From a virus: a stretch of DNA of 64,000 nt. Position numbers and translations under genes: made by a program. This document shows, one piece after another, positions 1-64,000 of the stretch. Location of the stretch: the IMG/VR virus record IMGVR_UViG_3300025013_000002, positions 18,562 to 82,561 of that record. One strand, written 5' to 3'. How positions within the stretch are numbered: position 1 is the stretch's first letter; the number at the start of each line of letters is the position of its first letter. Below the pieces are notes generated by a model. That model had not been told where the DNA came from. It was given only the letters and a program-made list of their open reading frames with translations, and did no database searches.

Positions 1-509
1 TTCGGTAGGTGATGAACTTATTGTAGGTCAAGCTCAAGAGCTTCCTGAGATTCGGAGAATCGTTCCTTTTTAAAATCTCAATCTTCTCGTTTCTTGAAGC
101 AGTTTCTTGGATTTGCTGAAAAACTTCGAACTCTTTCAAATTTGTTCCTCCCTCTTAACCACCGCTACCTGCTCGGGGAATTTATAGAAGATATCCTCTT
201 CGACACTCGACTTGAGCTTGACCTTGTGAGGGGTAATCCCTAAAATCTCAGCCACACAAAGCGAATACAGGTAGCCATTTACGTTCGTCACCACTTGTTG
301 CCCGACTTTCAATTCGTTTCCAACTACGTCTTTCATTAAAAGTTCTCCTCCATAAGCTTCCTCCTTTAGCATTCCACGATCACATCCATAATCCGCTCCC
401 AGAACACCGCTTGTCCTGTGTAGGGGCAACAGACTGGAAGCTCGGGATTTTCGTCGTCTACGTCCAGGACGCAGAGGGCATCACAGCAATCACAGATGAA
501 CTCAGTCAT

Positions 510-3056
510 TTACGCTGCGTCCTCCATGTCGTCCTCAGATTCCTCCGAGTCTTCCTCTTCGCTCTCAGCCAAAGCGACCCACTCAAGATCGAACTCCTTC
601 AGGTCTGCCCAGGTCTTGCCTACCTCAGCGTCAGCCTTCATCGGGAAGTCCGCAGTCAATCCCTTCGGCCACCTGCTGAGGTGCCTGACGATGAATTCGT
701 GCGCTTCGGAGATCATTGAATCCGGGACTTCCATCTCACACGAATCGTGGATGACGTTGATGATTTTGAAGGGCAACCCACGCTCGTCGATCTCGGCCCA
801 CATGTTGACCAGGCTCTGGAGCATCCCGTCACTGGCTACCGACTGGATGATAAAGTTGTTGGCTTGGCGTTCAGCCCTAGCCCGCAGCCCTTCGTCCTCG
901 GAGTCGATGTGAGGAACCCGCCGTTTCCTTCCAGAGACTGCTACCGCGTAGCCGTGCTCCCTAGCGAACATCACATTTTCCTGAAGCATCTGGCGGATGC
1001 CGTAGTGCTTCGCGAAATATTCCGCGAGATTCTTCTGGGCCTCTTCAACGGAGATCCCAGCGTTCTTCGCAATCAAGGCAGGAGCGGCTCCATACAAAGC
1101 GGCGAATCCTAAAGTCTTGGCGATCTGGCGGTAATTGTTGTACTTCTCCTTGACCTCATGGACTTCGCAGTCGAGCTTGAAAACTTCCCGTGCCGTATTC
1201 GAGTGAGGATCGAGCCCGTTCTTGAAGCCCTCGACCATCGCAGGGTCCTTGCTGATTGCTGCGGTGATCCGCAACTCAGCGTTGGAGAGGTCGGCTACGA
1301 CCAGAGAAGTTCCCTCTTCTGAGATGAAGCATTTTTTGAGCTTCTGTGCTTCCTCGGAGTGCATGGCGATGTTCTGCATGTTAGGGGCTACGCAGCTTAT
1401 ACGTCCGGTCTTTGGTGAGGCTACACGGAACGAGCAGTGAATCCTGCTGTCCACCGAGCGGTTGATGATTGCCAGCACGTAGGTGCTGAGCATCTTCTTT
1501 AGCCCCTCCATCTCCTTTATGACCCGCAAGGCACCAACATCAGGGAATTGTTCGGCCCAAGCCAGGAAGCTCTCTTTGTCCGTCGAGTACTCGCCCTTCT
1601 TCGTCTTTTTTATCTGCGGGAACTTCAGCACGTCCTTGAAGAGGAACCGCTTGTGGTTCACACTGTTCACGAGGAAAACCAGAGGTTTCTTCAGTTCAGT
1701 GATCGCGTTCTTGCGCTTGGCGTTCTCCTTCTCAAGCTGGACTCGGGACAGAAGAGCAACCGCCGTCTGGATCTCAGGCAACGTCTTGAGTTCCTCACCA
1801 AGAGATTCGATCCTTTCCTCAAGCTCGGCTTTGTATCGCTCAGCTTCGGGAAGGTCCACCTTCCAGCCACACTGCTCGATCCTCGCCAGGGCGTAAGCGT
1901 AGGTGCTCACGTCCTTGAAAACCTCAACTTGCTCCTCGATCTCCAACTGCTTGTCGAAGTAGTCCGCAAGTTGGATCGAGGCATCCACGTCCATGCAACT
2001 ATAAGGGAACAGGACTTCCAGCGGGATCAAGTCGTAGGTGAAGTCGGTTTTCTTGATCTTGTGCTCTTTGCAGTACCTGGACTTGAAAAGCTCCAGCGGG
2101 GCATCGTAATCCCCGAAGCCATCCAGAAGAGTGGCCGCGCAGTACTTCAGCGAGTGAGATTCCCTGTTCTCGTCGCAGAGGAAGCTCGCAATTAAAACGT
2201 CGTAGACGTTGTGCTTGCAGAGCTTGGTCTTGTACTTGTACGCGAGGTGCTTGAAGTCGAAGTAGATGTTGGCCCCGATCTTCATTCTGGAATCGTCGTC
2301 GATCAGGTCGTTGCACCCAGTTACGATTTCGGCCCACTCTTGCGCGGTCCAGTTCCCGTGGTAATCCGGAGTCGGAATGCAGTAGCCGTAGTTAGCCTTG
2401 TGCGAGAACTGAATCGTAAGCACTTTTCCTTGATTAAACTGCAGCGCAGAAGTCTCAATGTCCAGTGCGTACCGGAAAACGTTCTCCTTGTAGAAGGCGT
2501 AGAAGGCCCTGAACTTTTCGATGGTGTCCACGAGCGTATAAAATCTAGGCTCGCGTTCTTCCTCGATCAGTTCAGGGAACTGCATTTCCCTCTTAGCCAA
2601 CTCCAAGCACGTCTTGATCGTCCCTACGATGTCCGGGTTGTGCTTCACCATCGAGTAGGGTGGAATCGTCAGGGCCTTCGTCTGGTACTTCTCGCACTGG
2701 ATGATCCTGCCGTAGAACTTCGAGGCACCCTTCGAACCCATGCAAAGCTCGAAGGCTTTGGCTGTAGCGAAGAGCAGGAGGTTCGGAGCGTAGGACCCAA
2801 TGAACTCGTCTACGTACTCGGCCTTCTCCTTGAAACCTGCTGCCTTTCCGTCTGCGTAATCCGACAGGCAGATGACCGAAACATCTTCCAACTCGATCCC
2901 AACTTCGGTGAGGCCCTTCAACAGATCCTTCAGCCCATACTTGTTGATAACCCCGCTGTCGATCCAGTCCTGGTGCTGTGGCTGGTCGTAGATGACCAGT
3001 ACTTTATTATTTGGTGCTTTTCTTGGTGTGATCAAACCTCGCCATCCTCCCAGCAA
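510..3056 (-). CDS. polA: Family A DNA polymerase with N-terminal degenerate uracil-DNA-glycosylase-like domain and 3'-5' exonuclease
   Basis: Exo I motif ALDIETS; TGRISC..PNMQNI; motif A VVADLSNAELR; motif B RQIAKTLGFAALYG; motif C VIHDS. The first ~160 aa resemble a family-4 UDG fold. Confidence 0.95.
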   Translation of the reverse strand: MLGGWRGLITPRKAPNNKVLVIYDQPQHQDWIDSGVINKYGLKDLLKGLTEVGIELEDVSVICLSDYADGKAAGFKEKAEYVDEFIGSYAPNLLLFATAKAFELCMGSKGASKFYGRIIQCEKYQTKALTIPPYSMVKHNPDIVGTIKTCLELAKREMQFPELIEEEREPRFYTLVDTIEKFRAFYAFYKENVFRYALDIETSALQFNQGKVLTIQFSHKANYGYCIPTPDYHGNWTAQEWAEIVTGCNDLIDDDSRMKIGANIYFDFKHLAYKYKTKLCKHNVYDVLIASFLCDENRESHSLKYCAATLLDGFGDYDAPLELFKSRYCKEHKIKKTDFTYDLIPLEVLFPYSCMDVDASIQLADYFDKQLEIEEQVEVFKDVSTYAYALARIEQCGWKVDLPEAERYKAELEERIESLGEELKTLPEIQTAVALLSRVQLEKENAKRKNAITELKKPLVFLVNSVNHKRFLFKDVLKFPQIKKTKKGEYSTDKESFLAWAEQFPDVGALRVIKEMEGLKKMLSTYVLAIINRSVDSRIHCSFRVASPKTGRISCVAPNMQNIAMHSEEAQKLKKCFISEEGTSLVVADLSNAELRITAAISKDPAMVEGFKNGLDPHSNTAREVFKLDCEVHEVKEKYNNYRQIAKTLGFAALYGAAPALIAKNAGISVEEAQKNLAEYFAKHYGIRQMLQENVMFAREHGYAVAVSGRKRRVPHIDSEDEGLRARAERQANNFIIQSVASDGMLQSLVNMWAEIDERGLPFKIINVIHDSCEMEVPDSMISEAHEFIVRHLSRWPKGLTADFPMKADAEVGKTWADLKEFDLEWVALAESEEEDSEESEDDMEDAA

Positions 3057-4643
3057 CTTGCGTGAACCAACTCTTTCCGACTACCAACCCGAAACCTAAC
3101 CGCCACTTTCCCTGAAATAACTTCCCCTGACTTGCTTCGATTCGAGCGACCGCCTGTGACGACCACGAGTGCCCTCACCACGGCTTTGTCCTGCTCCTTG
3201 AACGGCTGGTTACAAACCGCGCAGATGTTATGAAATCCTCCTGCCATTTCTACCTCCCATTCAGATGTGAATTTGTTTAGTCGCAGATAAACGTGCCGTC
3301 TTTGCGGCCCTCATCCAGGCGAGCCTGCCCTTCCACTTTGGTCTGCAAGCGAGGCCACCACAGCCCGTCCGGTACAGCCAAGCCGGTCATCATCCCAACT
3401 GGGAGAGGCACGATGAAAAGGTAATCCTCGGTGCAGTGCTCAACGGCCTCTTCCTCGGTCTCGAAGAGCCCTTCCAGCATCCAGCCGTTTACCTGCCCAT
3501 CGTCTGCGATACCAGCCATGTGCTGACCCACCGCGTACATTTTCCTGATCTCAGGATTTTCCCACCATTTCATTTTCGTCTCCTTAGAAATCCCACGCTT
3601 TCTCTTCGATCTGAGCGCCCTTGCTCCGCAGGAACGGAATCAGCACGTCCTTGAAGCAATTAGGGCAAATGTCTACGTTCAACTCGGTGCCCCAGCCTCC
3701 CTCCGGATAACTGGAGCCGTCCTTCTGGCGAACCGTCACTTCTACCTCGACTTCGTTCACCTCCCAGGAAGAAGACTCCCAGTTCCCGCGCTTGGCTACC
3801 GCACCGCAGAGATCGCAGGTGGTTTCTGCTAGGTAAGTCTCAACTCCGGTTCTAGGCCGAGTTTCGTACTTCTTCATTTTTCGTCTCCTTTAGGCGTGAG
3901 CCAGCGGCTCCCAACCGAACCGGCTCATCCGCTGCAAGTACTCCATCTTGCTCTTGTAGATTTCTAGGCTCGCATAGCAAATCGAATCCCCCAGCATTTC
4001 ATCCCTGACGAACTTCAACTCGATCTTGTCCCACCAGGCGCAATCAGTTACGTCGTACTCGCAGCAAAAAACCCTCCCATCCTCCAGGAGCACGTCGATG
4101 TCCACTTCTTCAGGGCCATACGAGCAACGAAGAATTTCCACCCCACCAAGCTCTCGGATAACCTCTTCAAGCACCGAGGAATACCTCGCACCCTCCGTTG
4201 CTTCTACGATGTCGAGCATTTTAGTTCCTCCCGAGGAAGATGAAAGTTTGGTGCGCGTCTTTGCAGAGGGCACGGTAGAAATCTTCTACGCGAATATCCT
4301 TAAACACCAGCCAAGGCTCGTCTACGTAGATTCGGTTGAATCTTTCAGTCGGGTAAGGAAGATTTCCTGTGGTCCAGTACACCTGTGCGGGAGTTGCTGA
4401 GTACTGAAGGGCTTGCTCGTAACCGCCCACCACAATCAGATCCCCTGCCTTCGCTCTGTCCTTGATGCACTCGGTCTTGCCTGCACGTCGGTTAGGGTTC
4501 ACATGAACCGTAGCAATATCCATCGCGTAACCCACAGGCCCTAGCACACTGAACCACTTTTCGTCCTTGAAGCGCTCCCGAAACTGCTCATTCGCCTCGA
4601 CCAGCAAATCCACCGCACAACAAAATTTTTCGTAATGATCCAA
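3032..4643 (-). CDS. Cluster of five small hypothetical phage genes (3032-3247, 3277-3573, 3584-3877, 3890-4218, 4221-4643)
   Basis: Closely packed minus-strand ORFs with GGAG-type RBSs; no recognisable function. Confidence 0.6.
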
Positions 4644-4646
4644 TTT

Positions 4647-5675
4647 TTATCCCTCCGGTTCGTACAACTCGTTTCCACATTTCCCCTTCGCGTTGAAAGG
4701 GCATTTCCATTTTTTGCACTCGGCACCGAACTCGATCTTGAACTCCCAATTTTCGAGGAGACAGGTGGGGAGCTTGATGGTGCCTCTGCCTGCCAGAGCA
4801 AGCTCCAGCCTTTCCCTATCGAGATCCCCAAGATCGTCTCCGGATTCGTAGTACACCGACAAATCAGCCATCGTCACCTTGAACCACGGAGTCAACGCCG
4901 CGCAGATCTTCTGAGCCGCTTGGCACCCAGCTTTGTCGGGATCTGCGACGTAGCAAATCTCCTCAGCGCCAGTAGAGAGCAGCATCATGATTTTGTTAGC
5001 GCTGAAGTTATTTACGCCGAAATAACAAATTGCCGGGAACCCCATCGAGTTGGGCTTGATCGCGTGGAACAAGCCCTCACCTAGCAGGATCATCTTCGGC
5101 TTTTGTTTCTTGACTAAATCAATTGGAAAAAGCCAATTGTGCCGACAGGTGCTGCCCTTGTTCCTTAAATAGCGAGGCTGCTCATCTCCAAGCGCCCTGG
5201 CATCAACCCCGACGAGCTTCCCGTCAACGTAAATTGGAACTGCCAGGCGGTTCGAATACCTTCCCCTTAAAACTTTGACCGCCCCGATCTCCTGGTAGAA
5301 GGAAGCAGGAATTCCTCGGTAATCTTCGTCCCAAATTTCCCCACTCGGAAAAAATATTTCAGGAGCCTCCTCGACAACCGGAACTTCCTCAGTCTTGCTC
5401 AGCCTCGACAAAATTCCTCGTAGCCCGAGCCCAAGCTCCTGCATTTCGTCCAGTTCTTCACCGAGGAGCCATCGGTACATCCCAGCCTGATTTAGCTTAA
5501 ATCCACAAGACCAGCAGTGGCCCACCTGCTTCTCCAAATTAATCTGGAATGAGGGCCTCCCGTCGATTCCGCCTGCGTGGAGGTGCTGGTGAGGACAGGT
5601 GATTGAAATCTCCATGCCCCCTTTAGCTTCGTAGTCGATGCCCCTACTTTCGAGCAGATCAAGGATTTCCATCAC
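4647..5675 (-). CDS. DNA primase (Zn-finger plus TOPRIM)
   Basis: N-terminal CPH...CWSC zinc motif; LLGEGLFHA and ADPDKAG TOPRIM motifs. Confidence 0.88.
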   Translation of the reverse strand: MMEILDLLESRGIDYEAKGGMEISITCPHQHLHAGGIDGRPSFQINLEKQVGHCWSCGFKLNQAGMYRWLLGEELDEMQELGLGLRGILSRLSKTEEVPVVEEAPEIFFPSGEIWDEDYRGIPASFYQEIGAVKVLRGRYSNRLAVPIYVDGKLVGVDARALGDEQPRYLRNKGSTCRHNWLFPIDLVKKQKPKMILLGEGLFHAIKPNSMGFPAICYFGVNNFSANKIMMLLSTGAEEICYVADPDKAGCQAAQKICAALTPWFKVTMADLSVYYESGDDLGDLDRERLELALAGRGTIKLPTCLLENWEFKIEFGAECKKWKCPFNAKGKCGNELYEPEG

Positions 5676-5863
5676 TCAGGCCGATTAAAGAGGACAAAAA
5701 GTTCCTCGGCGTCAAGCTTCTCAAGCGCCTGCTTGTCCCATTCCCAGTCATCTTCCCCACAGAATTTTGCTAGTTGCTTTTCCTCCAGCATCGCTGCGTC
5801 GGTGGTGCTCAGCATCCCCCTTCCGATTACCGCTGCGACCAGCATTTCCTTGATGTCGCTCAC
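5672..5863 (-). CDS. Hypothetical protein, tandem paralog of 5864-6055
   Basis: 63 aa, aligns end to end with its neighbour. Confidence 0.7.
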   Translation of the reverse strand: MSDIKEMLVAAVIGRGMLSTTDAAMLEEKQLAKFCGEDDWEWDKQALEKLDAEELFVLFNRPE

Positions 5864-6055
5864 CTAAACCTCCCTCATCCACAGCTCCACCAATTGCTCG
5901 GTGCTTAGCGCTCCAAGGGCTTCCTTGTTCCACTTCCAGGAAAATTTGTCGTTGAAAGTAGCGAAGCCCTTATCCTCCATCAGCCTGGCGTCCTCCACAC
6001 TCAAGAACGCCTTGCCCATCACCGCGTCTAAAACGAGTTGCTTGATTTGGTTCAT
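5864..6055 (-). CDS. Hypothetical protein, tandem paralog of 5672-5863
   Basis: 63 aa; IK..V..AV.G...LS..DA...E.K..A.F.....W.W.K.AL..L..E.L shared with neighbour. Confidence 0.7.
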   Translation of the reverse strand: MNQIKQLVLDAVMGKAFLSVEDARLMEDKGFATFNDKFSWKWNKEALGALSTEQLVELWMREV

Positions 6056-6098
6056 GCGGCCTCCTTTTTAATTCACTTCTGAATTTGTTCAGCCAAAC

Positions 6099-6884
6099 CT
6101 AAGACTTCAAATACTTAACTAACTCATCGACCGTCGTAATCATCCCCGGATCTTCCCATTTCATAGCAACCCCGTTCAATTCGAAGTACCTCTTCTTGAA
6201 CTCCACAGGGTCCAAATGCGAGCAAACTAAAGTCGGCTTGCCTTCCGTCCTTCGGTGCTGGATCAGCATCTGCAAGACGGATTGAGAAAAATCGGTGGTG
6301 TACTCCGTCCCGACCATGTACAGGCAAAGCAACTCCGCTTTGTCGGCTGTGGTTGCTACGTAATTATTCTGATCCCACTTTTTGATCTCTTCGAGGAGCT
6401 TCCCGAAACTCACCATCTTCGCATCAACTCCGGACTTGATAGCCGCTTTGATAATGTTCGAAGCCGCCTGAAGAGCTGCGGATTCAAACCCCGAGTGGAA
6501 GTAGAGGACCAGCGGCTTGTTCAGGATCTTGCCGACAGCACCCAGAATCAAATCGTAGGCGTTCACGGTCTTGACCCCAGCGACCGGAGTTTCGTCATTC
6601 CGGATGTACGGGACTGGCACTCCGGAGGCTTTCAGCTTTTTCTCGAAAAACTCTAATTCTTGCATGAGGCTCCAAAGGTGCTGGTCGATTTTCTCAATCA
6701 AGCCAGGTAATAAAATTGGGACCTCAGTGAGGTCCCTGTAATTTTTAACTATAACCCTTAGGTAGGGCAGAGGGATTCTGAGGTGGTGCTTGAAGATTGA
6801 ATGTTGATTCCATCCGAGGTAACCCAGCGGCTCGATTGGGGATTTGTTGTAGTTAGCCCCTGCCAAAGTAATTCGCCACAGCAT
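6099..6884 (-). CDS. DnaC/IstB-like helicase-loader homologue with degenerate ATPase motifs
   Basis: C-terminal SFGKLLEEIK...ELLCLYMVGTE...QMLIQHRRTEGKPTLVCSHL resembles the DnaC C-terminal core; Walker A and B are not intact. Confidence 0.5.
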   Translation of the reverse strand: MLWRITLAGANYNKSPIEPLGYLGWNQHSIFKHHLRIPLPYLRVIVKNYRDLTEVPILLPGLIEKIDQHLWSLMQELEFFEKKLKASGVPVPYIRNDETPVAGVKTVNAYDLILGAVGKILNKPLVLYFHSGFESAALQAASNIIKAAIKSGVDAKMVSFGKLLEEIKKWDQNNYVATTADKAELLCLYMVGTEYTTDFSQSVLQMLIQHRRTEGKPTLVCSHLDPVEFKKRYFELNGVAMKWEDPGMITTVDELVKYLKS

Positions 6885-8613
6885 CCTCTCGGGAGATCTC
6901 CAGCATCTTGAGGCAGTGCTTCAGGAGCTTCTCGTCAACAACATCTTCCTTCCGGCAGAATTTGCAGGAGGATTCTGCATAGGGGTCTTCTTCGTCCTCG
7001 TCTGCCCGAACAAAACCATCCTTCTCAGCACACTCATCGGAGCACCACACGTTCCCGCAGTCGCAGCATTCAAAGTAACCGCAATCCGGGAACGTCTCGC
7101 CACACCTGACACAGGAAAAATAATCAACGCCCATCCCTAACCTCCAAAATTTACTCGCATCGAAGCGAGGAAGTAATCCATCCCGAACGCGCCGACCCCG
7201 AGGCTGAGCCCCGCGATCCCATAGAGGATGCAGCAGGCGACAATCGAAGTCCCGAGGTCGTTCATGACCTTCCCGATCTTAACCAACATATCCCCTCCGC
7301 GCTTCCAGAATGTGAGCCAATCCAGGACGAGCCACAGTCCCAGAATCTCCTACAGGAACCAAGATGCACTTCGGCATGACCCGCTTGAAGCCTTGAGCGT
7401 CCGTGATGACGCGAGACTTGTGCATCTGCCTCGCCAGCTTGATCTCGGCTTTGTCGTTGGAAAGTACTGAGAATCCGCAGTTCTTGCAAAAATAACTAAA
7501 CTTCATTCGAGATAACCTCCTCGACCATCCAGTCACTGAAGTAGAATTCACAGGCATCATCTTCAGCCTCAAACCAAGTGTGGACTTGAGAATCCTCGTC
7601 TTCTTCGTGTTCCCACACTTTAAACACGGCCAGTTCCACCCCACAGAACTCCCGCATCTCATCAACAAACGAAGGTCCTCTGTTAAGGTTATGGAACTCC
7701 GAGTTCTCCTCCAGCAGTTTCTTCCAACTCTTGATCCTAACTTTGTCTCCAGCTTTAATTTCCACTTCCTGCCTCCTTTAAAATAAGAACCACTTTTTCT
7801 TGAAGTCCGGGCAATCCAGATTTCGGTTTTTACTCGGGTAATCCGCGACGCGCCTCAGGATCTCCTTGCCAGTTCTGGGGTCGTATCCGGTGCCTTCGAA
7901 GCAAGACAGGTGGGAGCACCTCTCGCCTCCGAAGTCCCACTCCCCAGGAGTTACGAAGTGGCTACATCGCTTGCAGACCACCTTCTCCTTAATTTCCATC
8001 TCCTGCCTCCTTAAATGGCCTGAATCCTGTCAGATTCAGGGTTTGCTTGTAGATTCTTCCGGTCGAATTGCAGTCTTTGCATTCGTAGTAGGTGATCTGG
8101 TACTCGTGATGATAGTAATCCACCAACTCCCTGTGCTCGTTCCTCCCTACTCCTGAACACCTCTTACAAAGCGCAAGCTCCTCTTTGATCAAGCCCTCTA
8201 ACGTCAGGTGCTTGATCGCTTCACGTAAATCCGTGATCAAATCCCAACCCTCCTCTTCCTCTTTTTCCTCAGTGATAACGGCACCACCAATTCAGGCGCC
8301 CCATACTTCTCCGTGATTTTTTCCTCAGGCTGAAACTTCAGAAGTTCCTGGTACTTGCGTGAGTACTCCGCACAGCGCGACTTCGTGCCCGTCTTGCACA
8401 TGTAGACGCATACGGTTGCATCCTTGGTCCCTCCGCATTTCAGGAGAGGACATCTCATTTGCATTGGGTCTCCTCCAGATCAGGCAGTGGGCAATCTTCG
8501 GGGAACACGTCCCACTTGATACGATCCCCCGTTTCCACGCAGTACTCAAAGCCTGACCTCACTTCGCAGCTGGGGCAGAAAAGGCAGTTCAAAATTGAGA
8601 CGGTGTAGATTTT
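6853..8613 (-). CDS. Cluster of small, often Cys-rich hypothetical genes (e.g. 6853-7134, 7496-7765, 7778-7999, 7989-8240, 8237-8464)
   Basis: Overlapping stop/start junctions and CxxC motifs. Confidence 0.6.
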
Positions 8614-8863
8614 CATGTGGCCTCCTTTTTAAAAACTTATGTCCAAGAATTTAGCTCGGTCGAAAGCCCGAAGCTGCTTGAAGTTAGACAGAATCTTATT
8701 GGGTAGGGCATCTAGGTCTCCTCCAAGTCCGGCAGTGGGCAGTGCCAGGCGATCTCGTTCGTGTTGGGAATGCCCTTTCCACTCGCAGAACAATAATCAG
8801 AGCCATAACCTTTGCTCAGATTAGGGCAGTTGTAGCAGCACCAAACCTCTTCGGTGTAGATTT

Positions 8864-9580
8864 TCACGCAGCCTCCTCAATTCGCCTCTTGGCGATTTCA
8901 AAATAATTCTCATCCAACTCCATCCCGATGAAGTCTCGACCCAAGCGCTTGCAGGCGACCCCTGTAGTTCCCGAGCCCATACAGTTGTCCAGCACAAGAT
9001 CACCTTCATCCGTGTAGGTCCTCAAAAAATATTCCACCAACTCAACCGGTTTCTGCGTCGGGTGAACCCCGTTCTTCTCAACAGAGAACCTCAGGACGCT
9101 TCGTGGGTACCTTTCCACGCTCCCTCCTCCGGAGGAAATGGAATCCGCCTCAGCGTAACAACTGCCCGACCGTCGAGTGTAATAGGAGTTGACCGGCTTG
9201 TGCCCCGTGGTCATCTGCGGGTGATATTTTGGCAACTTCTTGTAGAAAATCAGGATGTTCTCGTGAGCCTTCATCGGAGCTTTCTTCGCATTCAGGTGGC
9301 CCGTTGCCGTGCCCTTCTCCCAAATCCATTCGTACCTGAGCAGCTTCAGGTTGCTGGCTCCGAGCACTTTGTCGAAAGGAGTCTGCGCGTGCAGCGCGAT
9401 CACTCCTCGATCCTTGATTACTCGTTCGTAGTGCTGCCAGAGCCGGTCCAGCGGGATTATCGTGTCCCATTTGCACTGGGTCGTTCCGTAGGGAAGATCC
9501 GCACAAATCATATCAACGCTTTTGTCTGGGACCGACGAAAGCAGTTCAAGGCAATCGCCTTGTATCAGGTGAATCGTGAT
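8864..9580 (-). CDS. DNA N6-adenine/N4-cytosine methyltransferase (beta class)
   Basis: DLPYG, HPTQKP and LVLDNCMGSGTTG motifs. The conserved IHLIQGDCLELL N-terminus lies upstream of the ATG at 9511, implying a start near 9580. Confidence 0.92.
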   Translation of the reverse strand: MTIHLIQGDCLELLSSVPDKSVDMICADLPYGTTQCKWDTIIPLDRLWQHYERVIKDRGVIALHAQTPFDKVLGASNLKLLRYEWIWEKGTATGHLNAKKAPMKAHENILIFYKKLPKYHPQMTTGHKPVNSYYTRRSGSCYAEADSISSGGGSVERYPRSVLRFSVEKNGVHPTQKPVELVEYFLRTYTDEGDLVLDNCMGSGTTGVACKRLGRDFIGMELDENYFEIAKRRIEEAA

Positions 9581-9592
9581 AGGCCCTCCTCC

Positions 9593-10948
9593 CTAAAAAC
9601 TAATTTTCGTGAACTTCGCTTTATCAAAAGCTTTCAACTCCTTGAAGTCGCTCAGAGGCTCCCCCGGAATCGTTTTGTAATTCCTGAATTTCATGAACTG
9701 GTTCGTGACCGTGCCTAGTTCCAGGTCCTCCTTGTCGGTGACCATCGCGATTGCCAAGTCTGCGTCGTTGATGATGTTCTGAGAAAAGCGAATCTTGCCT
9801 TCTTTGGAGTCGAACTGCAGCGGCGTGATGACGATGCAGTTCCCTCTCCTGGCGAACGTCTTCAAGGCCTTGGACATCTCCAGGTACCTCTCCCAGCTCT
9901 GAAGTCCTCGGTGCCCTGCACCAGCCGGGATGATCGTGATGTAGTCACAAACATAAATCCGGACGCCCTTAGTGCTCCGCAGCAGTTCCATCTCCACCAA
10001 GAGGTCATCGAAGTTTGGAGCGTGGTCATAAATATAAAACCCCTCCGGTTTCCGCTCGAATCGCAGAGCCGCTTCCTGGATGAACTCTTCTTCTGATAAA
10101 CCCGCTTCAAGGCTCTCCTCCACAAAATTCACATCTGAATTGATGAAGAGAAATTTCAACTTAGCTGCCCTTAATTTCCCCCGCTCCTCCTTTGTCAATT
10201 CATCAGAAATAATGTTGCCGAGATCCACGTCCGATTCATGGGACCAGATCCTTGCCATGATCTCTTTCTTGCCCTGCTCCCAGCTCCAGTAGGCGACTCC
10301 CTCGCGGTACTTGTTGTACTGGTGGATGCCGATGGAGTGGGCTCGGGTCGATTTCCCCGTCCCGGTGTCGCCGCAGATCAGAACCAGCGAGCCAAGGGAA
10401 ATCCCATTTCTTCGGTCGATGTCCGGAACGCCGGTTGTGCGCCACTCGAAGCTAACATCTGCACCCGCAAGGGTGAGCATGTCGGAATTCAAAATCTCGT
10501 TATCGCCCGTCAGTAGGATCTGCTCATGCAACCCGCTAAAAAGAGCGAAGGCCTTCTCCGTGTCCCTTGCTTCAGCGGCGTGGGCGATATCTTGGAGTCC
10601 CAATAAAAGATGACGCATCTTCACCTGGTCCGTCAGCTCGGTCATTAGCATGTCGTCGGTCAAGCCGTTGATGTCCCGTTCCTGGATCTGATCCAGCAAA
10701 GCCATCAGGTATCGCTGCTTGTCCACCGTCGAGCACTTGGAAGCTACGTTGCTCCTGAGAACGTCCCAGCCGATGAATTGGCCTGTGTCCACGAAGAATC
10801 TCTTGACCAAGGTGAAAAGTTTAGCAAGCTCCTCGTTGCCGAAGTGCCTTGGAGAGAGCCTTACTAGAAGCTCAGGATTTTTGTCTTGAAGCACCTTCTT
10901 GAGCGCGTTGAGTTCCAGTTGAACCGAGGCGCTCAAATTCGTACCCAC
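9593..10948 (-). CDS. DnaB-like (SF4) replicative helicase
   Basis: Walker A GDTGTGKS; WSWEQ; YVCDYITII; ITPLQ; NIINDADL. Confidence 0.88.
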   Translation of the reverse strand: MGTNLSASVQLELNALKKVLQDKNPELLVRLSPRHFGNEELAKLFTLVKRFFVDTGQFIGWDVLRSNVASKCSTVDKQRYLMALLDQIQERDINGLTDDMLMTELTDQVKMRHLLLGLQDIAHAAEARDTEKAFALFSGLHEQILLTGDNEILNSDMLTLAGADVSFEWRTTGVPDIDRRNGISLGSLVLICGDTGTGKSTRAHSIGIHQYNKYREGVAYWSWEQGKKEIMARIWSHESDVDLGNIISDELTKEERGKLRAAKLKFLFINSDVNFVEESLEAGLSEEEFIQEAALRFERKPEGFYIYDHAPNFDDLLVEMELLRSTKGVRIYVCDYITIIPAGAGHRGLQSWERYLEMSKALKTFARRGNCIVITPLQFDSKEGKIRFSQNIINDADLAIAMVTDKEDLELGTVTNQFMKFRNYKTIPGEPLSDFKELKAFDKAKFTKISF

Positions 10949-11724
10949 CCAGTCGCAGGCGGGACATCAATAGTGTCCTCTGCGAGCTTTTTGAGACCAG
11001 TCATAATCGAATCTCCGGTCGTGTGCCTAATCAGAGGCTCGTCGTAGACGTCTTCGTCTGGCCGGGAACCGAATTTATCTCTGTCGAACCAACCAAGATC
11101 GTCCTTGACAGGCTCGTCGTAGGCGTCTTCGAGCCACTTCTTGGTCAAGGGAAAAACCACTTCCTTCTCGATGTCTTCCACGAGATTTTTAGGCTTGAAA
11201 TGCTCCCGGATGTAGGCAGGGCAGAGGCTCTCCGGAATCTCAGCCTTGTCCTCCACAGGTTTCAAGCGGTTGGTTGCACCGAGGTCCAGTTTTTCCTCAG
11301 AATCTTGCGTAGTAAGTATCGGGGGAGTAGACTTACTATGCTGGTTAAAGTCGGAGCAGTAGACGATATGAGCGTCGCATCCTCCATACTCCCCAAAGAA
11401 CGGGGGATTTTTGAGGGGAGGAAGTAGCCCTCCAGTCGCTGGAACATGACTGGTCGATTTGTCTAGCATCTCCTTCATGCAAGCCAAAAAAGCATCTGAC
11501 TTCTCCACAGCCTCCAAGTTGCTGATCTCCCTCTGCAAATACCACAAAGCCTTGCGAAGATCCTCCAGCGTTTTCCCTGAATCCTTCTTCCCCGCTCTCG
11601 AAATGTACTTCACGACGTTGCCGAGGCAGAAGCCAAGGTTCCAATTTTCAATAACTTTAATCGCTTCGTAGGTGTTGTCCTCGCCACCGTAGTGGCTCGG
11701 GTGGTTCACTTGCTCTTGGCTCAT
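10933..11724 (-). CDS. DUF3310-domain protein
   Basis: VNHPSHY...EAIKVIE...GFCLGNVVKYISRAGKK...EDLRKALWYL; start reassigned to ATG 11724. Confidence 0.85.
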   Translation of the reverse strand: MSQEQVNHPSHYGGEDNTYEAIKVIENWNLGFCLGNVVKYISRAGKKDSGKTLEDLRKALWYLQREISNLEAVEKSDAFLACMKEMLDKSTSHVPATGGLLPPLKNPPFFGEYGGCDAHIVYCSDFNQHSKSTPPILTTQDSEEKLDLGATNRLKPVEDKAEIPESLCPAYIREHFKPKNLVEDIEKEVVFPLTKKWLEDAYDEPVKDDLGWFDRDKFGSRPDEDVYDEPLIRHTTGDSIMTGLKKLAEDTIDVPPATGWVRI

Positions 11725-11966
11725 TAGTCCTCCACAAATTCGATTTCGTCTTCCGCTACATTGTCCCCGTACAGCTTGAGGCTCAAGACATTGCGAAGCT
11801 CGTAGGGGTACTTCACGGCATCCCAGCCCTCGACTACCTCGCAAACCGTCCCTTCCGGAATTCCGTGATCTTCCGAGCCCTTCACCACAACTACCCGATC
11901 TCCTACTTTAAATTTCATCCTGCCTCCAATTCACTTCTTGATTTTTAATTCACATCTGAATTCAAC

Positions 11967-13316
11967 TTAGCACGAGCCATGTGGCGTGTCAAGAGAAAAA
12001 TCAGGGTTGCCAATAATTTTGTATCCAAGTCCTCGGTACCACCTCAGCCGATTGCCTGCGAACCTCCAGGCCAAATTGCCTCGGTCGTAGAGGTCGTAGA
12101 CGATTGGCGTTGGTTTGCCTTCTAGCGCCCTGACGATTCTGCCTACGAGTTGCGTGACGGTCGCTTCGTTGTTTGTAGGTTTCGAGAGGATCAGGACGTC
12201 CAACGAAGGAATGTCTGTGCCTTTGTCCAGCTTCTTGTCAGCAAAAACCGCCTGCACATTTCCCGAGGCAACCTCGTCCTTCAACGCCTGGTCCTGCTTC
12301 AGAGTGGTCGAGCCTACGTAAAGAGTAGCCGAGCAAAATTCACTCACCTTCGCATGAAGGTAGGTCAGCGACTCAATCCGGGCGCCCACGAAGAGCACTC
12401 GCCTTCCCCGCAGGACCTCCTTTTTTATTAGCTCGATGATAAACTCGTTCCGCTTATCGTTCTGCGAAAGCTCGGTCAGGATCTTCGAGAAGTCGTCCGG
12501 GTTGTTCGAGCACCAGGCAACGTCCGTGGGTAAAAAATGGATCTCCGGGATCATCGTGTTGGAGTCCTTCATCTCCACTGAAATGTCCGCGATCAAGTCA
12601 GTCAAAACTTCGTTCGAAAATCCCTTCTTCATCAGCGTAGCTGTGGTCCCAATCCGGTACTTGTTGTTGAGGGACATCAGGACTTTTTTGTAGGTGGTCG
12701 CCGCTGAAATCTGCATCTCGTCGCAGACGCAGCAGCCGAAGAGGTCCTTCATCTTTTTCAGGATCTCGGGGTTTCGATTCAAAAATTGAAATGTAGAAAT
12801 TACAACATCCGCTTCGAGATCCTTCTCCGACTTCAGGATGGCTGCGTCCTTGTTCCAGACCATCTTGAAAGCCTCCTGCCATTGACCGGCGAGGTTGCCT
12901 TGGTCCACGAGGATCAGCGTCTTTTTCTGGAGGTGGCCTGCGACCCAGGTGTTGACACAACTTTTTCCTGCTCCGCATTGTGCCTTGAGCACTCCGTAGA
13001 AATTTCTTTGGATGAACCTCAGGAACTCCCCGGAGGGGGAGGCTTGATGTTCTCGCAGCGTGAAGCCCGCATTCAAAACAAAAGGCTCCTTCAGCCCAGC
13101 CCCTTTACTTCTCTCATCAACCAGTTCCTGCCCAGTCAACACCGAGACCATCTTCAGCTTGGTTGAATTCAGAGGCAGGAAAGCAACTCCGTCCCGATAA
13201 ATATAATTTTGGATCACCTCCCCGTTTCGATTTTCGTGGCTGTACATCTTCAGGACTTCTAATTTTGTTGAGTCCTGAAGTTCAACTCGGGCCAAATTTC
13301 TTATCAGGATGGGCAT
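11967..13316 (-). CDS. SF2 DNA helicase (T5 D10-like)
   Basis: LREHQ; AQCGAGKS; CDEMQ; GTTAT; KGTDIPSLD; QLVGRIVR. Start at ATG 13316. Confidence 0.88.
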   Translation of the reverse strand: MPILIRNLARVELQDSTKLEVLKMYSHENRNGEVIQNYIYRDGVAFLPLNSTKLKMVSVLTGQELVDERSKGAGLKEPFVLNAGFTLREHQASPSGEFLRFIQRNFYGVLKAQCGAGKSCVNTWVAGHLQKKTLILVDQGNLAGQWQEAFKMVWNKDAAILKSEKDLEADVVISTFQFLNRNPEILKKMKDLFGCCVCDEMQISAATTYKKVLMSLNNKYRIGTTATLMKKGFSNEVLTDLIADISVEMKDSNTMIPEIHFLPTDVAWCSNNPDDFSKILTELSQNDKRNEFIIELIKKEVLRGRRVLFVGARIESLTYLHAKVSEFCSATLYVGSTTLKQDQALKDEVASGNVQAVFADKKLDKGTDIPSLDVLILSKPTNNEATVTQLVGRIVRALEGKPTPIVYDLYDRGNLAWRFAGNRLRWYRGLGYKIIGNPDFSLDTPHGSC

Positions 13317-13769
13317 CAGTAGGTGGTCACCTTGGTGAGGGAACTTACTACCAAGGAATCTAACTCTGAACAGGCAAATCCCCTGCCCCACACCTCAATT
13401 TTCACTTGCAGCCCAAGCTCCTTGGCCTTCTCCAGCTTCTGGTTCAACACGAAAATGGCATCTCGGATTTCTTCAGCGAGCTTTTCTTCTTCGTTCATTT
13501 TCCCAACTCCTCCCTTTCCTTGTAAGCAGCGACCGAGACTTCCAGTGGCACCACCGGGGTGAGCATCTGTGGCGAAAATGGGTAGCCGAAAGTAAGCTGC
13601 CCGACCCAGATCTTCCGGTGCTTCATGAGGTCCGCGAGATCAGTGTCGTCCAGTTCCCAGCAGGTCCAGACTAACCCCGTTGTGTCCTTGCAAATCAGCG
13701 CAGGAAGATCCAGGTACTCGGGCTGATCCTTGCCTAAAATTACGTTCTGCCCTTTAAAACTCGTGGGTT

Positions 13770-13952
13770 TCACTCCTCAAACTCCTTCGCGATAAAGCTC
13801 GCTCTGTAATGTAACTCCAAAAAATTGTTGTCTTCCGGGTGGTTGAGTACGTGGTCCATCAGCCTGTTTAAAATCTGGCTGAAGATTGGGCCTGGCTTCA
13901 GGCCCATCTCAATGAGGTCCGATTCCTTCAAGGCTAAGTCAGCGAAGTTCAT
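13770..13952 (-). CDS. Stand-alone protein resembling the C-terminal tail domain of CCA-adding enzymes
   Basis: LALKESDLIEMGLKPGPIFSQILNRLMDHVLNHPEDN matches the typical L.I.G.DL..LG.KPGP..G.IL..L...VL..PE.N pattern. Confidence 0.6.
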   Translation of the reverse strand: MNFADLALKESDLIEMGLKPGPIFSQILNRLMDHVLNHPEDNNFLELHYRASFIAKEFEE

Positions 13953-14123
13953 TTCCTCTCCTATCCCAAATACCTGTTAGGTGCAGCACCTCTACCCAAA
14001 TTCATCTGCCATTTCAGGTGGCCTCTGGCCCACCAGTCCTTCAACTCTTGGAGGGTAAAATTTCCGGCGAAGCACCCAACGCCCTTCTCCCTCAACCACT
14101 TGACTCGCTTGCCTCTCATTTTT

Positions 14124-14528
14124 CTACCTCATGCTCTGCACCAAGTTGTGGCTGCAGTAGCCGTTTTTGGCTACGCTGATCGCCTCGCCTGTTGAAATAA
14201 AATACCCGCCCAAATCCCAGTCCTTAACCAGGTCTCGCAAATAACCGTAACTGATTCCTAAAATGTAGGCAGCGTCTTTCCGCGTGTAGCCTTCCGACGC
14301 CACTTGAATAACGTCCTCTTTCGAGACGCAGCGGGAGCTGGCTCTGGTGTGAGGGTACAAGTGGGTCATGCCATTTTTACGAATCACCTCCCCGAAATTC
14401 CTTAAGCTAAGCCCCAACCTCTTAGCAGCAGCACGCTGGTTCAATCCAGCGACTCCAACGCAGTCGGCGTAGGTGATGCCACATTGAGGGAAGAGGATTT
14501 TGTTGGTGTTGGTCAAAATTTCCTCCAT
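14124..14528 (-). CDS. Tandem helix-turn-helix protein
   Basis: GLNQRAAAKRLGLS and GYTRKDAAYILGIS HTH-like repeats. Confidence 0.6.
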   Translation of the reverse strand: MEEILTNTNKILFPQCGITYADCVGVAGLNQRAAAKRLGLSLRNFGEVIRKNGMTHLYPHTRASSRCVSKEDVIQVASEGYTRKDAAYILGISYGYLRDLVKDWDLGGYFISTGEAISVAKNGYCSHNLVQSMR

Positions 14529-14833
14529 TTCTATTCAGATGTGAATTTGTTAGGGCAAAAGGATTTCCATGTCGTCATCAGGGTGCAGAGGAGTCACCTT
14601 CAAGGCTCCTCTTCCTCCCAAGGTGTCGAGCAAATCCTCGCACCAGAGCCAACTCCTACGACGGCTTCTATACTCCTTCTCGTACCACGCCACCTCCCTC
14701 TCCAACCCTTGGTACGGGTTTTGAATTTTATCGTAGGGAAGTGGAGGGCGCTGAGCGTGAACATCAGCGACTGCTCTTTCCGCCACCTGTTTTCTTAGCA
14801 ACCTACCTGCTTTGCCCATTTTTTTTTACTCCT

Positions 14834-15139
14834 TTATTTATACCTCACGACGGGCTCTGCGGCGTCCTCTTGGCACTTCATTGGCTGACTGGGTTGATCA
14901 GGATAACCTCCTTTTTGGTTAACCTGAATCACGGTCACGTTGTCCTCGAACCCGTAGTTGCCGTTGTCAGAGGTACTCGTGACCGCCAGAAATTGTAAGC
15001 CGAATTTGCAGAACGGCCTCACAAAAATTGTGGCTTGTGTTCCTCCCTTTTCGGTAGGCACGCGTCGAACCTCGGTCCCTGCCTGGGCTGCTCCAGCGCC
15101 GAGACACCAAACTATAAAAGCTGCTGCGAAAATTCTCAT
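14834..15139 (-). CDS. Putative secreted or periplasmic protein
   Basis: N-terminal signal peptide ending AQA. Confidence 0.55.
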   Translation of the reverse strand: MRIFAAAFIVWCLGAGAAQAGTEVRRVPTEKGGTQATIFVRPFCKFGLQFLAVTSTSDNGNYGFEDNVTVIQVNQKGGYPDQPSQPMKCQEDAAEPVVRYK

Positions 15140-15150
15140 TTTTATTTCTC

Positions 15151-16242
15151 CTATTCCGCCGCCTTCACGTTCAATAAAGGCTTGATATGGTCAATCACCC
15201 TCACGGTGACTCCCTCCTGCTTTGCCAGCACGTAATTGATGTCCTTGTAGGCGGCGGGTGCCTCATCTAGGATCGAACGGTCGGTCGAGCAGATGATCCC
15301 GCGCATCCCGTCCTTGAACTCCTGATAATCCAGCGTCTTCTTCGCCTGATTCCTGCCCATGACCCTACCGCAGCCGTGAGACGCCGAGGAGAGATAATGA
15401 GTCTCGCCCAAGCCCTCCGTGATATAAACCCCGTCCCGCATGTTGGCGGGGATTACGCCGAGCTGCCCAAGGTCCGCTGGAGTCGCACCTTTGCGGTGCA
15501 GGACTCCTTCAGCAGTTACAACGGCGTGATTGTGGTTCTCGTTGATGAGGTTCTTCATCAGGAGCTTGGAGACCTGAGAAATCCCAAGCACACCCAGAAC
15601 CGCCTTCATCATCCTCAATCGGTTCTCCAGTGCCCACTCAAGAGCGAAATTCATGTCCTGAAGGTACGCCTGTCCAAGCTCAGATTCAAGCTGGAACATC
15701 CGGCCCTGCTTCATATACCAGCCGCCGATTGTGTGACCTACGTTTCTGGAGCCTGAGTGGATCGTGATGCAGAGACTACCGGCTTGGTTCTCGCCCAACT
15801 CGATGAAATGATTTCCACCACCTAGCGTTCCGAGTTGAGTGCCTACTTTAGCCTGGACCTTCTGGAGTGTATTTTTGTCCAGCGCTTCGGACTTGAATTT
15901 TCTTGAGTAACTTTTCTCCGAAGCATGTGAGGAGAACCCCGTAGGGATTACCTTCAGGATGTCGTTGTAGATGCCACGCAGCGTTGTGACCTCAGCAGCG
16001 ACCATCTGCGTGTCCAAGCAGCACATGCCACACCCGATGTCGTATCCGACGAAACTCGGAGATATCATCCCATCCAGGAGAGCTACCCCTCCAATCGGCA
16101 GGTCGTAACCTGCGTGGACATCAGGCATGATCGCCAGCTTCTTCAGGCAATCCAATTCCAGTACATCAAAAATCTGCTGCTGAGCGGACTGCTCAATTTC
16201 CTCCAGCGGAACCATCGAGAACAACTTGTCGAGCTTACTCAT
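15151..16242 (-). CDS. rtcB: RtcB-family RNA ligase
   Basis: MPDVHAG, DIGCG, GTLGGGNHFIE, HSGSR, NHNH, HRKGAT, SHGCGR, DEAPAAYK. Confidence 0.96.
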   Translation of the reverse strand: MSKLDKLFSMVPLEEIEQSAQQQIFDVLELDCLKKLAIMPDVHAGYDLPIGGVALLDGMISPSFVGYDIGCGMCCLDTQMVAAEVTTLRGIYNDILKVIPTGFSSHASEKSYSRKFKSEALDKNTLQKVQAKVGTQLGTLGGGNHFIELGENQAGSLCITIHSGSRNVGHTIGGWYMKQGRMFQLESELGQAYLQDMNFALEWALENRLRMMKAVLGVLGISQVSKLLMKNLINENHNHAVVTAEGVLHRKGATPADLGQLGVIPANMRDGVYITEGLGETHYLSSASHGCGRVMGRNQAKKTLDYQEFKDGMRGIICSTDRSILDEAPAAYKDINYVLAKQEGVTVRVIDHIKPLLNVKAAE

Positions 16243-16316
16243 CTCTCCCTCCTAAATTCACTTCCGAATTCCTACTCCAAAAGGAAGCGGCCTCCAAGAA
16301 ACCGCCTCCCTCCAAA

Positions 16317-16673
16317 TCAACCCTCAATAATATCCGAGATCTCCTTCAGCACTTTCTTCCCCTTCGCCGTCAGATAAACCGCGTTCGCCTTTCGGTCATC
16401 TACGTCGGGGCGCTGTGCAACCAACTCGTAACCAGCTTTCGTTTTATTCCCATTGTCGGATTCTACCAGGTAGACCGAAAGTTTTTTGACGTTTCGAGAA
16501 ACGGTACCTTGGGGCCACCCAAGTTTCTCCGCTATTTTCGGTTGCGTGATCCCATCCTGCTCAGCGATTGCCAGTAAAAGCATGACGTGCTGCAGGGGAA
16601 GTTCTGCGAATATTTTTTCCAGCACATGCTGCGCCTTCTTGAACTTCACGAGACCACTTGTTAATCCAGCCAT
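16317..16673 (-). CDS. MarR-like winged HTH regulator
   Basis: LLLAIAEQDGITQPKIAEKLGWPQGTVSRNVKKL...DDRKANAVYLTAKGK. Confidence 0.85.
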   Translation of the reverse strand: MAGLTSGLVKFKKAQHVLEKIFAELPLQHVMLLLAIAEQDGITQPKIAEKLGWPQGTVSRNVKKLSVYLVESDNGNKTKAGYELVAQRPDVDDRKANAVYLTAKGKKVLKEISDIIEG

Positions 16674-16765
16674 TTTGTTTTCCTCCTTGTTTTGGTTTTA
16701 TTTTCTAAGCCAGCAATTCAAATTAGAATTTACATTCGATTGTGAATTGCCTAACTCAAAAATTT

Positions 16766-17122
16766 TTAAGCTGAGGATTCCACGATGGACCTCAACTCCT
16801 TGAAAATCTGCCTTCCTCTAATCGACAGGACCACTTCTCGTTCACGGCGGTTCTCCAAGCTGATTCTCAAATTGATCAGCCCGTAGCCCATTTTCACCGT
16901 CCTCTTGGAATCTATAGCGACCAAATAAGATGGACCCAGCAGCCTCAACATATTTGTTAAGGTGGCTCTGCCCAGCTTAGAAAGGTCCTTCAAATCCGAG
17001 ATTGTGATTCCTTCTTGCTCAGCTACCAGCAAGAATAGGTTTATCAACGAGGACGAAATGCCTTTAAATCTCTCTCCGTACAACTCCTGGAATCGCTCAG
17101 CGTAAGCAGGGTCGAGAGGCAT
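16766..17122 (-). CDS. MarR-like winged HTH regulator (paralog of 16317-16673)
   Basis: LLVAEQEGITISDL...ENRREREVVLSIRGR. The listed TTG start at 17182 is part of a TTGACA -35 box, so ATG 17122 is preferred. Confidence 0.75.
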   Translation of the reverse strand: MPLDPAYAERFQELYGERFKGISSSLINLFLLVAEQEGITISDLKDLSKLGRATLTNMLRLLGPSYLVAIDSKRTVKMGYGLINLRISLENRREREVVLSIRGRQIFKELRSIVESSA

Positions 17123-17225
17123 GTCGTCTCCAGTTGGTATCCATTTGTGATTAAGAATACACATCTGATCCGAGAGTGTCAAGCGGTTTGACTCAGATTT
17201 TCAAAACAAGGAGGTTTGAATTGTT

Positions 17226-17984
17226 CTACTCGGCCACCTCGATGTCGTCGAAGCAACCAGGAAACCTCGCTTGCATCAACCTGAGAAGCGGCATTGAAAC
17301 CTCTCGCATTTGCGGATGTGCTGCTTTCGCCGTCCTGAGTTTGAAGAACAGGCGCCACTCTCGGAGATTTGCGGTCATTACGAGTTCTGTTTTTAGGCTG
17401 TTGGGGAGGACCGAACGGGCTTGCTCGGGACGCTCACCAAGGTGGCGTTGGCGCAAGTAGTTGTCCTCAGCCAGTTGCATTGAATAAAGCCAGCCGGTCA
17501 TCGGGTCGCCTAATTCTTCCAGCGTGGCTCTTGCTGCGTCGTCAGTCGCGATGCTTGCTTCGCCCGGCAGCAACTGAGGATACCAAGGCGGTATCATGAA
17601 CCCCAAGCTCTGAGGTAGCCACTCCGCATCACAAGCAGGGCAAGTAACCTCCGCGTACCTAGCCTCCATAGACCCACCACAAGCGCCACATACCACTCGT
17701 GCGGCGTAATCACAATAGCGAGTCGATTCCTGACTGAAGCTCGCGATCCGGTGTCGCACAAGCTCGTGCGAGACACCCCGGGCACACACAAACCTAACCG
17801 AAGCTGCAGCATGTTCTAAAACAGACTCGTGGCCGCGCTTCAGGATCATCGCTACGAACTTCTCTGCGGAGTCCTCGGTGATCTTGTCCTCTGACTTGTA
17901 GCAGGTCCTGCCTGCGAGTTCGATCAGCTTCAGGGCGTCCGGGGTGGAGGATATGATTTCTACTGAGGGTTTTATAAGTCTCAC
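17226..17984 (-). CDS. thyX: Flavin-dependent thymidylate synthase
   Basis: GHESVLEH; SHELVRHRIASFSQESTRY; EQARSVLPN; NLREWR; AHPQMRE. Confidence 0.96.
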   Translation of the reverse strand: MRLIKPSVEIISSTPDALKLIELAGRTCYKSEDKITEDSAEKFVAMILKRGHESVLEHAAASVRFVCARGVSHELVRHRIASFSQESTRYCDYAARVVCGACGGSMEARYAEVTCPACDAEWLPQSLGFMIPPWYPQLLPGEASIATDDAARATLEELGDPMTGWLYSMQLAEDNYLRQRHLGERPEQARSVLPNSLKTELVMTANLREWRLFFKLRTAKAAHPQMREVSMPLLRLMQARFPGCFDDIEVAE

Positions 17985-18304
17985 GCGGCCATCTCCTCTT
18001 CGATCCCCACAGGACTCACCGACCACTCGCGATCATCAGAGCCGATTTCGTAATTCAGGTCAATCCACTTTTTGAATCTTGCTGCCAAGACTTCTCCAAA
18101 GTGGTGCATCAGAATCCGCTGTCCGGTCAGGATCACCGAACTGTGGCTGAAGGATCGTCTGATTTCATCCAGCATCCCTGGGGCGTACATCTTTATCTCC
18201 CAGTGACAGTTTCCCGCAGCCAAAACTTCCTCGATCTCCACAGCGAACTTTTTGATGTCGATAAGCATTTACTTCCTCCTAGATTCAGATGTGAATTCAT
18301 TGAA

Positions 18305-18910
18305 TTAAAAATGTCGATATTCCCTAGCCAATTTTAAAACTTTCCTCACGTATTTCGGATTCCTCTTGCCTCTGCTGAAAGCCCCAGTGCCTAAATTATA
18401 AACCTGAAGCCCGTTCCGGACCCCATACTTCGTCACGTACTCCTTCAGGATTTCAGCAGAGCACCTGATGTTAACCTCGGGATCGTACTTTTCAGACTCC
18501 TTCGTAATTAAGGGGAACCGGTCGGCGTGGGCTTTGAAGTCCACCTGCCCAGAGCCCTTCGCACCGGTCCTACTTCTAGCGAAGGGGTAGCCCTCGGACT
18601 CAGCAGTGATGACCCCGACTAAAAGGCTCAGGTCCAGGCGTTGCTCTTTCGCCGCAGCAATGGTAGCTGCTGCCTGGTACTCAGCCAGCTCAGGCCAAAG
18701 CCGCTCGTTCTTCTCCATGTACCACAGCGTCAGCCGCTGGGTTGCTGCGTTGACTTCCTGCTTTTTACCTTCGACCAAAACTTGGGCTTTCTGATCCACC
18801 TTCTGGACTTCCAAGAGCGCCTTGGTTGCGACCGCAGTTGCCGCTGCTGTTAAAATCACCAGCACAACTCCGATCTGGGCCAGGTGAGCCACCCGGATTT
18901 TAAGCCTCAT
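18305..18910 (-). CDS. Lytic transglycosylase (SLT domain) with N-terminal membrane anchor
   Basis: VITAES catalytic Glu; ARSRTGAKGSGQV; YDPEVNI; YNLG; YVRKV. Confidence 0.85.
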   Translation of the reverse strand: MRLKIRVAHLAQIGVVLVILTAAATAVATKALLEVQKVDQKAQVLVEGKKQEVNAATQRLTLWYMEKNERLWPELAEYQAAATIAAAKEQRLDLSLLVGVITAESEGYPFARSRTGAKGSGQVDFKAHADRFPLITKESEKYDPEVNIRCSAEILKEYVTKYGVRNGLQVYNLGTGAFSRGKRNPKYVRKVLKLAREYRHF

Positions 18911-19055
18911 TTGCTGCTCCTTTTCTCAAAACGTACTCCTTGTCGATCAACTCTCTGAGGATCAGGGATTTGTTGGATTTCCCTGTTCCTAATCTGACGA
19001 GTTCCTCTAGTTTTTTAGTAGTGTCCTCGTCGAGTGCGATGCAGTGCTTGACCAT
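18900..19055 (-). CDS. Small ribbon-helix-helix (CopG-like) regulator, not in the ORF track
   Basis: Own translation MVKHCIALDEDTTKKLEELVRLGTGKSNKSLILRELIDKEY..., with an AGGAGG RBS upstream. Confidence 0.55.
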   Translation of the reverse strand: MVKHCIALDEDTTKKLEELVRLGTGKSNKSLILRELIDKEYVLRKGAANEA

Positions 19056-19898
19056 CACTTTTTAAATCACCTCCTTTTATTTGATATCCTGAGCGGTTCC
19101 TACAATTTTTACCCTCGATGTGTCGCCCCACCTAGCGATGGCAGATCCGCTTTGCTGAAGGCTCAGTTTAATTTGGTATGCCTCCCAACGCATCCCCAAC
19201 ATAAAAATAATCCCCATCAACGCGGACGATACCACCAACACAAACAAAATTTTCATTTCAATCCACCTCCTTTATTTAAATTCAGATCTGAGTATATACC
19301 ATCTCACCTACCAAGTCAAGATAAAAATTCACTTGTGAATTCCAACCGGAATAGCAAGGGCCTCATTAAGAGGCCCTTCAGGAAGCTTGGATATTTAATT
19401 GTGGCCCTACTTCAAACAAATGCTACTCACTCCAGGGGATCGTTAGGACAGGCGCCGTCTTCGTGATCGTCACACAAGGCAGCTTGCAGCGCGTCCCGGT
19501 GATCTTCCGTGAGCATTTCTGCTACGGCTTGGAGTTGGTTGAGGTGACGAGGGCAATTTTCGCAGTTAGGCAAGTGGGGCATTAAATCTCTCCTGTGTTC
19601 CATGGAATTTGTGGTTGAAAGACCACAACGTAAATTACTAAAAATAAATGAAAGGTCAATCGGTTTTGCTTTGTTTTTACCTATTCAGAAGCGTATTACT
19701 TTTCAGGTGAAAAGGCAAGGGAAAACTTGGGTTCGGAGCAACTTTTCTTAGCGCTAACTTAAAGATCTAATGATTACTTGGCCTTGCAACAAGACCAGAT
19801 TAGTGATGTTGAATCTGGATTGTATAGTTGACTAATTTACTAAACAACACTCAAATTAAAACCACATCTGAGCGATACAGTATACTCAAACCCACTAA

Positions 19899-20582
19899 TT
19901 AAACAGGACCAATCCTCACCAAGAGATTCTTGACGCCCTGCGAGGTCCAAACCTTTTTCTTCCTGGGAGTCTGGATTCCTGCTTCGGTCAATTGCTGAGC
20001 CAGCGCCGTTAAAGATGTGATGCCCTGACTCTGAAATTTGAGGATCTCGGGCTTCAACTTCTCGGCTCTGAGATCCGCCTTTGTTCGGTTTTTCAGGGAG
20101 CCTTGGATTCTGCCATCACTGAACTTCTCGGAATCTCTATTCAAGTGGCAGGCCTTGCCCAACTGAACTCCCTTCGCCTTAGCCGCTTTCAGGCCGTTCT
20201 TGGTCCTCTCCCTGATCCTCTCCAGCTCGTACTCAGCTACGCACCCGAGCACGTTCAGGACGAATCTGGAAGCGTTGGGGAAATCGCAGATGATGATCTC
20301 GACTCCGGAATCCAGGATCGCCCCGAGAAACGAGAGGCTTCTGGAGAGACGATCAAGTCTTGCTGTGATCAGCCTGCAGCCGGTCAACTCGCAGTAGTTC
20401 AGGGCCTCCTTCAAGACCGGTCTTGAAGGAGGCCCGCCGGATTCGACTTCTACAAATTCCTTGATGACTACGAGATTGTTCCTAGCAGCATATTCCGCCC
20501 GAATAGTCCTCTGCGCGTCAAGGCCATGCCTTTCCGACTGAGATTTAGTGCTCACCCTATCGTAGCTGACCACGCGCTCCAT
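19899..20582 (-). CDS. Serine recombinase (resolvase/invertase catalytic domain plus C-terminal DNA-binding domain)
   Basis: YDRVST, EVESG, RPVL, RLDRLSRS, AEYE..RIRERTK.GL..AKAKG..LG; ATG at 20582. Confidence 0.93.
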   Translation of the reverse strand: MERVVSYDRVSTKSQSERHGLDAQRTIRAEYAARNNLVVIKEFVEVESGGPPSRPVLKEALNYCELTGCRLITARLDRLSRSLSFLGAILDSGVEIIICDFPNASRFVLNVLGCVAEYELERIRERTKNGLKAAKAKGVQLGKACHLNRDSEKFSDGRIQGSLKNRTKADLRAEKLKPEILKFQSQGITSLTALAQQLTEAGIQTPRKKKVWTSQGVKNLLVRIGPV

Positions 20583-20583
20583 T

Positions 20584-23500
20584 TCAGACCTCCTTGAACT
20601 CGCCTTCCTTGGTTCTTGAAATGAATCCATTCTCCAGCACAGTGAAGCGCACCTTGGCTCCACTTACAAATTTCAGTACGATGTCGCAGTCATATATCTC
20701 AGCATCTCCTAGCGAAAAAGCCGCAGCAAAGTCCCTTTCAATATCCTCCCGACCCCTTGGGGTATGATCGCTTTCCCAAGTAACCACCCACGCATCCTGC
20801 ACCAATCCTCCGAAAATTTCATTGGCGGCTTCGAGCAGATTCTTGTCCCTTCTGATCAAGTCAAACGACATTTTCACTCCTCCCTGATAAATTTCTGCAG
20901 GAGCAACACGATCTGCCCCGCTTGCTCCTTGGTGATCTCGATGCTGGTTTCAGTGTCGCTATGCCAGTGGTCCGCGCTGTGCTCCGTGTACTCCAGCAAG
21001 AGGTGCATAGGGAATACCTCGTATTCATGCAAGACGAACGCGCAGGTTGGTATTAATTCAAGCTTGGTTTCTCTCATTTTTAGGCCCTTCTCCCGTTGAA
21101 ATAAAGAATCCTGTCTCGGCAACATGGGCACACGATGGTCGGTACGTAGTCCCTAGCAACCCAAGCGGCGATCTCTGTGTTGATATTTCCGTCTTCGTCC
21201 ACAATATCTGGCTTCTCGATTCTGCTAAGATCCAGGACCACTCCGCAATTCTCGCACGAAATTAGGTTCATGATTTGGTTTCCTTGTTCTGGACCGCGCT
21301 GACCGTTGGGTACTTCCCATACTCGGCACGCCAATCCTTAGCAGCTTTATTGATCGCGGCTTCTCTGCCGGATGCCTTCACTTCGTACATCGTTCGGTTG
21401 ACCTGCTCGAAAAACACCTCATAAGTTTTCACTTCTCCTCCCTCCGTTTCTCCCACCACTCATCAAAGGCTTCGCTCATACTACCTGCAGGGTTGTTGCA
21501 GCACCAGCGGAAGAACTCGCAGGCGACTTGTTTGTGGGTCAATTTGTCAGCGGAGGCAAGTTGATCGGGGTTGGTTATGGCTTCGCGGATATCTTCTTCA
21601 ATAAGTGTGGCCGTTCTGTCACATGCGTCATCGTAGTGGCTCTCGCACCGCGCAATCTTGTACCCCGCTGCGATCCGTGCAGCACACTCCATCCCTATTG
21701 CCTCTCCGAGGGCAAGGGCCTTGTCCCACGCAGCCCTAGCTACTTCTTTATGGCTGATTCGCTCGCTGACTGCGAAATCATACTGGTAATTAAAAGCTGC
21801 GTACCACTTCTCAAAGTCGTCCATTTTATTTCTCCCTCCCGCAGTTCAAGCATTCGTATTCAGGTTCCCTCACTCCAGACCCTTCACCGATCACAGCAAA
21901 CGAGATCAAGGAAGCGGCTACTTGGGTGAAGAACCCGGTTTTCGGTAATTTTCTGTGGATTGTAGCAGTCTTGCATACGGGGCAGAATTGGGTGGTCATT
22001 TGGTAGCCCCTCTGAGTTCTTTGCAGTCGTGGCAATTCATATCTTGCCTACCGCAGCCTGCTGCTCCACAATCTGGAAACCGAATCATCTCGCGAAGCCT
22101 GTTCGTCTCACTGTTGAGCCGGTCCCGTTCAACCTCCAGCTTCCTGTACTCCTCCGCGTTCGCAGCCAAAGCCCGATCTTTTTGCTCCAGGTGAATCTTG
22201 AATCTCACAGCTTCGGCTTTGAGTTCATCTCGCTCGGCCTCCATAGCGTAGTAGGCGTTCGACCAGTATTTGCGGGTTGCCTCTTCGTCGCGCTCCAGCT
22301 CCTTAATCCGCTCCTGCAGTTCACCCCTCTCCTTAACCAGCCCCTCTACAACTTCAACTAGCCGGTCAACCTGGCACCCTGCTATTTTCTGGATCAGGGC
22401 GATGGTAGACTGAGCGGCGGCGAGGTCGGCACGGAGGGTTGTGAGTTCACTGGTTGACTCGCCAGGGAACTTTGCGTTACATCCCGTACACCAATCTTCG
22501 TCAGCGTTAAACATGACAACGCTTGTGCTCCCACACTCAGGACAATTTCGTCTCATTCTCCACCTCCTGCCGCTCTTGCTTTGAGCGCGTAACGCTTGAA
22601 CCACTGCCATTGAAGGCACAGCCACCCGCCATGTTGCATGTACCGGAAGGGTTGCCAGTTGCCTATCGCAAAGTAAACCCAGCCACCTTGCTTTGTGTGA
22701 AAAAAGACCTTCACTCCCCCACCTCCGATGCCGCAGCCCTTGGCTCCCACCGGCAGGTTGTCTCGCAGCCTCTACACTCCTCAGATTCGCCTTCATCGTG
22801 GGCGCAATCATCGCACCCATGCTCATCACAGTTTTTCTTGTAGCACTCTGTCATTACAGCACCTCCGATGCCACAGCGAGGGCGGCTTTTGTCTCGACAA
22901 GGGCGCATGAGCATTCGCGGCCCACAAATTCCCCGGTATAGCAGGCACAGGATTTCAGATGCCATGCGTAGAACTCCATAGCCTCTAGTGCTCTCTCCCT
23001 CAACCCCTTCTCGCGCTGCTCGGATTCTTTAAGAAGATCCTGTAATTCACCGCACCTTATATCAGTTTCCTGCCAGTGGGCGTAGGCTTCCTTCTCGCGC
23101 TGCTCGGCGGATTCAGCGCGGGCTAAGAGTTTCTCCACAATCTCCCTCATGTTGGTAACACGATACATTTCACAGCAATGTGCTCGTTGACGCTTCACCT
23201 CCTCCCTTGCTTGGGATAGGGCGGATTCGGCTTTCAATCTCTCCTCGCGTTCATCCTGCCACGCTGTAAACGGAAAGGTCTCTTTCTCCTTGAACAATCT
23301 CAGGTCTGCTTTCTCTCTCCCCCGCTCCTCACAGAGTTGGGTGAGGCGAGTATGTTCTTTTAAGAGTGTCTGCATCATCTTTACCGTGGGTTTGTAATCT
23401 TGGGTCATCGCAGCCCTGATATCTTCTATTGATAAATCCATCTTCCATCCTCCCTGCGACATTTTAAGTCGCTACTTGTTCCAATCCGATAAAACCCCGT

Positions 23501-24938
23501 GAACAAATCCTTTAAAATAGTCGCCTGAAATCCCACTTCCAGGTGCCGACATTTCCCTGAGCTTGGACAAAAGTTCCTCGGTGGTCAGGCCAGAGAGTTC
23601 AGCAGGAGGAACCTCTTCATCTAAGCCAGCATCACTTTTGGGCTCCTCAGCCTCAACCACCAAATCCTCCTTCACCGAAACTCCGATGGCTCCCATCTCG
23701 CGCATTTTGGTTTCGATGATAGCTAAAAAATCCAGAATATCCGACTCCACGACAAACCTCGGATAGAGCGCCTGGAAGACTTTCCAATGAGCAGAACGAG
23801 CGCCTCCTCTTTCTTTAAACGGGTCTTTTCCTTTCTTGTAGGCCACGAGTACACCTTCTCGATAAATGTCCTCTGTAGACCCCTTGAGGGCTTCAGAATC
23901 ACCTAATGAGAAGATGTAATGGTTGCCTAGAGGATCTCTGACTTTAGCCAGGATCAATTCCTGGATTGGCTTCGCTTCCATGTCGTACTCCTTCGGGTGC
24001 CCAATGTGGTAGCTCCCGCAGATTTCACATTTGTAGGGCTCAATTCGTTCTCCTGATTTCTCGGAGGATTGCTCCGCTTTCTTCTGAGCAGTCGAGAGCA
24101 GTGCGTACTTAATTTTGGGCTTGCACATTCTTAAAGCCCTTTGTTGGAGTTCGGTCATTTTAGGACTCCTCGTAGGCTGTGCAGGAGAATTATCAGCATG
24201 AACATCAGGATTCCGAAGGGGATTCCTAAGAGCCCGTAGACACGGTACCCGGAATCAAAGCGAGGAGGCGCCCAATCCTTCTTCGGCTCCTCTTCGAGGC
24301 TGCGGTAAATGGCATTAGCTTTTTCGGTCAGTTTAGGGTTGTTCATTTTAATTCTCCTTTGGTTCTAAGCCTCGCTCAACCAAGTGAGCGTAGAATGCTA
24401 GGTAATCGTCCACTACGTTCGACCTTCCGATCTTCACAACCCCGTGATTCTTATGCACTAATATCGCTCCTCCACATGATGCCTTACGCAGGAAGCCTTG
24501 CTCGGCAGCGAGTGTTTCAAGTTCCTGAGGATAAACCCCTGACCTAAAGAACGGATGGGAGCAATTAGGACAGCGCCTAAATGACAGCCTTTCCTGCGGG
24601 AGACCTTCCCAGCCACATAAGTAGCAGGTTATTTTAGCTTCGAACATTTCTTCCTCCTATCAATATTCGCTCGGCCTGAGCACGGTCGTAGAACTCCTGT
24701 CCCCTTCCGTCACAATCCACACGACCCCAAACTCCTCCGACTTGTAGACCGAGAAGATCCGGTCTCCTCTCCAAAGAGCTGCCTCGTTCATCTCCTTGTC
24801 CTCGGCGCAGGTGTCGCCCCAATCTCCGTCGAGGTGCCTGTGGATGCAAGACTGGACGAAGATTTCAAACTTCGGATTTTCAGTAGATTCCTCAAAGATG
24901 CTCCTGGTTTGGACTAGCTGACCCGCTTTGAATTTCAT
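20584..24938 (-). CDS. Cluster of small hypothetical early or middle genes, including coiled-coil proteins
   Basis: Contiguous minus-strand ORFs. 24660-24938 has the RHLDGDWGD motif common in plasmid and phage proteins. Confidence 0.6.
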
Positions 24939-25380
24939 TTTGAACCCCCATTTCCTAGATTAACGTGGATTTTAATTCACTTCTGAATTTTTGTCAAGCT
25001 AAAAATCCCAGTTCCTACCCTTGTCCTCGTCCAGGACGAAGAGGATTTCAAGCTCTGCCCCACACTCCGGGCAGTCCTGATCCGCCGAAATGAAGGAGCA
25101 ATCCGAAGCAAGCTCCAGGTTTATATTAACGTAGTACCAATCAATCGCGTGACCGCAGTTAGAGCATTTCATACAACCTCCTGTTTTACTTAGGTTTTAA
25201 GTGGGATTTCACATTTCACTAAATTAAAGAATTATAATAAAAAAAGACTTGACAAACTCTTAGAAATCATGGTATCCTAAAACCGGCGCTAGCCGATGAA
25301 GTATAGATTAATACCCCAATTAACTAGGTAGGGTTTTAGGTACCATTTTGGCTGATAATAGTTGACTAGAAAGGTAGGGA

Positions 25381-28300
25381 TTAAATCTCAAATTCCTTTC
25401 TCGCTGCAGCACCCATCTTGTCCGGATAAACACCCTCCTCGTCCGATATGACCTCCCAGCCATACTCGAACGATGTTAGGTTTTCGTAATCCTCCCTTGG
25501 AGTCTCGGAATTGCCCTCCCAGTCTTCGGTGCCTTCACCCATTCTGAGACGCCCGATGCAGTCGCTTAGGGTATCTTTGTCAAACTCGAATCCGCTGTGG
25601 AAGTAGATGCATTCGCCTGCCTCATTGAAAACTGCCAGATGGAGCCCACCGCCATTGTCCTCGATTGCCTGGAACGTCGTTTTCATTTCTTGCCTCCTTT
25701 AGTTTTAATCCCTCGCTACCGAGTAGCAAACCGATTCCCAGTTGAAGGTTAATTCGAGTTCCATCGCTCCACTTTCCCAGGTCCAGAACTTGAGCTGGAA
25801 TCCTCCGACGCCCAGCCGATTGTATGGCAGATGACCCGGCTCGGCAAGGAGTTCTTTCAGCCTGGAGAACATCGAGCAGCAAGAGGACCTCATCGAGCTG
25901 ATAGTAGGAACCATGTGCCCCGGACCCTCGTTCGCCCAAGTCCAACCATTAATCAGCATCAGGGCTCGCACCTTCTCGAAGTCGAATTTCTCCATGATTT
26001 CTTGGAAGGTTTCTTCAATATTCTGGAGTTGCGCTGCGTTCATGCTAGGCCTCCTCAGCTTTTTTGACTGCCTGCTCTGCGATTACCAGCAGGTCCTCGA
26101 TGGTGTTGGTGCTCATCGGGCCGAAGTGCTTAATACCCGAAAGCCGGTCGTGAATGTCCTTCAGGGCATCCAAGAGAGCAGGGGCCTGGGAGATCAGCCT
26201 GCAATTTGCCTCGTCGATTTCTACTCTCTCCTCTAAGGTCAGCGTGCATTCCTCGTCCTCAGGGTCCAACTCGATCTGCGCCCCGAGTATTTTGTAGTAG
26301 CCGTCTAGGTAGCCAGTCACGTTCCAAGGCCCCTTCGTGTGCTTCGATTCGATTTTCATTTCCTACCCCCAATTATTAGAGAAAAATAATTTAATTTACC
26401 ACTTGACAAATCCCAAAAGTATGGTACACTTAAAATCGCCGCGAGGCAAAAAGGATTATAGTTAATACCCCTACTATCTAGGTAGGGTTTAGCGAGGATT
26501 TGGTTCCTACTAAACCCTACCTTTTTAGTGGGACAATTATTCCTGGGTTAGCCCACCACGTTGAGCCCAATGAAATCCGGCTTAGCCAGCCTCTTTAATT
26601 CGTCATACACTTCCTCCGATCCGAACTCATGGGTGAAAACAGGCCGACCGAAAAGCTCCTCGGCATAAGCGTGCATGTCTGCGAAGTCTCCGAGCATGAA
26701 TCCTGTGTAGGCTGAAACGATTGCTGCTTCCCTTTTGGTCATCTTCAAATCTCCTTTTCCACATCCTCTGTGGATAACTCCTGTTAAATTTGTTAGTAAA
26801 GTTAGGCGCCCTGTGGTAGGGCGCGGTGAATAGCGGATTGCTTAGGATTTGTGCTTGAGCTTGTCGAGGACCGCCTGAGCCTTATAAACGTGGCAAGTGC
26901 AGTAGCGCTCCGGATTAGCGGTACGTTCTCCTCTACACTTGCAGGCAGGGTGATGAATGGAGGCAGCGGAATGCTCAAGCGCAGCCACCATTTCCTCGTG
27001 GTAGTTCAGGGCCAGCGCGATCAACTTGGCTCTCGCTTCGTCTTGCTCCTCAAGACCGTAGGCCAGCTTGTGCACCGTGGTGTTAGTAGTGGCAACCCAG
27101 TCAATCCCGGCTTCCGCAGTCTTGCCAAGCACGGAGTAAACGGTGGTCTTATGCGCTGCTACCGGAAACTTGATGTTGGCTTGCTCGATTAATTCGGCGT
27201 AGGACTTCATGTTATGCCTCCTTTTTGTTCAGATTCAAAACTCCCAGTGTCCGGTCGTAGGTTTTCTGTAGTCCCTCGCCTAGAGGGTGATTCAGCAGGT
27301 GGTGGGCGTATTCGTTCAGGAGGCCCAGCAACTCCTCCCTCTCGTTCACGGCATCGCAGATCGTCTTAGCGATCTCCCTCGTTTCCTCATTCGTCTTGCC
27401 CTGGACCTCCGCGATGACTTCCATGTTATCAGTCAGGATCTGCGTGGAGTCTACGAGGGTCTCGGCTATCATGACGAAATGAAGCGGCATTGAAATGTGA
27501 GATTTCATTTTTTTTTTATTCCTCCTAGTTGAGCAGGCAAGCCTGCAAGAGTTCAACCAAAATTCTGAGTTGTTCAGGGTCGAGGTTCATTTTTGGATCT
27601 CCCCTGTCGAGTAATAAACCTGGCCGTCGATCACGATCTGGTAGCTTTTGAGACCTTCGGCATCGGCCAGTTGCCTCATGTAAGCCTTAATCTGCTCGGT
27701 GCTCGAAATGTTGAACTCTCCACTGAATGGAACCCAGTTGTACTCACCAGGATCTCCGAGTATTTCGACGTAAGCGTAATGCTTGACCATTTGGCACTCT
27801 CCTTTACCTTGTTCTGAGAGCAAGGCACCCTCTTCCGGGGCTGTTTATCCACAAGTGAATGGGAATGTATATGTGAATTTTAGTTTGGCCTTTGTAGGGC
27901 ATCCTCGTTCGATTCAGCCCAAATCCTTTGCAGGTCGAACCTGCTCCTGTACCAAGCCAGATCCTCGATCCTGGTCATGCTGACTCCGGTGGCTTGGTTC
28001 TTCCTCGGTTGATCGTAGACGCAGAGCTTGCCGTCCTCGATCTCGTACCAGCGTTGAGCTTTCATTGATCCTCCCAATCCTGGTACACTTTCCAAAGCGC
28101 CCAGAGTGTAGCTGCTACGATGACGAAGAAGATGAGGTGGATGGTTTGGGTCATTTCGAGCCCTCCTTGGCTTTTCTGATTGCTTCGCGAGCTTTGCGCC
28201 AATCAGATGCTAGAGGCGGGTTGTTCCCGGTGTCCTGCCAGCGCACCAGATTTTCCAACGCCTCCAGCAATTCCGGAGCAGCCGCCATCAAATCCGCATT

Positions 28301-31300
28301 TGCCTGATATTCCTCCTCGTAGCGGTTGTAGACCAAGGCGATGTCGTAATCCCGTTCATCCGAAACGATTCCTTGGCTGTGATCTCCAGCGTGGTTGACT
28401 AGGCGCCAAGGACCTGGGGAAAATTTATTTTTCATTTTGAACTCCTTTTGCTTTGGCTACGACCCGGCGAGCCTCTTCCCAGGATGCTGTGTCAGGTAAG
28501 CCCCAAATCGTGATTAGATCCTCCAGCGCTGCGAGAAGTTCTGGAGCTGCTGAGATCAAGGCACAATTTGCCTCGTCGATTTCCGTTACCTGCTCACTGG
28601 TGAGGTGGGGAAGTACGTCTTCAGGATCGAGTTGAATTTGGGCTCCAAGAATCTTGTAGAATCCGTCCCTGTAGCCCTCCACGTTCCAGGGCATAGGTGT
28701 AAATTTATTGGTGCTCATATCTTCCTCCCAGCCGCTATCAAAATAAAAGCGGCGAATGCTCCGGTTAATGTTAGAAGCTGCAGGGCTCCGATGGTTTGGT
28801 CGAAGAGGGTCATTTTTGGACCTCCAATTCCTTCCTGATCCAAGCCGCGAGGTCATCTGGTCTGCAACCAGCGGAAGGCCAATTTTTGACCATCCGGTCG
28901 AACTCGCGGATCTTCATTTCTTGGTTTTGCTGGATTACTTCGCTCGCTTCCAGACCCATCTCCCTATAAATGTGACTGGCGTTGTCGCCAGTGTTCTTGG
29001 CACTGACGGATTTGTCTGTGGCCAAATCGGTCCAGGTAAAGGCCTAATAGCGGTTGCAGTAGGTGTCCGCTTTGGAATTGTAGATGGTGATTTGGGCTTT
29101 GATTTGTCGGATCATTTTAGGCCTCCTCTTGTTAGTCCCCGCTCGGAAAGTTCTTGCAAACCTGGATGTGCCTGGTCTTAATCTGTTCGTCTGACATGAC
29201 TGCTCTTGGTCCGCGACGGTAAATCTGCAGCGCCAAGTTAAGTGCAGCGCCCCACTGAGATCCAGATAAGCCTAGAGCCTCAATCCGTTTGTTCGCAAAT
29301 CCTGCAGCTTTAATTTCCTTCTGGTTCCTCTGCCAAGTCTCTTGGTCCTCCCAGGCTGAATAGTCGTAGCCCCTCTCAAGCAAATGCCTAAGAATCTCAG
29401 CGGTTGTAATTTGGATAGCTTGCTCGTACCCAGGACCAAACCCTCCCATCGAAATTGACCGGACTGATTTTCCTTTGTCCCATCTGTTCAACCAGTCAGC
29501 AGCATCAGTGCCGTAGATCTCGATCTGGCCGTGCTCTTTGTCCTCTGCTTCGGTGCGATAGAAAACTTTCTTTCCGTCAAGGAACACTCCGCGCACCACA
29601 AAGCCTATCCCACGACCGTAGAATCTTATTTCCATACCTTCCTCTGGAATCACAGGGGAGGAACTAGGGATGAAGAAACCCCACCCGTCATGCTTGGTAA
29701 TCTCCCATCCATTACCTACGGCGTTAACTTTTTTGATTGTGGCTACTTCGAACTGCAAGTCATTTTCCGGGAACATAATTTTTCTCCTTTAAATGTGAAA
29801 TCTCACTTTTCTGGGAGACTCCCGAAGGAGCCTCCCTCCTTCATAACCTACTCCCCGAAGTAGAAGCAGCGGCAGTATTCAAGCACGATCTCTTCCTCCT
29901 CGGAAGTCAATTCAAGAGGTTCCCAAGGAGTGAACCAGTCCTGGTAGAAGATCTCGGCGGACTCGGGCTGGTTCCACTGACCGAGTTCCCCCTCGATCTT
30001 AACCGCAGGTCCTCCGGTGCAGAGTAGGATCTGGAACTCTTCGGCGGAGTGATCCTCCGAGCCGGGGCAATACCAACCCGAGCGGACCTGAACCGAGAGG
30101 GGATCTTCGTTGATACGCTGGCGAGCGTCGTCGGCGTCTTTGCACTCGCCTGCTTCGGCTTCGAGTTCGTCGAGTTCCTCCTGATTTTCTTCTTCCCAAT
30201 CCGAGAGTGCTTTTTCCGCCTCGTCGTTAGCCTCCTTCAATTCGAGGTAGCTGGCAGCCCTGAGGTTGCAGTTGTCCGCGTAATCCTTGAGATCTCTTGC
30301 AGCGGTTGTGAGTGTGTCGCGGAGATCCTTCTTCTCCTCCCTCAACTCCTCCAGCCGATCCCAATCCAAATTCAACGCCGCCACCATTTCCTTAATGGAT
30401 TCAAACTGCGCTCGGGCCTGGTCTTTCGCTCTTTCGTTGTCGTTGCTCATTTTGTTGCCTCCTTGTTTAGGAAATGTGAAATCTCACTTTCCTATTGTTA
30501 GAGAAAAATAATGGATATACTCAAAGATTTTACTTGACACGGGGCCAGCACTCGTGGTATAATGCGGCTACTTTTCCGAAAGGAAAATAATATATAGTAC
30601 TTATATAGCCACGATTTAAGCCTCCCTGATTCCCTCCTCTTCCTGCTCTAGCAGACACTCCGGACAAATGCAACCTGGATTTTTGGTTGTTTGGTGGAAA
30701 TGCCTGTCGCATAGGACGCATTCGGTGGTCATTGGTGGGCCTCCTTATCCCTGATAAATTTTCCCGTCGTCTCCGACGTACAAGTCCACTTCCCCGAATC
30801 GCTTAGAAGAAGATGTCAGCCGCTCGCCAGCATCTTTAGGCCAATCCCCATCCCAGAATCCACAGCCGTGTCCGTTCCGGGTGAGCCAGAAGTCGTGTCC
30901 TGCCTTGGTGAAATCCAGGCCGATGTCCTCCCAATTCTCGTTGATGAAGCGGGCGCAGTCCTCGTCCATTTTTTGAAACGTCTCTGGCGCGAGGTCTGAG
31001 ATTCCGTAGTTGTAGTCGAGCGGAATGTCCTGGTCGTCTGTGGAAGACCACAGCGTGGCCTCAATATAAGCCGTTAGAAATTCGTTGATCGAGGGGATCT
31101 CCTCCGCATTAGGGAAGATCTCTTTGAATTTCATCCTAGCCTCATTCCAATCAGCAGCCCTCAAAAATGCCGCCTGCTCCTCGTCGTCTCCATCTCCCCA
31201 GGCTACGAAGAGAGGTTCACCACAGCCCCAGTAAGCACCGCCTGGGTCGTACCCCTCGTGGAGCGGGACCTGCTCGATGTTGATCCGAGTGACGGAATCG

Positions 31301-34300
31301 GCTTCCTGGAGCGAGTCAGGTCGGCCCATTTGGGCTCCAGCAGTTGAATATGCTTTCGTGTAGTTGAATTTCATTTCATCCTCCGAAATGTTGTATAGCT
31401 TTGTCCGTTCGCATAGCAGCGATGCGAGACAGCGCCGGTAATGTCATCCCCGCACTTAGGGCAGCAGGCTTTATAGGGAGGCTTCGGTACCTCAACGAAG
31501 GAATTTTCGTGGGCGTACCCTGTGTACTCCCGCCCACAGTAGGAGCAACTTAGTTCTACTGTGACCCCACTGCCCAGGATCACTTTGTCCTCCCGAAGAG
31601 GCATTCCGCATTTGCAGGTCATGGATTTAGTCCTCCCCTAGTATGGCGAATCGAGTCCTGCTCCCTGCCAAGTAGGTCCCACAGCAGTCGCAGTCACTCG
31701 TAGAGAATTCGTCTTCTCCGTGCTCTCTTTCACTGAGTTCCGCGCTGGAGCAATGAGGGCAACCAGGGACTTCTTCGGGCTCGCTGCAGTCGGAGCACTC
31801 CAGCCCTTCCTCTACTTGCCAAGTGCATCCTTCGCAGTCCGGGTTTTTCACCTTGATCAAGTTGCTCTCCAGCAGGTACTCTCCGCAGTCGTAGCAGGTG
31901 AACTCCTTTTCGTCGGTGCAGTCTAAGACTAGGTGAGGGCCTAGATCCGCCAGTCCTCTGTCGATAGCTTCGATCTTGGCGTCAAGCTCCTTCCCATCCA
32001 GGTAATAACCCAAGCCAGAGTAATCGGCGTTGACTGCTACCATCGTGCAGTCGGCGCAGAGCCAGATGTCGCGGTGAAGAACTTTCATTTCATCCTCCAA
32101 AAAAAATGTGAGATTTCACTTAGTAGCCAAGCGTCTCTTCCTCGTCGCCGCCCAAGCACGCTTCTTCGCGCTCGTCCTCTTCCTCCTGGTATTCGCGCTC
32201 CTTCTCGGCAGCATCTTCTGCCAACGAATCGGCAGCGTAGGCCGCGCTAACTTCGTCGTCGTAGATGTGGTCCGTCTCGACGGAAGTAGCCATGCCTTCA
32301 CCCATCGACCAGCCCACGATAAAACCTCTGTCGTGGTTAAGCCGGATCACGATTCCTCGGATTTTATCGCTGTCGCCGTACTCGTCGGTGTACCAGCCGG
32401 TGTGCCCAATCGAGGCGTCCGCCACCTCATCGCACCATTTCCAGCGGTGGATAGGATTCGAGAAGTCGCTGTCGAGGTAGCAGGAGAACCCATCGGCGTT
32501 AGGCGTCGGCGCCGAGTAATAACCTCCGGTGTGCTTGTATCGCTCCTGGCGCTGCTTCTTGGTTCCCTTCGGTAACTCACTCAGGTATTTAGGGAAATTG
32601 AATCCGGCGAAGGTGAATTCCGTTTCAAGCTTGCGTTGGCGTCCTTTTAACATGGGGTGCCTCCTTAAATGTGAATATTCACTTCTGAATTGATTAGCGC
32701 CAAACCTGGAGGTCAAATTTTGAATCCTCCGGGAACCTCTGCTTCATTTTTTGAACTGCCTCTTCCTCCGAAGCGGCGTCGATGTAATACCCTTGTCTTG
32801 CTGAAGGATCTTTGTGTCCGGGGCATCCTGGCTCGTAAAGATCGGGACGGGTTAGGCGGAATTGAGGCATGGTTTAGTCCTCCTTCTGGGTGCTCAGTTT
32901 GTCAAGTGCTGCACCCCACTTTGTGAGCCTGTCCTCTTCAACTTTGAGGGATGCCCGCTGCCTTTCGATGCTCTCAGCAGCACTTTTGATTTCTGCCTGA
33001 GCCTCAACCAGAGCGGATTCCAGGTCAGGGTGGTACATATCAACTCCACAGCGAGCAACCCTACCGTCGCCATATCGAATCTTGAGGGAGGGTAACCTGC
33101 ATCCCGGCAAAATGCCCTCTTCAAGTACGGTTATCGTTTCAATCGAGATGGTACCATTGTCGTTAAAATGGATGTCATAGCGTTTCATCTTGTCCTCCCT
33201 CGTAAAATGTGATATTTCACTTTTTGCTTCGTTCACTCAACTCATCGACCGCCAGAATATTGCTGAAGTAATCCCCTTCGTTCCCTGCGGAGGAATACTT
33301 CTCGTTCACGAAATCATCCTCCTCAAATCCCTGCTCCAGAGCGTCCTTCCTGAGTTCCTCGATATAATCCGGATCTGCGAAGTAGCCTTTGTACCCCTTG
33401 TCCTTGCAGTAGTCGGCTATGGCGTCGTGGCAGGCGCCTAGATCCGAGTTCCCGTGAATCAAAAATCCTGCCGAGACATAGCAGCCGGTGTCGAGCCAGA
33501 TGATGTAGGTATTGGGCCAGAAGTGCTTGTCTGAAGGATTCACGTAGTCGATGGATTTGCGGCACTCCCGGAGCCACTTGGCGAATTCAGTTCGTTCCAT
33601 TTCCTACCTCCTAAAAAATGTGAGATTTCACTTTTTACTACCTAAACATCCAGCTACACATCACCAAGCCGCAGACAGCAACCAAACAAACCAAGATCCT
33701 CCCTACGGCGGCTTCAGTTTCCCTTTTCTGTTCGAATTGGGCTCTCTGTTTGAGGACGGTGGTGGAGACGTAGTTCACGAAACCACCTCCACTCTCTCCA
33801 TCCTGAGATCGACCCAAGCCAATCCATCGTTAAACTGCACCAGGACCATATCCGCCAATTCTTCAAGGCAGTGACCAATTCCGGTTCCGATTACGTAAAC
33901 TTTTTGATTTTTCATTTTGTGGCTCCTTTTCCCGTAAAATGTGAGAATTCACTTTTCCATCAAGATTCACTTCTGAATACCTTAAGCCACCAAAATCCTC
34001 ACCACGTAAGGATGGCCGTAGTTCATGAACCAGTCCCAGGTCGTTTTGATCCTTCTTGTCTTGCCTGATTTAGTTCTGACTTCGCAGATGATCGTCATGG
34101 CTTAGTCCTCCTTTTCTGGCGCCGTATTGCGCGCATCGCAGATTTCCCATTCATTCAAGCTTTCGTCCACCACATGGACCATCTCAGCGACAGCCACCCT
34201 TTTCCCGCAGGAGTCGCAGGCTCTCATCGTGGGGTCCTCTAAATACATCCCTTCCCCACAACAAGGGCAGCGCTCGCCGTTGTCTTCGATTTCCCCTCGC

Positions 34301-36341
34301 TTAGACTTTTGCTCACAATCGGGGCACTTTATTTCCTCGCCTCTAGCCTCCCGTTCGATTTCATGCTCGATGTACTCTTCTGCCAGGGTCTCGGAGCGAA
34401 ATGCGGAAACGTGGCCATACCTACCAAGCAACTCGTTCCACCTCTCGACAGCTACCCAGCCAATCCCGGTTTGCCCTGCAGGCACAATTCTGTAAAATGG
34501 GATTTTGATGAATTTCATTTTGTGGCTCCTTTCGTAAAATGTGAAGTTTCACTTTTTACCTTTCAGCCATTCCCTAATCCGAATCATCCCCTCGCTGCTA
34601 ATCTGCCAGACCGGAACTCCACCATCCAGATAAAGGCCCCTCTCTTGGTCGCCTTCCATTAAAGTGCTTAGGTAGTACCTGGACACGAACTGACCGAAGT
34701 CCGTATGATCGTAACGGCAGTCATAGAATTCGACCGTCGGATCATCTTGGTCGTGCTCCAGGCAGAAATTGAGTCCGTATTTATCACCTTTTTGTACGAT
34801 CCGGACGAGCCAGATCATTCCTTGGTCGTTGAATATTTTGATCATTTTTGAGCCCTCCTACCGCACCATTTTCGATGAAGAAGTTGTTCGGGTACTTCAG
34901 CTCCAGGCAGTAGACGATGGTTTCCAGTGGGAATCCTCTGTTGACCAGTTGCTGCACGTAGGCTTGCCAAGGCAGTTTCATTTTTAACCTCCTTCTGACC
35001 GCAGGTTTCCTCAGGTTGATTGCTTCGCAGGAGAACATGAGGAAACCTGCGGTCCAACTATCAAGCTACTCAGCCCACATTACCAGATCCGAGAAAAGAC
35101 CCTCGGCCTCTGGGAGTTCCCACAGCCCGTCTTTGTTCCTGGAGGCTATTATCGTGTCTCCGTCAGGTCCGCTCCTCAGTTCTCCGTAGGTTATTTGCAT
35201 GTAATCCGAGAAGGGGCCTAAGTCCTCACTCATGGTCGAGGTAGCAACATTTTCACCGCGTACATAGTAATTCATTTTATTCTCCTTTTGGTTGATGGTG
35301 GTTGAACTCGGTCGATTCAAATAAATGTGAAATTTCACTTTTACGAAAACCTCAGTAAGATAGCCGTCGCCCAAACAACTCCGAGCCAAACTATAGGTGC
35401 CATCATATCGTCCCTCCGTGCTTTCGGATAATCTCCCGGACAACTTCCAGAGGGACGTATGAATAAACGGGAGAACCTTCGTAGGTATGATAAGGAGCCA
35501 AAAGTTCTTCTGGTTTGTTAGGGAACCCAACCTCGACATCCGAGTACAAAGCGAGCTTGAAGAAGTCCATTGTCTTAGGACAACAAGCGTGACGATCGCT
35601 TGCCTGGACACTCATCATAAACCCGTCTTTGCACACGATCTGAGGGAATAAAACTCCCTGGGTCCTTGTGGGAAGTTTGATTTCAATTTTGGTGGACATT
35701 TGGATCTCCTTTGTAATTACGGGCTATTTCCGAAATGGGCGGATAGGGATGAGGGGAAAGAACTTTATAAAACCTTTGTCTTGGCGTTTATAGCGGGTTT
35801 GGATCTTTTCGTCAAGCATTTTAATTCACATGTGTATTTAAATTGGAATGTGAAACCTCACTTTTATGGTTTATTTGACGGGCGAATCAGGTAAACTACG
35901 CAAACTTTGCATAGCTGGTGTAAAACCTTATTAAATACGCAGGTTTAGTCAGGTTTCTAGCGGAGCTTGGATATTGAGTTATGCCTGCGGTGGATTAGGG
36001 AGGATGCAGGATCAGTCAATTTTCCAGCGAAGCTTTAATCATGAGGAAACCTGCGGTTGAATTGGGAGCTTCGCAGGTTTCCTCAATTTTAATGCGAAGC
36101 TGGTTGGCTTGAGGCGGACTGCGAGGTATTAAAGCACTTCTTTCTCCGTGACGAAGTATTCGCGCTCGAAACCTTCGGGAGCGTTGATCTGCCATTCCTG
36201 GCCTTTGGCGTGCGCCTTTTCGCTGGAGGAAAAGAGGAAGGTTTCAACCCAGCGATCATCCGAGTAGGGCTCAAGGGTGTCTTCAATCTGCGCGAGTTCA
36301 TAGACGATCATTTTAATTTCTCCTTTTTCTCGTTTCCCCAA
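25381..36341 (-). CDS. Array of roughly 25 small, often acidic, early or host-takeover type genes (e.g. 25381-25686, 25705-26043, 29132-29776, 29848-30450, 30745-31374, 31627-32100, 32120-32653, 33217-33600, 34102-34518, 34549-34845, 35403-35699)
   Basis: Each gene has a strong RBS. Widespread phage/plasmid motifs include LLCTGGPA, AGHDFWLTRNGHGCGFWD, GYDPGGAYWG and GQFVSRYYLSTL. Confidence 0.7.
26045..26359 (-). CDS. 'HTPGPW...ANARLIAAAPELL' family protein, copy 1
   Basis: KHTKGPWNV...EANCRLISQAPALLDAL. Confidence 0.7.
   Translation of the reverse strand: MKIESKHTKGPWNVTGYLDGYYKILGAQIELDPEDEECTLTLEERVEIDEANCRLISQAPALLDALKDIHDRLSGIKHFGPMSTNTIEDLLVIAEQAVKKAEEA
28151..28435 (-). CDS. 'HTPGPW...ANARLIAAAPELL' family protein, copy 2
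   Basis: KFSPGPWRL...ANADLMAAAPELLEAL. Confidence 0.7.
   Translation of the reverse strand: MKNKFSPGPWRLVNHAGDHSQGIVSDERDYDIALVYNRYEEEYQANADLMAAAPELLEALENLVRWQDTGNNPPLASDWRKAREAIRKAKEGSK
28425..28718 (-). CDS. 'HTPGPW...ANARLIAAAPELL' family protein, copy 3
   Basis: KFTPMPWNV...EANCALISAAPELLAAL; ATG at 28718. Confidence 0.7.
   Translation of the reverse strand: MSTNKFTPMPWNVEGYRDGFYKILGAQIQLDPEDVLPHLTSEQVTEIDEANCALISAAPELLAALEDLITIWGLPDTASWEEARRVVAKAKGVQNEK
34997..35054. repeat. Hairpin element family C, copy with perfect 17-bp arms
   Basis: GACCGCAGGTTTCCTCA-N8-GCTTCGC-N9-TGAGGAAACCTGCGGTC. Confidence 0.9.
35939..36122. repeat. Three degenerate family C units in tandem, period 67 bp
   Basis: Units start at 35939, 36006 and 36073; each is GCAGG-N5-TCA-N8-GCG(G/A)AGC-N8/9-TGA...CTGC. 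Confidence 0.8.
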
Positions 36342-36415
36342 GTTCCAACGCGTTTCCCTTCCTAGATCAAAAAGGATATACGCGCCGGTCCTGGGGGTTT
36401 TTAGGTAGTTCGTTT

Positions 36416-36445
36416 AGGCGCTATGTGAAATTTCACATAGCGCCT
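36416..36445. repeat. Perfect 30-bp palindrome centred on a family B site
   Basis: AGGCGCTATGTGAAATTTCACATAGCGCCT. Confidence 0.95.
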
Positions 36446-36617
36446 CTCAAGGTCGAGCTACGATCCGCGCCCTGGACCTGCAGGGCACCTCTTTTGCTCC
36501 ATCTAAAGACTGCGAACATCCGTTTGCAGAGTTTAGAAAATGTGAAATATCACTTTTATTTGTTCCATTATGTAACACATCCTGGATGAAATGTGAATTT
36601 TCATATTTTCTAAATAG

Positions 36618-36653
36618 AGCGGGACCGGCTCGATGCTTTGGGCCGGTCCCGCT
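36618..36653. terminator. GC-rich 12-bp stem-loop, probable terminator
   Basis: AGCGGGACCGGC-N12-GCCGGTCCCGCT. Confidence 0.65.
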
Positions 36654-37110
36654 TTGTTGCCTCAAAAATGTGAACTTCACATTTTTAATGAGCTTTTCTT
36701 TAACCAGTGAACCGATTGCCTCATGCCTCGCCTTTCTTATCAGCGACACAACTATTAGCAGGACGGTCAGTATCTGGCGTTTAAACGGCCCTTCTGTTTA
36801 GATGTATGGTAGCACCTCCCCCGCTTCTTATCTCTCGACTATAAGGGGATATTCCGCCTTTCCAATCTGTTACCTTGTACCGTCAGGCAGACTCCCATAG
36901 TTGGGGCCTCTGTCTGCAGTCATTTGGATTGATACAAGTCAAGGATCGAACGCGCTAAATCTTGTGCTGATCCTGTCGGCAATAGGTGACAGGTTCTAAG
37001 GTTTCGTGCCCTATAGCGGGACACTACTTTCTCCGTTTGGCATTTTGCTAGAATGCCTGTACAGGTGTCAAGCTGTACACGTCATGCCTCAATAGTCTCA
37101 ATGAGCGGGG
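36618..37110 (-). ncRNA. Candidate large structured non-coding RNA
   Basis: No credible ORF; dense consecutive helices; G-U wobbles form only on the minus strand; potential pseudoknot. Confidence 0.45.
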
Positions 37111-37118
37111 AAATGATA

Positions 37119-37179
37119 CAAGGGTCTTGCTCTGTAGCTTCTAGATCCTACACCTAGAAGCTACAGAGCAAGACCCTTG
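37119..37179. repeat. Perfect 26-bp inverted repeat with 9-nt loop
   Basis: CAAGGGTCTTGCTCTGTAGCTTCTAG atcctacac CTAGAAGCTACAGAGCAAGACCCTTG. Confidence 0.95.
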
Positions 37180-37204
37180 CCGGTTAGGGCAAGGGCCTTT
37201 GGCG

Positions 37205-37639
37205 CTAGGCAGAGGCACCGGCCTTTTTAGCCTCTTTCATGGCTTTTTCCAGAGCTGCGAAAAGCCCCTCATTCCCTGCACATTTCGTCATGACGGCCTT
37301 AACGTAGCTGTCAACGTTGAACTCTTTGGTGCAGTTGGAGTTATCACCGCTGTTCCTGATGAAGTCATACAGCCTCTTGAGGAAGCGCCCACACTCGCCT
37401 TTGTCCTGAATAGCCTCGGTGTATTTCTCGGGAACGTCGCGGCCAGCCTGCAGCATGGCGTTGTGTACCGTGTGAACGTAGCCGGTTGCCTTTTCCGGCA
37501 CGCCGAAGTGCGTTTCGATGGTGGAGATGGTATCCATCATGCGGGTCTGTTGCGAGGCGTAGGCTTTGCTCTCTGCGTCAACGGTTTTCAGAATGGCGGT
37601 TCTAGCTTTGATACCCATGGACTCGATTTGCTTTTTCAT
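37205..37639 (-). CDS. Hypothetical protein, first gene of the leftward arm
   Basis: ATG 37639 with AAGGGG RBS, downstream of a sigma70-like promoter. Confidence 0.7.
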   Translation of the reverse strand: MKKQIESMGIKARTAILKTVDAESKAYASQQTRMMDTISTIETHFGVPEKATGYVHTVHNAMLQAGRDVPEKYTEAIQDKGECGRFLKRLYDFIRNSGDNSNCTKEFNVDSYVKAVMTKCAGNEGLFAALEKAMKEAKKAGASA

Positions 37640-37723
37640 GATATACCCCTTTGGCCTATGGCCGGTTGTGGTGCAAGGCACCGTGTATGCTTCCCAGGTG
37701 AGCCGTTCGTTCATGTTGATACA

Positions 37724-37752
37724 GTTATAACAGCTACCTTGTTTCAAGTCAA
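37724..37752 (-). promoter_or_regulatory. Leftward sigma70-like promoter
   Basis: TTGACT-17-TATAAC with AT-rich upstream region. Confidence 0.7.
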
Positions 37753-37831
37753 CACTATTTTTCACATTTATTTTAAAATAATTATTCTTGTGTAAAACAA
37801 GGTACTTAGGCTGTTAATTCATATTAGGTAG

Positions 37832-37939
37832 CTCCCCTCGGTCGATCCCTACGACCTCCCCTCGGTCGATCCCTACGACCTCCCCTCGGTCGATCCCTAC
37901 GACCTCCCCTCGGTCGATCCCTACGACCTCCCCTCGGTC
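37832..37939. repeat. Tandem repeat, 4.5 x 24 bp
   Basis: CTCCCCTCGGTCGATCCCTACGAC at 37832, 37856, 37880 and 37904, plus a 12-bp partial copy. Confidence 0.97.
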
Positions 37940-38034
37940 ACTGGGGGCGGGGTGAAAGTTTTAATGAGAGCCAGGCTCCCTTACCCATTCACACACACGC
38001 TACGAGTTAAAATTCAGATGTACATACTTTTATC

Positions 38035-38063
38035 TTGACACGTAGCGAGTAAAGTGTTAAGGT
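38035..38063 (+). promoter_or_regulatory. Rightward sigma70-like promoter
   Basis: TTGACA-17-TAAGGT upstream of the AAGGAG RBS of 38094. Confidence 0.65.
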
Positions 38064-38093
38064 TCAATACAGGCAAAACAAAGGAGAAATAAA

Positions 38094-38420
38094 ATGGAAC
38101 GAGTAAAAATTGGAGATAAATTTCACGCTTGGACAGTGATAGCAGGCCCCATCATGAAGGGCAAAGGTCTCAAGTATTGGACATGCCAATGTGCTTGTGG
38201 GACTCAGAAGGAGATCCAGCAGTACTCCCTACTGAATGACCGCACCCATAGTTGTGGGTGCCAGAAGGTTTTCTCCGAGGAAACTAGAAAGCTCCTGTCC
38301 GAACTCAGGAAACAGCGGCCCGCCCCAAGAGCTAAGGGGTTCACCCAGACTGAAGAGACGAGGGCGAAGATAAGCCAGGGTGCCAAACAAAGGTGGGAGG
38401 AGAGGAAGGCGCAGCCATGA
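38094..38420 (+). CDS. DNA-binding protein built from homing-endonuclease-associated modules (Cys motif plus two NUMOD3 motifs), no nuclease domain seen
   Basis: YWTCQCACG...SCGC; FSEETRKLLSE; TEETRAKISQ. Confidence 0.7.
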   Translation: MERVKIGDKFHAWTVIAGPIMKGKGLKYWTCQCACGTQKEIQQYSLLNDRTHSCGCQKVFSEETRKLLSELRKQRPAPRAKGFTQTEETRAKISQGAKQRWEERKAQP

Positions 38421-38470
38421 CCCTACCCTACCTGCTTCGCACTGTTACCAGGGGTTCTACTCAAATTAGC

Positions 38471-38533
38471 CCACAGGGTTCCTCAATCCAGCCTGCTTCG
38501 CACTGATCCTGACCGGTACCTGTGGTCCAACTA
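38471..38533. repeat. Degenerate family C hairpin element
   Basis: CCACAGGGTTCCTCA-N9-GCTTCGC-N8-TGA...ACCTGTGG, followed by the same TCCAACTA as the 34997 copy. Confidence 0.7.
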
Positions 38534-38594
38534 GACGAGCCTGTGGCTGCACCGGGATAAACAAAATACCAGCGCCAACCCAAGAGGAGTTAAA

Positions 38595-38975
38595 ATGAAG
38601 ACGATCATACGGAATCACCCAGCAACTTCCCAGGAAGCTATCCAGTTCACCCAGCACCTCCTCCAGTCCTTCCCCATCACCACCAGAAGGCAGATCACCA
38701 TCGAGTTCAGGTCTACTAACTCTATTGGGAGGGGGAATTGGGGCATGGCGCACGATTACAAATTCAACAACACGCTCTTTCTGGAACTGGCCCTTGGGAC
38801 TTCCAAGGAACGCAGAGATCTCCAGGATCTCCTCCACACAATTGCCCACGAGTACTGCCACGCGCTCCAATACGACCAGGAGAAGCCTGCATCCTGCACT
38901 GAGGCGGACCTCTTCGGAGACAAAGAGGTGCCCAAGTTTCTGGAGGAGAACCTGCGGATGAAAAAGGCTGCTTAA
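38595..38975 (+). CDS. HExxH zinc metallopeptidase-like protein (ImmA/IrrE/SprT-like)
   Basis: LLHTIAHEYCHALQ...E..AD. Confidence 0.7.
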   Translation: MKTIIRNHPATSQEAIQFTQHLLQSFPITTRRQITIEFRSTNSIGRGNWGMAHDYKFNNTLFLELALGTSKERRDLQDLLHTIAHEYCHALQYDQEKPASCTEADLFGDKEVPKFLEENLRMKKAA

Positions 38976-39419
38976 AATTTAACAGGAGGAACAAATGACC
39001 AAAATTTACTACGAGATCGACATCACCAAGGCACCGGTAGGACCGCCTGTGCGCTTATTTAGGGAAGGCTTCGATACGCGCCGTCTGAATGAAGAGCGCC
39101 TGGAGGACTACTACCGGTACATTGAGGAGTTCAAGAGGCAGCGGGAGTTAGCCCGGTCCAAACCCAGCAGCTAGAGCACCTCTCCCCTATTGTACCTGGG
39201 GTAATGCTCCATATATGATACGTTAAGCCTAAAAATATGACTTAATGATTCATATTTGATACGTTAAGAGGGCAAAAGTAATGTGGGATTTGAACCGGAG
39301 GTTGGATTTTGGGATTGCTAAAATTTTGGGGATGTGGGTTCAGAAAGGATATACTTTGGGGAAATGCAAAAATGTCAACTAATGGTTTACAAATTTGTGG
39401 ATTTTCAATTTGTTACCTA

Positions 39420-39483
39420 GCGAACCACAGGTTTCCTCAGGTGGATCGCTTCGCGGGAGAACATGAGGAAACCTGTGGTTCGC
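39420..39483. repeat. Family C hairpin element, copy with perfect 20-bp arms
   Basis: GCGAACCACAGGTTTCCTCA-N8-GCTTCGC-N9-TGAGGAAACCTGTGGTTCGC. Confidence 0.9.
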
Positions 39484-39598
39484 CTAAGCCGTGCTCTTGT
39501 GGTCCCAGTAACGTTAAGCAAAATTTACAAAACCTACCTGAAATGTAAATTTTATTTTACGATAGCCACTTTAAAATTCACGCAGCGAAGCGAAGTGC

Positions 39599-39648
39599 AT
39601 TCACATCTGAATTTTTCTCTTGACAAATATTCAGAAGTGAATTACGAT
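39599..39648 (+). promoter_or_regulatory. Sigma70-like promoter with two family A operators
   Basis: TTGACA(39620)-17-TACGAT; one operator upstream of the -35 and one filling the spacer. Confidence 0.75.
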
Positions 39649-39736
39649 GCAGTTCAACAAGAGGTCTGCCTGCCGCTAACGGGAGAGGCCTTTTGTTTTA
39701 GCAGGACAAATTCAGATGTGAATTAAGGAGACCATT

Positions 39737-42538
39737 TTGACCGTTAAAGAGTTGATCGAGGAACTGAAGGACCTGCCGCAGGACGCTGAGATAATCATGC
39801 AGAAAGACACCGAGGGGAATGGCTACAGCCCTTTGTCTGTAGTTGATCCAGACGCGATTTACGTTCCGGACAGCACCTGGAGCGGAGATGTTTATTCGCT
39901 GGATTGGACAGCGGAGGATTGCTGTTTGCAGGAGGACGACTGGGAGGAAATGAAGGCCAACCATCCGAGGTGCGTAGTTCTGGCACCAATAAATTAAGGA
40001 GAACATTTTGACGATCACGATCAAAGAAAGTAAGACAGCGGATTCCCGGACCTGCGGAGATCCGACGAAGGTGACCAAGGAAATCTTGGTCGCTTCCACA
40101 GTGCAGCACATCGAGGACGTAGGGAAGGGCATCGAGTTTATTCAGGGAGCCTTAGGCGAGGCCATAAAGTGGCACGACTTCGACAAACTGACCTGCCTCG
40201 ACCAATTCCACTCCGACTTCCAGACGGGTTTTAGTGAGCATAGCTGGTGGGACTCCCACAAGATCTGCTCCAGGCACCATCTTTTAACTGAAGAAGGTGT
40301 GCCAGAAGACGTTGACCTGATCGACGTGCTGGAGTTCATCGTCGATTGTGTCATGGCGGGGATGGCTCGAAGCGGAGCTGTTTATGACTTGGAGCTTCCA
40401 GATGAACTGCTGCAGCGAGCCTTTAGGAACACGGTGGACCTTTTAAAGGACGCGGTGGTGGTGGAGGTCTCCGATGAGCCTTAAGCCCTACTGGGTCAAG
40501 CACCCGGTTCAACTTCGTCTAGCAGCATTACTCGCGATCCTGACTTCACCGCTCGCGGTTTGCTGGTTCGTCTGCGAGAGCATTTGGGAGCAGCGTGGCG
40601 GTATTGCTAGAGCCTACAAGGAAGCTTGGGGCTACGTGATTAAGGGAGGTGGGTGATGTTTCAATTGGCAGATTTTTTATTTATAACATCGGGCGCCACC
40701 ATCGTGGGTTTTTGAGACCAACTGGATGCTAGGCATCGCGACTTGGCTCATAGCAACTGCCTGCAAGTCAGGCAGCAACTACAGATAAAATAAAAGGAGA
40801 TCAAAAATGGAATGGTATCACGTTTATTTGTTCACGAGGTTGGATGGTCTGAGTGGTGCGTTTTGTTTTTCTGGGATTTTGTTGGGCGTCATCACGGTGA
40901 TAGCTTTAGCTTTCCTGCCCATTTTAGCCCACGAGGTGGAGGACACAGCAATCCTCAAAAAGATTTATGGCGTGCTTGTCGGGACCGCCCTCTTCTTCAG
41001 CGCAGGCGCCCTAGCAATCCCAACTCAAAAAGAAGCAGCCGCGATTTACCTGCTGCCGAAGCTGGCAAAGTCCGAGTTCGCTTCTGAGGCATCGAAGATT
41101 CCTACGGACGCTGCTAAGCTTTTGAGGTTGAAGCTGGAGCAGTACATCGCGGACATCGACCCGGTGAAGGAGGCAGAGAAGAAATGATCTGGCTTATAAG
41201 ATTTGGATTGGGCACGGCTTATTTCGGGTTCGCTTGGTGCGGAGTAGTTTTTTACCTGGATATGCTCTGCGGCAAATATGGCCTCGCCCTGTCGATGCTT
41301 TTGTGCCTCGCAATCAACGCTGTTAATGTCGCGCTGTACCACAAGATGTTAGGCGAGGAGGCCCAAAAGTGACCAAATGTACTTGGGTCGATTGCCTTGC
41401 TCAAGGAATCAACCCACAGTTTTCTAAAGATGGCGAAGAGTGGGCCTGCCTGTGCGACGAGCATCACGAGAAGTTGGAAGGGGTGTTGGAATCGGCGAGG
41501 AGAGTAGGTTCGGACGCGGTGCTGCCCACTTGGGCCAATATTTTAGACGTGTGGGCTAAAGCTCAGGGTGGGGCTGCGGAAGCGGCGAGGAGGATTTGAG
41601 ATGACCCACATCGAAAAAGAAGTAATGGAAAAGATAAAGGACGAGCCTTGGTTTGAGGGGCGGGATTGTCAGTACGAAAACTGTGCCTCTCACGGGTGTG
41701 AAGACTGTACCCACGATAGCAAAGATTACGCAGGCTGCACCTACTGCTCTGACGGAATTTGTCAGTGGAAACAAGCATAGGAGCTAAAAAAAAATGGAAC
41801 CCCACAATTTCGTCAAGCTCTATCGAAGCATACCTTGGCTGGTTTGCAGCAAATGTGGGCTCGTAAGACTCAGGAACCCGTTCACCGATTGGTGCGTCCG
41901 GAATGGCTGCGATGCAGACGAGAGACCGGACTACAAGAAAATGCGAGATAAATTAACTCGACAGGAGGTTTAAAAATGGAAGTGATTTGTGATCACGGTA
42001 AGGAGAGTTGCGGGAGTTGTATACACAGCGCACCGCATGAAAGGTATATAATTGGTTGCAGTTGCGAGACCTGTGGTAGCACAGGTGAATGGGTCCAATG
42101 CATTCCGGTCGAGGCTAAAAAGGACTGCGACAACCTGCTGGGGAGGCTCAAGGGTCAGATCGAAAAGATAGCCGAGAACACCCCATACAAGAACGAGGTG
42201 GATGTAGCGGGGCGCCTGCTGGGGAACCAGATGGTTATCATGGAAGCTCTTGTGGCTTTGCTGGAGGCGAGATGAGTTGGACTGACTGCGTTTGTGTCGA
42301 AAACGAGAACCACAACGGTGAATACGCCGAGTGCCTCATGTGTGAGATCGAGCGACTAGGTGAATACGCCGAGGACTTGAGTAGTGAGGTCGAGAGGAGT
42401 CACGAGGAGAACCGGCTTCTAAGAGACCAGGTTGCTCGGCTGCAGGCCTCAACAGGTGCATCTGTGATGCGCGGGAAGAACCAGAGGATTGAGGCGTTGG
42501 AGGAGCAGATAGAGGAACTCAGGATTCTTGCGTTTTAA
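39737..42538 (+). CDS. Cluster of small hypothetical genes, several membrane-type or Cys-rich
   Basis: Contiguous plus-strand ORFs with RBSs. Confidence 0.6.
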
Positions 42539-42569
42539 CAAATTCAGATGTGAATTCAAAGGAGATAAT

Positions 42570-43220
42570 TTGAGCAGAGGAGAAAAGCTCCGGGTCTTAG
42601 TTGCCTGTGAGTACAGCGGAATTGTTCGCGATGCCTTTATCGCAAGAGGACACGACGCAATGAGTTGCGACCTGCTTCCAACTGAGAAGCTCGGTCCACA
42701 TTACCAAGGAGATGTTCGGGACATTCTCGATCAGGGCTGGGACCTACTGATCGCCCACCCAGACTGCACGTACATAACCAGCAGCGCGGAGTGGGCCTAC
42801 GGCGATGGCCCTTACCACCAGAAGGTTAAGCCCGAGACCTTAGTTGGTGCTGCTAGGAGGGCCGCGAGGGAGGATGCGCTTGATTTCGTCAGGCTGCTTC
42901 TCGCTGCGCCGATCTGTATGAAGTGCATCGAGAACCCTGCACGGGGGGCCATTAATACGAGGGTCAGGAAGCCGGATCAAATCATCCAGCCTTGGCAGTT
43001 CGGTCACGACGCGAGCAAGGCGACTGGGCTCTGGCTTGAGGAGCTTCCTCACTTGTTGCCGACTTGTTTGGTGCTTCCTCGAATGGTAGGGGCGCTCCCG
43101 AGGTGGGGCAATCAGACGGACAGTGGGCAGAACAAGCTGACTCCGGGAAAAGACAGATGGAAAGAACGAGCCCGCACCTACCAAGGTTGGGCTGACGCTA
43201 TGGCGGATCAATGGGGATAA
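42570..43220 (+). CDS. Phage-type DNA cytosine methyltransferase-like protein
   Basis: RVLVACEYSG.VRDAF...GHDAMSCDLLP; WDLLIAHPDCT; IENP; QPWQFGH..SKATGLWL; AMADQWG. TTG start at 42570 after GGAG. Confidence 0.8.
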   Translation: MSRGEKLRVLVACEYSGIVRDAFIARGHDAMSCDLLPTEKLGPHYQGDVRDILDQGWDLLIAHPDCTYITSSAEWAYGDGPYHQKVKPETLVGAARRAAREDALDFVRLLLAAPICMKCIENPARGAINTRVRKPDQIIQPWQFGHDASKATGLWLEELPHLLPTCLVLPRMVGALPRWGNQTDSGQNKLTPGKDRWKERARTYQGWADAMADQWG

Positions 43221-43231
43221 GGAGCTAGAAA

Positions 43232-44113
43232 ATGTCAAGTTTTACGAAGCAGGGCCTTTCTTTAAACGAAGGTGACAAGGTGAAGTGGGATGGTCTCCCG
43301 GCACTGGTTGTAGCGGTAGCTGAGGAGGACACGGAGTGCCCGTACAGGGTATTCAGCGAAGGACACGAGGTGTCCGGGTGGGTGAGTGGGGAGGTGCTGG
43401 AGTTGGTGGAGATGGCTACCTACGAAGAGTTCCTGAACGAGGAACTTTTAAAGGTCGGGGATTTTGTGCGCACGCGACATGGAAGAGGGGTTTTAATCCA
43501 GATAGACCAGGATGACGACAGCATACCCTACTTTGTGGGCGTGTTTGGCTCAGAAGGGCGCTGGATTGAATATGACGAGGAAATCACCTTCATCTCCCGC
43601 CCTGACTACGGGGAGGTGGTTTAGATGAAACCTGAAATTGGGGATAAGGTTCGGGTAGATGATTGGTCGGGTCAGCACGAAGGGGTCGTGTTCAGGCTCC
43701 CGACAGAAACCGTTCCGGAATACTATGTGGGTCGTGAGACTGGCTCTGTGATCTATACCAAAGAAGACAAAATCACAGTCCTTTTCAGGCCTCGTTACGA
43801 GTACGTCAACCAGAATCCGTTCAAGGTTGGCGACCTGGTGACTTGGTATGGCGAGAGGTGCTTGGTGGTTGGGCAGGTGGATGAGGGTGAGTGGAACTAC
43901 CGAGTTTCTCGGCTGAACTACGAAGGGGATTTAACCTCTGTAAGGGAGCAGGATCTTACGCTGGTTCACGCCGCAGGGCATCCGGAGGAGAAGGTTTCGG
44001 TTCAGGACGTTGAGCCTGAAGGTTGGTACGGGTACCCGGATGAGGTGCCTGTGGAAGAACCCAGCAAGCCCTTCAATTTTGAGGAGGTGTACGATGAGCC
44101 AATCCCATTTTAA
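43232..44113 (+). CDS. Two adjacent genes, each with duplicated small beta-barrel (KOW/SH3-like) modules
   Basis: Repeated L/F.(E/V)GD.V...G...V...Y.V pattern, twice per protein. Confidence 0.5.
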
Positions 44114-44297
44114 CCTGCTTCCCTGCCCCTTCTGCGGCTCTCCTGCAGAACTGGATGTGATGGAAGACCACCACGGCGAGTACTTTAACTTGGGTTGCTT
44201 GGACAATGGATGCCCCGCTCGCTGGATCTACTACACGACCGCCTCTGAGGATATCTCGGTCGAAGAAGCAGTTGCAAAATGGAACGGGAGGGTTTGA
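44094..44297 (+). CDS. Lar-like (restriction alleviation) zinc protein
   Basis: LLPCPFCGSPA...C...C...AVAKWNGR. Confidence 0.7.
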   Translation: MSQSHFNLLPCPFCGSPAELDVMEDHHGEYFNLGCLDNGCPARWIYYTTASEDISVEEAVAKWNGRV

Positions 44298-44471
44298 TGA
44301 GCGGAGACAGATTTTGCAACTGCGACTTCACCATCTCCCGCCTACAGGCCCAACTGGAGCTGGCTCACAAACGCGAGTCAGAGCTTGAGGAGTTGCTGAG
44401 GGAGGCCAAGGAATTAGCAGAAACCTACCGCGTTTTTACGCGGAGAACAATTCAGACAAAAGGAGCAGAAA

Positions 44472-45336
44472 ATGTTTAGAGATGTGAAAGTAGGAGATCG
44501 AGTTTGGGATATCAGATTTGGGTGGGGCACAGTGAGGCACGTAAGTCCTCTTGGGTTCTTCCCTCTTCATGTAGAAATGGACCTTCGTGACGAAGGCGAG
44601 GCTATTTTTGAGGAGTACACTTGGGAGGGCTACGTGATCCCGCAGCCACTCAACCCAACCCTCTTCTGGGACGAGATCGTAATCAAGGCGCCTGAGAAGC
44701 CTGTGAGGTTGGTCGAGAGAACGTTTGAGGGTTGGGTGAATTTGTATGAGGTAGGCGACCCCTGTTTCCATAGTACCAAGAATGGAGCGGACCTTGCTGA
44801 TTCTGGCAGGCTGGGTGTGTTCAGTGTGTCCTTGGTAATCAAAGAAGTGCCTGAATGTGTTGCCCTGTGTCTGGAGGGCTTCAATGAACTCGCGTAACAT
44901 CGCAAAATGTGCCATCTGCTGCGACATCATCGAGTCCACGTACCGCCACCATTTTATTACCTGCAAGTGTGGCGCGATCAGCCTGGATGGTGGAGATGAT
45001 TATCAGAGAGGTGTAGGTGAGCCGAAGGATTTCCTTCAGCTTAGCGAAGAAGAAATCGCTGCGTGGGATTCGGTGCCTACTGGAAGGCTGGAGGATTGGG
45101 CTTACGTGGGTGGAGTCATCTACGGGGCCGTCTTCGACGACAAGCTGAAGCGTTTTCGTGATGGAACCGAGATCCACACTTCCTCGGTGGCATCACCCGC
45201 GAAGGACCGGAAGGAGGGGAAGGTGATCCAGACCAGAGGTAGCACCTATTTACTAGGCAAAAAGTTCGAGCCGAGGAAGGATTGGACTGCTGAGGTCGTG
45301 GAGGTAGCGGCTGAGGTTGGAGTTGGTGCGTTTTAA
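44472..45336 (+). CDS. Two hypothetical proteins (44472-44897; 44884-45336)
   Basis: The second has a C..C.DIIES.YRH.F..CKCG....DGG.DY motif common in phages. Confidence 0.6.
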
Positions 45337-45340
45337 ATCA

Positions 45341-45368
45341 AAGCCCTTGGGTCTTCCCAAGGGCTTTT
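45341..45368. terminator. Bidirectional intrinsic terminator between convergent genes
   Basis: AAAGCCCTTGGG tctt CCCAAGGGCTTTT. Confidence 0.8.
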
Positions 45369-45371
45369 CGT

Positions 45372-46610
45372 TTATTCAAATTGCTCCCCAAATTTATCTG
45401 CGTCCTTCCTCTTTTGCTCCCTATCGACGAACGCATATTTCCTCGACATGTTGATGTCGCTGTGATCGAGGAAATCTGCGGTCTTCCTGATGTCCTGCGT
45501 AGCTTGGTAGTAGAAGGTCCCGGCTGAGTGCTTGGTGTCGTGGAAGCGCTTGTCTTCGAGCCCTGCTTCCTTTTTGACCTTCTGGAAAATGTTGTCCCAG
45601 TAGGATCTGGAGATGGGCACTTCCGGAGTCTCACCGCAGAAGAGCCAAGGGCTTTCCTGCTCCTTCTTGGTTAGCCCCTCTAGGTAGGAATCCAGCAGGC
45701 TCCTGAGCTTTGGGATCATGTCCAGATAATGTGTGTAGTCGCCCTGCTTCCTTTTGCTTGCTGGGATGGATACGAGATTTTCCTGGAGGTTCAGGTATTC
45801 CTTTTTTAATGAGCATATGGTTTTCCTCCTGAGCCCACCGAACGCGCCCATCCCTATAATGAGTGGAGCCCTCTTGTCTACCAGCTCCGCTGCTTCCAGA
45901 AGCCTATTCAATTCACCCACCGTGTAAAATTTATCCTCCCTGGAATCGTTCTCGGGCCAAGCAGGTACCACCTGAAGCTGATTGTATTCGAGGTACCGCG
46001 TGTTGTCTGGAGCTACGATCTTGGATTTCACGAAGCAGTTGATCATGTTGATGAGGGTGGTCCTGGCCCGGTTCACAGTCGAGTTCGAGTGACCTAGATC
46101 ATCCCGGCAGTAGACCATGTATGCTTGGAGGTGCTGCGGGAGTAGATCCTGAATGAAAACTGGGAGCCGGTCTGATAACTGGCGTGGCAAGGGCTTGTCG
46201 GTCTTCCAGGAGAACTCTCGGAAGAAGGGAGTCAGGTTTCGGTCTAGGCGTTGGAGGTAGAAGGCTCGTGTGTCGGCGTTGGAGAGCCCTTCGAGGTGGG
46301 TTTTGTAAAGCTCTGCGGCTCGATCCCAGGTCAATTTTTCCCGCTTCTGGTTCAGCTTGAAGCGGTCGTCCACGATCTGACCCAGGACCTGGTTAAGCCG
46401 ATCCTCGGCTTGTTTCTTGTGGATGCTGATCTGCTCCGCGATCTGCTTCCCATCGAAGGAGTAGGAGATGCTCCAGAATTTATCAGCCTCGTTTGTGGTG
46501 CTTCCACACTTTTTGCACGGAGGCATCTTCTTGGGAGGATCGGTGAAGCGCTTCCTGGCCCCACACTCGTAGCATCGGACCACCTTGAAAATCGAACCCT
46601 TTTCTCGCAT
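45372..46610 (-). CDS. int: Tyrosine integrase
   Basis: GGLRRKTI (catalytic R); RFHDTKHS (HxxR variant); LDHSDINMSRKY (H/Y); adjacent tRNA fragment. Confidence 0.92.
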   Translation of the reverse strand: MREKGSIFKVVRCYECGARKRFTDPPKKMPPCKKCGSTTNEADKFWSISYSFDGKQIAEQISIHKKQAEDRLNQVLGQIVDDRFKLNQKREKLTWDRAAELYKTHLEGLSNADTRAFYLQRLDRNLTPFFREFSWKTDKPLPRQLSDRLPVFIQDLLPQHLQAYMVYCRDDLGHSNSTVNRARTTLINMINCFVKSKIVAPDNTRYLEYNQLQVVPAWPENDSREDKFYTVGELNRLLEAAELVDKRAPLIIGMGAFGGLRRKTICSLKKEYLNLQENLVSIPASKRKQGDYTHYLDMIPKLRSLLDSYLEGLTKKEQESPWLFCGETPEVPISRSYWDNIFQKVKKEAGLEDKRFHDTKHSAGTFYYQATQDIRKTADFLDHSDINMSRKYAFVDREQKRKDADKFGEQFE

Positions 46611-46630
46611 GAGCTTTCCTCCTTGGTCAG

Positions 46631-46659
46631 AATATAATTCAGACGTGAATGGAAGTCAA
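46631..46659 (-). promoter_or_regulatory. Integrase promoter with family A operator in the spacer
   Basis: TTGACT-17-TATATT; AATTCAGACGTGAAT at 46636. Confidence 0.7.
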
Positions 46660-46941
46660 GCCCTTCGCTGCAATATTTGAGCAATAATTGAAATTTCCTG
46701 ACTCTTCCCGATTAGGGCTAAGTGGTGGGATTTGGTAATTTTATTTTATGTATTAGGTAGTTATAAATTCAGACGTGATTTTAAATGCTGGATGTGATTT
46801 AAGGAAGTCTTTATGGATTAGGTAGTTGTGAGATTTGAGGCTTTTTAGTTGATATAGCAAAGGCCCTCTTGGTTAAGGAGAGCCTAGTTATAACTAGCTG
46901 ATTCTATTGTACAAATAGGTGCATGCAAATAATTCACTTGT

Positions 46942-46980
46942 GAGTCAGAGTCCGTTGCCTTACCGCTTGGCGACACCCCA
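46942..46980 (-). mobile_element. attP core: 5' half of tRNA-Gln(CTG)
   Basis: TGGGGTGTCGCCAAGCGGTAAGGCAACGGACTCTGACTC gives acceptor 5' strand, D arm and anticodon loop CTCTGAC; no T arm or CCA; about 330 bp from int. Confidence 0.85.
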
Positions 46981-46998
46981 ATTTCAACTACTTACGAG

Positions 46999-47028
46999 AT
47001 TTTATTTTCCTTAGCAATAGTCTGTCAA
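46999..47028 (-). promoter_or_regulatory. Sigma70-like promoter reading into the tRNA 5' half
   Basis: TTGACA-18-TAAAAT ending 19 bp before tRNA position 1. Confidence 0.65.
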
Positions 47029-47105
47029 TTTTTGAATCCGGAATGCTGCTAAAGAAAATGCCCTGTCTCGCGTCAGGTGGACCGCAAGATAGGGCATTTT
47101 GAAAT

Positions 47106-47459
47106 TCAAGTCAACATTCTTTTTCGTCTTTTTTTGGGCTGAGGATCTTGTTTGGAAACTTGGTGGAGCGCCTTGATTTCGTCGAGGAGGATTGAGGGGT
47201 CGATCTGCCACCTACCTTTAGGCCCAGTCTTCCAGCCTGTAAGTTCGCCAAGTTCCAGCTTTCCCTTCAGCCATCTGTCGGACTTGTTGATTTTGATTGA
47301 GGCTTGTTTGAGGCCGATCAGGAGAGGCTCTGGTCGATTTGGGCTAAGCGCTTCGATGGCCGCTTGGAGAATTTTTAATGTCGCGGCATGGACCTCGGCT
47401 TGGGCCTGGAGAAGCCTGAGTAACGATGCTGGGTCCGTGGAAATGGCTTGGGTCTGCAC
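47106..47459 (-). CDS. Excisionase-like HTH protein
   Basis: LIGLKQASIKINKSDRWLK..LELGELTG.K....GRWQID; located next to attP. Confidence 0.6.
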   Translation of the reverse strand: MQTQAISTDPASLLRLLQAQAEVHAATLKILQAAIEALSPNRPEPLLIGLKQASIKINKSDRWLKGKLELGELTGWKTGPKGRWQIDPSILLDEIKALHQVSKQDPQPKKRRKRMLT

Positions 47460-47864
47460 TGGGAAACGCCCTCCTGCAATAGTCTTGCAATTATTGAACT
47501 GGATTTCGAAATGATTCTACCTACTTCCAAGGCCACTTGAATATCGGGGTCGAATAATTCTCCCTGAAAAACTTCCACGAGGCGAAGTGCGACCGGCAGC
47601 AAAAGTGCAGGCCGTACTTCTTGGAGTAGATCCCCTTGTGGCTGAATTCTGAGTGACACCAGGCGCAGGTCATTTTCGGTCTCCTGAGTTGATCCTACTC
47701 CTGACCTTCGTAAGTAACAAGTTGGAAGCATCTTTTCGGATTCCTAATACAGGTAACGTCGGGAGTCTCTGCAACGCACTCAGATTGCGACCTACAGAAG
47801 TAGCAGCAGGTCTGATTCTCCTTGAAAGGGTCGTAGGGACAACATGTGGATTTGCATCTGGCGA

Positions 47865-48047
47865 TCATCTCCCACCTCCGTACAAATCCTTAGCCCACCC
47901 AGAGCCCTTCAAGACAAATGAAGGCGAAGCTACGGTTCGGTGCATCGGATGACCACATTCACAAAGCTGAATTCCCGGTGAGTTGAAGGCCTCCCGGACC
48001 TCCCTTGATTTTTCACATTTGCTGCATTTGTACTCGTACAGAGGCAT
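47865..48047 (-). CDS. FmdB-family zinc ribbon protein
   Basis: MPLYEYKCSKC...CECG..M.R...SPSFVLKGSGW. Confidence 0.85.
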   Translation of the reverse strand: MPLYEYKCSKCEKSREVREAFNSPGIQLCECGHPMHRTVASPSFVLKGSGWAKDLYGGGR

Positions 48048-48130
48048 TTTAGAAAATCTCCTATTCGGATATGAATTGATTGGGTAAAACGAAAGGCCCC
48101 GCTAAAGCCCCTTTTCACCTTTTGACGAGG

Positions 48131-48218
48131 ATGTTACGTCAGGTCGGGCTCGGTGTCAAGAAAATAATTCATATCTGAATAAAAATTCACTTGACAAATG
48201 ACGAAAGTGTGATACAAT
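48131..48218. promoter_or_regulatory. Divergent sigma70-like promoter pair with a family A operator between them
   Basis: Minus strand TTGACA(48159)-17-TAACAT; plus strand TTGACA(48191)-16-TACAAT; operator at 48166. Confidence 0.65.
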
Positions 48219-48257
48219 TTTTAATGAGGGAGTGTACCCTCAACAATTCAGATGTGA

Positions 48258-48659
48258 ATGGGAGAACGAATGGGAGATTGGATTGAGATCAAACCGGAGC
48301 AAGTAAGGAAGGACAACAGCAACCTGTGGCGCATGGAGGGGGAGGGCACCTACATCAATGAGGAGTTAAAGAAATTGAAATTCAAAAAGGTTGAGCCTGA
48401 GCACATTGACCGGCTGAGAAACTGGGTGGCAGTCACTGGCTATGGAATTGCCCATCCTTACGAGGACTTGGATGCTCAATTGGATCTGCAGACTTTTATC
48501 GCGAGGCTAACCGAAGTAGATGCTGAAATTTTTGAACTGTTTCTGGAGAACTACTCGGTCAAGGAAATAGCTGCTGAGGTAAACCGAAATACCAAAACTG
48601 TGTACCGCAGGTTGAGCGGAATTATCGACCAGTACAAGACCTACTACCTGGAGGAATAA
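48258..48659 (+). CDS. Sigma-70 region-4-like HTH protein (possible late regulator)
   Basis: LT..DAEIFELF.ENYSVKEIAAEVNRNTKTVYRRL. Confidence 0.7.
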   Translation: MGERMGDWIEIKPEQVRKDNSNLWRMEGEGTYINEELKKLKFKKVEPEHIDRLRNWVAVTGYGIAHPYEDLDAQLDLQTFIARLTEVDAEIFELFLENYSVKEIAAEVNRNTKTVYRRLSGIIDQYKTYYLEE

Positions 48660-49174
48660 TGGAAGAAGATAAAATACTTGGCACCAAATCAATCGTACCA
48701 AAGGACACCGACGCTTTCGAATTAGCGGATTTTGAAACACCGCTTTCAACCTCAGCAGTACCAAATGTCTTGTGGAGTATCGAGAAGCATAAAGTTGCTC
48801 AACTACTGGCTTTGTCTGGGCTATCTAAAGCTCAGATCAGTCGAGAAACAAAGGTTCCGCTCGGAGCCATCAAGAAGTGGCAGGAAAGCCAGGAGTTCCG
48901 TGACTACGTAAACCAGTTAGTCCTCGAATCAGCAAATCTCATGAAGGCCACCCGCCTGCAGATCCTGACCAAAATCCTGAACGCCAGAATTGACGAAGCG
49001 GAAAAAACTGACGACTACGCCCGCCTATCTAAAGCCGACACGGTAGACATCATCAACGCGATCCGGAAAGAGACGGTCGAGGATGAGGAGAAGAAGGAGT
49101 CGAAGTACGTTCAGATCCTGGAGAAGATGGTTGAACTGACCCACCAACCCAGGACCTTGGAGCTTCCTAAATAA
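48659..49174 (+). CDS. Putative terminase small subunit (HTH)
   Basis: HTH GLSKAQISRETKVPLGAIKKW; position upstream of the large terminase. Confidence 0.55.
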   Translation: MEEDKILGTKSIVPKDTDAFELADFETPLSTSAVPNVLWSIEKHKVAQLLALSGLSKAQISRETKVPLGAIKKWQESQEFRDYVNQLVLESANLMKATRLQILTKILNARIDEAEKTDDYARLSKADTVDIINAIRKETVEDEEKKESKYVQILEKMVELTHQPRTLELPK

Positions 49175-49257
49175 ACTGTCTAAATGAGAATTTAGATAGC
49201 CTACCACCCCAATAAGGTATTGAGAACAAAATTCAATATCTTTTATGGGGTCCTTAA

Positions 49258-49659
49258 ATGAATGCTTTTTTAGCCAAGATATTCGGCAACAGGCCTGGAG
49301 TTATTTTCAGGCTGTACATGGCAGCGGTGCTTTTTCAGTTTTCACTCCTCAGTTTCGCCTCAGTTGATCTGGCGGCTACGAATGATTTCTGCTTGGGTCC
49401 CTTCAACATGGTGCTGGATATATCCTTCTGGCTCGGCGTGTTTTCGTCGCTGGGCGCCTGCAGTTTGGCTTTTAGAAGCAAATACGTGAACTGGCCGCTA
49501 GGTACCCTACTCAGTGAATCAGCCGCAGTCCTCGCCTTCGTCGTCCTCAGCTTTGACTACTTGACCCGCAAGCCTCCGATCATCGCAGGTAGCGTTCTCT
49601 CCGTAACCGCAGCTATTTTCCTGATTGGAGGCCTTATCTATGAGCGAAGAAATCCTTAA
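49258..49659 (+). CDS. Multi-pass membrane protein (holin-like)
   Basis: About four hydrophobic segments. Confidence 0.45.
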   Translation: MNAFLAKIFGNRPGVIFRLYMAAVLFQFSLLSFASVDLAATNDFCLGPFNMVLDISFWLGVFSSLGACSLAFRSKYVNWPLGTLLSESAAVLAFVVLSFDYLTRKPPIIAGSVLSVTAAIFLIGGLIYERRNP

Positions 49660-49879
49660 TTACAAAATTGAGCAACTCGTAGATCGAGTAGAGAAATTGG
49701 AGGAGCACGAATCAAGGTGCTCACAGCCGGAAGAAGGAACTCTGGCTTTGATGAAGACGAGCTTGAAGGAGGACATAGGCAAGGTGGAGTCGAAGCTGAA
49801 TTGGCTCATCACCTTGATTCTGACTACTGTGTTGGGCGCCCTAGTGACGATTTTTTTATCGAAGATGGGGTTTAATTGA
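49640..49879 (+). CDS. Coiled-coil protein with C-terminal TM helix (XhlA-like)
   Basis: RVEKLEE...KVESKLNWLITLILTTVLGALV. Confidence 0.5.
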   Translation: MSEEILNYKIEQLVDRVEKLEEHESRCSQPEEGTLALMKTSLKEDIGKVESKLNWLITLILTTVLGALVTIFLSKMGFN

Positions 49880-50514
49880 TGATTGAGAAAATAAGAAAAT
49901 GCAGAACGTGTGGTTGTATGTCAACAGAAGTAGATTTCGTTAAGAACCAGAATTGGTGCAAGCCGTGCCAGAGTGATTACAACAGGACCTACTCAAAAGG
50001 GTGGAGAGCAGATAATCAAGAGAAGATCAAAGAGGATAGGAGCGAGTACTACGCAGAAAACGGTGACGAGATTAGACGTAAATCTAAAGAGTACCATGCA
50101 GCCCACCCAGAGCAGAAGAAGCAAGCGGATAAGAAGTGGAGGGATGCTAATGCAGAAAGAAAAAAAGAGAATGATAAAAACTGGCGGATAGAGAATGGAG
50201 TACGTAAGTATAAGCACGAAAAGAAGCGCAGGCAGAGGAAGGCTGAGATCCCAGGTGTCTGCACCGACAAAGACGTTGATGCTTTGTATGCTAAGCAGGG
50301 AGGACGCTGTACCTATTGTCAGGAAAAACTTGGCGATTTTCATGTGGACCACATCATCCCTGTTGTAGTTGAGGGATGTACCCATTGGCCCTCCAATCGC
50401 CAGTTGCTCTGCCCTTTTTGTAACGTGAGTAAGGGCAAGAAGAGCCACGAGGAATATTTGGAGTACCGCAGGATTGTAGGCCTCCCGGTGTTTGACAATC
50501 AGGAGGCTGCGTAA
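49876..50514 (+). CDS. HNH endonuclease
   Basis: CTYC...HVDHIIP......H..SNRQLLCPFCNVSK; overlaps the terminase start. Confidence 0.9.
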   Translation: MMIEKIRKCRTCGCMSTEVDFVKNQNWCKPCQSDYNRTYSKGWRADNQEKIKEDRSEYYAENGDEIRRKSKEYHAAHPEQKKQADKKWRDANAERKKENDKNWRIENGVRKYKHEKKRRQRKAEIPGVCTDKDVDALYAKQGGRCTYCQEKLGDFHVDHIIPVVVEGCTHWPSNRQLLCPFCNVSKGKKSHEEYLEYRRIVGLPVFDNQEAA

Positions 50515-52109
50515 TGGATGCCAGAACAAAAGGTAGAAAGCTCACCAGAAAGAAGCCTGAAGTAGTCGAATACATGAAGTTTAAGGGACGCCTCAGCGTC
50601 CCTGCATTTGTCGAGATATTGGCAAATTCGGGCATAGAGTTGTTCCCGCATGAGGGCCAGTGGCAAGTTATAGACGCCTACGAAGAGCGGGTCCCTCCTT
50701 CGGAGGCGGTCCTTCAGATGGCAGCAGAAAATGGCATAACTCTGGATTTTGAGTACGCCTATAGAACCCTTGTGGTTGCGGCGGGCCGGAGATGGGGCAA
50801 GAGCGTGGTTGCCAGTCTCTTCGGGGCGCAGGAGATGTTGGTGCCTAATGCCCGCGTCTTGATTGTTTCCTACGCCCTTTCCAACTGCGAGGTCATTTAT
50901 GACTACGTGCGTAAGCTCTTGGTGGCGCTGTTGGGCCAGGACGAGATTGTAGCTGATAGACAGCAGGCGATGGAGTTGATCCTGAAGAATGGGTCGGAAC
51001 TTAGGGTCGCATCAAACGACAACGTCCAGACCCGACTTGGTAAGGCCGTAAGTTTGTTGATCATTGATGAAGCTGTCCTCTTTTCAGAGAAAATGCACTC
51101 CCAGGTCCTCAAGCCCATGTTGTTTGATTACGCGCCGTTCAGTAGGTCGGTGCTGATTTCATCTCCGAGGGCAGGTTGGTTTGAATCTGCCTACCTCAAG
51201 GGCGCTAACCCGGACTTCCCCAAACACTGGTCGATCAATCTCCCTACACATACCAACCCAACAATTCCAAAGGAAGAACTCGCGCAGATGGAAAAGGAGC
51301 TTCCCAGGGACCTTTACGAACAAGAGGTCCTTGGTCTCTTCACCTCCAATGCCGGGTTGGTTTGCCGCGAGTTCACCAAAGAGAGGAACACGTATAAACC
51401 AGAGGAGTACCCATTCCTCTACGAGTGGCTCCATTCCGGGAACGTCATCATCAACATGATCGACTCAGGATACTCGCACTATTTTGCGTCGGTCTGGGTC
51501 ATGTACGTAGAGGAACTGGACACCTACTTCGCCTTCGCTGAGTATGCCAAGAATAAGACCTTGACTTCCGAGCACGCACGCTACATCAACGAGTTCGAGG
51601 CCGAGAATGATCTCCAGGTTGACATCCGGTTTGCCGACCCAGCCGCCAGTCAACAGTTGGCGGACTTCACGGAGTATGACCTCTACTTCAACAAGGCTGC
51701 GAAAGTATTAAGGGAAACCATCAATAATCTCAACACGCTTTTCTTCCAGACCAGCGAGATCACAGGGAAACCAAGGCTCTTAGTAAGCACTGAGTGCCCC
51801 GAACTAATCCGGCAGCTTTCCTCGGTCATCTGGAAGACTGGCAAAGAAGATGAGCAGACCAAAGAGCAGTCGGCTCAGGGAATCAAGCCTTTCATCCCGG
51901 ACAAGGAAGGTCCTGTTGGAGGTGGCAACAAAACTGACTGGGACCTCTTCGACGCCTTTCGTTATGGCCTCTTTTCATTCATCAAAAATACTAGGGTTGA
52001 TGCAACGATCATTACAACCGAGACCGGGACTCAACGGGACGCCTCTGAAGATGAATTCGACGAGATGCTGTACTCCCAGGGCTGGTTCCGGATGAGTGAC
52101 GCCGTTTAA
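50514..52109 (+). CDS. terL: Terminase large subunit
   Basis: AAGRRWGKS; LLIIDEA; ISSP; RNase H-like IDSG, ADPA and DLFDAFRY. Confidence 0.93.
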   Translation: MDARTKGRKLTRKKPEVVEYMKFKGRLSVPAFVEILANSGIELFPHEGQWQVIDAYEERVPPSEAVLQMAAENGITLDFEYAYRTLVVAAGRRWGKSVVASLFGAQEMLVPNARVLIVSYALSNCEVIYDYVRKLLVALLGQDEIVADRQQAMELILKNGSELRVASNDNVQTRLGKAVSLLIIDEAVLFSEKMHSQVLKPMLFDYAPFSRSVLISSPRAGWFESAYLKGANPDFPKHWSINLPTHTNPTIPKEELAQMEKELPRDLYEQEVLGLFTSNAGLVCREFTKERNTYKPEEYPFLYEWLHSGNVIINMIDSGYSHYFASVWVMYVEELDTYFAFAEYAKNKTLTSEHARYINEFEAENDLQVDIRFADPAASQQLADFTEYDLYFNKAAKVLRETINNLNTLFFQTSEITGKPRLLVSTECPELIRQLSSVIWKTGKEDEQTKEQSAQGIKPFIPDKEGPVGGGNKTDWDLFDAFRYGLFSFIKNTRVDATIITTETGTQRDASEDEFDEMLYSQGWFRMSDAV

Positions 52110-52126
52110 ACCCAAAAGGACACCAA

Positions 52127-53506
52127 ATGGGATGGTTCTTCAAAGAGAAAGCTGCATCGCAGCCTAGCCTAGCTGTATATTCAACCCCTCCTCGCCCGCC
52201 GATTGATTATTCAGGCAAGGAAAACCCCGCAGATAAAATCACGTACACCGGCATCGGCCAAACGAAGTACGCTTCAGGACTTCCGCCTTCCATCTTCGAC
52301 AACCCGATTACGGCAGTCAGGTCGTACCCTGTTGTCTACTCCGTCATCTCTGCGATCTCCGATGCTATCGCCGGGTTGAACGTCAAGGTCTACCAGCTTA
52401 AAGGGGGTCAACGAACCGAGGCGATGGACCACCCCTTCTACAAGGTATTCTCGAACCCCAATCCCTATCAAGGATCGTTCGAGTTCCTCGAAGAACTTGA
52501 GCAGGGCTTGGATACTTGCGGGAACGTCTACATCCTGAAGGAGCCTGGGCCAAACGGGGTCGAGCTTTACATCCTCAATCCGAAGTATGTCGCGATCCTC
52601 CCCGACCCTACCATCAAGGTCAAAGGCTACCGCTACTACATCAACGGGCAGTCGATGGATTTCCCGCCTGAGTCTGTAATCCACATCAAGTACAACGACG
52701 TGGACGATCCGTACTACGGGATGCCTCCTCTGGCGACCGCAGTAGACGTGATCACTTTTGAGAAAAACCGCATCGCGTTTGCCAATCAGTACTTTATCAA
52801 TGGCGCGATTCCAGTCGGGGTCCTTGAGACCGAGCAGGTTCTCGGTGAGACTCTCCTGAAGAAGCTCAGGAAAGAATGGAGCGGGATTCACCAAGGAGTA
52901 TCGAATGCGCATAAGGTAGGGATTCTTCAGGGCGGGTTGAAGTACAAGCCGATCACCTCCCCCATCAAGGATTTAGATTTCCCTGGGCTCAAGAAGATGT
53001 CCCGAGAAGATATTCTGGCAATCTTTAAAGTGCCTGAGTCCATTCTAGGTAGCCAGGAAGGTACCGGCGCCAAAGAAGGCAAGGACGCTGTGGTCGCCTT
53101 CTGGCGCCAGTGCATTATACCTAGATTGAGAAGGATCGAAAGCGGCCTGAATCGCGGGCTCCAGATTGAGATGTTCGGACAGGGCACGTTCGTCTTTGAA
53201 TTTAATTTGAAAGATGTCGTAGCTTTGCAGGATGACAGGGAATCATTAAGCAAATACCTTCAGACTCTGGTTGGTAGCTCCATCATGACCGCCAACGAAG
53301 CTCGTGCAGTCATCGGACTCCCGTTAAGCAAAGACCCCACCGCAGATGTCCTCATGGTCAACAACAGCCAATTCGGGAACGCCCTGATGCCGGTTGGAGA
53401 CGTAGGAAATCAAGGCGCAGGCTCCAACGACAAGAAGCCTGGAGCAAAACCTGGAGGGACGAAACCGGTGAACGGAGAGAAGCCAAAGGCTAAACCTACG
53501 GCTTAA
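52127..53506 (+). CDS. Portal protein (HK97 family)
   Basis: PNPYQ; GNVYI; VIHIK...YYGMPPL; YFINGAIP; ILAIFKVP..ILG; IMTANEAR. Confidence 0.93.
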   Translation: MGWFFKEKAASQPSLAVYSTPPRPPIDYSGKENPADKITYTGIGQTKYASGLPPSIFDNPITAVRSYPVVYSVISAISDAIAGLNVKVYQLKGGQRTEAMDHPFYKVFSNPNPYQGSFEFLEELEQGLDTCGNVYILKEPGPNGVELYILNPKYVAILPDPTIKVKGYRYYINGQSMDFPPESVIHIKYNDVDDPYYGMPPLATAVDVITFEKNRIAFANQYFINGAIPVGVLETEQVLGETLLKKLRKEWSGIHQGVSNAHKVGILQGGLKYKPITSPIKDLDFPGLKKMSREDILAIFKVPESILGSQEGTGAKEGKDAVVAFWRQCIIPRLRRIESGLNRGLQIEMFGQGTFVFEFNLKDVVALQDDRESLSKYLQTLVGSSIMTANEARAVIGLPLSKDPTADVLMVNNSQFGNALMPVGDVGNQGAGSNDKKPGAKPGGTKPVNGEKPKAKPTA

Positions 53507-53594
53507 AGTATTCACGTGTGAATAAAAATTTAACATTGTTGAGAATTATCGTATGAAATCGACCCAATACCCATAATGAAGCATAAGGAGAATT

Positions 53595-54593
53595 ATGGAA
53601 AATAAAACGTTCAACCTCTTGACCAAATTTGAGGTCAAAGCATCGACATCCCCTCCTCACGATCCCAATTCCGTAGACACTGGAGATTCCGAAGTAATCA
53701 AAATTGCTGGCTACGCAAACTTTGCAGGGGCTGTAGAAGAAGGTGCCCCGATGGTAGACCTCTCCGGCGACGTGATCGTCCCCTCAGGGATAGACGTGTC
53801 TGTCTGGAAGAAAAACCCTCAGATCCTCTGGCAGCACGATAGGCACTGCACTATTGGTCGAGGTATCTCCGTAGTCAAGAAGAAGGACGGTCTTTACATC
53901 GAAGCCGAAATCCATAAGGGCGCGATGGAGGACGAAGACTTCTACCGGATCAAGTCTGGGTTGATCTCCTACTTCTCTGTTGGCTTTCGCACGATGGCGG
54001 GTGAATTCAAGAAGGTTGGGGATCGCCAGGTTTACTTCATCACTAAGTGCCTCCTTTTGGAGGTATCCGCCGTTGGAATCCCCTGTTGCTCCGACGCATC
54101 CTTCCAAATCATCAAATCCCTCCCCGACGATGGAGGTTTTTACGCAGGTGAACTAACAGGAAAAATTTGTCCCACCATTGAAAATGAAATTCAAGAACAA
54201 AAAGGAGTAGCAATGAAATTCGTTTCTACACTCAGAGACACCCTGCCCGAGGCAGAGGTCAAACGCCTGGAGGCCCTCGGGATGGGCGCAAAGCTTGAGG
54301 AGGAAATCGAGGTCGATGCCAAAGCATACATCGGTGAGATTGTCTCCAGAGCAACCGCCGAATTCACCGATGCAATGAAGGCCCTTCAGGAAGAAATAGC
54401 CAAGCTTCAGGACCAACTCAAAGAGGTTCCTGTGGAGGAACCTGCGGAAGCTACTGAAGAGGAAAAAGAAGCTCCCGCTGAAGAGACCGAGGAAAAAGAG
54501 GCACCTGCTGAAGATGAACTCAGCGAGGAAGACGTGACTACCATCAAAGGACTGCTTGAGCAGCTCGCAGAAATCAAAAAGGCGCTCGACTAA
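53595..54593 (+). CDS. Prohead protease (HK97-type) with acidic scaffold-like C-terminus
   Basis: IAGYAN; ILWQHD; FSVGF; LLEVSAVGIP. Confidence 0.9.
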   Translation: MENKTFNLLTKFEVKASTSPPHDPNSVDTGDSEVIKIAGYANFAGAVEEGAPMVDLSGDVIVPSGIDVSVWKKNPQILWQHDRHCTIGRGISVVKKKDGLYIEAEIHKGAMEDEDFYRIKSGLISYFSVGFRTMAGEFKKVGDRQVYFITKCLLLEVSAVGIPCCSDASFQIIKSLPDDGGFYAGELTGKICPTIENEIQEQKGVAMKFVSTLRDTLPEAEVKRLEALGMGAKLEEEIEVDAKAYIGEIVSRATAEFTDAMKALQEEIAKLQDQLKEVPVEEPAEATEEEKEAPAEETEEKEAPAEDELSEEDVTTIKGLLEQLAEIKKALD

Positions 54594-54624
54594 GAGCACA
54601 AAACCACACAGGAGATTCAAACAC

Positions 54625-55977
54625 ATGAGTAAAGAAATTCTTGAGCAGCTCCAGGGCGAAGTCGCCAACATCACCAAATCTCTGGCTGATAAAGTCAACG
54701 CAGGCCAGGCCGCAGAAGTCAAAGAGCTTAGCGATAAGCTGACCGCTCTCCAGGCTCAGGTGTCCGAGAAGCGTCACCAGTTCGCTGTTGACCAGCACGT
54801 AGTCAAGGAGAAGGACGTAGCGGTAGAGCGCAAGATGGATGAGCTTCTGATCGCGTCCACCCTTATGCGTACCAAGTCGGGCCACCTCACCGATGCCTAC
54901 GGTAGGCTTGTCGCCACCCCGGAGTATCGTGATGCGCTTAAAGCTGCTGGCTTCACCGCAGATCCCATGACCACCGGGGCTGCTACCAACGGCGCTGAGT
55001 TTATTCCCACCGCCTTCTCCAGCACCCTGCAGGAAGAGATCTTCCTGAAGCTGGAAATTGCCGACTTGTTCGGGCGCATGAATATGCCTTCTCCGAACTA
55101 CGTGCTGCCGTTCTCGCCGGGCCGTACCATCGCCCAGGGTGTTGCGGAGTCTGGTGAGCCCACCAAGGTCAAAGCGAAAACCGCAAAGATCACCTTCGAC
55201 GCACAGAAGATCATGAGCAACATTGAGTTCACCGACGAGTTCGAGCAGGACTCCATCGTCGCCGTGCTTCCGTTCATCCGCAAGCAGCTCATCGACGGCT
55301 TCGCGCTCGCGCAGGAAACCATGTCCCTGAACGGCGATATCAACGGCGATCTGCTTGCCAACGGTGCTTACGGCGCCACTGACTGCCGTAAGCTGGTCGC
55401 AGGTATCCGTGCCGACGCCACCAACGCAGCCGCAGGTAACGCCGCTGTTTCGTTCGCCTCTGGCGGGTTCACAGCGGATAACCTGCGTTCCCTCCGTACC
55501 GCGATGGGCAAGTATGGCAAAACCCCGTCTGACCTCGCAATCATAGTGAGCATGGCTGACTACAACAAGATGCTGGCGACCGCCTGGAACAGCGGGGCAT
55601 TCCAGATGCTCTACTCCTACGGCGCGGGTGCTACCCTCCTGAAAGGTGAAATGGGCCGCTTCGACAACATCCCGATCATTGTCTCCGAACTGGTCCCGCT
55701 GGCTAACGCAGCTTCCACCGCTGACCTGTCGGATGCACTCGGGGGCCTGAACGCTTCCGGTCAGCACGACTACACCACCGCAGGCAACAACACCAAGACC
55801 ACCTGCGTGCTGGTCAACAAAAACGCCTACATGTGGGGTGATCGCAAAGAGTTCAGCCTGGAGACCTTCCGCAACCCGTACAACCAGACCCTGAGCCTGA
55901 TCGGTTCGCAGCGCCTCGACTTCCAGAAAGTCCTGTCCGCTACCTCCCCGACCTGCGCGGTAGGCATCAACTACTAA
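54625..55977 (+). CDS. Major capsid protein (HK97 fold)
   Basis: Coiled-coil delta-like N-terminus; GAEFIPT; position after the protease; ATG 54625 with AGGAG RBS. Confidence 0.9.
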   Translation: MSKEILEQLQGEVANITKSLADKVNAGQAAEVKELSDKLTALQAQVSEKRHQFAVDQHVVKEKDVAVERKMDELLIASTLMRTKSGHLTDAYGRLVATPEYRDALKAAGFTADPMTTGAATNGAEFIPTAFSSTLQEEIFLKLEIADLFGRMNMPSPNYVLPFSPGRTIAQGVAESGEPTKVKAKTAKITFDAQKIMSNIEFTDEFEQDSIVAVLPFIRKQLIDGFALAQETMSLNGDINGDLLANGAYGATDCRKLVAGIRADATNAAAGNAAVSFASGGFTADNLRSLRTAMGKYGKTPSDLAIIVSMADYNKMLATAWNSGAFQMLYSYGAGATLLKGEMGRFDNIPIIVSELVPLANAASTADLSDALGGLNASGQHDYTTAGNNTKTTCVLVNKNAYMWGDRKEFSLETFRNPYNQTLSLIGSQRLDFQKVLSATSPTCAVGINY

Positions 55978-55996
55978 AATCTATTCAGATGTGAAT

Positions 55997-56026
55997 AGGG
56001 CGGGGGCCTTAGCTCCCCCGCCCTTT
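55997..56026 (+). terminator. Intrinsic terminator after the capsid gene
   Basis: AGGGCGGGGG-loop-CCCCCGCCCT then TT. Confidence 0.75.
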
Positions 56027-56048
56027 CTCATAGGGATATAGGAGATTT

Positions 56049-56420
56049 ATGGAACTCGCAGCTAAACAAACCTACAGGGAGCCGTCTTTCGAGATTTGGC
56101 CTGGAGGTGACACCATTGGCTTGGACATCTCTGAGGAGCACAAAGCGCAGATGCTGGCTGACTTCCCCGAGAAGCTCGAAGTGATCGAGGACGTTGAGGC
56201 TTACACCAAGGAGAAGACCGCAAGGCTCGCTGCAGCGGCTGAAAAGTACATGCAGGAGATCCTGGCTCAGTATGAAGATCCTGCGAGCATCTTCAAATCT
56301 GATCCCATGACCAGCAAAGACTCTTTCGAGAAGGAAAAGGATTTCGAGCCCGAGACCAAAGAAGATGCCCTTGAGATTGAGACTCCGGAAGCCAAGCAGC
56401 CCAAAGGCAAAAGGAAATAA
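56049..56420 (+). CDS. Hypothetical virion-module protein
   Basis: ORF with RBS between the capsid and adaptor genes. Confidence 0.65.
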   Translation: MELAAKQTYREPSFEIWPGGDTIGLDISEEHKAQMLADFPEKLEVIEDVEAYTKEKTARLAAAAEKYMQEILAQYEDPASIFKSDPMTSKDSFEKEKDFEPETKEDALEIETPEAKQPKGKRK

Positions 56421-56423
56421 TCC

Positions 56424-57002
56424 ATGAGCTTTACCACGGTAGAAAATGTGAAGACCTTCCTGAACCAGGATGTACTCACCACGGGACAGACCAGCACCAT
56501 CTCGGCGTTGATTCTGTTCATCGATGGGGTGATCAGCAACTACTGTGGCTGGGCGATGCTGGCTAAGGATTACACAGCGAAGAAGTTCAACGGCAATAGC
56601 GACACCGAATTGGACCTGGGCGTTTACCCAATTAACTCGGTTGAAGAAGTTCTGATCTACGAAGATTTGACCTACACCACGTTCGAGGATGTGACTTCCG
56701 ATGTCACGGCAGCGGAGGACGAAGGAATCCTGCTCTTCAAAGACGGAAGCACCTTATTTACCTCGGGGAGGCGAAATGTCTCGATTACGTTCAATGCGGG
56801 GTTCGCTGAAGAAGAGATGCCGGACGACCTCAAGTATGCGGCATCTTACTTGGTCGCCATTGAGTATACCAAGATCGACAAAGAGACTTTGGGCGTATCG
56901 GCCCAGAAGTTCAACAACCTCGAAGAAAAGTTCGAAAGCGATGATCTTCCCATGCTGGTTAAAAGGGTTCTGGACCGCTATCGTAAAATTCTGGTGCTTT
57001 AA
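56424..57002 (+). CDS. Head-tail adaptor (gp6/gp15-like)
   Basis: TTVENVKTFL...ISNYCG...VSITFNAGF...MPDDLKYAA...VKRVLDRYR. Confidence 0.8.
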   Translation: MSFTTVENVKTFLNQDVLTTGQTSTISALILFIDGVISNYCGWAMLAKDYTAKKFNGNSDTELDLGVYPINSVEEVLIYEDLTYTTFEDVTSDVTAAEDEGILLFKDGSTLFTSGRRNVSITFNAGFAEEEMPDDLKYAASYLVAIEYTKIDKETLGVSAQKFNNLEEKFESDDLPMLVKRVLDRYRKILVL

Positions 57003-57017
57003 AAAGGAGGATCTTGG

Positions 57018-57641
57018 ATGAGCAAATTTGCAGCAAGGTTATCCGCCAGAATCCTGAGAACTCGGACAGGGACGATTGATGGTGAGCCCCGGATCATAAA
57101 TCTGGATCGCAACGAGAGCTTCTACGGCTACGTCGAGATCAACACCCAAGCCACCTCCCCTGTCGCCCGAATCAAGACTCACAAAGCCTGGTTCATGCCA
57201 GATGCTCCTGTCGGGGATGGGGAACTGATTCAGGACCGAGCAGACGATAAAAAGTACTTGGTCATGTCGCTGAAGAAGGAAGTGGATGGTGGGGTCTGCG
57301 CCTACATTGACGGCACGGTTTATTTTGTGAACGTCACCTGCAACATCGAGAGATTTTCTTCCTCAACCAGGAACTCCTTCGGCAGGGCTACAGAAGCTGA
57401 AGGCACCATCGTCGCCTACGACATCCCGATCATGACCTCCTCGATGAACATGAACGTCAACGAACAGAAGGACCAGAATCTGGCTCAGGAGAAGATCAAG
57501 GTCGTGATCCAGAGCAAGGTTGAGGCCCAGATAAATGACCGCCTGATTTGTAGTTCAGGCAGCGTGTACAAAGTCAACAGCATCAACCGGGACGACCTGG
57601 TTGGGCTTTGGGTCCTGCACGTAGACGTGGACGTGCGCTAA
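57018..57641 (+). CDS. Putative head-closure or neck protein
   Basis: Position and beta-rich C-terminus. Confidence 0.5.
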   Translation: MSKFAARLSARILRTRTGTIDGEPRIINLDRNESFYGYVEINTQATSPVARIKTHKAWFMPDAPVGDGELIQDRADDKKYLVMSLKKEVDGGVCAYIDGTVYFVNVTCNIERFSSSTRNSFGRATEAEGTIVAYDIPIMTSSMNMNVNEQKDQNLAQEKIKVVIQSKVEAQINDRLICSSGSVYKVNSINRDDLVGLWVLHVDVDVR

Positions 57642-58243
57642 TGATTACTTCGATCAAATTCAAACAATCCGATATGGACCGGATCACCCAAAAAATCAAG
57701 AAACTCGAATCCAACGTGATGGACATCAAGAAGCTCTACTTCGTGATCGAGCACTACGCAAGGGCGTACAGACATGGGGTGGTCAAGGCCATAGGGACTG
57801 TAGCAGCTTCGACGGACATGGAGGGAGGCGGGCACGCTTACCCGGTTATCTCCTTCATGGATTTGTCCGCTTCTCCTGTGGGAGGCTGGGAACCCCTCTC
57901 ACCACAAGCAGTCAACAGCAAGATAAAGCGCGGAGGCAGGGTCACCTTTTGGTACCAGACTGGTACCACCTTCGATGCAGTCTCAGGTGCAACTCTAGTT
58001 GGCTCCTACAGCACCAACAGGACCGCTACGGTGTTCGCTGGGATTGATAGGGCGCGGGATGCAGAGGCGTACAAGCACGCGATCCTAACTGAGTTCGGAG
58101 GAGTGAACGAGAAGAACAAACGAGTTCCGGCCCGAGCCCTCTTCACAATCGCCAACGAACTTTTCAAAACCAAAAGAAACGAAATCGAGAAAGCGGTTAT
58201 GACCGCAGTTTTAGAGGGCGTCAACTGGGGAGGGGCTAAATGA
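57641..58243 (+). CDS. Putative tail completion (HK97 gp10-like) protein
   Basis: AILTEFGG...VPARALF motif; position. Confidence 0.55.
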   Translation: MITSIKFKQSDMDRITQKIKKLESNVMDIKKLYFVIEHYARAYRHGVVKAIGTVAASTDMEGGGHAYPVISFMDLSASPVGGWEPLSPQAVNSKIKRGGRVTFWYQTGTTFDAVSGATLVGSYSTNRTATVFAGIDRARDAEAYKHAILTEFGGVNEKNKRVPARALFTIANELFKTKRNEIEKAVMTAVLEGVNWGGAK

Positions 58244-58662
58244 CACTGACCGACGTAGAAGCGTCCTTCTTCCGGTACCTCTACGAGCAACTCGAAGTGC
58301 CATTTGGCATCCGAGTGTTCGAGGACATTACCTTGGAGGAATACGCAGATTTAGAAAAGTGGGTCGTCATCGAAACCCTGACCAACGTAACCGGCTACCA
58401 GCCGAAGCAATTATGGTTCCTCCACATGGCGACCCAAAACAACGGCAAGCAGTCGAAAGAGGTGCTGATCAGGTTGGTCGATCAGGTCATGCAGGTGGTC
58501 AACAAAGGGACGACCATTGTGGTCTACGACTACGATGACGGACAAGAAATAGGTGGGATGGAGGTTCAAGAAACTAGCCTCAGCCCTGTAATGCCCCACT
58601 TCAGCGGCGGGGCTTTTCGCAGCTTAACAGTCGGCGTAACTTACGCCGCTGAAAACAACTAA
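58240..58662 (+). CDS. Putative tail terminator protein
   Basis: Size and position directly before the tail tube gene. Confidence 0.5.
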   Translation: MTLTDVEASFFRYLYEQLEVPFGIRVFEDITLEEYADLEKWVVIETLTNVTGYQPKQLWFLHMATQNNGKQSKEVLIRLVDQVMQVVNKGTTIVVYDYDDGQEIGGMEVQETSLSPVMPHFSGGAFRSLTVGVTYAAENN

Positions 58663-58674
58663 GGAGATGCACAA

Positions 58675-59766
58675 ATGGCCGTATTAGGAAAAGATTATCA
58701 GCCGATTGTTAAAAATGTAGATGGCGTTTTGGCGGGAGTTGCGCAGGTCCGACTAGGTAAGTCGTCTTATCGCCGAGTCGGAACTGCTGCGGTGGGTACT
58801 CCGGCAGCAGCTTCTAAATCCGAAATCATCATTGATGAATCTGACGGAGTTACTCCTGTGGTTGCGCCCATCTCGGGGCTTCCATCTGACGTGGTTAACA
58901 CTTGGGCGGGTCAGCCTGTAACCGTGATAGGCACATACACCGGTAGATACGATGGCTGCTTCATTGTCCGTGCTGGTGCTTACAACGACACACTCGGGGA
59001 GGTTCTGGCTGCTACTGGGAAGGTCGAAGTATTCGCCCCGAACGGATTCCGGACTCAGCTTACTCTCGTAGCTGGTGCCGTAGCAGCTACTGAGATCGAC
59101 TTGAATGATGAGGTATCTGCTACCACGTCTGGCCTGAGTTTTGCTCTGAACTTCGGGGCATCCCCCACCACACAGGTAGGTGACACTTGGGTGGTTCCGG
59201 TTTGGTCTGGGGTTGCGATAGACAGAACCCAGACATGCATTGTTACCCCCTTCTCGATGTTCAGGGGTGCTAACGAGTCCGTAGGTGGTCTGACTGATGC
59301 AGCTTTCACCCCGAATATAGAAGCCATTGCCCAGCTTGAGTCAGGCTTCCCTGCTGTAGTAATGGACAGGATCGTGACCAAGACCAGTGGGCAAATCACG
59401 TTTGATGCTCAGGAATTCATAAACGAGCGGATTCAGATTATCAAGGACATGGTTTCTCAAATTATCAATAAGGCCAAACTGTCCGCGTGCCCTGTTGAGG
59501 TTGTTATGCGCAGTCGCGGTAACGTTCAGGTCTCCTTTTGGATTCCTAACGCGGGCATTACCAAAGGACCAACCTACAACCCCAAGAATGATTATTCGAC
59601 ATTCCCTTGGGAGATGGAAGCGATCAATCAGACGGAGGTTTCCAAGAATGGGGATTTCGCTGATCTGCCCTCTTCTGGGGACCCCGCTTCTCCGAAAGAG
59701 TACGAAACGTTCCAAGCGTGGTTGAGGAACATCCCGCTTTATAGCGAGTTGTATTACAAGCACTAA
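58675..59766 (+). CDS. Major tail tube protein
   Basis: Position; followed by a terminator, the chaperone pair and the tape measure gene. Confidence 0.65.
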   Translation: MAVLGKDYQPIVKNVDGVLAGVAQVRLGKSSYRRVGTAAVGTPAAASKSEIIIDESDGVTPVVAPISGLPSDVVNTWAGQPVTVIGTYTGRYDGCFIVRAGAYNDTLGEVLAATGKVEVFAPNGFRTQLTLVAGAVAATEIDLNDEVSATTSGLSFALNFGASPTTQVGDTWVVPVWSGVAIDRTQTCIVTPFSMFRGANESVGGLTDAAFTPNIEAIAQLESGFPAVVMDRIVTKTSGQITFDAQEFINERIQIIKDMVSQIINKAKLSACPVEVVMRSRGNVQVSFWIPNAGITKGPTYNPKNDYSTFPWEMEAINQTEVSKNGDFADLPSSGDPASPKEYETFQAWLRNIPLYSELYYKH

Positions 59767-59809
59767 GTTATTGATTTACTTAAACTAATTCAGATGTGAA
59801 TTTAAAATC

Positions 59810-59843
59810 AGAGGGCGAGGTTGATCTCAGCCTCGCCCTCTTG
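59810..59843 (+). terminator. Intrinsic terminator after the tail tube gene
   Basis: AGAGGGCGAGG-loop-CCTCGCCCTCT then TGTTT. Confidence 0.75.
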
Positions 59844-59871
59844 TTTCACGCGACATTCTCTTGGAGGAGAA

Positions 59872-60276
59872 ATGGCTAAGGCTAAAGTAGAACCTAAAGA
59901 AACCTGGAAACAACTCTCGGACAGAAAATACCAACGACTCAACGCCGAAGGCGAGTGGGTCACCCTCGACGTTCCCTACGGCAAAATCGAGATGCTCCTC
60001 TCGGAGTTCCTCGGCAAGAATGGGATCATCGACCCGGCCACCGGGATCGTAAAAACCGACCTGATGACGCTCATATCCAACTTTGGGACCATCGGTGACA
60101 TCATGCTGACCGAGTTTGATGAGCAGGGCAAAGTGAAGGCCCAAGGCAACGTCAAGAATCTCTCGATGACCGAAGTTCCTGCTCTCTTCACGATGGCGGT
60201 CCACATCATCGAAACTTTTATCAACGCGGTATCCTCGATGCAGGGAGCGGGGATGACCGCAGCGGAAAACGAGTAA
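59872..60276 (+). CDS. Tail assembly chaperone (G-like)
   Basis: Position; GGAGG RBS; ends at slippery G GAA AAC. Confidence 0.75.
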   Translation: MAKAKVEPKETWKQLSDRKYQRLNAEGEWVTLDVPYGKIEMLLSEFLGKNGIIDPATGIVKTDLMTLISNFGTIGDIMLTEFDEQGKVKAQGNVKNLSMTEVPALFTMAVHIIETFINAVSSMQGAGMTAAENE

Positions 60277-60623
60277 GAAAAAAGGCTCCCGAGGAAGAAG
60301 ACGATCCTCTCACCATCAACGACCTGCTTCATCTCCTCTCAGAATTCAACCCCCTCTCAGTCATCTACTACAAGTGGAATTACTCCTGGGACGAAATCAA
60401 ACGACTTTACCAAGTCAAGACGAAGGATTGGGCTTCCAAAAGAAAGCTCGATTACGAGTTCCTGATTGACCTCGCAAGCGCAGCTTTGGGAGGCAAGAAA
60501 AAAGGGGAGGGGGAATACGGGCTGGACGAAGGAGATGGGCTGGATGAGATGACGCCGGAACAAGAGCAGGATTGGCGTGAGATTTTGGGTGATGCTGAGT
60601 TCGAGCGTCTGTACGGAAAATAA
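60264..60623 (+). CDS. Tail assembly chaperone, -1 frameshift extension (GT-like)
   Basis: Open -1 frame ...RVRKKAPEEEDDPLTINDLLHLL...FERLYGK* with no early start of its own. Confidence 0.7.
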   Translation, partial: GKRVRKKAPEEEDDPLTINDLLHLLSEFNPLSVIYYKWNYSWDEIKRLYQVKTKDWASKRKLDYEFLIDLASAALGGKKKGEGEYGLDEGDGLDEMTPEQEQDWREILGDAEFERLYGK

Positions 60624-60695
60624 AGCAATCGGAATAGCGGGTTGAACTGGGTTAAGCCTCAAGTTTAACCCGCTATTTCCGTATGGAGAGCATTT

Positions 60696-63600
60696 ATGTC
60701 GCAGAATGAAAAACTGGGAATTGAGATAGTTATTGATCTGAGTGGGGCTAAAAAACAACTCGAAGATCTGAATAAGATCCTAGCCAACGCAGGCAAGGGA
60801 TTTAAAGCTGAAGATTTCGCCAAGTCGTTTGCGTCTGCTTTCGCGAAGGCGTTCAGTAATATCGAGAAGCAGGCTGCACAATCTGCTGAGAAGATCAGCA
60901 AGATCGCCAAGAAACTCGCTGACGCCAATGCCAACGGCCTAACCACAGGGGCTGAAGCACAATCAGCGATAAAACAGTCCACTTTCAACAAGCAGATGGC
61001 AGCGGCCTCCAAAACTATTCAGGATTATTCAAGGCTCGTCCTGAATGCTGATGGGGTTTTGGTGTCGTTTGTCAAGAACCAGAAGGAACTTGCGGCTGCT
61101 GCTGAACGTGCTGCGAAGGCTCTTGTTTCCCAGCAGCGCTCTCAAACCAAGGGCTTCGAGTACATTGACCCCGCAGATAAAAACAAGGGCTACTCCAGAT
61201 CCTCAGTTATTAAGGACCAGAGCATTGCGTTTGACCAAGCGCTTATCGAGAAGGCCACCAGGGAATCCTCCGCAGCCAACAAAGCTCTCTCTGATACCAA
61301 CAAAGCAGCGGCAGCTTCTGCGCGGGAAACTGCAAGAGCAGAACTCGACAGAGCCAGAGCCCACAGGGAAGCAGCTAGAGCAGCGAGGGAGGCCGAGAAG
61401 CCTACAGGAATCCTGGCTGTCTCCTTGAGCAAGCTGACCACCAGGATAGCCGAATTCTACACGATCCGAACTGCCTTATTTGCAGTAACGAACCAGATTC
61501 GTGAGGCAGTAGGCGCATCCATATCCTTGAATCAGTCGATGTACGACATCGCCGCTATTGCAGGGGCACCTGTGGACAGCGTGAACGTGTTCAGTGATGC
61601 CATTTTAACTATCGCCAAGAACTCCAGGTTCACCGCTGATGAAGTCTCTGGGCTCATGAAGGTGCTCGCTCAGGCAGGCGTGAAGATGGAGCAGTTGCCT
61701 GCAGTTTCCGCAGCGGTTGGCATGTTTGCTACAGCCACAGGCTCCAGCCCCGCAGTTTCCGCAGATCTCACCACCACCGCGATGAACGTGTTTGGGATCA
61801 CAGCGGAAAATGTAGCGAAAATAACGAATTCGATGACAGCCGCCTTGAACGAGTCCAAACTCTCTACTGAAGGTTTGGCTACGGCTTTCAACTATCTGGC
61901 TCCTCAAGCCGCGCAATTAGGACTGTCCCTTGAGCAGACCCTCGGGATGATAGCAACCCAAGCCCAGGCGGGCATCAAGCCTTCTACGATTGGTACAGGC
62001 TTGTCCCAGTTGCTGAAGGACTTGGCTGCTCCTAAGCCTCGCCTCAAGAAACTTCTTGAAGTTTATGGGATCGACCAAGATTCCATCGACACGACCAAGC
62101 ACACCCTGGACGAAGTAGCCGACGTATTCAAAAACCACAATGTCAAGGTTCAGGACCTCATGGCTGCAATGGACACTCGTGTGGGTCGTGCGATGATCAC
62201 CTCCATAACCCTCGGGGGAGATGCGTTCCGCCTGATGACCGAGAACGTCACAGGCACCAACGCGACAATGATCGCCTTCGATAAATCCATGCAGGGCGCC
62301 CAAGCACGCCTCAACGTGATCAAGCAGACCTTCGCTAGCACGGTGGTAACTTTAGGACAAGGCGGTTTAGGTGGTGCTTTGTCAGCCATCACTGACGGGA
62401 TTACTTCGTTCGTCAGAGGGCTAGAATCGGCTCCTGGGCAGATAATGCTGGTTGCTACTGGGGTTGGTACCCTAGTGCTGGCTATCAAGGCTCTGTCAGG
62501 CAGTTTGGCTCTTCTGGGTATAGCGGCGAGCGTAGGCCAGATTGGTTTGCTGCTTGGGGCTTTAACCCTGCTGGGTGCTGGAGTAGCAGCAGTCGGCAAC
62601 CACCTCCACAAAGAGGAGGATGCACTCAAGGCCAGCAACGAAGCCTTGGTCAAAAAGAGGACTGTCACTGGTGAATACGTGAAGCTCCTGAATCGTGCTG
62701 CTGTCGAGAACTCTGCGTACAACGAGTCGATGAAGGAGGCCGCTAGGCTTTATCGGGAAGAAGGTGAACTCGCTCTACCCAAAATAGCTAAACTTAAGGG
62801 GCAGGACATCACGCTGACGGCTGAACTCAGGACCGAGATTGCTAAATTTGCTGCGAAGCACCCTGCCTACGTAGAGCTTCTGAACAAGGAAAAAATCAGC
62901 TTGACCGAGTTGTATGAAATCAGAGTCAAGCTCAACAAGGAAAGCCAAGCCGACGACATCTCCAGGATGAACGAGGCGAATAGCATCAACCGAAATATCG
63001 CTACCTTGCAGGCCACGTTGGAGGCCCTAGAGCGCCAGAAAGCTAATCCTAGTAAAGGCAGAACAAAGCGCAGCGTTGATGATGAATTCGAGTCCGAAGA
63101 TTCTCTCATTCAGCGGAAAATAGACAAGGCCAAGCAGACCATCCAGCAGTTGAAAGTGCTGCGCTCCGAAACCCTGAAGCCGGTTCAAATGCCCTACGCC
63201 GCCGATGAGTTGAACCAGGTTCGCCCAATATTCGATAAGGCCAAACCCGAGGCAACAAAAGGCCCGGACATGGGTGGCTCGTCTACAGCAGCGGAAAGTG
63301 CTGCGGATGTGCTCAAGCGGATCAAGAATCGCGAAGAGAAAAACCGGGAGCAGCTTAAGCAGGAAGCTCTCCAGCAGGCCCGCCTCACTGGTGAAGCAGA
63401 GCTGCAGGCGCTTCAAAAGGCAGGCGAAGAAACCAAAGATAAAAAGCTTGCCGTCGAGAAGCAACTTGATGATGAATTCGCTGCCCGGAGGAAAGCAGAG
63501 CGTGCTGCTGCTTTCACGCAACTGGCTGACGACTTCGGCGGCTCTGCTCAGTTGAACGCAGACGGGTCCTACGGAATCACCGGGTACGATAAAAAGTTCA

Positions 63601-64000
63601 AGCCGGGTCAAGTTAAGGCAGGTCTTGCTGAGGTAGCAAGGACTCAACAGCAACAAGAGTTGGCTGATCTTGCTAGGTATACCAAGGAGAAGGCCGAAAT
63701 TGCTAAGATGGCTGAGCCCAAAAAGCCTGATCTTGAACTCCCTACTCTTGACGCAGCCAAACGCGAGAAGCAACTAGATCTTGAACTCCGTACTACCCAG
63801 CAGGTTGCCTCGATCAAGAAGGAGGAGACCTACGCAGCTTCTGAGATCTACAAGATCGAGGAGGAGACCCTCCACAAGACCATTGAGGTAGGGAAGCAAA
63901 AAGTCAAAAATCTTGAAAGTGACAATGAAGAAATTGAGAAGTGGATCGAACTGAACGAAGGCAAAGAGGAAGCCAAACAAAAGCTTGAAGATTTGAGAAG
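60696..64000 (+). CDS. Tape measure protein (runs off the window end)
   Basis: ATG 60696 with GGAG RBS; long Ala-rich helical frame with a TP901-type core (…SRFTADEV…LAQAG…QAGIKPSTIGTGL…). Confidence 0.9.
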   Translation, partial: MSQNEKLGIEIVIDLSGAKKQLEDLNKILANAGKGFKAEDFAKSFASAFAKAFSNIEKQAAQSAEKISKIAKKLADANANGLTTGAEAQSAIKQSTFNKQMAAASKTIQDYSRLVLNADGVLVSFVKNQKELAAAAERAAKALVSQQRSQTKGFEYIDPADKNKGYSRSSVIKDQSIAFDQALIEKATRESSAANKALSDTNKAAAASARETARAELDRARAHREAARAAREAEKPTGILAVSLSKLTTRIAEFYTIRTALFAVTNQIREAVGASISLNQSMYDIAAIAGAPVDSVNVFSDAILTIAKNSRFTADEVSGLMKVLAQAGVKMEQLPAVSAAVGMFATATGSSPAVSADLTTTAMNVFGITAENVAKITNSMTAALNESKLSTEGLATAFNYLAPQAAQLGLSLEQTLGMIATQAQAGIKPSTIGTGLSQLLKDLAAPKPRLKKLLEVYGIDQDSIDTTKHTLDEVADVFKNHNVKVQDLMAAMDTRVGRAMITSITLGGDAFRLMTENVTGTNATMIAFDKSMQGAQARLNVIKQTFASTVVTLGQGGLGGALSAITDGITSFVRGLESAPGQIMLVATGVGTLVLAIKALSGSLALLGIAASVGQIGLLLGALTLLGAGVAAVGNHLHKEEDALKASNEALVKKRTVTGEYVKLLNRAAVENSAYNESMKEAARLYREEGELALPKIAKLKGQDITLTAELRTEIAKFAAKHPAYVELLNKEKISLTELYEIRVKLNKESQADDISRMNEANSINRNIATLQATLEALERQKANPSKGRTKRSVDDEFESEDSLIQRKIDKAKQTIQQLKVLRSETLKPVQMPYAADELNQVRPIFDKAKPEATKGPDMGGSSTAAESAADVLKRIKNREEKNREQLKQEALQQARLTGEAELQALQKAGEETKDKKLAVEKQLDDEFAARRKAERAAAFTQLADDFGGSAQLNADGSYGITGYDKKFKPGQVKAGLAEVARTQQQQELADLARYTKEKAEIAKMAEPKKPDLELPTLDAAKREKQLDLELRTTQQVASIKKEETYAASEIYKIEEETLHKTIEVGKQKVKNLESDNEEIEKWIELNEGKEEAKQKLEDLR

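What the first reader, a model, noticed from the sequence alone, without database searches (positions are those of the whole stretch)
27493..36684. Early genes arranged as cassettes delimited by a polar 20-bp palindrome, AAATGTGA-N4-TCACTTTT
Seen: about 15 copies confined to 25-37 kb, nearly all in the same orientation. They usually lie between the stop of one gene and the RBS of the next (29791, 30472, 32104, 32667, 33205, 33616, 33937, 34537). The arms are conserved, the 4-nt centre varies, and the T/A asymmetry is constant. Two leaders (33911-33956 and 34515-34556) are near-identical through RBS and start codon. Several copies cluster upstream of the array at 36.4-36.7 kb, one extended to a perfect 30-bp palindrome. 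The half-site (GTGAA/TTCAC) is the same as family A but in the opposite arrangement, and the two families overlap at 32667-32691. Inference: a possibly undescribed gene-cassette system. The sites could drive recombination or shuffling of accessory genes, act as per-gene mRNA processing or translation hairpins (AAAAGUGA-N4-UCACAUUU), or form a second operator class.
Basis: partly seen in the sequence, partly recalled or inferred. Interest (0 to 1): 0.82.

Follow-up and report, generated by a model that had tools for sequence, protein, structure and literature searches.

The report
Polar palindrome between phage early genes
A 20-base near-palindrome that sits in front of about a dozen early genes of an uncultured groundwater phage is real and is most likely a docking site for a phage DNA-binding regulator: a known kind of phage control element, here in a direction-sensitive form.

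Summary
The motif reads AAAAGTGA-N4-TCACATTT on the coding (-) strand. It gives 26 matches at 14 places against 0.52 expected. All 11 near-exact copies in the 82.5-kb virus record lie in window 27.5-36.6 kb and share one orientation. Four related IMG/VR records carry the same array.

Best reading (about 0.5): a DNA operator for a dimeric phage regulator, repeated inside the immediate-early operon in the manner of stoperators.
- The conservation is dyad-symmetric and there is no covariation.
- The RNA hairpin would be weak, -3 to -4.4 kcal/mol.
- The commoner arm change is the one that breaks RNA pairing.
- B-like sites also lie upstream of a conserved sigma-70 promoter.
- The phage encodes two tandem MarR-like paralogues, but no binder is shown.

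The cassette idea is only partly supported. Units between motifs differ among phages whose portal proteins are 96-97% identical, and some indels end inside the motif. But gene order breaks about as often at junctions without the motif: 33/39 against 15/21, p=0.31.

The closest analogues are mycobacteriophage stoperators, ESAS and Cluster O repeats, and T4 PeSLs. This scan has reported similar intergenic palindromes in other phages. I rate it a new variant of a known kind.

The parts
36664..36686 (-). B0: 23-bp perfect odd palindrome (ATGTGA-N3-TCACAT type), just upstream of a GC-rich hairpin at the head of the early arm
   Evidence: The relative L025 has an ordinary N4 copy at the same place.
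36589..36608 (-). B1: AAATATGA-AAAT-TCACATTT, first of a pair of sites 51 bp apart
   Evidence: The same 51-bp pair is present in L025 (6360/6411) and L026 (8288/8339).
36538..36557 (-). B2: AAAAGTGA-TATT-TCACATTT, second site of the 51-bp pair, about 200 nt upstream of the first early gene
36416..36445 (.). Perfect 30-bp palindrome built around the B core (ATGTGAAATTTCACAT). It is specific to this phage.
   Evidence: It is absent from the copy lists of the relatives. As RNA it folds at -14 kcal/mol, unlike the array copies.
35846..35865 (-). B site upstream of a conserved sigma-70-type promoter, centred about 75 bp upstream of the expected start. An A-like site lies between it and the -35 box.
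   Evidence: The relatives have near-symmetric AAATGTGG-N4-TCACATT at the same place.
35787..35815 (-). Promoter-like TTGACG-N17-TATAAA in front of gene 35403-35699, conserved in L025 and L026
   Evidence: This is a consensus match only; no transcript data exist.
35323..35342 (-). B copy after the stop of 35403-35699, 37 nt before the SD of 35066-35275
34537..34556 (-). B copy next to the SD. The TGA of its left arm is the stop codon of 34549-34845.
33937..33956 (-). B copy next to the SD. An A-like site lies 8 nt upstream (33964-33979).
33616..33635 (-). B copy next to the SD, in front of gene 33217-33600
   Evidence: The gene it precedes is missing in L073, and the joint lies in this motif.
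33205..33224 (-). B copy next to the SD. It contains the stop codon of 33217-33600.
32667..32686 (-). B copy overlapping a family A site (32676-32691). This composite is conserved in all four phages.
32104..32123 (-). B copy next to the SD
30472..30491 (-). B copy next to the SD, in front of gene 29848-30450
29791..29810 (-). Last clean B copy of the array, in front of gene 29132-29776
27493..27512 (-). Degenerate copy (AAAAATGA...). Its ATG is the predicted start of gene 27212-27508.
25197..25216 (-). B-like site with 3 mismatches and reversed polarity (its perfect half is upstream), 14 nt after a TATAAT. It is conserved in G001.
16317..16673 (-). MarR-like winged-helix protein (118 aa). It is a candidate binder of family A or B; this is inferred only.
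   Evidence: MarR_2, E=4e-9. Two A-like sites lie just upstream. It is conserved in G001.
16766..17122 (-). Second MarR-like paralogue (118 aa), in tandem with the first. It is a candidate binder; this is inferred only.
   Evidence: 30% identity over 89 aa, E=7e-14. The Pfam MarR match is weak (0.0053). Its own TTGACA-N17-TATTCT promoter carries a degenerate A-like site.

Best explanation
The motif is a DNA operator, a docking site for a dimeric, sequence-specific DNA-binding protein that is probably phage-encoded. This protein controls the leftward immediate-early operon. A few near-symmetric copies lie in the control region at the head of the operon and upstream of an internal promoter. About ten further copies fill every non-overlapping gap between translationally coupled gene blocks.

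Inferred step: when the regulator is present it occupies all these sites and shuts the early operon down, by blocking initiation at the head and by acting as roadblocks inside the operon. This would be a dimeric counterpart of the mycobacteriophage operator/stoperator arrangement.

The intra-operon copies are systematically imperfect in the half that RNA polymerase meets first (AAGTGA instead of ATGTGA), and this gives the site its polarity.

Secondary effect: the 20 conserved bases plus the SD offer short homology at which related phages sometimes exchange early gene blocks.

Shown: the sites, their symmetry, polarity, placement and conservation in relatives. Inferred: protein binding, the identity of the binder, and the roadblock action.
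For: 1. The motif is far beyond chance and confined to the early arm in one orientation. The same array is present in four related virus records and two metagenome contigs.
2. Over 44 distinct copies from four phages the conservation is dyad-symmetric. TGA/TCA are invariant, the A-tract mirrors the T-tract, and the centre is R-W-W-Y.
3. The asymmetric 12-bp core flips between orthologous copies (AATC against GATT) while the flanks stay put.
4. The centre never has the weaker variant GTGAG in both halves: 0 of 44 copies, P=0.0003 given the margins.
5. The RNA hairpin is not supported. Three of 8 stem pairs never vary. Pair 4 is unpaired in 35 of 41 copies. Pair 5 is broken in 8 copies and turned to G-U in 2. 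The covariation score is not above the slid controls. Fold energy is -3 to -4.4 kcal/mol for 10 of the 11 copies from 36538 to 29791; the 30472 copy reaches -7.6, and the degenerate 36589 and 27493 copies fold at -1.3 and -1.6.
6. Sites also occur where no SD follows. There is a pair exactly 51 bp apart in three phages. A site is conserved about 75 bp upstream of the start of a conserved TTGAC-N17-TATAAA promoter.
7. The symmetric T at position -1 is found in 6 of 15 such sites but in only 1 of 29 SD-adjacent sites (p=0.004, with two rows reclassified by hand).
8. The sister family A has the same 6-N4-6 design. It sits inside promoter spacers and 6-7 nt upstream of -35 boxes, which is DNA-level placement. 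It also sits directly before SD sequences, as B does.
9. The phage has no RNA polymerase that Pfam recognises. It does encode two tandem MarR-like paralogues with A-like sites at their own promoter, a double-HTH protein, and a GerE/sigma-r4-like HTH protein.
Against: - No binder is identified.
- No B copy overlaps the core of a confident promoter. The 51-bp pair flanks only a poor -35/-10 match.
- Strict polarity and SD adjacency (29 of 44 copies) are not required by a simple dimer-operator model. They are what an RNA-level element would show.
- The copies are related by descent within and between phages, so all the p-values above are optimistic.
- The roadblock action is an analogy with Cluster A phages, whose repressor is a monomer on an asymmetric site.
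Confidence: 0.5

Rival explanations
1. RNA-level element. The transcribed motif forms a small hairpin, or a single-stranded recognition sequence, just 5' of the SD. There it is bound by a translational repressor or cut by an endoribonuclease, giving per-block control of translation or mRNA stability (RegA/RegB-like logic).
For: - All copies are in the sense orientation.
- 29 of 44 copies end 0-22 nt before an SD.
- The motif marks exactly the junctions where translation must start independently. Motif-free junctions are mostly overlapping or at most 14 nt apart, 20 of 25.
- The asymmetry is specific to SD-adjacent copies.
Against: - There is no covariation, and the stem is interrupted by a constant A.A mismatch.
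- G>A in the 5' arm breaks pairing and occurs 9 times, against 3 neutral C>U changes.
- The core flips orientation between orthologues, which changes the loop sequence.
- Fold energy is only -3 to -4.4 kcal/mol, and the hairpin is often lost in longer context.
- Copies exist far from any SD.
- Family A, of the same design, sits in promoter spacers.
Confidence: 0.2
2. Recombination linker as the primary function. The motif exists to promote exchange of early accessory gene blocks between co-infecting relatives, by short-homology or site-specific recombination (PeSL-like or attC-like).
For: - The early array is mosaic (73-92% nucleotide identity with replaced genes), while portal proteins are 96-97% identical.
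- Clean indels have both ends in the motif. One is the gene 33217-33600 unit (window against L073). Another is a 700-bp block between two copies in G001.
- Contigs of co-occurring relatives join at or next to B at 29786, 32101, 33612-33614, 33957 and 34536.
Against: - Breaks of gene order are about as frequent at junctions without the motif: 15 of 21 against 33 of 39, p=0.31.
- Blocks also differ internally, for example the gene before 32694-32870.
- The dyad symmetry and invariant core exceed what homology alone needs.
- The only tyrosine integrase lies 9 kb away (about 8.7 kb from the nearest copy) with its own attP, and the serine recombinase is 9 kb (9.2 kb) downstream.
- Joints seen in contigs are expected wherever a conserved repeat borders unlike sequence.
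Confidence: 0.1
3. Promoter or promoter element for a non-standard polymerase or sigma factor (T7-like or N4-like hairpin promoter, or a middle-promoter activator box), giving each block its own transcript.
For: The element is oriented, about 20 bp long and conserved, lies directly upstream of SD sequences and is palindromic like N4 early promoters (the N4 comparison is recalled, not tested). A sigma-r4-like protein is encoded at 48258-48659.
Against: - Pfam found no phage RNA polymerase among 30 larger proteins scanned here and in G001.
- There is no conserved -10-like element downstream of the motif.
- Ordinary TTGACA-N17-TATAAT promoters are used elsewhere in the genome.
- Some leaders would be only a few nucleotides long.
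Confidence: 0.07

Closest known systems
Operators and stoperators of Cluster A mycobacteriophages (L5, TipsytheTRex); passages read in PMC9283540
   Same: - Many copies of one repressor-type site.
- Sites lie both near promoters and in short intergenic gaps inside operons.
- Orientation is tied to the direction of transcription.
- Stop codons often lie within the site.
   Different: - Stoperators are 13-bp asymmetric sites read by a monomer with two DNA-binding domains. This motif is a 20-bp dyad with one weakened half.
- Stoperators are spread over the whole genome. This motif is confined to about 9 kb.
- No homologous repressor was found here.
Extended start-associated sequences (ESAS/SAS) of Cluster K mycobacteriophages; passages read in PMC3203893
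   Same: - Imperfect inverted repeats lie immediately upstream of the ribosome binding site of non-structural genes.
- They are in one orientation.
- One arm is closer to consensus than the other.
- Departures do not support RNA pairing, so a DNA-binding protein is suspected.
- The function is unknown.
   Different: - ESAS arms are 17 bp with a variable 4-13 bp spacer and are tied to a 13-bp SAS. Here the arms are 8 bp, the spacer is fixed at 4 bp, and there is no universal SAS.
- Only a subset of copies here shares AAGGAGCCACAAAATG.
- The host and phage lineage are unrelated.
17-bp dyad repeats of Cluster O mycobacteriophages (TGTTCGG-N3-CCGAACA); passages read in PMC4351075
   Same: - More than 30 invariant palindromic copies, mostly at gene junctions.
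- The binder is unknown.
- A gene indel flanked by a 17-bp direct repeat, a separate sequence from the dyad palindrome, is reported.
   Different: - The Cluster O repeats are genome-wide and show no meaningful orientation.
- This motif is polar, limited to early genes, and coexists with a second, genome-wide family (A).
PeSL (promoter-early stem-loop) cassettes of T4-type phages; abstract and outline read in PMC2839356
   Same: - Short conserved intergenic elements lie in a hyperplastic region rich in ORFans.
- Indels and replacements between close relatives end at the elements.
   Different: - PeSLs are a strong sigma-70 promoter plus a terminator stem-loop. This motif holds neither.
- Mini-circles were shown for PeSLs and could not be tested here.

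Membership tests
Cluster A stoperator system | 13-bp asymmetric site read by a monomeric repressor | tested here: not met
   The site is a 20-bp dyad with mirror-image conservation. The feature is taken from passages of PMC9283540.
Cluster A stoperator system | Sites both at promoters and in short intergenic gaps | tested here: met
   29 of 44 copies lie in gaps just before an SD. Others lie in the leader and upstream of a conserved promoter.
Cluster A stoperator system | Orientation correlates with the direction of transcription | tested here: met
   11 forward and 0 reverse matches in the whole record. 37 of 44 copies are asymmetric in the same sense and none in the opposite sense.
Cluster A stoperator system | Sites distributed throughout the genome | tested here: not met
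   All copies lie in window 25-37 kb. In G001 they lie only at 99.3-102.3 kb, whereas family A has 36 sites genome-wide.
Cluster A stoperator system | Bound repressor halts elongation in an orientation-dependent way | not testable with these tools
   This needs reporter assays with the binder.
Cluster K ESAS/SAS | Imperfect inverted repeat immediately upstream of the RBS, in one orientation, in non-structural genes | tested here: met
Cluster K ESAS/SAS | 17-bp arms, variable 4-13 bp spacer, linked to the 13-bp SAS GGGATAGGAGCCC | tested here: not met
   Here the arms are 8 bp, the spacer is fixed at 4 bp, and the SD regions vary. The feature is taken from PMC3203893.
T4-type PeSL | Contains a strong sigma-70 early promoter | tested here: not met
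   The promoter scan of 27-39.5 kb found 9 sites against 9.5 expected. Only two weak 9/12 matches use the motif's TTCACA as a -35 box.
T4-type PeSL | Contains a stem-loop that terminates transcription | tested here: not met
   No terminator-like hit falls at any copy. The hairpin is -3 to -4.4 kcal/mol.
T4-type PeSL | Recombination between copies causes the indels between relatives | tested here: inconclusive
   Some indels end in the motif. Breaks are not enriched there: 33/39 against 15/21, p=0.31.
Integron attC cassette array | Adjacent IntI integrase with attI and Pc; attC sites of 55-140 bp with paired core sites (recalled definition) | tested here: not met
   The sites are 20 bp. The only tyrosine recombinase is at 45372-46610, 9 kb away (about 8.7 kb from the nearest copy) beyond the divergent region. 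Blocks hold 1-5 genes.
CRP/FNR-type operator (TGTGA-N6-TCACA, recalled) | 6-bp spacing between the TGTGA and TCACA half-sites | tested here: not met
   The spacing is 4 bp in 12 of 12 clean copies.
MarR-family regulator with pseudo-palindromic operator | Winged-helix dimer encoded by the element and binding the site | not testable with these tools
   Two MarR-like paralogues are present. A-like sites, but no B sites, lie at their promoter. Binding to B is a guess.

The most novel reading that the evidence does not exclude
This phage lineage runs a two-tier polar operator code. Two paralogous MarR-type dimers each read their own palindrome family: A across the whole genome and B only in the immediate-early operon. 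Both families share the GTGAAWT half-site. In both, the half-site that RNA polymerase meets first is deliberately weakened by one base. That would turn a symmetric dimer into a direction-sensitive roadblock placed in front of each independently translated gene block. It would be a dimeric, independently evolved counterpart of stoperators. The same sites would also serve as 20-bp linkers for swapping early ORFan blocks.
Probability: 0.15. Interest if true: 0.7.

Novelty: new variant of a known kind. Interest (0 to 1): 0.45.

Why it matters
Dispersed intergenic palindromes keep turning up in uncultured phages, and for most of them neither the binder nor the level of action (DNA or RNA) is known.

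This case adds three usable facts.
- The site is polar through a single constant defect in the upstream half.
- Polarity is specific to the copies that sit before ribosome binding sites.
- The site coexists with a second family of the same design that clearly sits in promoters.

Together with two tandem MarR-like paralogues, this gives a small, concrete set of gel-shift and reporter experiments. These could settle how a symmetric dimer site can act directionally inside an operon.

The case also shows, with a control, that ends of homology falling at a repeat do not by themselves prove that the repeat drives gene shuffling.

Tried and rejected
Searches that gave nothing useful.
- Similar DNA in the annotated phage collection: no match.
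- Rfam at gathering threshold and tRNA scan of the window: nothing.
- RNA evidence: no RNA holder is listed for window 29000-37500. All 10 runs are DNA from groundwater or sediment.
- Contigs of four DNA runs laid on 27000-38200. They show co-occurring relatives with joints at or near B and at other places. They cannot show RNA ends or circles, and the joints that run backwards are read as relatives laid on the other strand.
- Host search. The large terminase found nothing in genome contigs. The host stays unknown.
Only L044, L073 and L124 are relatives.
- The perfectly symmetric version of the motif has only single chance hits in viral contigs.
- The portal search in viral contigs found only the same close group, so no motif-free relative was available for gene-by-gene profiling.
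- Literal motif strings in the paper library: nothing relevant. The phiC31 CIR search returned one unrelated paper.

Candidate binder fam5 (37205-37636, with its own promoter and hairpin).
- No Pfam or PHROG hit.
- Six homologues only.
- Atlas hits are all 'hypothetical protein' at 0.86 or below.
- PDB profile hits all have E>0.3.
- It stays uncharacterised.

Other ideas dropped.
- Avoidance of ATG as the cause of the asymmetry. The ATATGA and AAATGA variants still contain ATG, and family A tolerates ATG in the sense strand.
- Sigma-70 promoter within B. No consistent -10 element follows it.
- One search aligned the wrong strand of L027 and is void. One search replaces it.
- I did not run complex prediction. 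A MarR dimer would pass by likeness to solved structures and would not bear on DNA binding.

Supplementary files of the papers were not opened.
Full report
WHAT THE WINDOW IS. The window is bases 18562-82561 of an 82.5-kb IMG/VR virus record, estimated 73% complete. It comes from groundwater or sediment metagenomes. It is a siphovirus-type temperate phage.
- Genes for terminase, portal, prohead protease and tape measure run rightward from about 48 kb.
- A tyrosine integrase lies at 45372-46610.
- A long leftward arm runs from about 37.6 kb to the left end. It holds DnaB-like and SF2 helicases, RtcB, DNA polymerase A, ThyX, a serine recombinase and many ORFans.
- GC skew flips near 38 kb.
- Nothing similar is in the annotated phage collection.
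- None of the 20 early proteins scanned has a Pfam family above the curated cut-off.

- The pattern gives 26 matches at 14 places against 0.52 expected.
- With up to one mismatch, the whole record has 11 forward matches, none reverse, and none for the back-to-front control.
- All 12 GTGA-N4-TCAC cores lie between 29795 and 36553.
- The genes are on the - strand, so the sense form is AAAAGTGA-N4-TCACATTT.
- In the array it fills the gap between a stop codon (often its own TGA) and the next Shine-Dalgarno sequence (SD).
- The two near-identical leaders, the 30-bp palindrome at 36416-36445 and the 23-bp palindrome at 36664-36686 are confirmed.
- Family A (AATTCA-N4-TGAATT) is also real: 32 matches against 3.4 expected.

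RELATIVES.
- A motif scan of IMG/VR found 16 stretches. Four records carry arrays of 5-11 sites within 7 kb or less (G001, G002, G003, G005). The rest are single chance hits.
- G005, the metagenome contig behind L044, and G001 overlap at 100% identity, so they are one phage. L073 and L124 are further relatives.
- Portal proteins of these phages are 96-97% identical to the window's. The early array aligns only in patches of 73-92% identity, with many genes replaced.
- The array is therefore a hyperplastic region in otherwise near-identical phages.

ANATOMY OF THE ARRAY.
- With a simple gene caller, the motif separates blocks of 1-5 genes.
- Of 53 gene junctions in the arrays of three phages, 28 carry the motif and 25 do not.
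- 26 of the 28 motif junctions have gaps of 18-429 nt. 20 of the 25 motif-free junctions overlap or are at most 14 nt apart.
- The motif therefore marks the places where translation has to start afresh.

DNA OR RNA? I aligned 44 distinct copies from four phages.
- Conservation is mirror-symmetric. TGA/TCA are invariant, the A-tract mirrors the T-tract, and the centre reads R-W-W-Y.
- The one asymmetry is at the inner edge of the left arm. The right half is TCACAT in 41 of 44 copies. The left half is almost never the mirror ATGTGA (2 of 44); instead it is AAGTGA, ATATGA or AAATGA.
- The hairpin structure was counted on the alignment. Three pairs never vary, pair 4 is unpaired in 35 of 41 distinct rows, and pair 5 is broken in 8 rows and G-U in 2.
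- The only double changes are 3 cells in the outer A-U pairs. The covariation score (0.075) is matched by the slid controls (0.079 and 0.086).
- G>A in the 5' arm, which breaks pairing, occurs 9 times. C>T in the 3' arm, which keeps G-U, occurs 3 times.
- The asymmetric core flips (AATC against GATT) between orthologous copies.
- The centre never pairs two weak GTGAG halves: 0 of 44, P=0.0003 given the margins.
- Array copies fold at only -3 to -4.4 kcal/mol, with one at -7.6. The hairpin is often lost in 70-nt context.
- These points favour a sequence-specific dimer on DNA over an RNA hairpin. The copies share descent, so the p-values are optimistic.

SITES AWAY FROM RIBOSOME BINDING SITES.
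- Two sites exactly 51 bp apart stand at the head of the arm in three phages.
- A further site precedes a GC-rich hairpin.
- A site is conserved about 75 bp upstream of the expected start of a TTGAC-N17-TATAAA promoter, which is itself conserved in three phages. An A-like site lies between them.
- A reversed-polarity B-like site follows a TATAAT at 25197 and in G001.
- The symmetric T at position -1 is present in 6 of 15 such sites but in only 1 of 29 SD-adjacent sites, p=0.004. I moved two leader rows that the script had mislabelled.
- The polarity is thus a property of the intra-operon copies.

FAMILY A AS A GUIDE.
- A has the same 6-N4-6 design and shares the GTGAAWT half.
- It lies 6-7 nt upstream of -35 boxes and inside -35/-10 spacers of consensus promoters. 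It also lies directly before SD sequences all over the genome. G001 has 36 A sites.
- Most A copies also have one imperfect half upstream in the sense strand (AATTCAG...GTGAATT).
- A therefore behaves as a classical operator that is also placed inside operons. B looks like a second, early-specific set of the same kind.

CANDIDATE BINDERS.
- Pfam recognised no phage RNA polymerase.
- A screen of 89 further proteins found two tandem MarR-like proteins, at 16317-16673 and 16766-17122. They are 30% identical, E=7e-14.
- This pair has its own TTGACA-N17-TATTCT promoter carrying a degenerate A-like site. Two A-like sites lie between the two genes.
- Both paralogues are kept in G001 with nearly unchanged recognition helices.
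- A double-HTH protein (14124-14516) and a GerE/sigma-r4-like protein (48258-48659) are further candidates.
- fam5 (37205-37636), a stand-alone gene next to the control region, has no recognisable family.
- Which protein, if any, binds B is not shown.

THE CASSETTE IDEA.
- Several indels end in the motif. L073 lacks the 33217-33600 gene, and the two flanking alignments overlap in the motif. G001 has an extra 700-bp block between two copies. Many homology blocks stop within 0-20 nt of a copy.
- Contigs of co-occurring relatives show joints at 29786, 32101, 33612-33614, 33957 and 34536. They also show joints at places without the motif.
- However, gene order is broken at 33 of 39 informative motif junctions and at 15 of 21 informative motif-free junctions, Fisher p=0.31. 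With the partial L073 included the figures are 50/62 and 36/44.
- The gene calls and families are crude, and the test has little power.
- My reading is that mosaicism works at single-gene resolution everywhere in this region. The motif may help exchange by short homology, but it is neither required for it nor evidently built for it.
- It is not an attC-like system. The sites are 20 bp, the blocks hold several genes, and no integrase is adjacent.

COMPARISON WITH KNOWN SYSTEMS.
- Stoperators share the placement and polarity but are asymmetric monomer sites spread genome-wide.
- ESAS of Cluster K phages are the nearest in placement and in the argument against RNA pairing. Their function is still open in the 2011 paper I read.
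- Cluster O repeats are unoriented.
- PeSLs carry a promoter and a terminator.
- Earlier notes of this scan describe similar private palindromes in other uncultured phages.
- I therefore class this as a new variant of a known kind. Its particular features are the single-base polarity, the restriction to SD-adjacent copies, and the paired A/B families.

Noticed in passing
window 16317-17122 (-): Two tandem MarR-like winged-helix paralogues of 118 aa each (30% identity). They have their own TTGACA-N17-TATTCT promoter at about 17180-17150. Two adjacent A-like sites lie between the genes (16715-16748). This layout suggests autoregulation.
   Followed up: partly
whole window, for example 6070, 10126, 11947, 24974, 39598-39643, 42541, 48166-48260, 59787: Family A (AATTCAS-WW-STGAATT) occurs in two settings. 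It lies 6-7 nt upstream of, or inside the spacer of, TTGACA promoters, and it lies directly before SD sequences. Most copies read AATTCAGAWGTGAATT on the sense strand, so this family is polar too. G001 has 36 sites.
   Followed up: partly
window 37835-37945: Five head-to-tail copies of a 24-bp unit (gaccgaggggaggtcgtagggatc) lie between the divergent arms. They look like iterons and may mark an origin.
   Followed up: no
window 36620-37200 (-): About 550 nt without an ORF lies between a 26-bp-stem hairpin after gene 37205-37636 and a GC-rich hairpin at 36618-36652. It is preceded by TTGACA-N18-CAAAAT (37071-37042) and is conserved at 73-81% in two relatives. Rfam has no match. It may be a long leader or a non-coding RNA.
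   Followed up: no
window 30534-30563 (+): A perfect TTGACA-18-TATAAT with an upstream TG lies on the strand antisense to the early genes, in a 125-nt gap that the relative L025 lacks.
   Followed up: no
window 34997-35055, 35939-36100, 38431-38500, 39420: A second repeat family of long hairpins (ccgcaggtttcctcat...gaggaaacctgcg) lies in the same region. Contigs of relatives also join at 34998 and 35053-35055.
   Followed up: no
window 33911-33956, 34515-34556; L073 254-300 and 1049-1095: A subset of copies is followed by the same translation start region, AAGGAGCCACAAAATGA, in front of unrelated genes. This suggests that leaders are copied together with the motif.
   Followed up: partly
G001 46736-48631 (L268), 87767-89794 (L270): The relative encodes an anaerobic ribonucleotide reductase (NrdD), which points to an anaerobic or facultative host. 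Its RtcB ORF is twice as long (676 aa).
   Followed up: no
window 19899-20582 (-): A small serine recombinase (Resolvase domain, E=9e-25) is present in addition to the tyrosine integrase. It is 89% identical in G001 and G002.
   Followed up: no

Follow-up and report, generated by a model that had tools for sequence, protein, structure and literature searches.

Directly downstream of the first gene of its early arm, a phage genome carries about 500 nt of DNA without genes, in which helices follow one another closely. The locus raises the question of whether this stretch is a single RNA, a row of separate hairpins or a DNA element, which of its strands carries the function and what that function could be. 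The stretch lies in a window of 64,000 nucleotides (positions 18,562 to 82,561 of the IMG/VR virus record IMGVR_UViG_3300025013_000002), to which all the coordinates below refer. An earlier note, made from the letters of the window alone, had described it as a candidate highly structured non-coding RNA.

Genomic setting

The source record is an 82.5-kb IMG/VR virus record with an estimated completeness of 73%. In the window, genes up to about 37.6 kb lie on the minus strand and those from 38.1 kb onwards on the plus strand, and the cumulative GC skew reaches its minimum and turns near 38 kb. A tandem repeat with 4.5 copies of a 24-bp unit is located at 37832-37951, about 700 bp upstream of the element. 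The gene-free stretch of about 500 nt lies 3' of gene 1 of the early arm and is followed by an ORF of 70 aa at 36129-36341.

Gene 1 is found directly upstream of the RNA in every locus, and its start (MKKQ) was set by alignment with four homologues. The encoded protein has no match in PHROGs, Pfam or PADLOC, and a profile comparison with PDB sequences gave none of note, while in the Atlas it falls only with viral hypothetical clusters (0.85-0.86). Distant homologues of this protein are present (P0006 and P0007), and a viral scan with both returned only contigs that were already known.

A sigma-70-like early promoter, read from the sequence, precedes gene 1 and the RNA, and the structured element starts about 600 nt downstream of the predicted transcription start. 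Both hexamers of this promoter are retained in three of the six aligned relatives (L006, L008 and L010). In L012 the -35 hexamer is retained and the -10 hexamer differs by one base, and L007 and L009 have a different segment upstream. The site at 37724-37752 is omitted by the automated promoter scan because its rule demands that position 6 of the second hexamer be a T. With regard to promoters within the element, three candidates were discarded. The site at 37042-37071 falls within the region of a 19-nt insertion and is missing from six of the eight sequences, the site at 36838-36865 has a score (9 of 12) that shuffles place at chance level, and a promoter of the RNA's own between hairpin B and the closing stem P1 was rejected because only 7 nt separate the two.

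Homologues and sequence conservation

Homologues of the element were found via gene 1, in seven distinct metagenome loci that come from two IMG data sets; two of these loci also occur in IMG/VR. Together with the window the seven form an alignment of eight sequences (A3), all of which belong to one phage lineage from groundwater and sediment samples. The element is present downstream of gene 1 in all seven loci, with an identity of 72-87%. The core of the element and the adjoining coding DNA show similar conservation (73-93% in both), and the identity is mosaic among strains: L006 shares 93% of the gene and 74% of the core, and L007 shares 84% of the gene and 93% of the core, a pattern which indicates recombination between strains. 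The sequencing runs that hold the stretch come from groundwater and sediment metagenomes, and none of the 15 is on record as RNA. Contigs from four DNA runs are short fragments, one of which repeats a compensatory variant of hairpin 7.

The description of the stretch as free of ORFs holds throughout the homologues. Over about 600 nt, each of the six frames contains 6-16 stop codons in all eight sequences, and the indels in the alignment measure 1, 2, 7 and 19 nt. A coding reading is therefore ruled out, both by the stops in each frame of each homologue and by the indels that are not multiples of three.

Searches beyond these loci returned only the same lineage. Phage GenBank records gave no match by blastn, and pattern scans of IMG/VR with a 22-nt exact stretch and two degenerate patterns recovered the known lineage and 14 further matches, which were attributed to chance since the nhmmer profile agrees with them only at the seeded motif. 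Two pattern scans of 185,579 prokaryote genomes gave no relatives, with 0 and 3 matches, respectively. Outside the seeded motif none of the three matches fits the nhmmer profile, and two of them lie inside a gene of the PEP-utilising-enzyme type. Within the 82.5-kb genome, no second copy was detected by BLAST or with either of the covariance models R1 and R2.

Covariation and the fold

RNAalifold applied to alignment A3 gave 149 pairs, 45 of them changed on both sides, and a recount after one spurious outer helix had been dropped left 145 pairs in 21 helices. In this model 95.2% of 1155 cells are paired, as against 36-47% when the partners are slid by one to three columns, and 46 pairs show changes on both sides, as against 2-7 when slid. 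In none of 500 shuffles was the pairing, the covariation score or the count of two-sided changes as high as observed. Moreover, the 46 covarying pairs correspond to 36 different partitions of the eight sequences, so that the signal does not stem from one inherited event or haplotype. The collection of homologues that the earlier note had proposed as a check thus returns clear covariation. Another of its checks, a comparison of folding energy with dinucleotide shuffles, also came out in favour of structure, albeit modestly (z of -3.83 for the minus strand of the whole stretch, and of -5.72 for the plus strand). Covariation is the decisive evidence for the structure, while the energy signal is modest. 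Compensatory changes and the lack of coding potential, the general marks of a structured non-coding RNA, are both observed.

Most of the helices listed in the earlier note were recovered. This is the case for 37039-44/37052-57, 37006-11/37019-24, 36972-77/36988-93 and 36887-92/36912-17, which correspond to helices 5, 6, 7 and 11 of the consensus and have two to four pairs changed on both sides each. The two structures said to bound the stretch were likewise found: the hairpin of 26 bp (37119-37179) has 27 pairs on the alignment, with 98.1% of the cells paired and seven pairs changed on both sides, and the GC stem, noted as 12 bp, comprises 13 pairs (36618-36653). The helix 37058-64/37073-79 exists too, but as part of a strain-specific insertion of 19 nt that is shared only by the window and L007, two of the eight sequences. 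The helix 36874-81/36931-38 is real and corresponds to helix 9, in which six of eight pairs are changed on both sides; it had been read as crossing, but it encloses 36887-92/36912-17.

The support is not uniform over the fold. The nested long-range helices 8 and 9, which span about 90 and 65 nt, respectively, both covary, whereas P1 and helix 3 show no change on both sides, and the global fold is therefore less secure than the local hairpins. In L006 the distal part of the long arm has been swapped for a different hairpin in which pairing is kept. With regard to invariant columns of the core, these make up 84 of 127 unpaired columns and 67 of 148 paired ones. Unpaired columns are thus more invariant than paired columns, which is the pattern of a compact functional fold.

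For an RNA of this size, the support is unusually clean given that only eight sequences are available, and the result shows that strain-level variation in metagenomes can suffice to establish a fold of 500 nt.

Architecture of the RNA

The features of the locus are collected in Table 1. Read 5' to 3' on the minus strand, the predicted fold would comprise four parts: the core (about 300 nt), the hairpin with the GNRA cap, the long hairpin of the 3' side and the stable hairpins at the ends.

Table 1. Positions of the promoter, of gene 1 and of the elements of the predicted RNA in the window, ordered 5' to 3' on the minus strand.
Feature	Position	Strand	Basis or remark
Sigma-70-like early promoter, upstream of gene 1 and RNA	37724..37752	-	TTGACT, 17 nt, TATAAC; read from sequence
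Gene 1 of early arm, 144 aa, hypothetical	37205..37639	-	directly upstream of RNA in every locus
Hairpin A, 8 bp, begins 10 nt past gene 1 stop codon	37174..37195	-	sequence and alignment (columns 22-29 with 36-43)
Hairpin B, 26 perfect pairs, 9-nt loop	37119-37144/37154-37179	-	helix 1
Core domain, ~300 nt, closed by P1	36818..37111	-	RNAalifold and covariation
P1, 8-bp closing stem	37104-37111 with 36818-36825	-	7 nt after hairpin B
Hairpin 5, invariant loop CUAGCA (37046-37051)	37039..37057	-	4/6 pairs changed on both sides
Hairpin 7, loop end YGCC	36969..36996	-	helix 7
Conserved unpaired segment, 18 nt	36951..36968	-	invariant run AGCGCG (36951-36956)
Hairpin 14, 3-bp stem and GNRA tetraloop	36830..36839	-	helix 14
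Hairpin 15, directly 3' of P1	36800..36817	-	5 pairs, 2 changed on both sides, 95% paired
3' domain, single long irregular hairpin, conserved purine-rich apical loop	36703..36778	-	model R2
Perfect palindrome hairpin, recurring early-arm motif family (last D1 copy)	36665..36685	-	helix 20
GC-rich 13-bp hairpin	36618-36631/36640-36653	-	helix 21, 99% paired, 8 changed on both sides

At the 5' side, the 3' arm of hairpin A and the base of hairpin B have six bases in common, and their pairings are mutually exclusive; for the shared bases, RNAalifold selected the pairing of hairpin B. In the closing stem P1, four pairs are invariant, one has a one-sided change and three have single unpaired cells. 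The core enclosed by P1 contains an arm formed by helices 4 and 5, hairpins 6 and 7, a long arm (helices 8-12), the invariant hairpin 13 and the GNRA hairpin 14. A covariance model of the core, R1 (282 positions, 76 pairs), scores all eight homologues at 285-330 bits, and over 255,581 bases including the rest of the phage contig it finds nothing else above 16 bits.

Several elements of the core are conserved beyond their stems. The loop of hairpin 5 includes the self-complementary tetranucleotide CUAG, and hairpin 6 is flanked by the invariant runs AAGUA and GAAAC, in an arrangement which may resemble that of loop E or the sarcin-ricin loop. In hairpin 14, all three pairs of the stem are changed on both sides with 100% of the cells paired, and only the N position of the loop varies, which reads GAGA in four of the eight sequences, GUGA in two and GGGA in the other two.

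In the 3' domain, the two most divergent sequences were misaligned by MAFFT, and a covariance-model alignment (A6) fitted to model R2 was used. In this model-fitted alignment the domain has 22 pairs, of which 93.9% of cells are paired versus 29-43% when slid, and six pairs are changed on both sides versus 0-2. All eight sequences give the same architecture when each is folded alone. Further downstream, eight of the nine pairs of the palindrome hairpin are invariant. The GC hairpin lacks a canonical U tract and is listed by the terminator scan on neither strand; it is probably a 3' end or terminator-like element.

Comparison with known RNAs

No Rfam 15 family (of 4227) reaches its gathering score in the whole window, and none matches the core at E up to 10 in the segment 36300-38100 or at E up to 1 in five homologous loci. 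The sub-threshold Rfam matches are miRNA-precursor-like ones on the long hairpins and similar scattered ones, none of them on the core. ARAGORN lists no tRNA or tmRNA in the 64-kb window. With regard to tRNA, tmRNA, RNase P RNA, group I and group II introns, known ribozymes and riboswitches, neither ARAGORN nor Rfam gave a match to the element, in agreement with the earlier note, in which no tRNA, tmRNA or RNase P signature had been seen. The same note had placed the stretch either in a class such as GOLLD and ROOL or in a new class. Its cmscan check, in which the core matched no Rfam family, shows that the element is not GOLLD, ROOL or any other curated family, and the option of a new class is supported.

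The element shares several properties with GOLLD and ROOL, being phage-borne, several hundred nt long and rich in covarying helices with highly conserved loops and junctions, and it is likewise without an associated protein or known function. Nevertheless, it matches no covariance model of GOLLD and none of ROOL, even at E up to 10. As described in the cited part of a recent report, many GOLLD members exceed 800 nt and their usual site is next to tRNA genes in phages and prophages (10.1101/2024.12.08.627333), whereas the present element is shorter, at about 500 nt, and the nearest tRNA, which is the only one of the contig, lies about 45 kb away. It differs from both GOLLD and ROOL in sitting in an early operon, directly after the first gene. 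The same report describes RNA-RNA contacts through self-complementary loops in GOLLD, ROOL and OLE (10.1101/2024.12.08.627333), and here a likeness is seen in the invariant self-complementary runs CUAG, in loop 5, and GCGC, in the junction. With regard to earlier surveys, the relevant part of a study of IMG/VR (PMC10690425) gives candidates of 29-151 nt only and requires at least three IMG/VR regions.

Taken by its sequence and predicted fold, the element is supported as a new family of large structured phage RNA, its newness being judged by the comparison with Rfam 15 and ARAGORN. Only a handful of large elaborate RNAs without known function have been described, several of them phage-borne, and each of the earlier ones has opened structural and mechanistic work. 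The position of the present one, after the first early gene and under a recognisable promoter, differs from that of other large RNAs and makes it directly clonable and testable with regard to processing, control of read-through, binding partners and self-assembly.

Possible roles of the RNA

An even chance is given to the reading in which the element is a maintained multi-domain RNA of the minus strand, forming a new family, that shares its transcript with the first early gene and is probably set free as a stable RNA. Early in infection, the RNA would be made as the tail of a transcript that starts at the 37724-37752 promoter and runs through gene 1. Hairpin B might serve as an RNase III-type double-strand cleavage site that sets the 5' end of the RNA, for which it is a candidate because its perfect duplex of 26 bp, with more than two helical turns, is long enough. 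Alternatively, it may act as a 3' stabiliser of the gene 1 message. At the other side, the palindrome and the GC hairpin could shield the 3' end or determine where it lies. Once released, the compact RNA might act alone in taking over the host, as a scaffold that binds proteins or RNAs, and its invariant self-complementary runs (CUAG and GCGC) may pair the RNA with copies of itself. A more far-reaching version of this proposal, which is put forward tentatively, regards the element as the first known member of a class of its own, a large ornate phage RNA unrelated to GOLLD, ROOL, OLE and all Rfam families. Its synthesis would fall in the first minutes of infection, and it would function as an RNA machine, be it a ribozyme, a scaffold that sequesters proteins or a multimer that assembles itself by way of the invariant self-complementary runs in the loop and the junction.

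The main rival, which appears unlikely although it has the genomic layout on its side, is a cis-acting regulatory RNA whose nascent fold would modify the polymerase or sense a signal and allow read-through of the GC hairpin and of the hairpins downstream. The order of promoter, first gene, RNA and strong hairpins, followed by about 12 kb of co-directional genes with palindromes between them, is the one expected for such an element. Moreover, the scan lists no other strong minus-strand promoter at 25-37 kb, and a promoter-like site 3' of the RNA is not kept in a relative. A comparable placement near the promoter-proximal end of a long operon is presumably that of the Bacillus eps-associated RNA. 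The put RNAs of phage HK022 are similar to the element as folded RNAs that lie early in a long operon, close to its promoter, with hairpin-rich DNA downstream, and putR, as presented in the cited part of PMC9378689, lies about 270 nt downstream of the start site of its promoter and acts on terminators kilobases away. According to the same part of that source, however, a put RNA consists of two stem-loops in about 70 nt and is placed directly downstream of an early promoter (PMC9378689), whereas the element, with about 500 nt, is about seven times longer, has about 21 helices and a multi-way junction, and starts about 600 nt past the predicted transcription start. Furthermore, the hairpins downstream are not canonical terminators, with 18 terminator-like sites against 21.5 expected, and no Rfam antitermination family matches. 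The long 5' hairpin also argues against this rival, since it lies upstream of the RNA, which therefore cannot help the polymerase past it.

The functional strand

The released RNA proposed above is read from the minus strand, and the choice of strand has to be justified against an alternative in which the functional transcript would be the plus strand, the two bounding hairpins enclosing an RNA gene in antisense orientation. Folding energy does not decide between the two strands. For the core of the window alone, the plus strand folds better (-107.1 kcal/mol, z -4.95) than the minus strand (-90.7 kcal/mol, z -2.45, with 3 of 200 shuffles as good). Over the eight homologues, z ranges from -1.1 to -4.6 for the minus strand and from -1.9 to -5.2 for the plus strand, the mean of which is slightly better. 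The RNAalifold energies are close (-86.4 for minus versus -82.1 for plus), and the two strand models share 62 pairs. However, the window's extra plus-strand helix of 12 bp is absent from the consensus fold.

The pairing itself points to the minus strand. The tetraloop is of the GNRA type on the minus strand only, with N alone varying, and helices 3, 8 and 14 need G-U pairs that turn into A-C on the plus strand, those inside helices 3 and 8 being invariant. The earlier note had argued for the minus strand from two helices with such G-U pairs. They are indeed present, with 82 G-U versus 13 A-C cells in the core, but the strand test is weaker than was assumed there. When helices are extended in a strand-neutral way, the internal positions give 42 G-U versus 12 A-C cells, and among the pairs common to both strand models the count is only 19 to 10. 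In the segment 36600-36750, no promoter of the plus strand is listed by the scan. The minus strand is thus favoured by the GNRA loop, by the excess of G-U over A-C and by the orientation of the promoter and of all neighbouring genes, and not by energy, and a plus-strand RNA seems improbable.

One RNA or separate elements

The stretch could also be a series of independent hairpins lying side by side, such as terminators, protein-binding palindromes or mobile hairpin repeats, and not one RNA. Repeated palindromes and families of hairpins abound in this phage, and arms are exchanged between strains, as exemplified by the 19-nt insertion and by the replaced arm of L006. The lack of changes on both sides in the long-range P1 and helix 3 is also compatible with separate units. 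Nonetheless, no hairpin of the core recurs elsewhere in the 82.5-kb genome, the nested long-range helices 8 and 9 covary, and it is the linkers that are most conserved, a conservation that separate hairpins would not require, so this possibility is considered very improbable.

Least probable of all is a replication-linked RNA or single-stranded DNA, acting as a folded primer transcript or as a strand-specific origin element together with the 24-bp repeats, which is suggested by the proximity of these repeats, where the gene arms diverge, and of the skew minimum, and by the fact that covariation alone cannot separate an RNA from a single DNA strand, but which is countered by the marks of a compact RNA (a GNRA loop on a stem that covaries, and a conservation that is higher in junctions than in stems), by the presence of a whole gene and a promoter between the element and the repeats, and by the stretch bearing no mark of an RNA-to-DNA transition point.

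Possible tertiary pairings

For the RNA as a single fold, two pseudoknots have been considered. The crossing helix 36861-65/36924-28, from which the earlier note had suggested a pseudoknot, is paired in 92.5% of cells, but it shows no change on both sides, and in four sequences there is a C to U change opposite G. Helix 8, with the outer part of which it competes, has one two-sided change, and the covariation of column 361 is with this helix and not with the crossing one, so that a pseudoknot at this place is to be regarded as possible. A second candidate involves the YGCC end of loop 7. Pairing of this loop with the 3' domain leaves a mismatch in two of the eight sequences, and a partner at 37085-37088 was preferred. 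There, the sequence GGCR forms four pairs with YGCC, and all 32 cells are paired, with an A-U to G-C change in L006, L008 and L012 that perhaps represents a single event. As read from the aligned sequences, the pairing between loop 7 and 37085-37088 is a possible pseudoknot that is better supported than the crossing helix.

Alternative pairing and exchange of arms

Between gene 1 and the core of the structured RNA lie two hairpins, A and B, the latter with 26 perfect pairs. Their pairings compete for one six-base stretch (CAAGGG, minus strand), which hairpin A needs and which hairpin B needs at its base. The three-segment layout of this competition is preserved in all sequences of the alignment (8/8), and looks like an alternative-pairing switch. 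Variation in the core among strains is, as read from the aligned loci, a modular exchange of arms. In the related metagenome locus L006 (640-927, compared with window 36815-37114), helices 9-12 are swapped for an unrelated, fully paired arm. The window and locus L007 carry an additional 19-nt hairpin in arm 4. From gene 1 through the core to the 3' domain, the identity between strains is mosaic.

Over 10 nt, the 5' arm of hairpin 6 is perfectly complementary to another structured RNA of this phage, the tRNA-adjacent one (G000:C1:10129-10624, L033), at its 3' end. For such a match we estimate a chance expectation of about 0.2 at these sequence lengths.

Repeated motifs and the divergent region

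Oriented palindromes of the form TGTGA-N4-TCAC(T/A), with A/T-rich flanks, were matched 14 times in window 29794-36686, against 2.98 expected, when up to 2 mismatches were allowed. Along the early genes, one after another, most of these copies sit immediately 5' of the ribosome-binding site. One N3 variant of this family makes up the hairpin at the RNA's 3' end, and the alignment shows two copies of the motif at this end in loci L010 and L012. Additionally, the interval that separates the RNA from the following gene holds a 28-nt perfect palindrome, at whose centre this motif occurs without a mismatch.

A second family, whose members are hairpins about 50-63 nt long (repeats D9, D12, I1, I2, I4, I6 and I11), is common to both gene arms, with further copies found 3' of the RNA in relatives. 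The stretch that separates the divergent early promoter from the plus-strand arm holds a 24-bp unit repeated in tandem (D2), close to the turn of the cumulative GC skew. A promoter match in the direction opposite to that of the early genes agrees with the consensus at 12/12 positions and has an extended -10 TG.

Window coordinates of the features discussed
Feature	Position	Strand	Remark
Hairpin A	37174-37195
Hairpin B	37119-37179
Hairpin 6, 5' arm	37015-37024		Complementary segment
~50-63-nt hairpin family	34998-35060, 36020-36103, 39420-39486		Repeat listing
28-nt palindrome	36417-36444
24-bp tandem repeats	37832-37951		4.5 copies
Promoter match	30534-30563	+
First gene of plus-strand arm	38094-38420	+	Short HNH-endonuclease-like protein, PHROG 374, E 6e-13
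Second gene of plus-strand arm	38595-38975	+	Weak SprT-like match, below Pfam's cut-off
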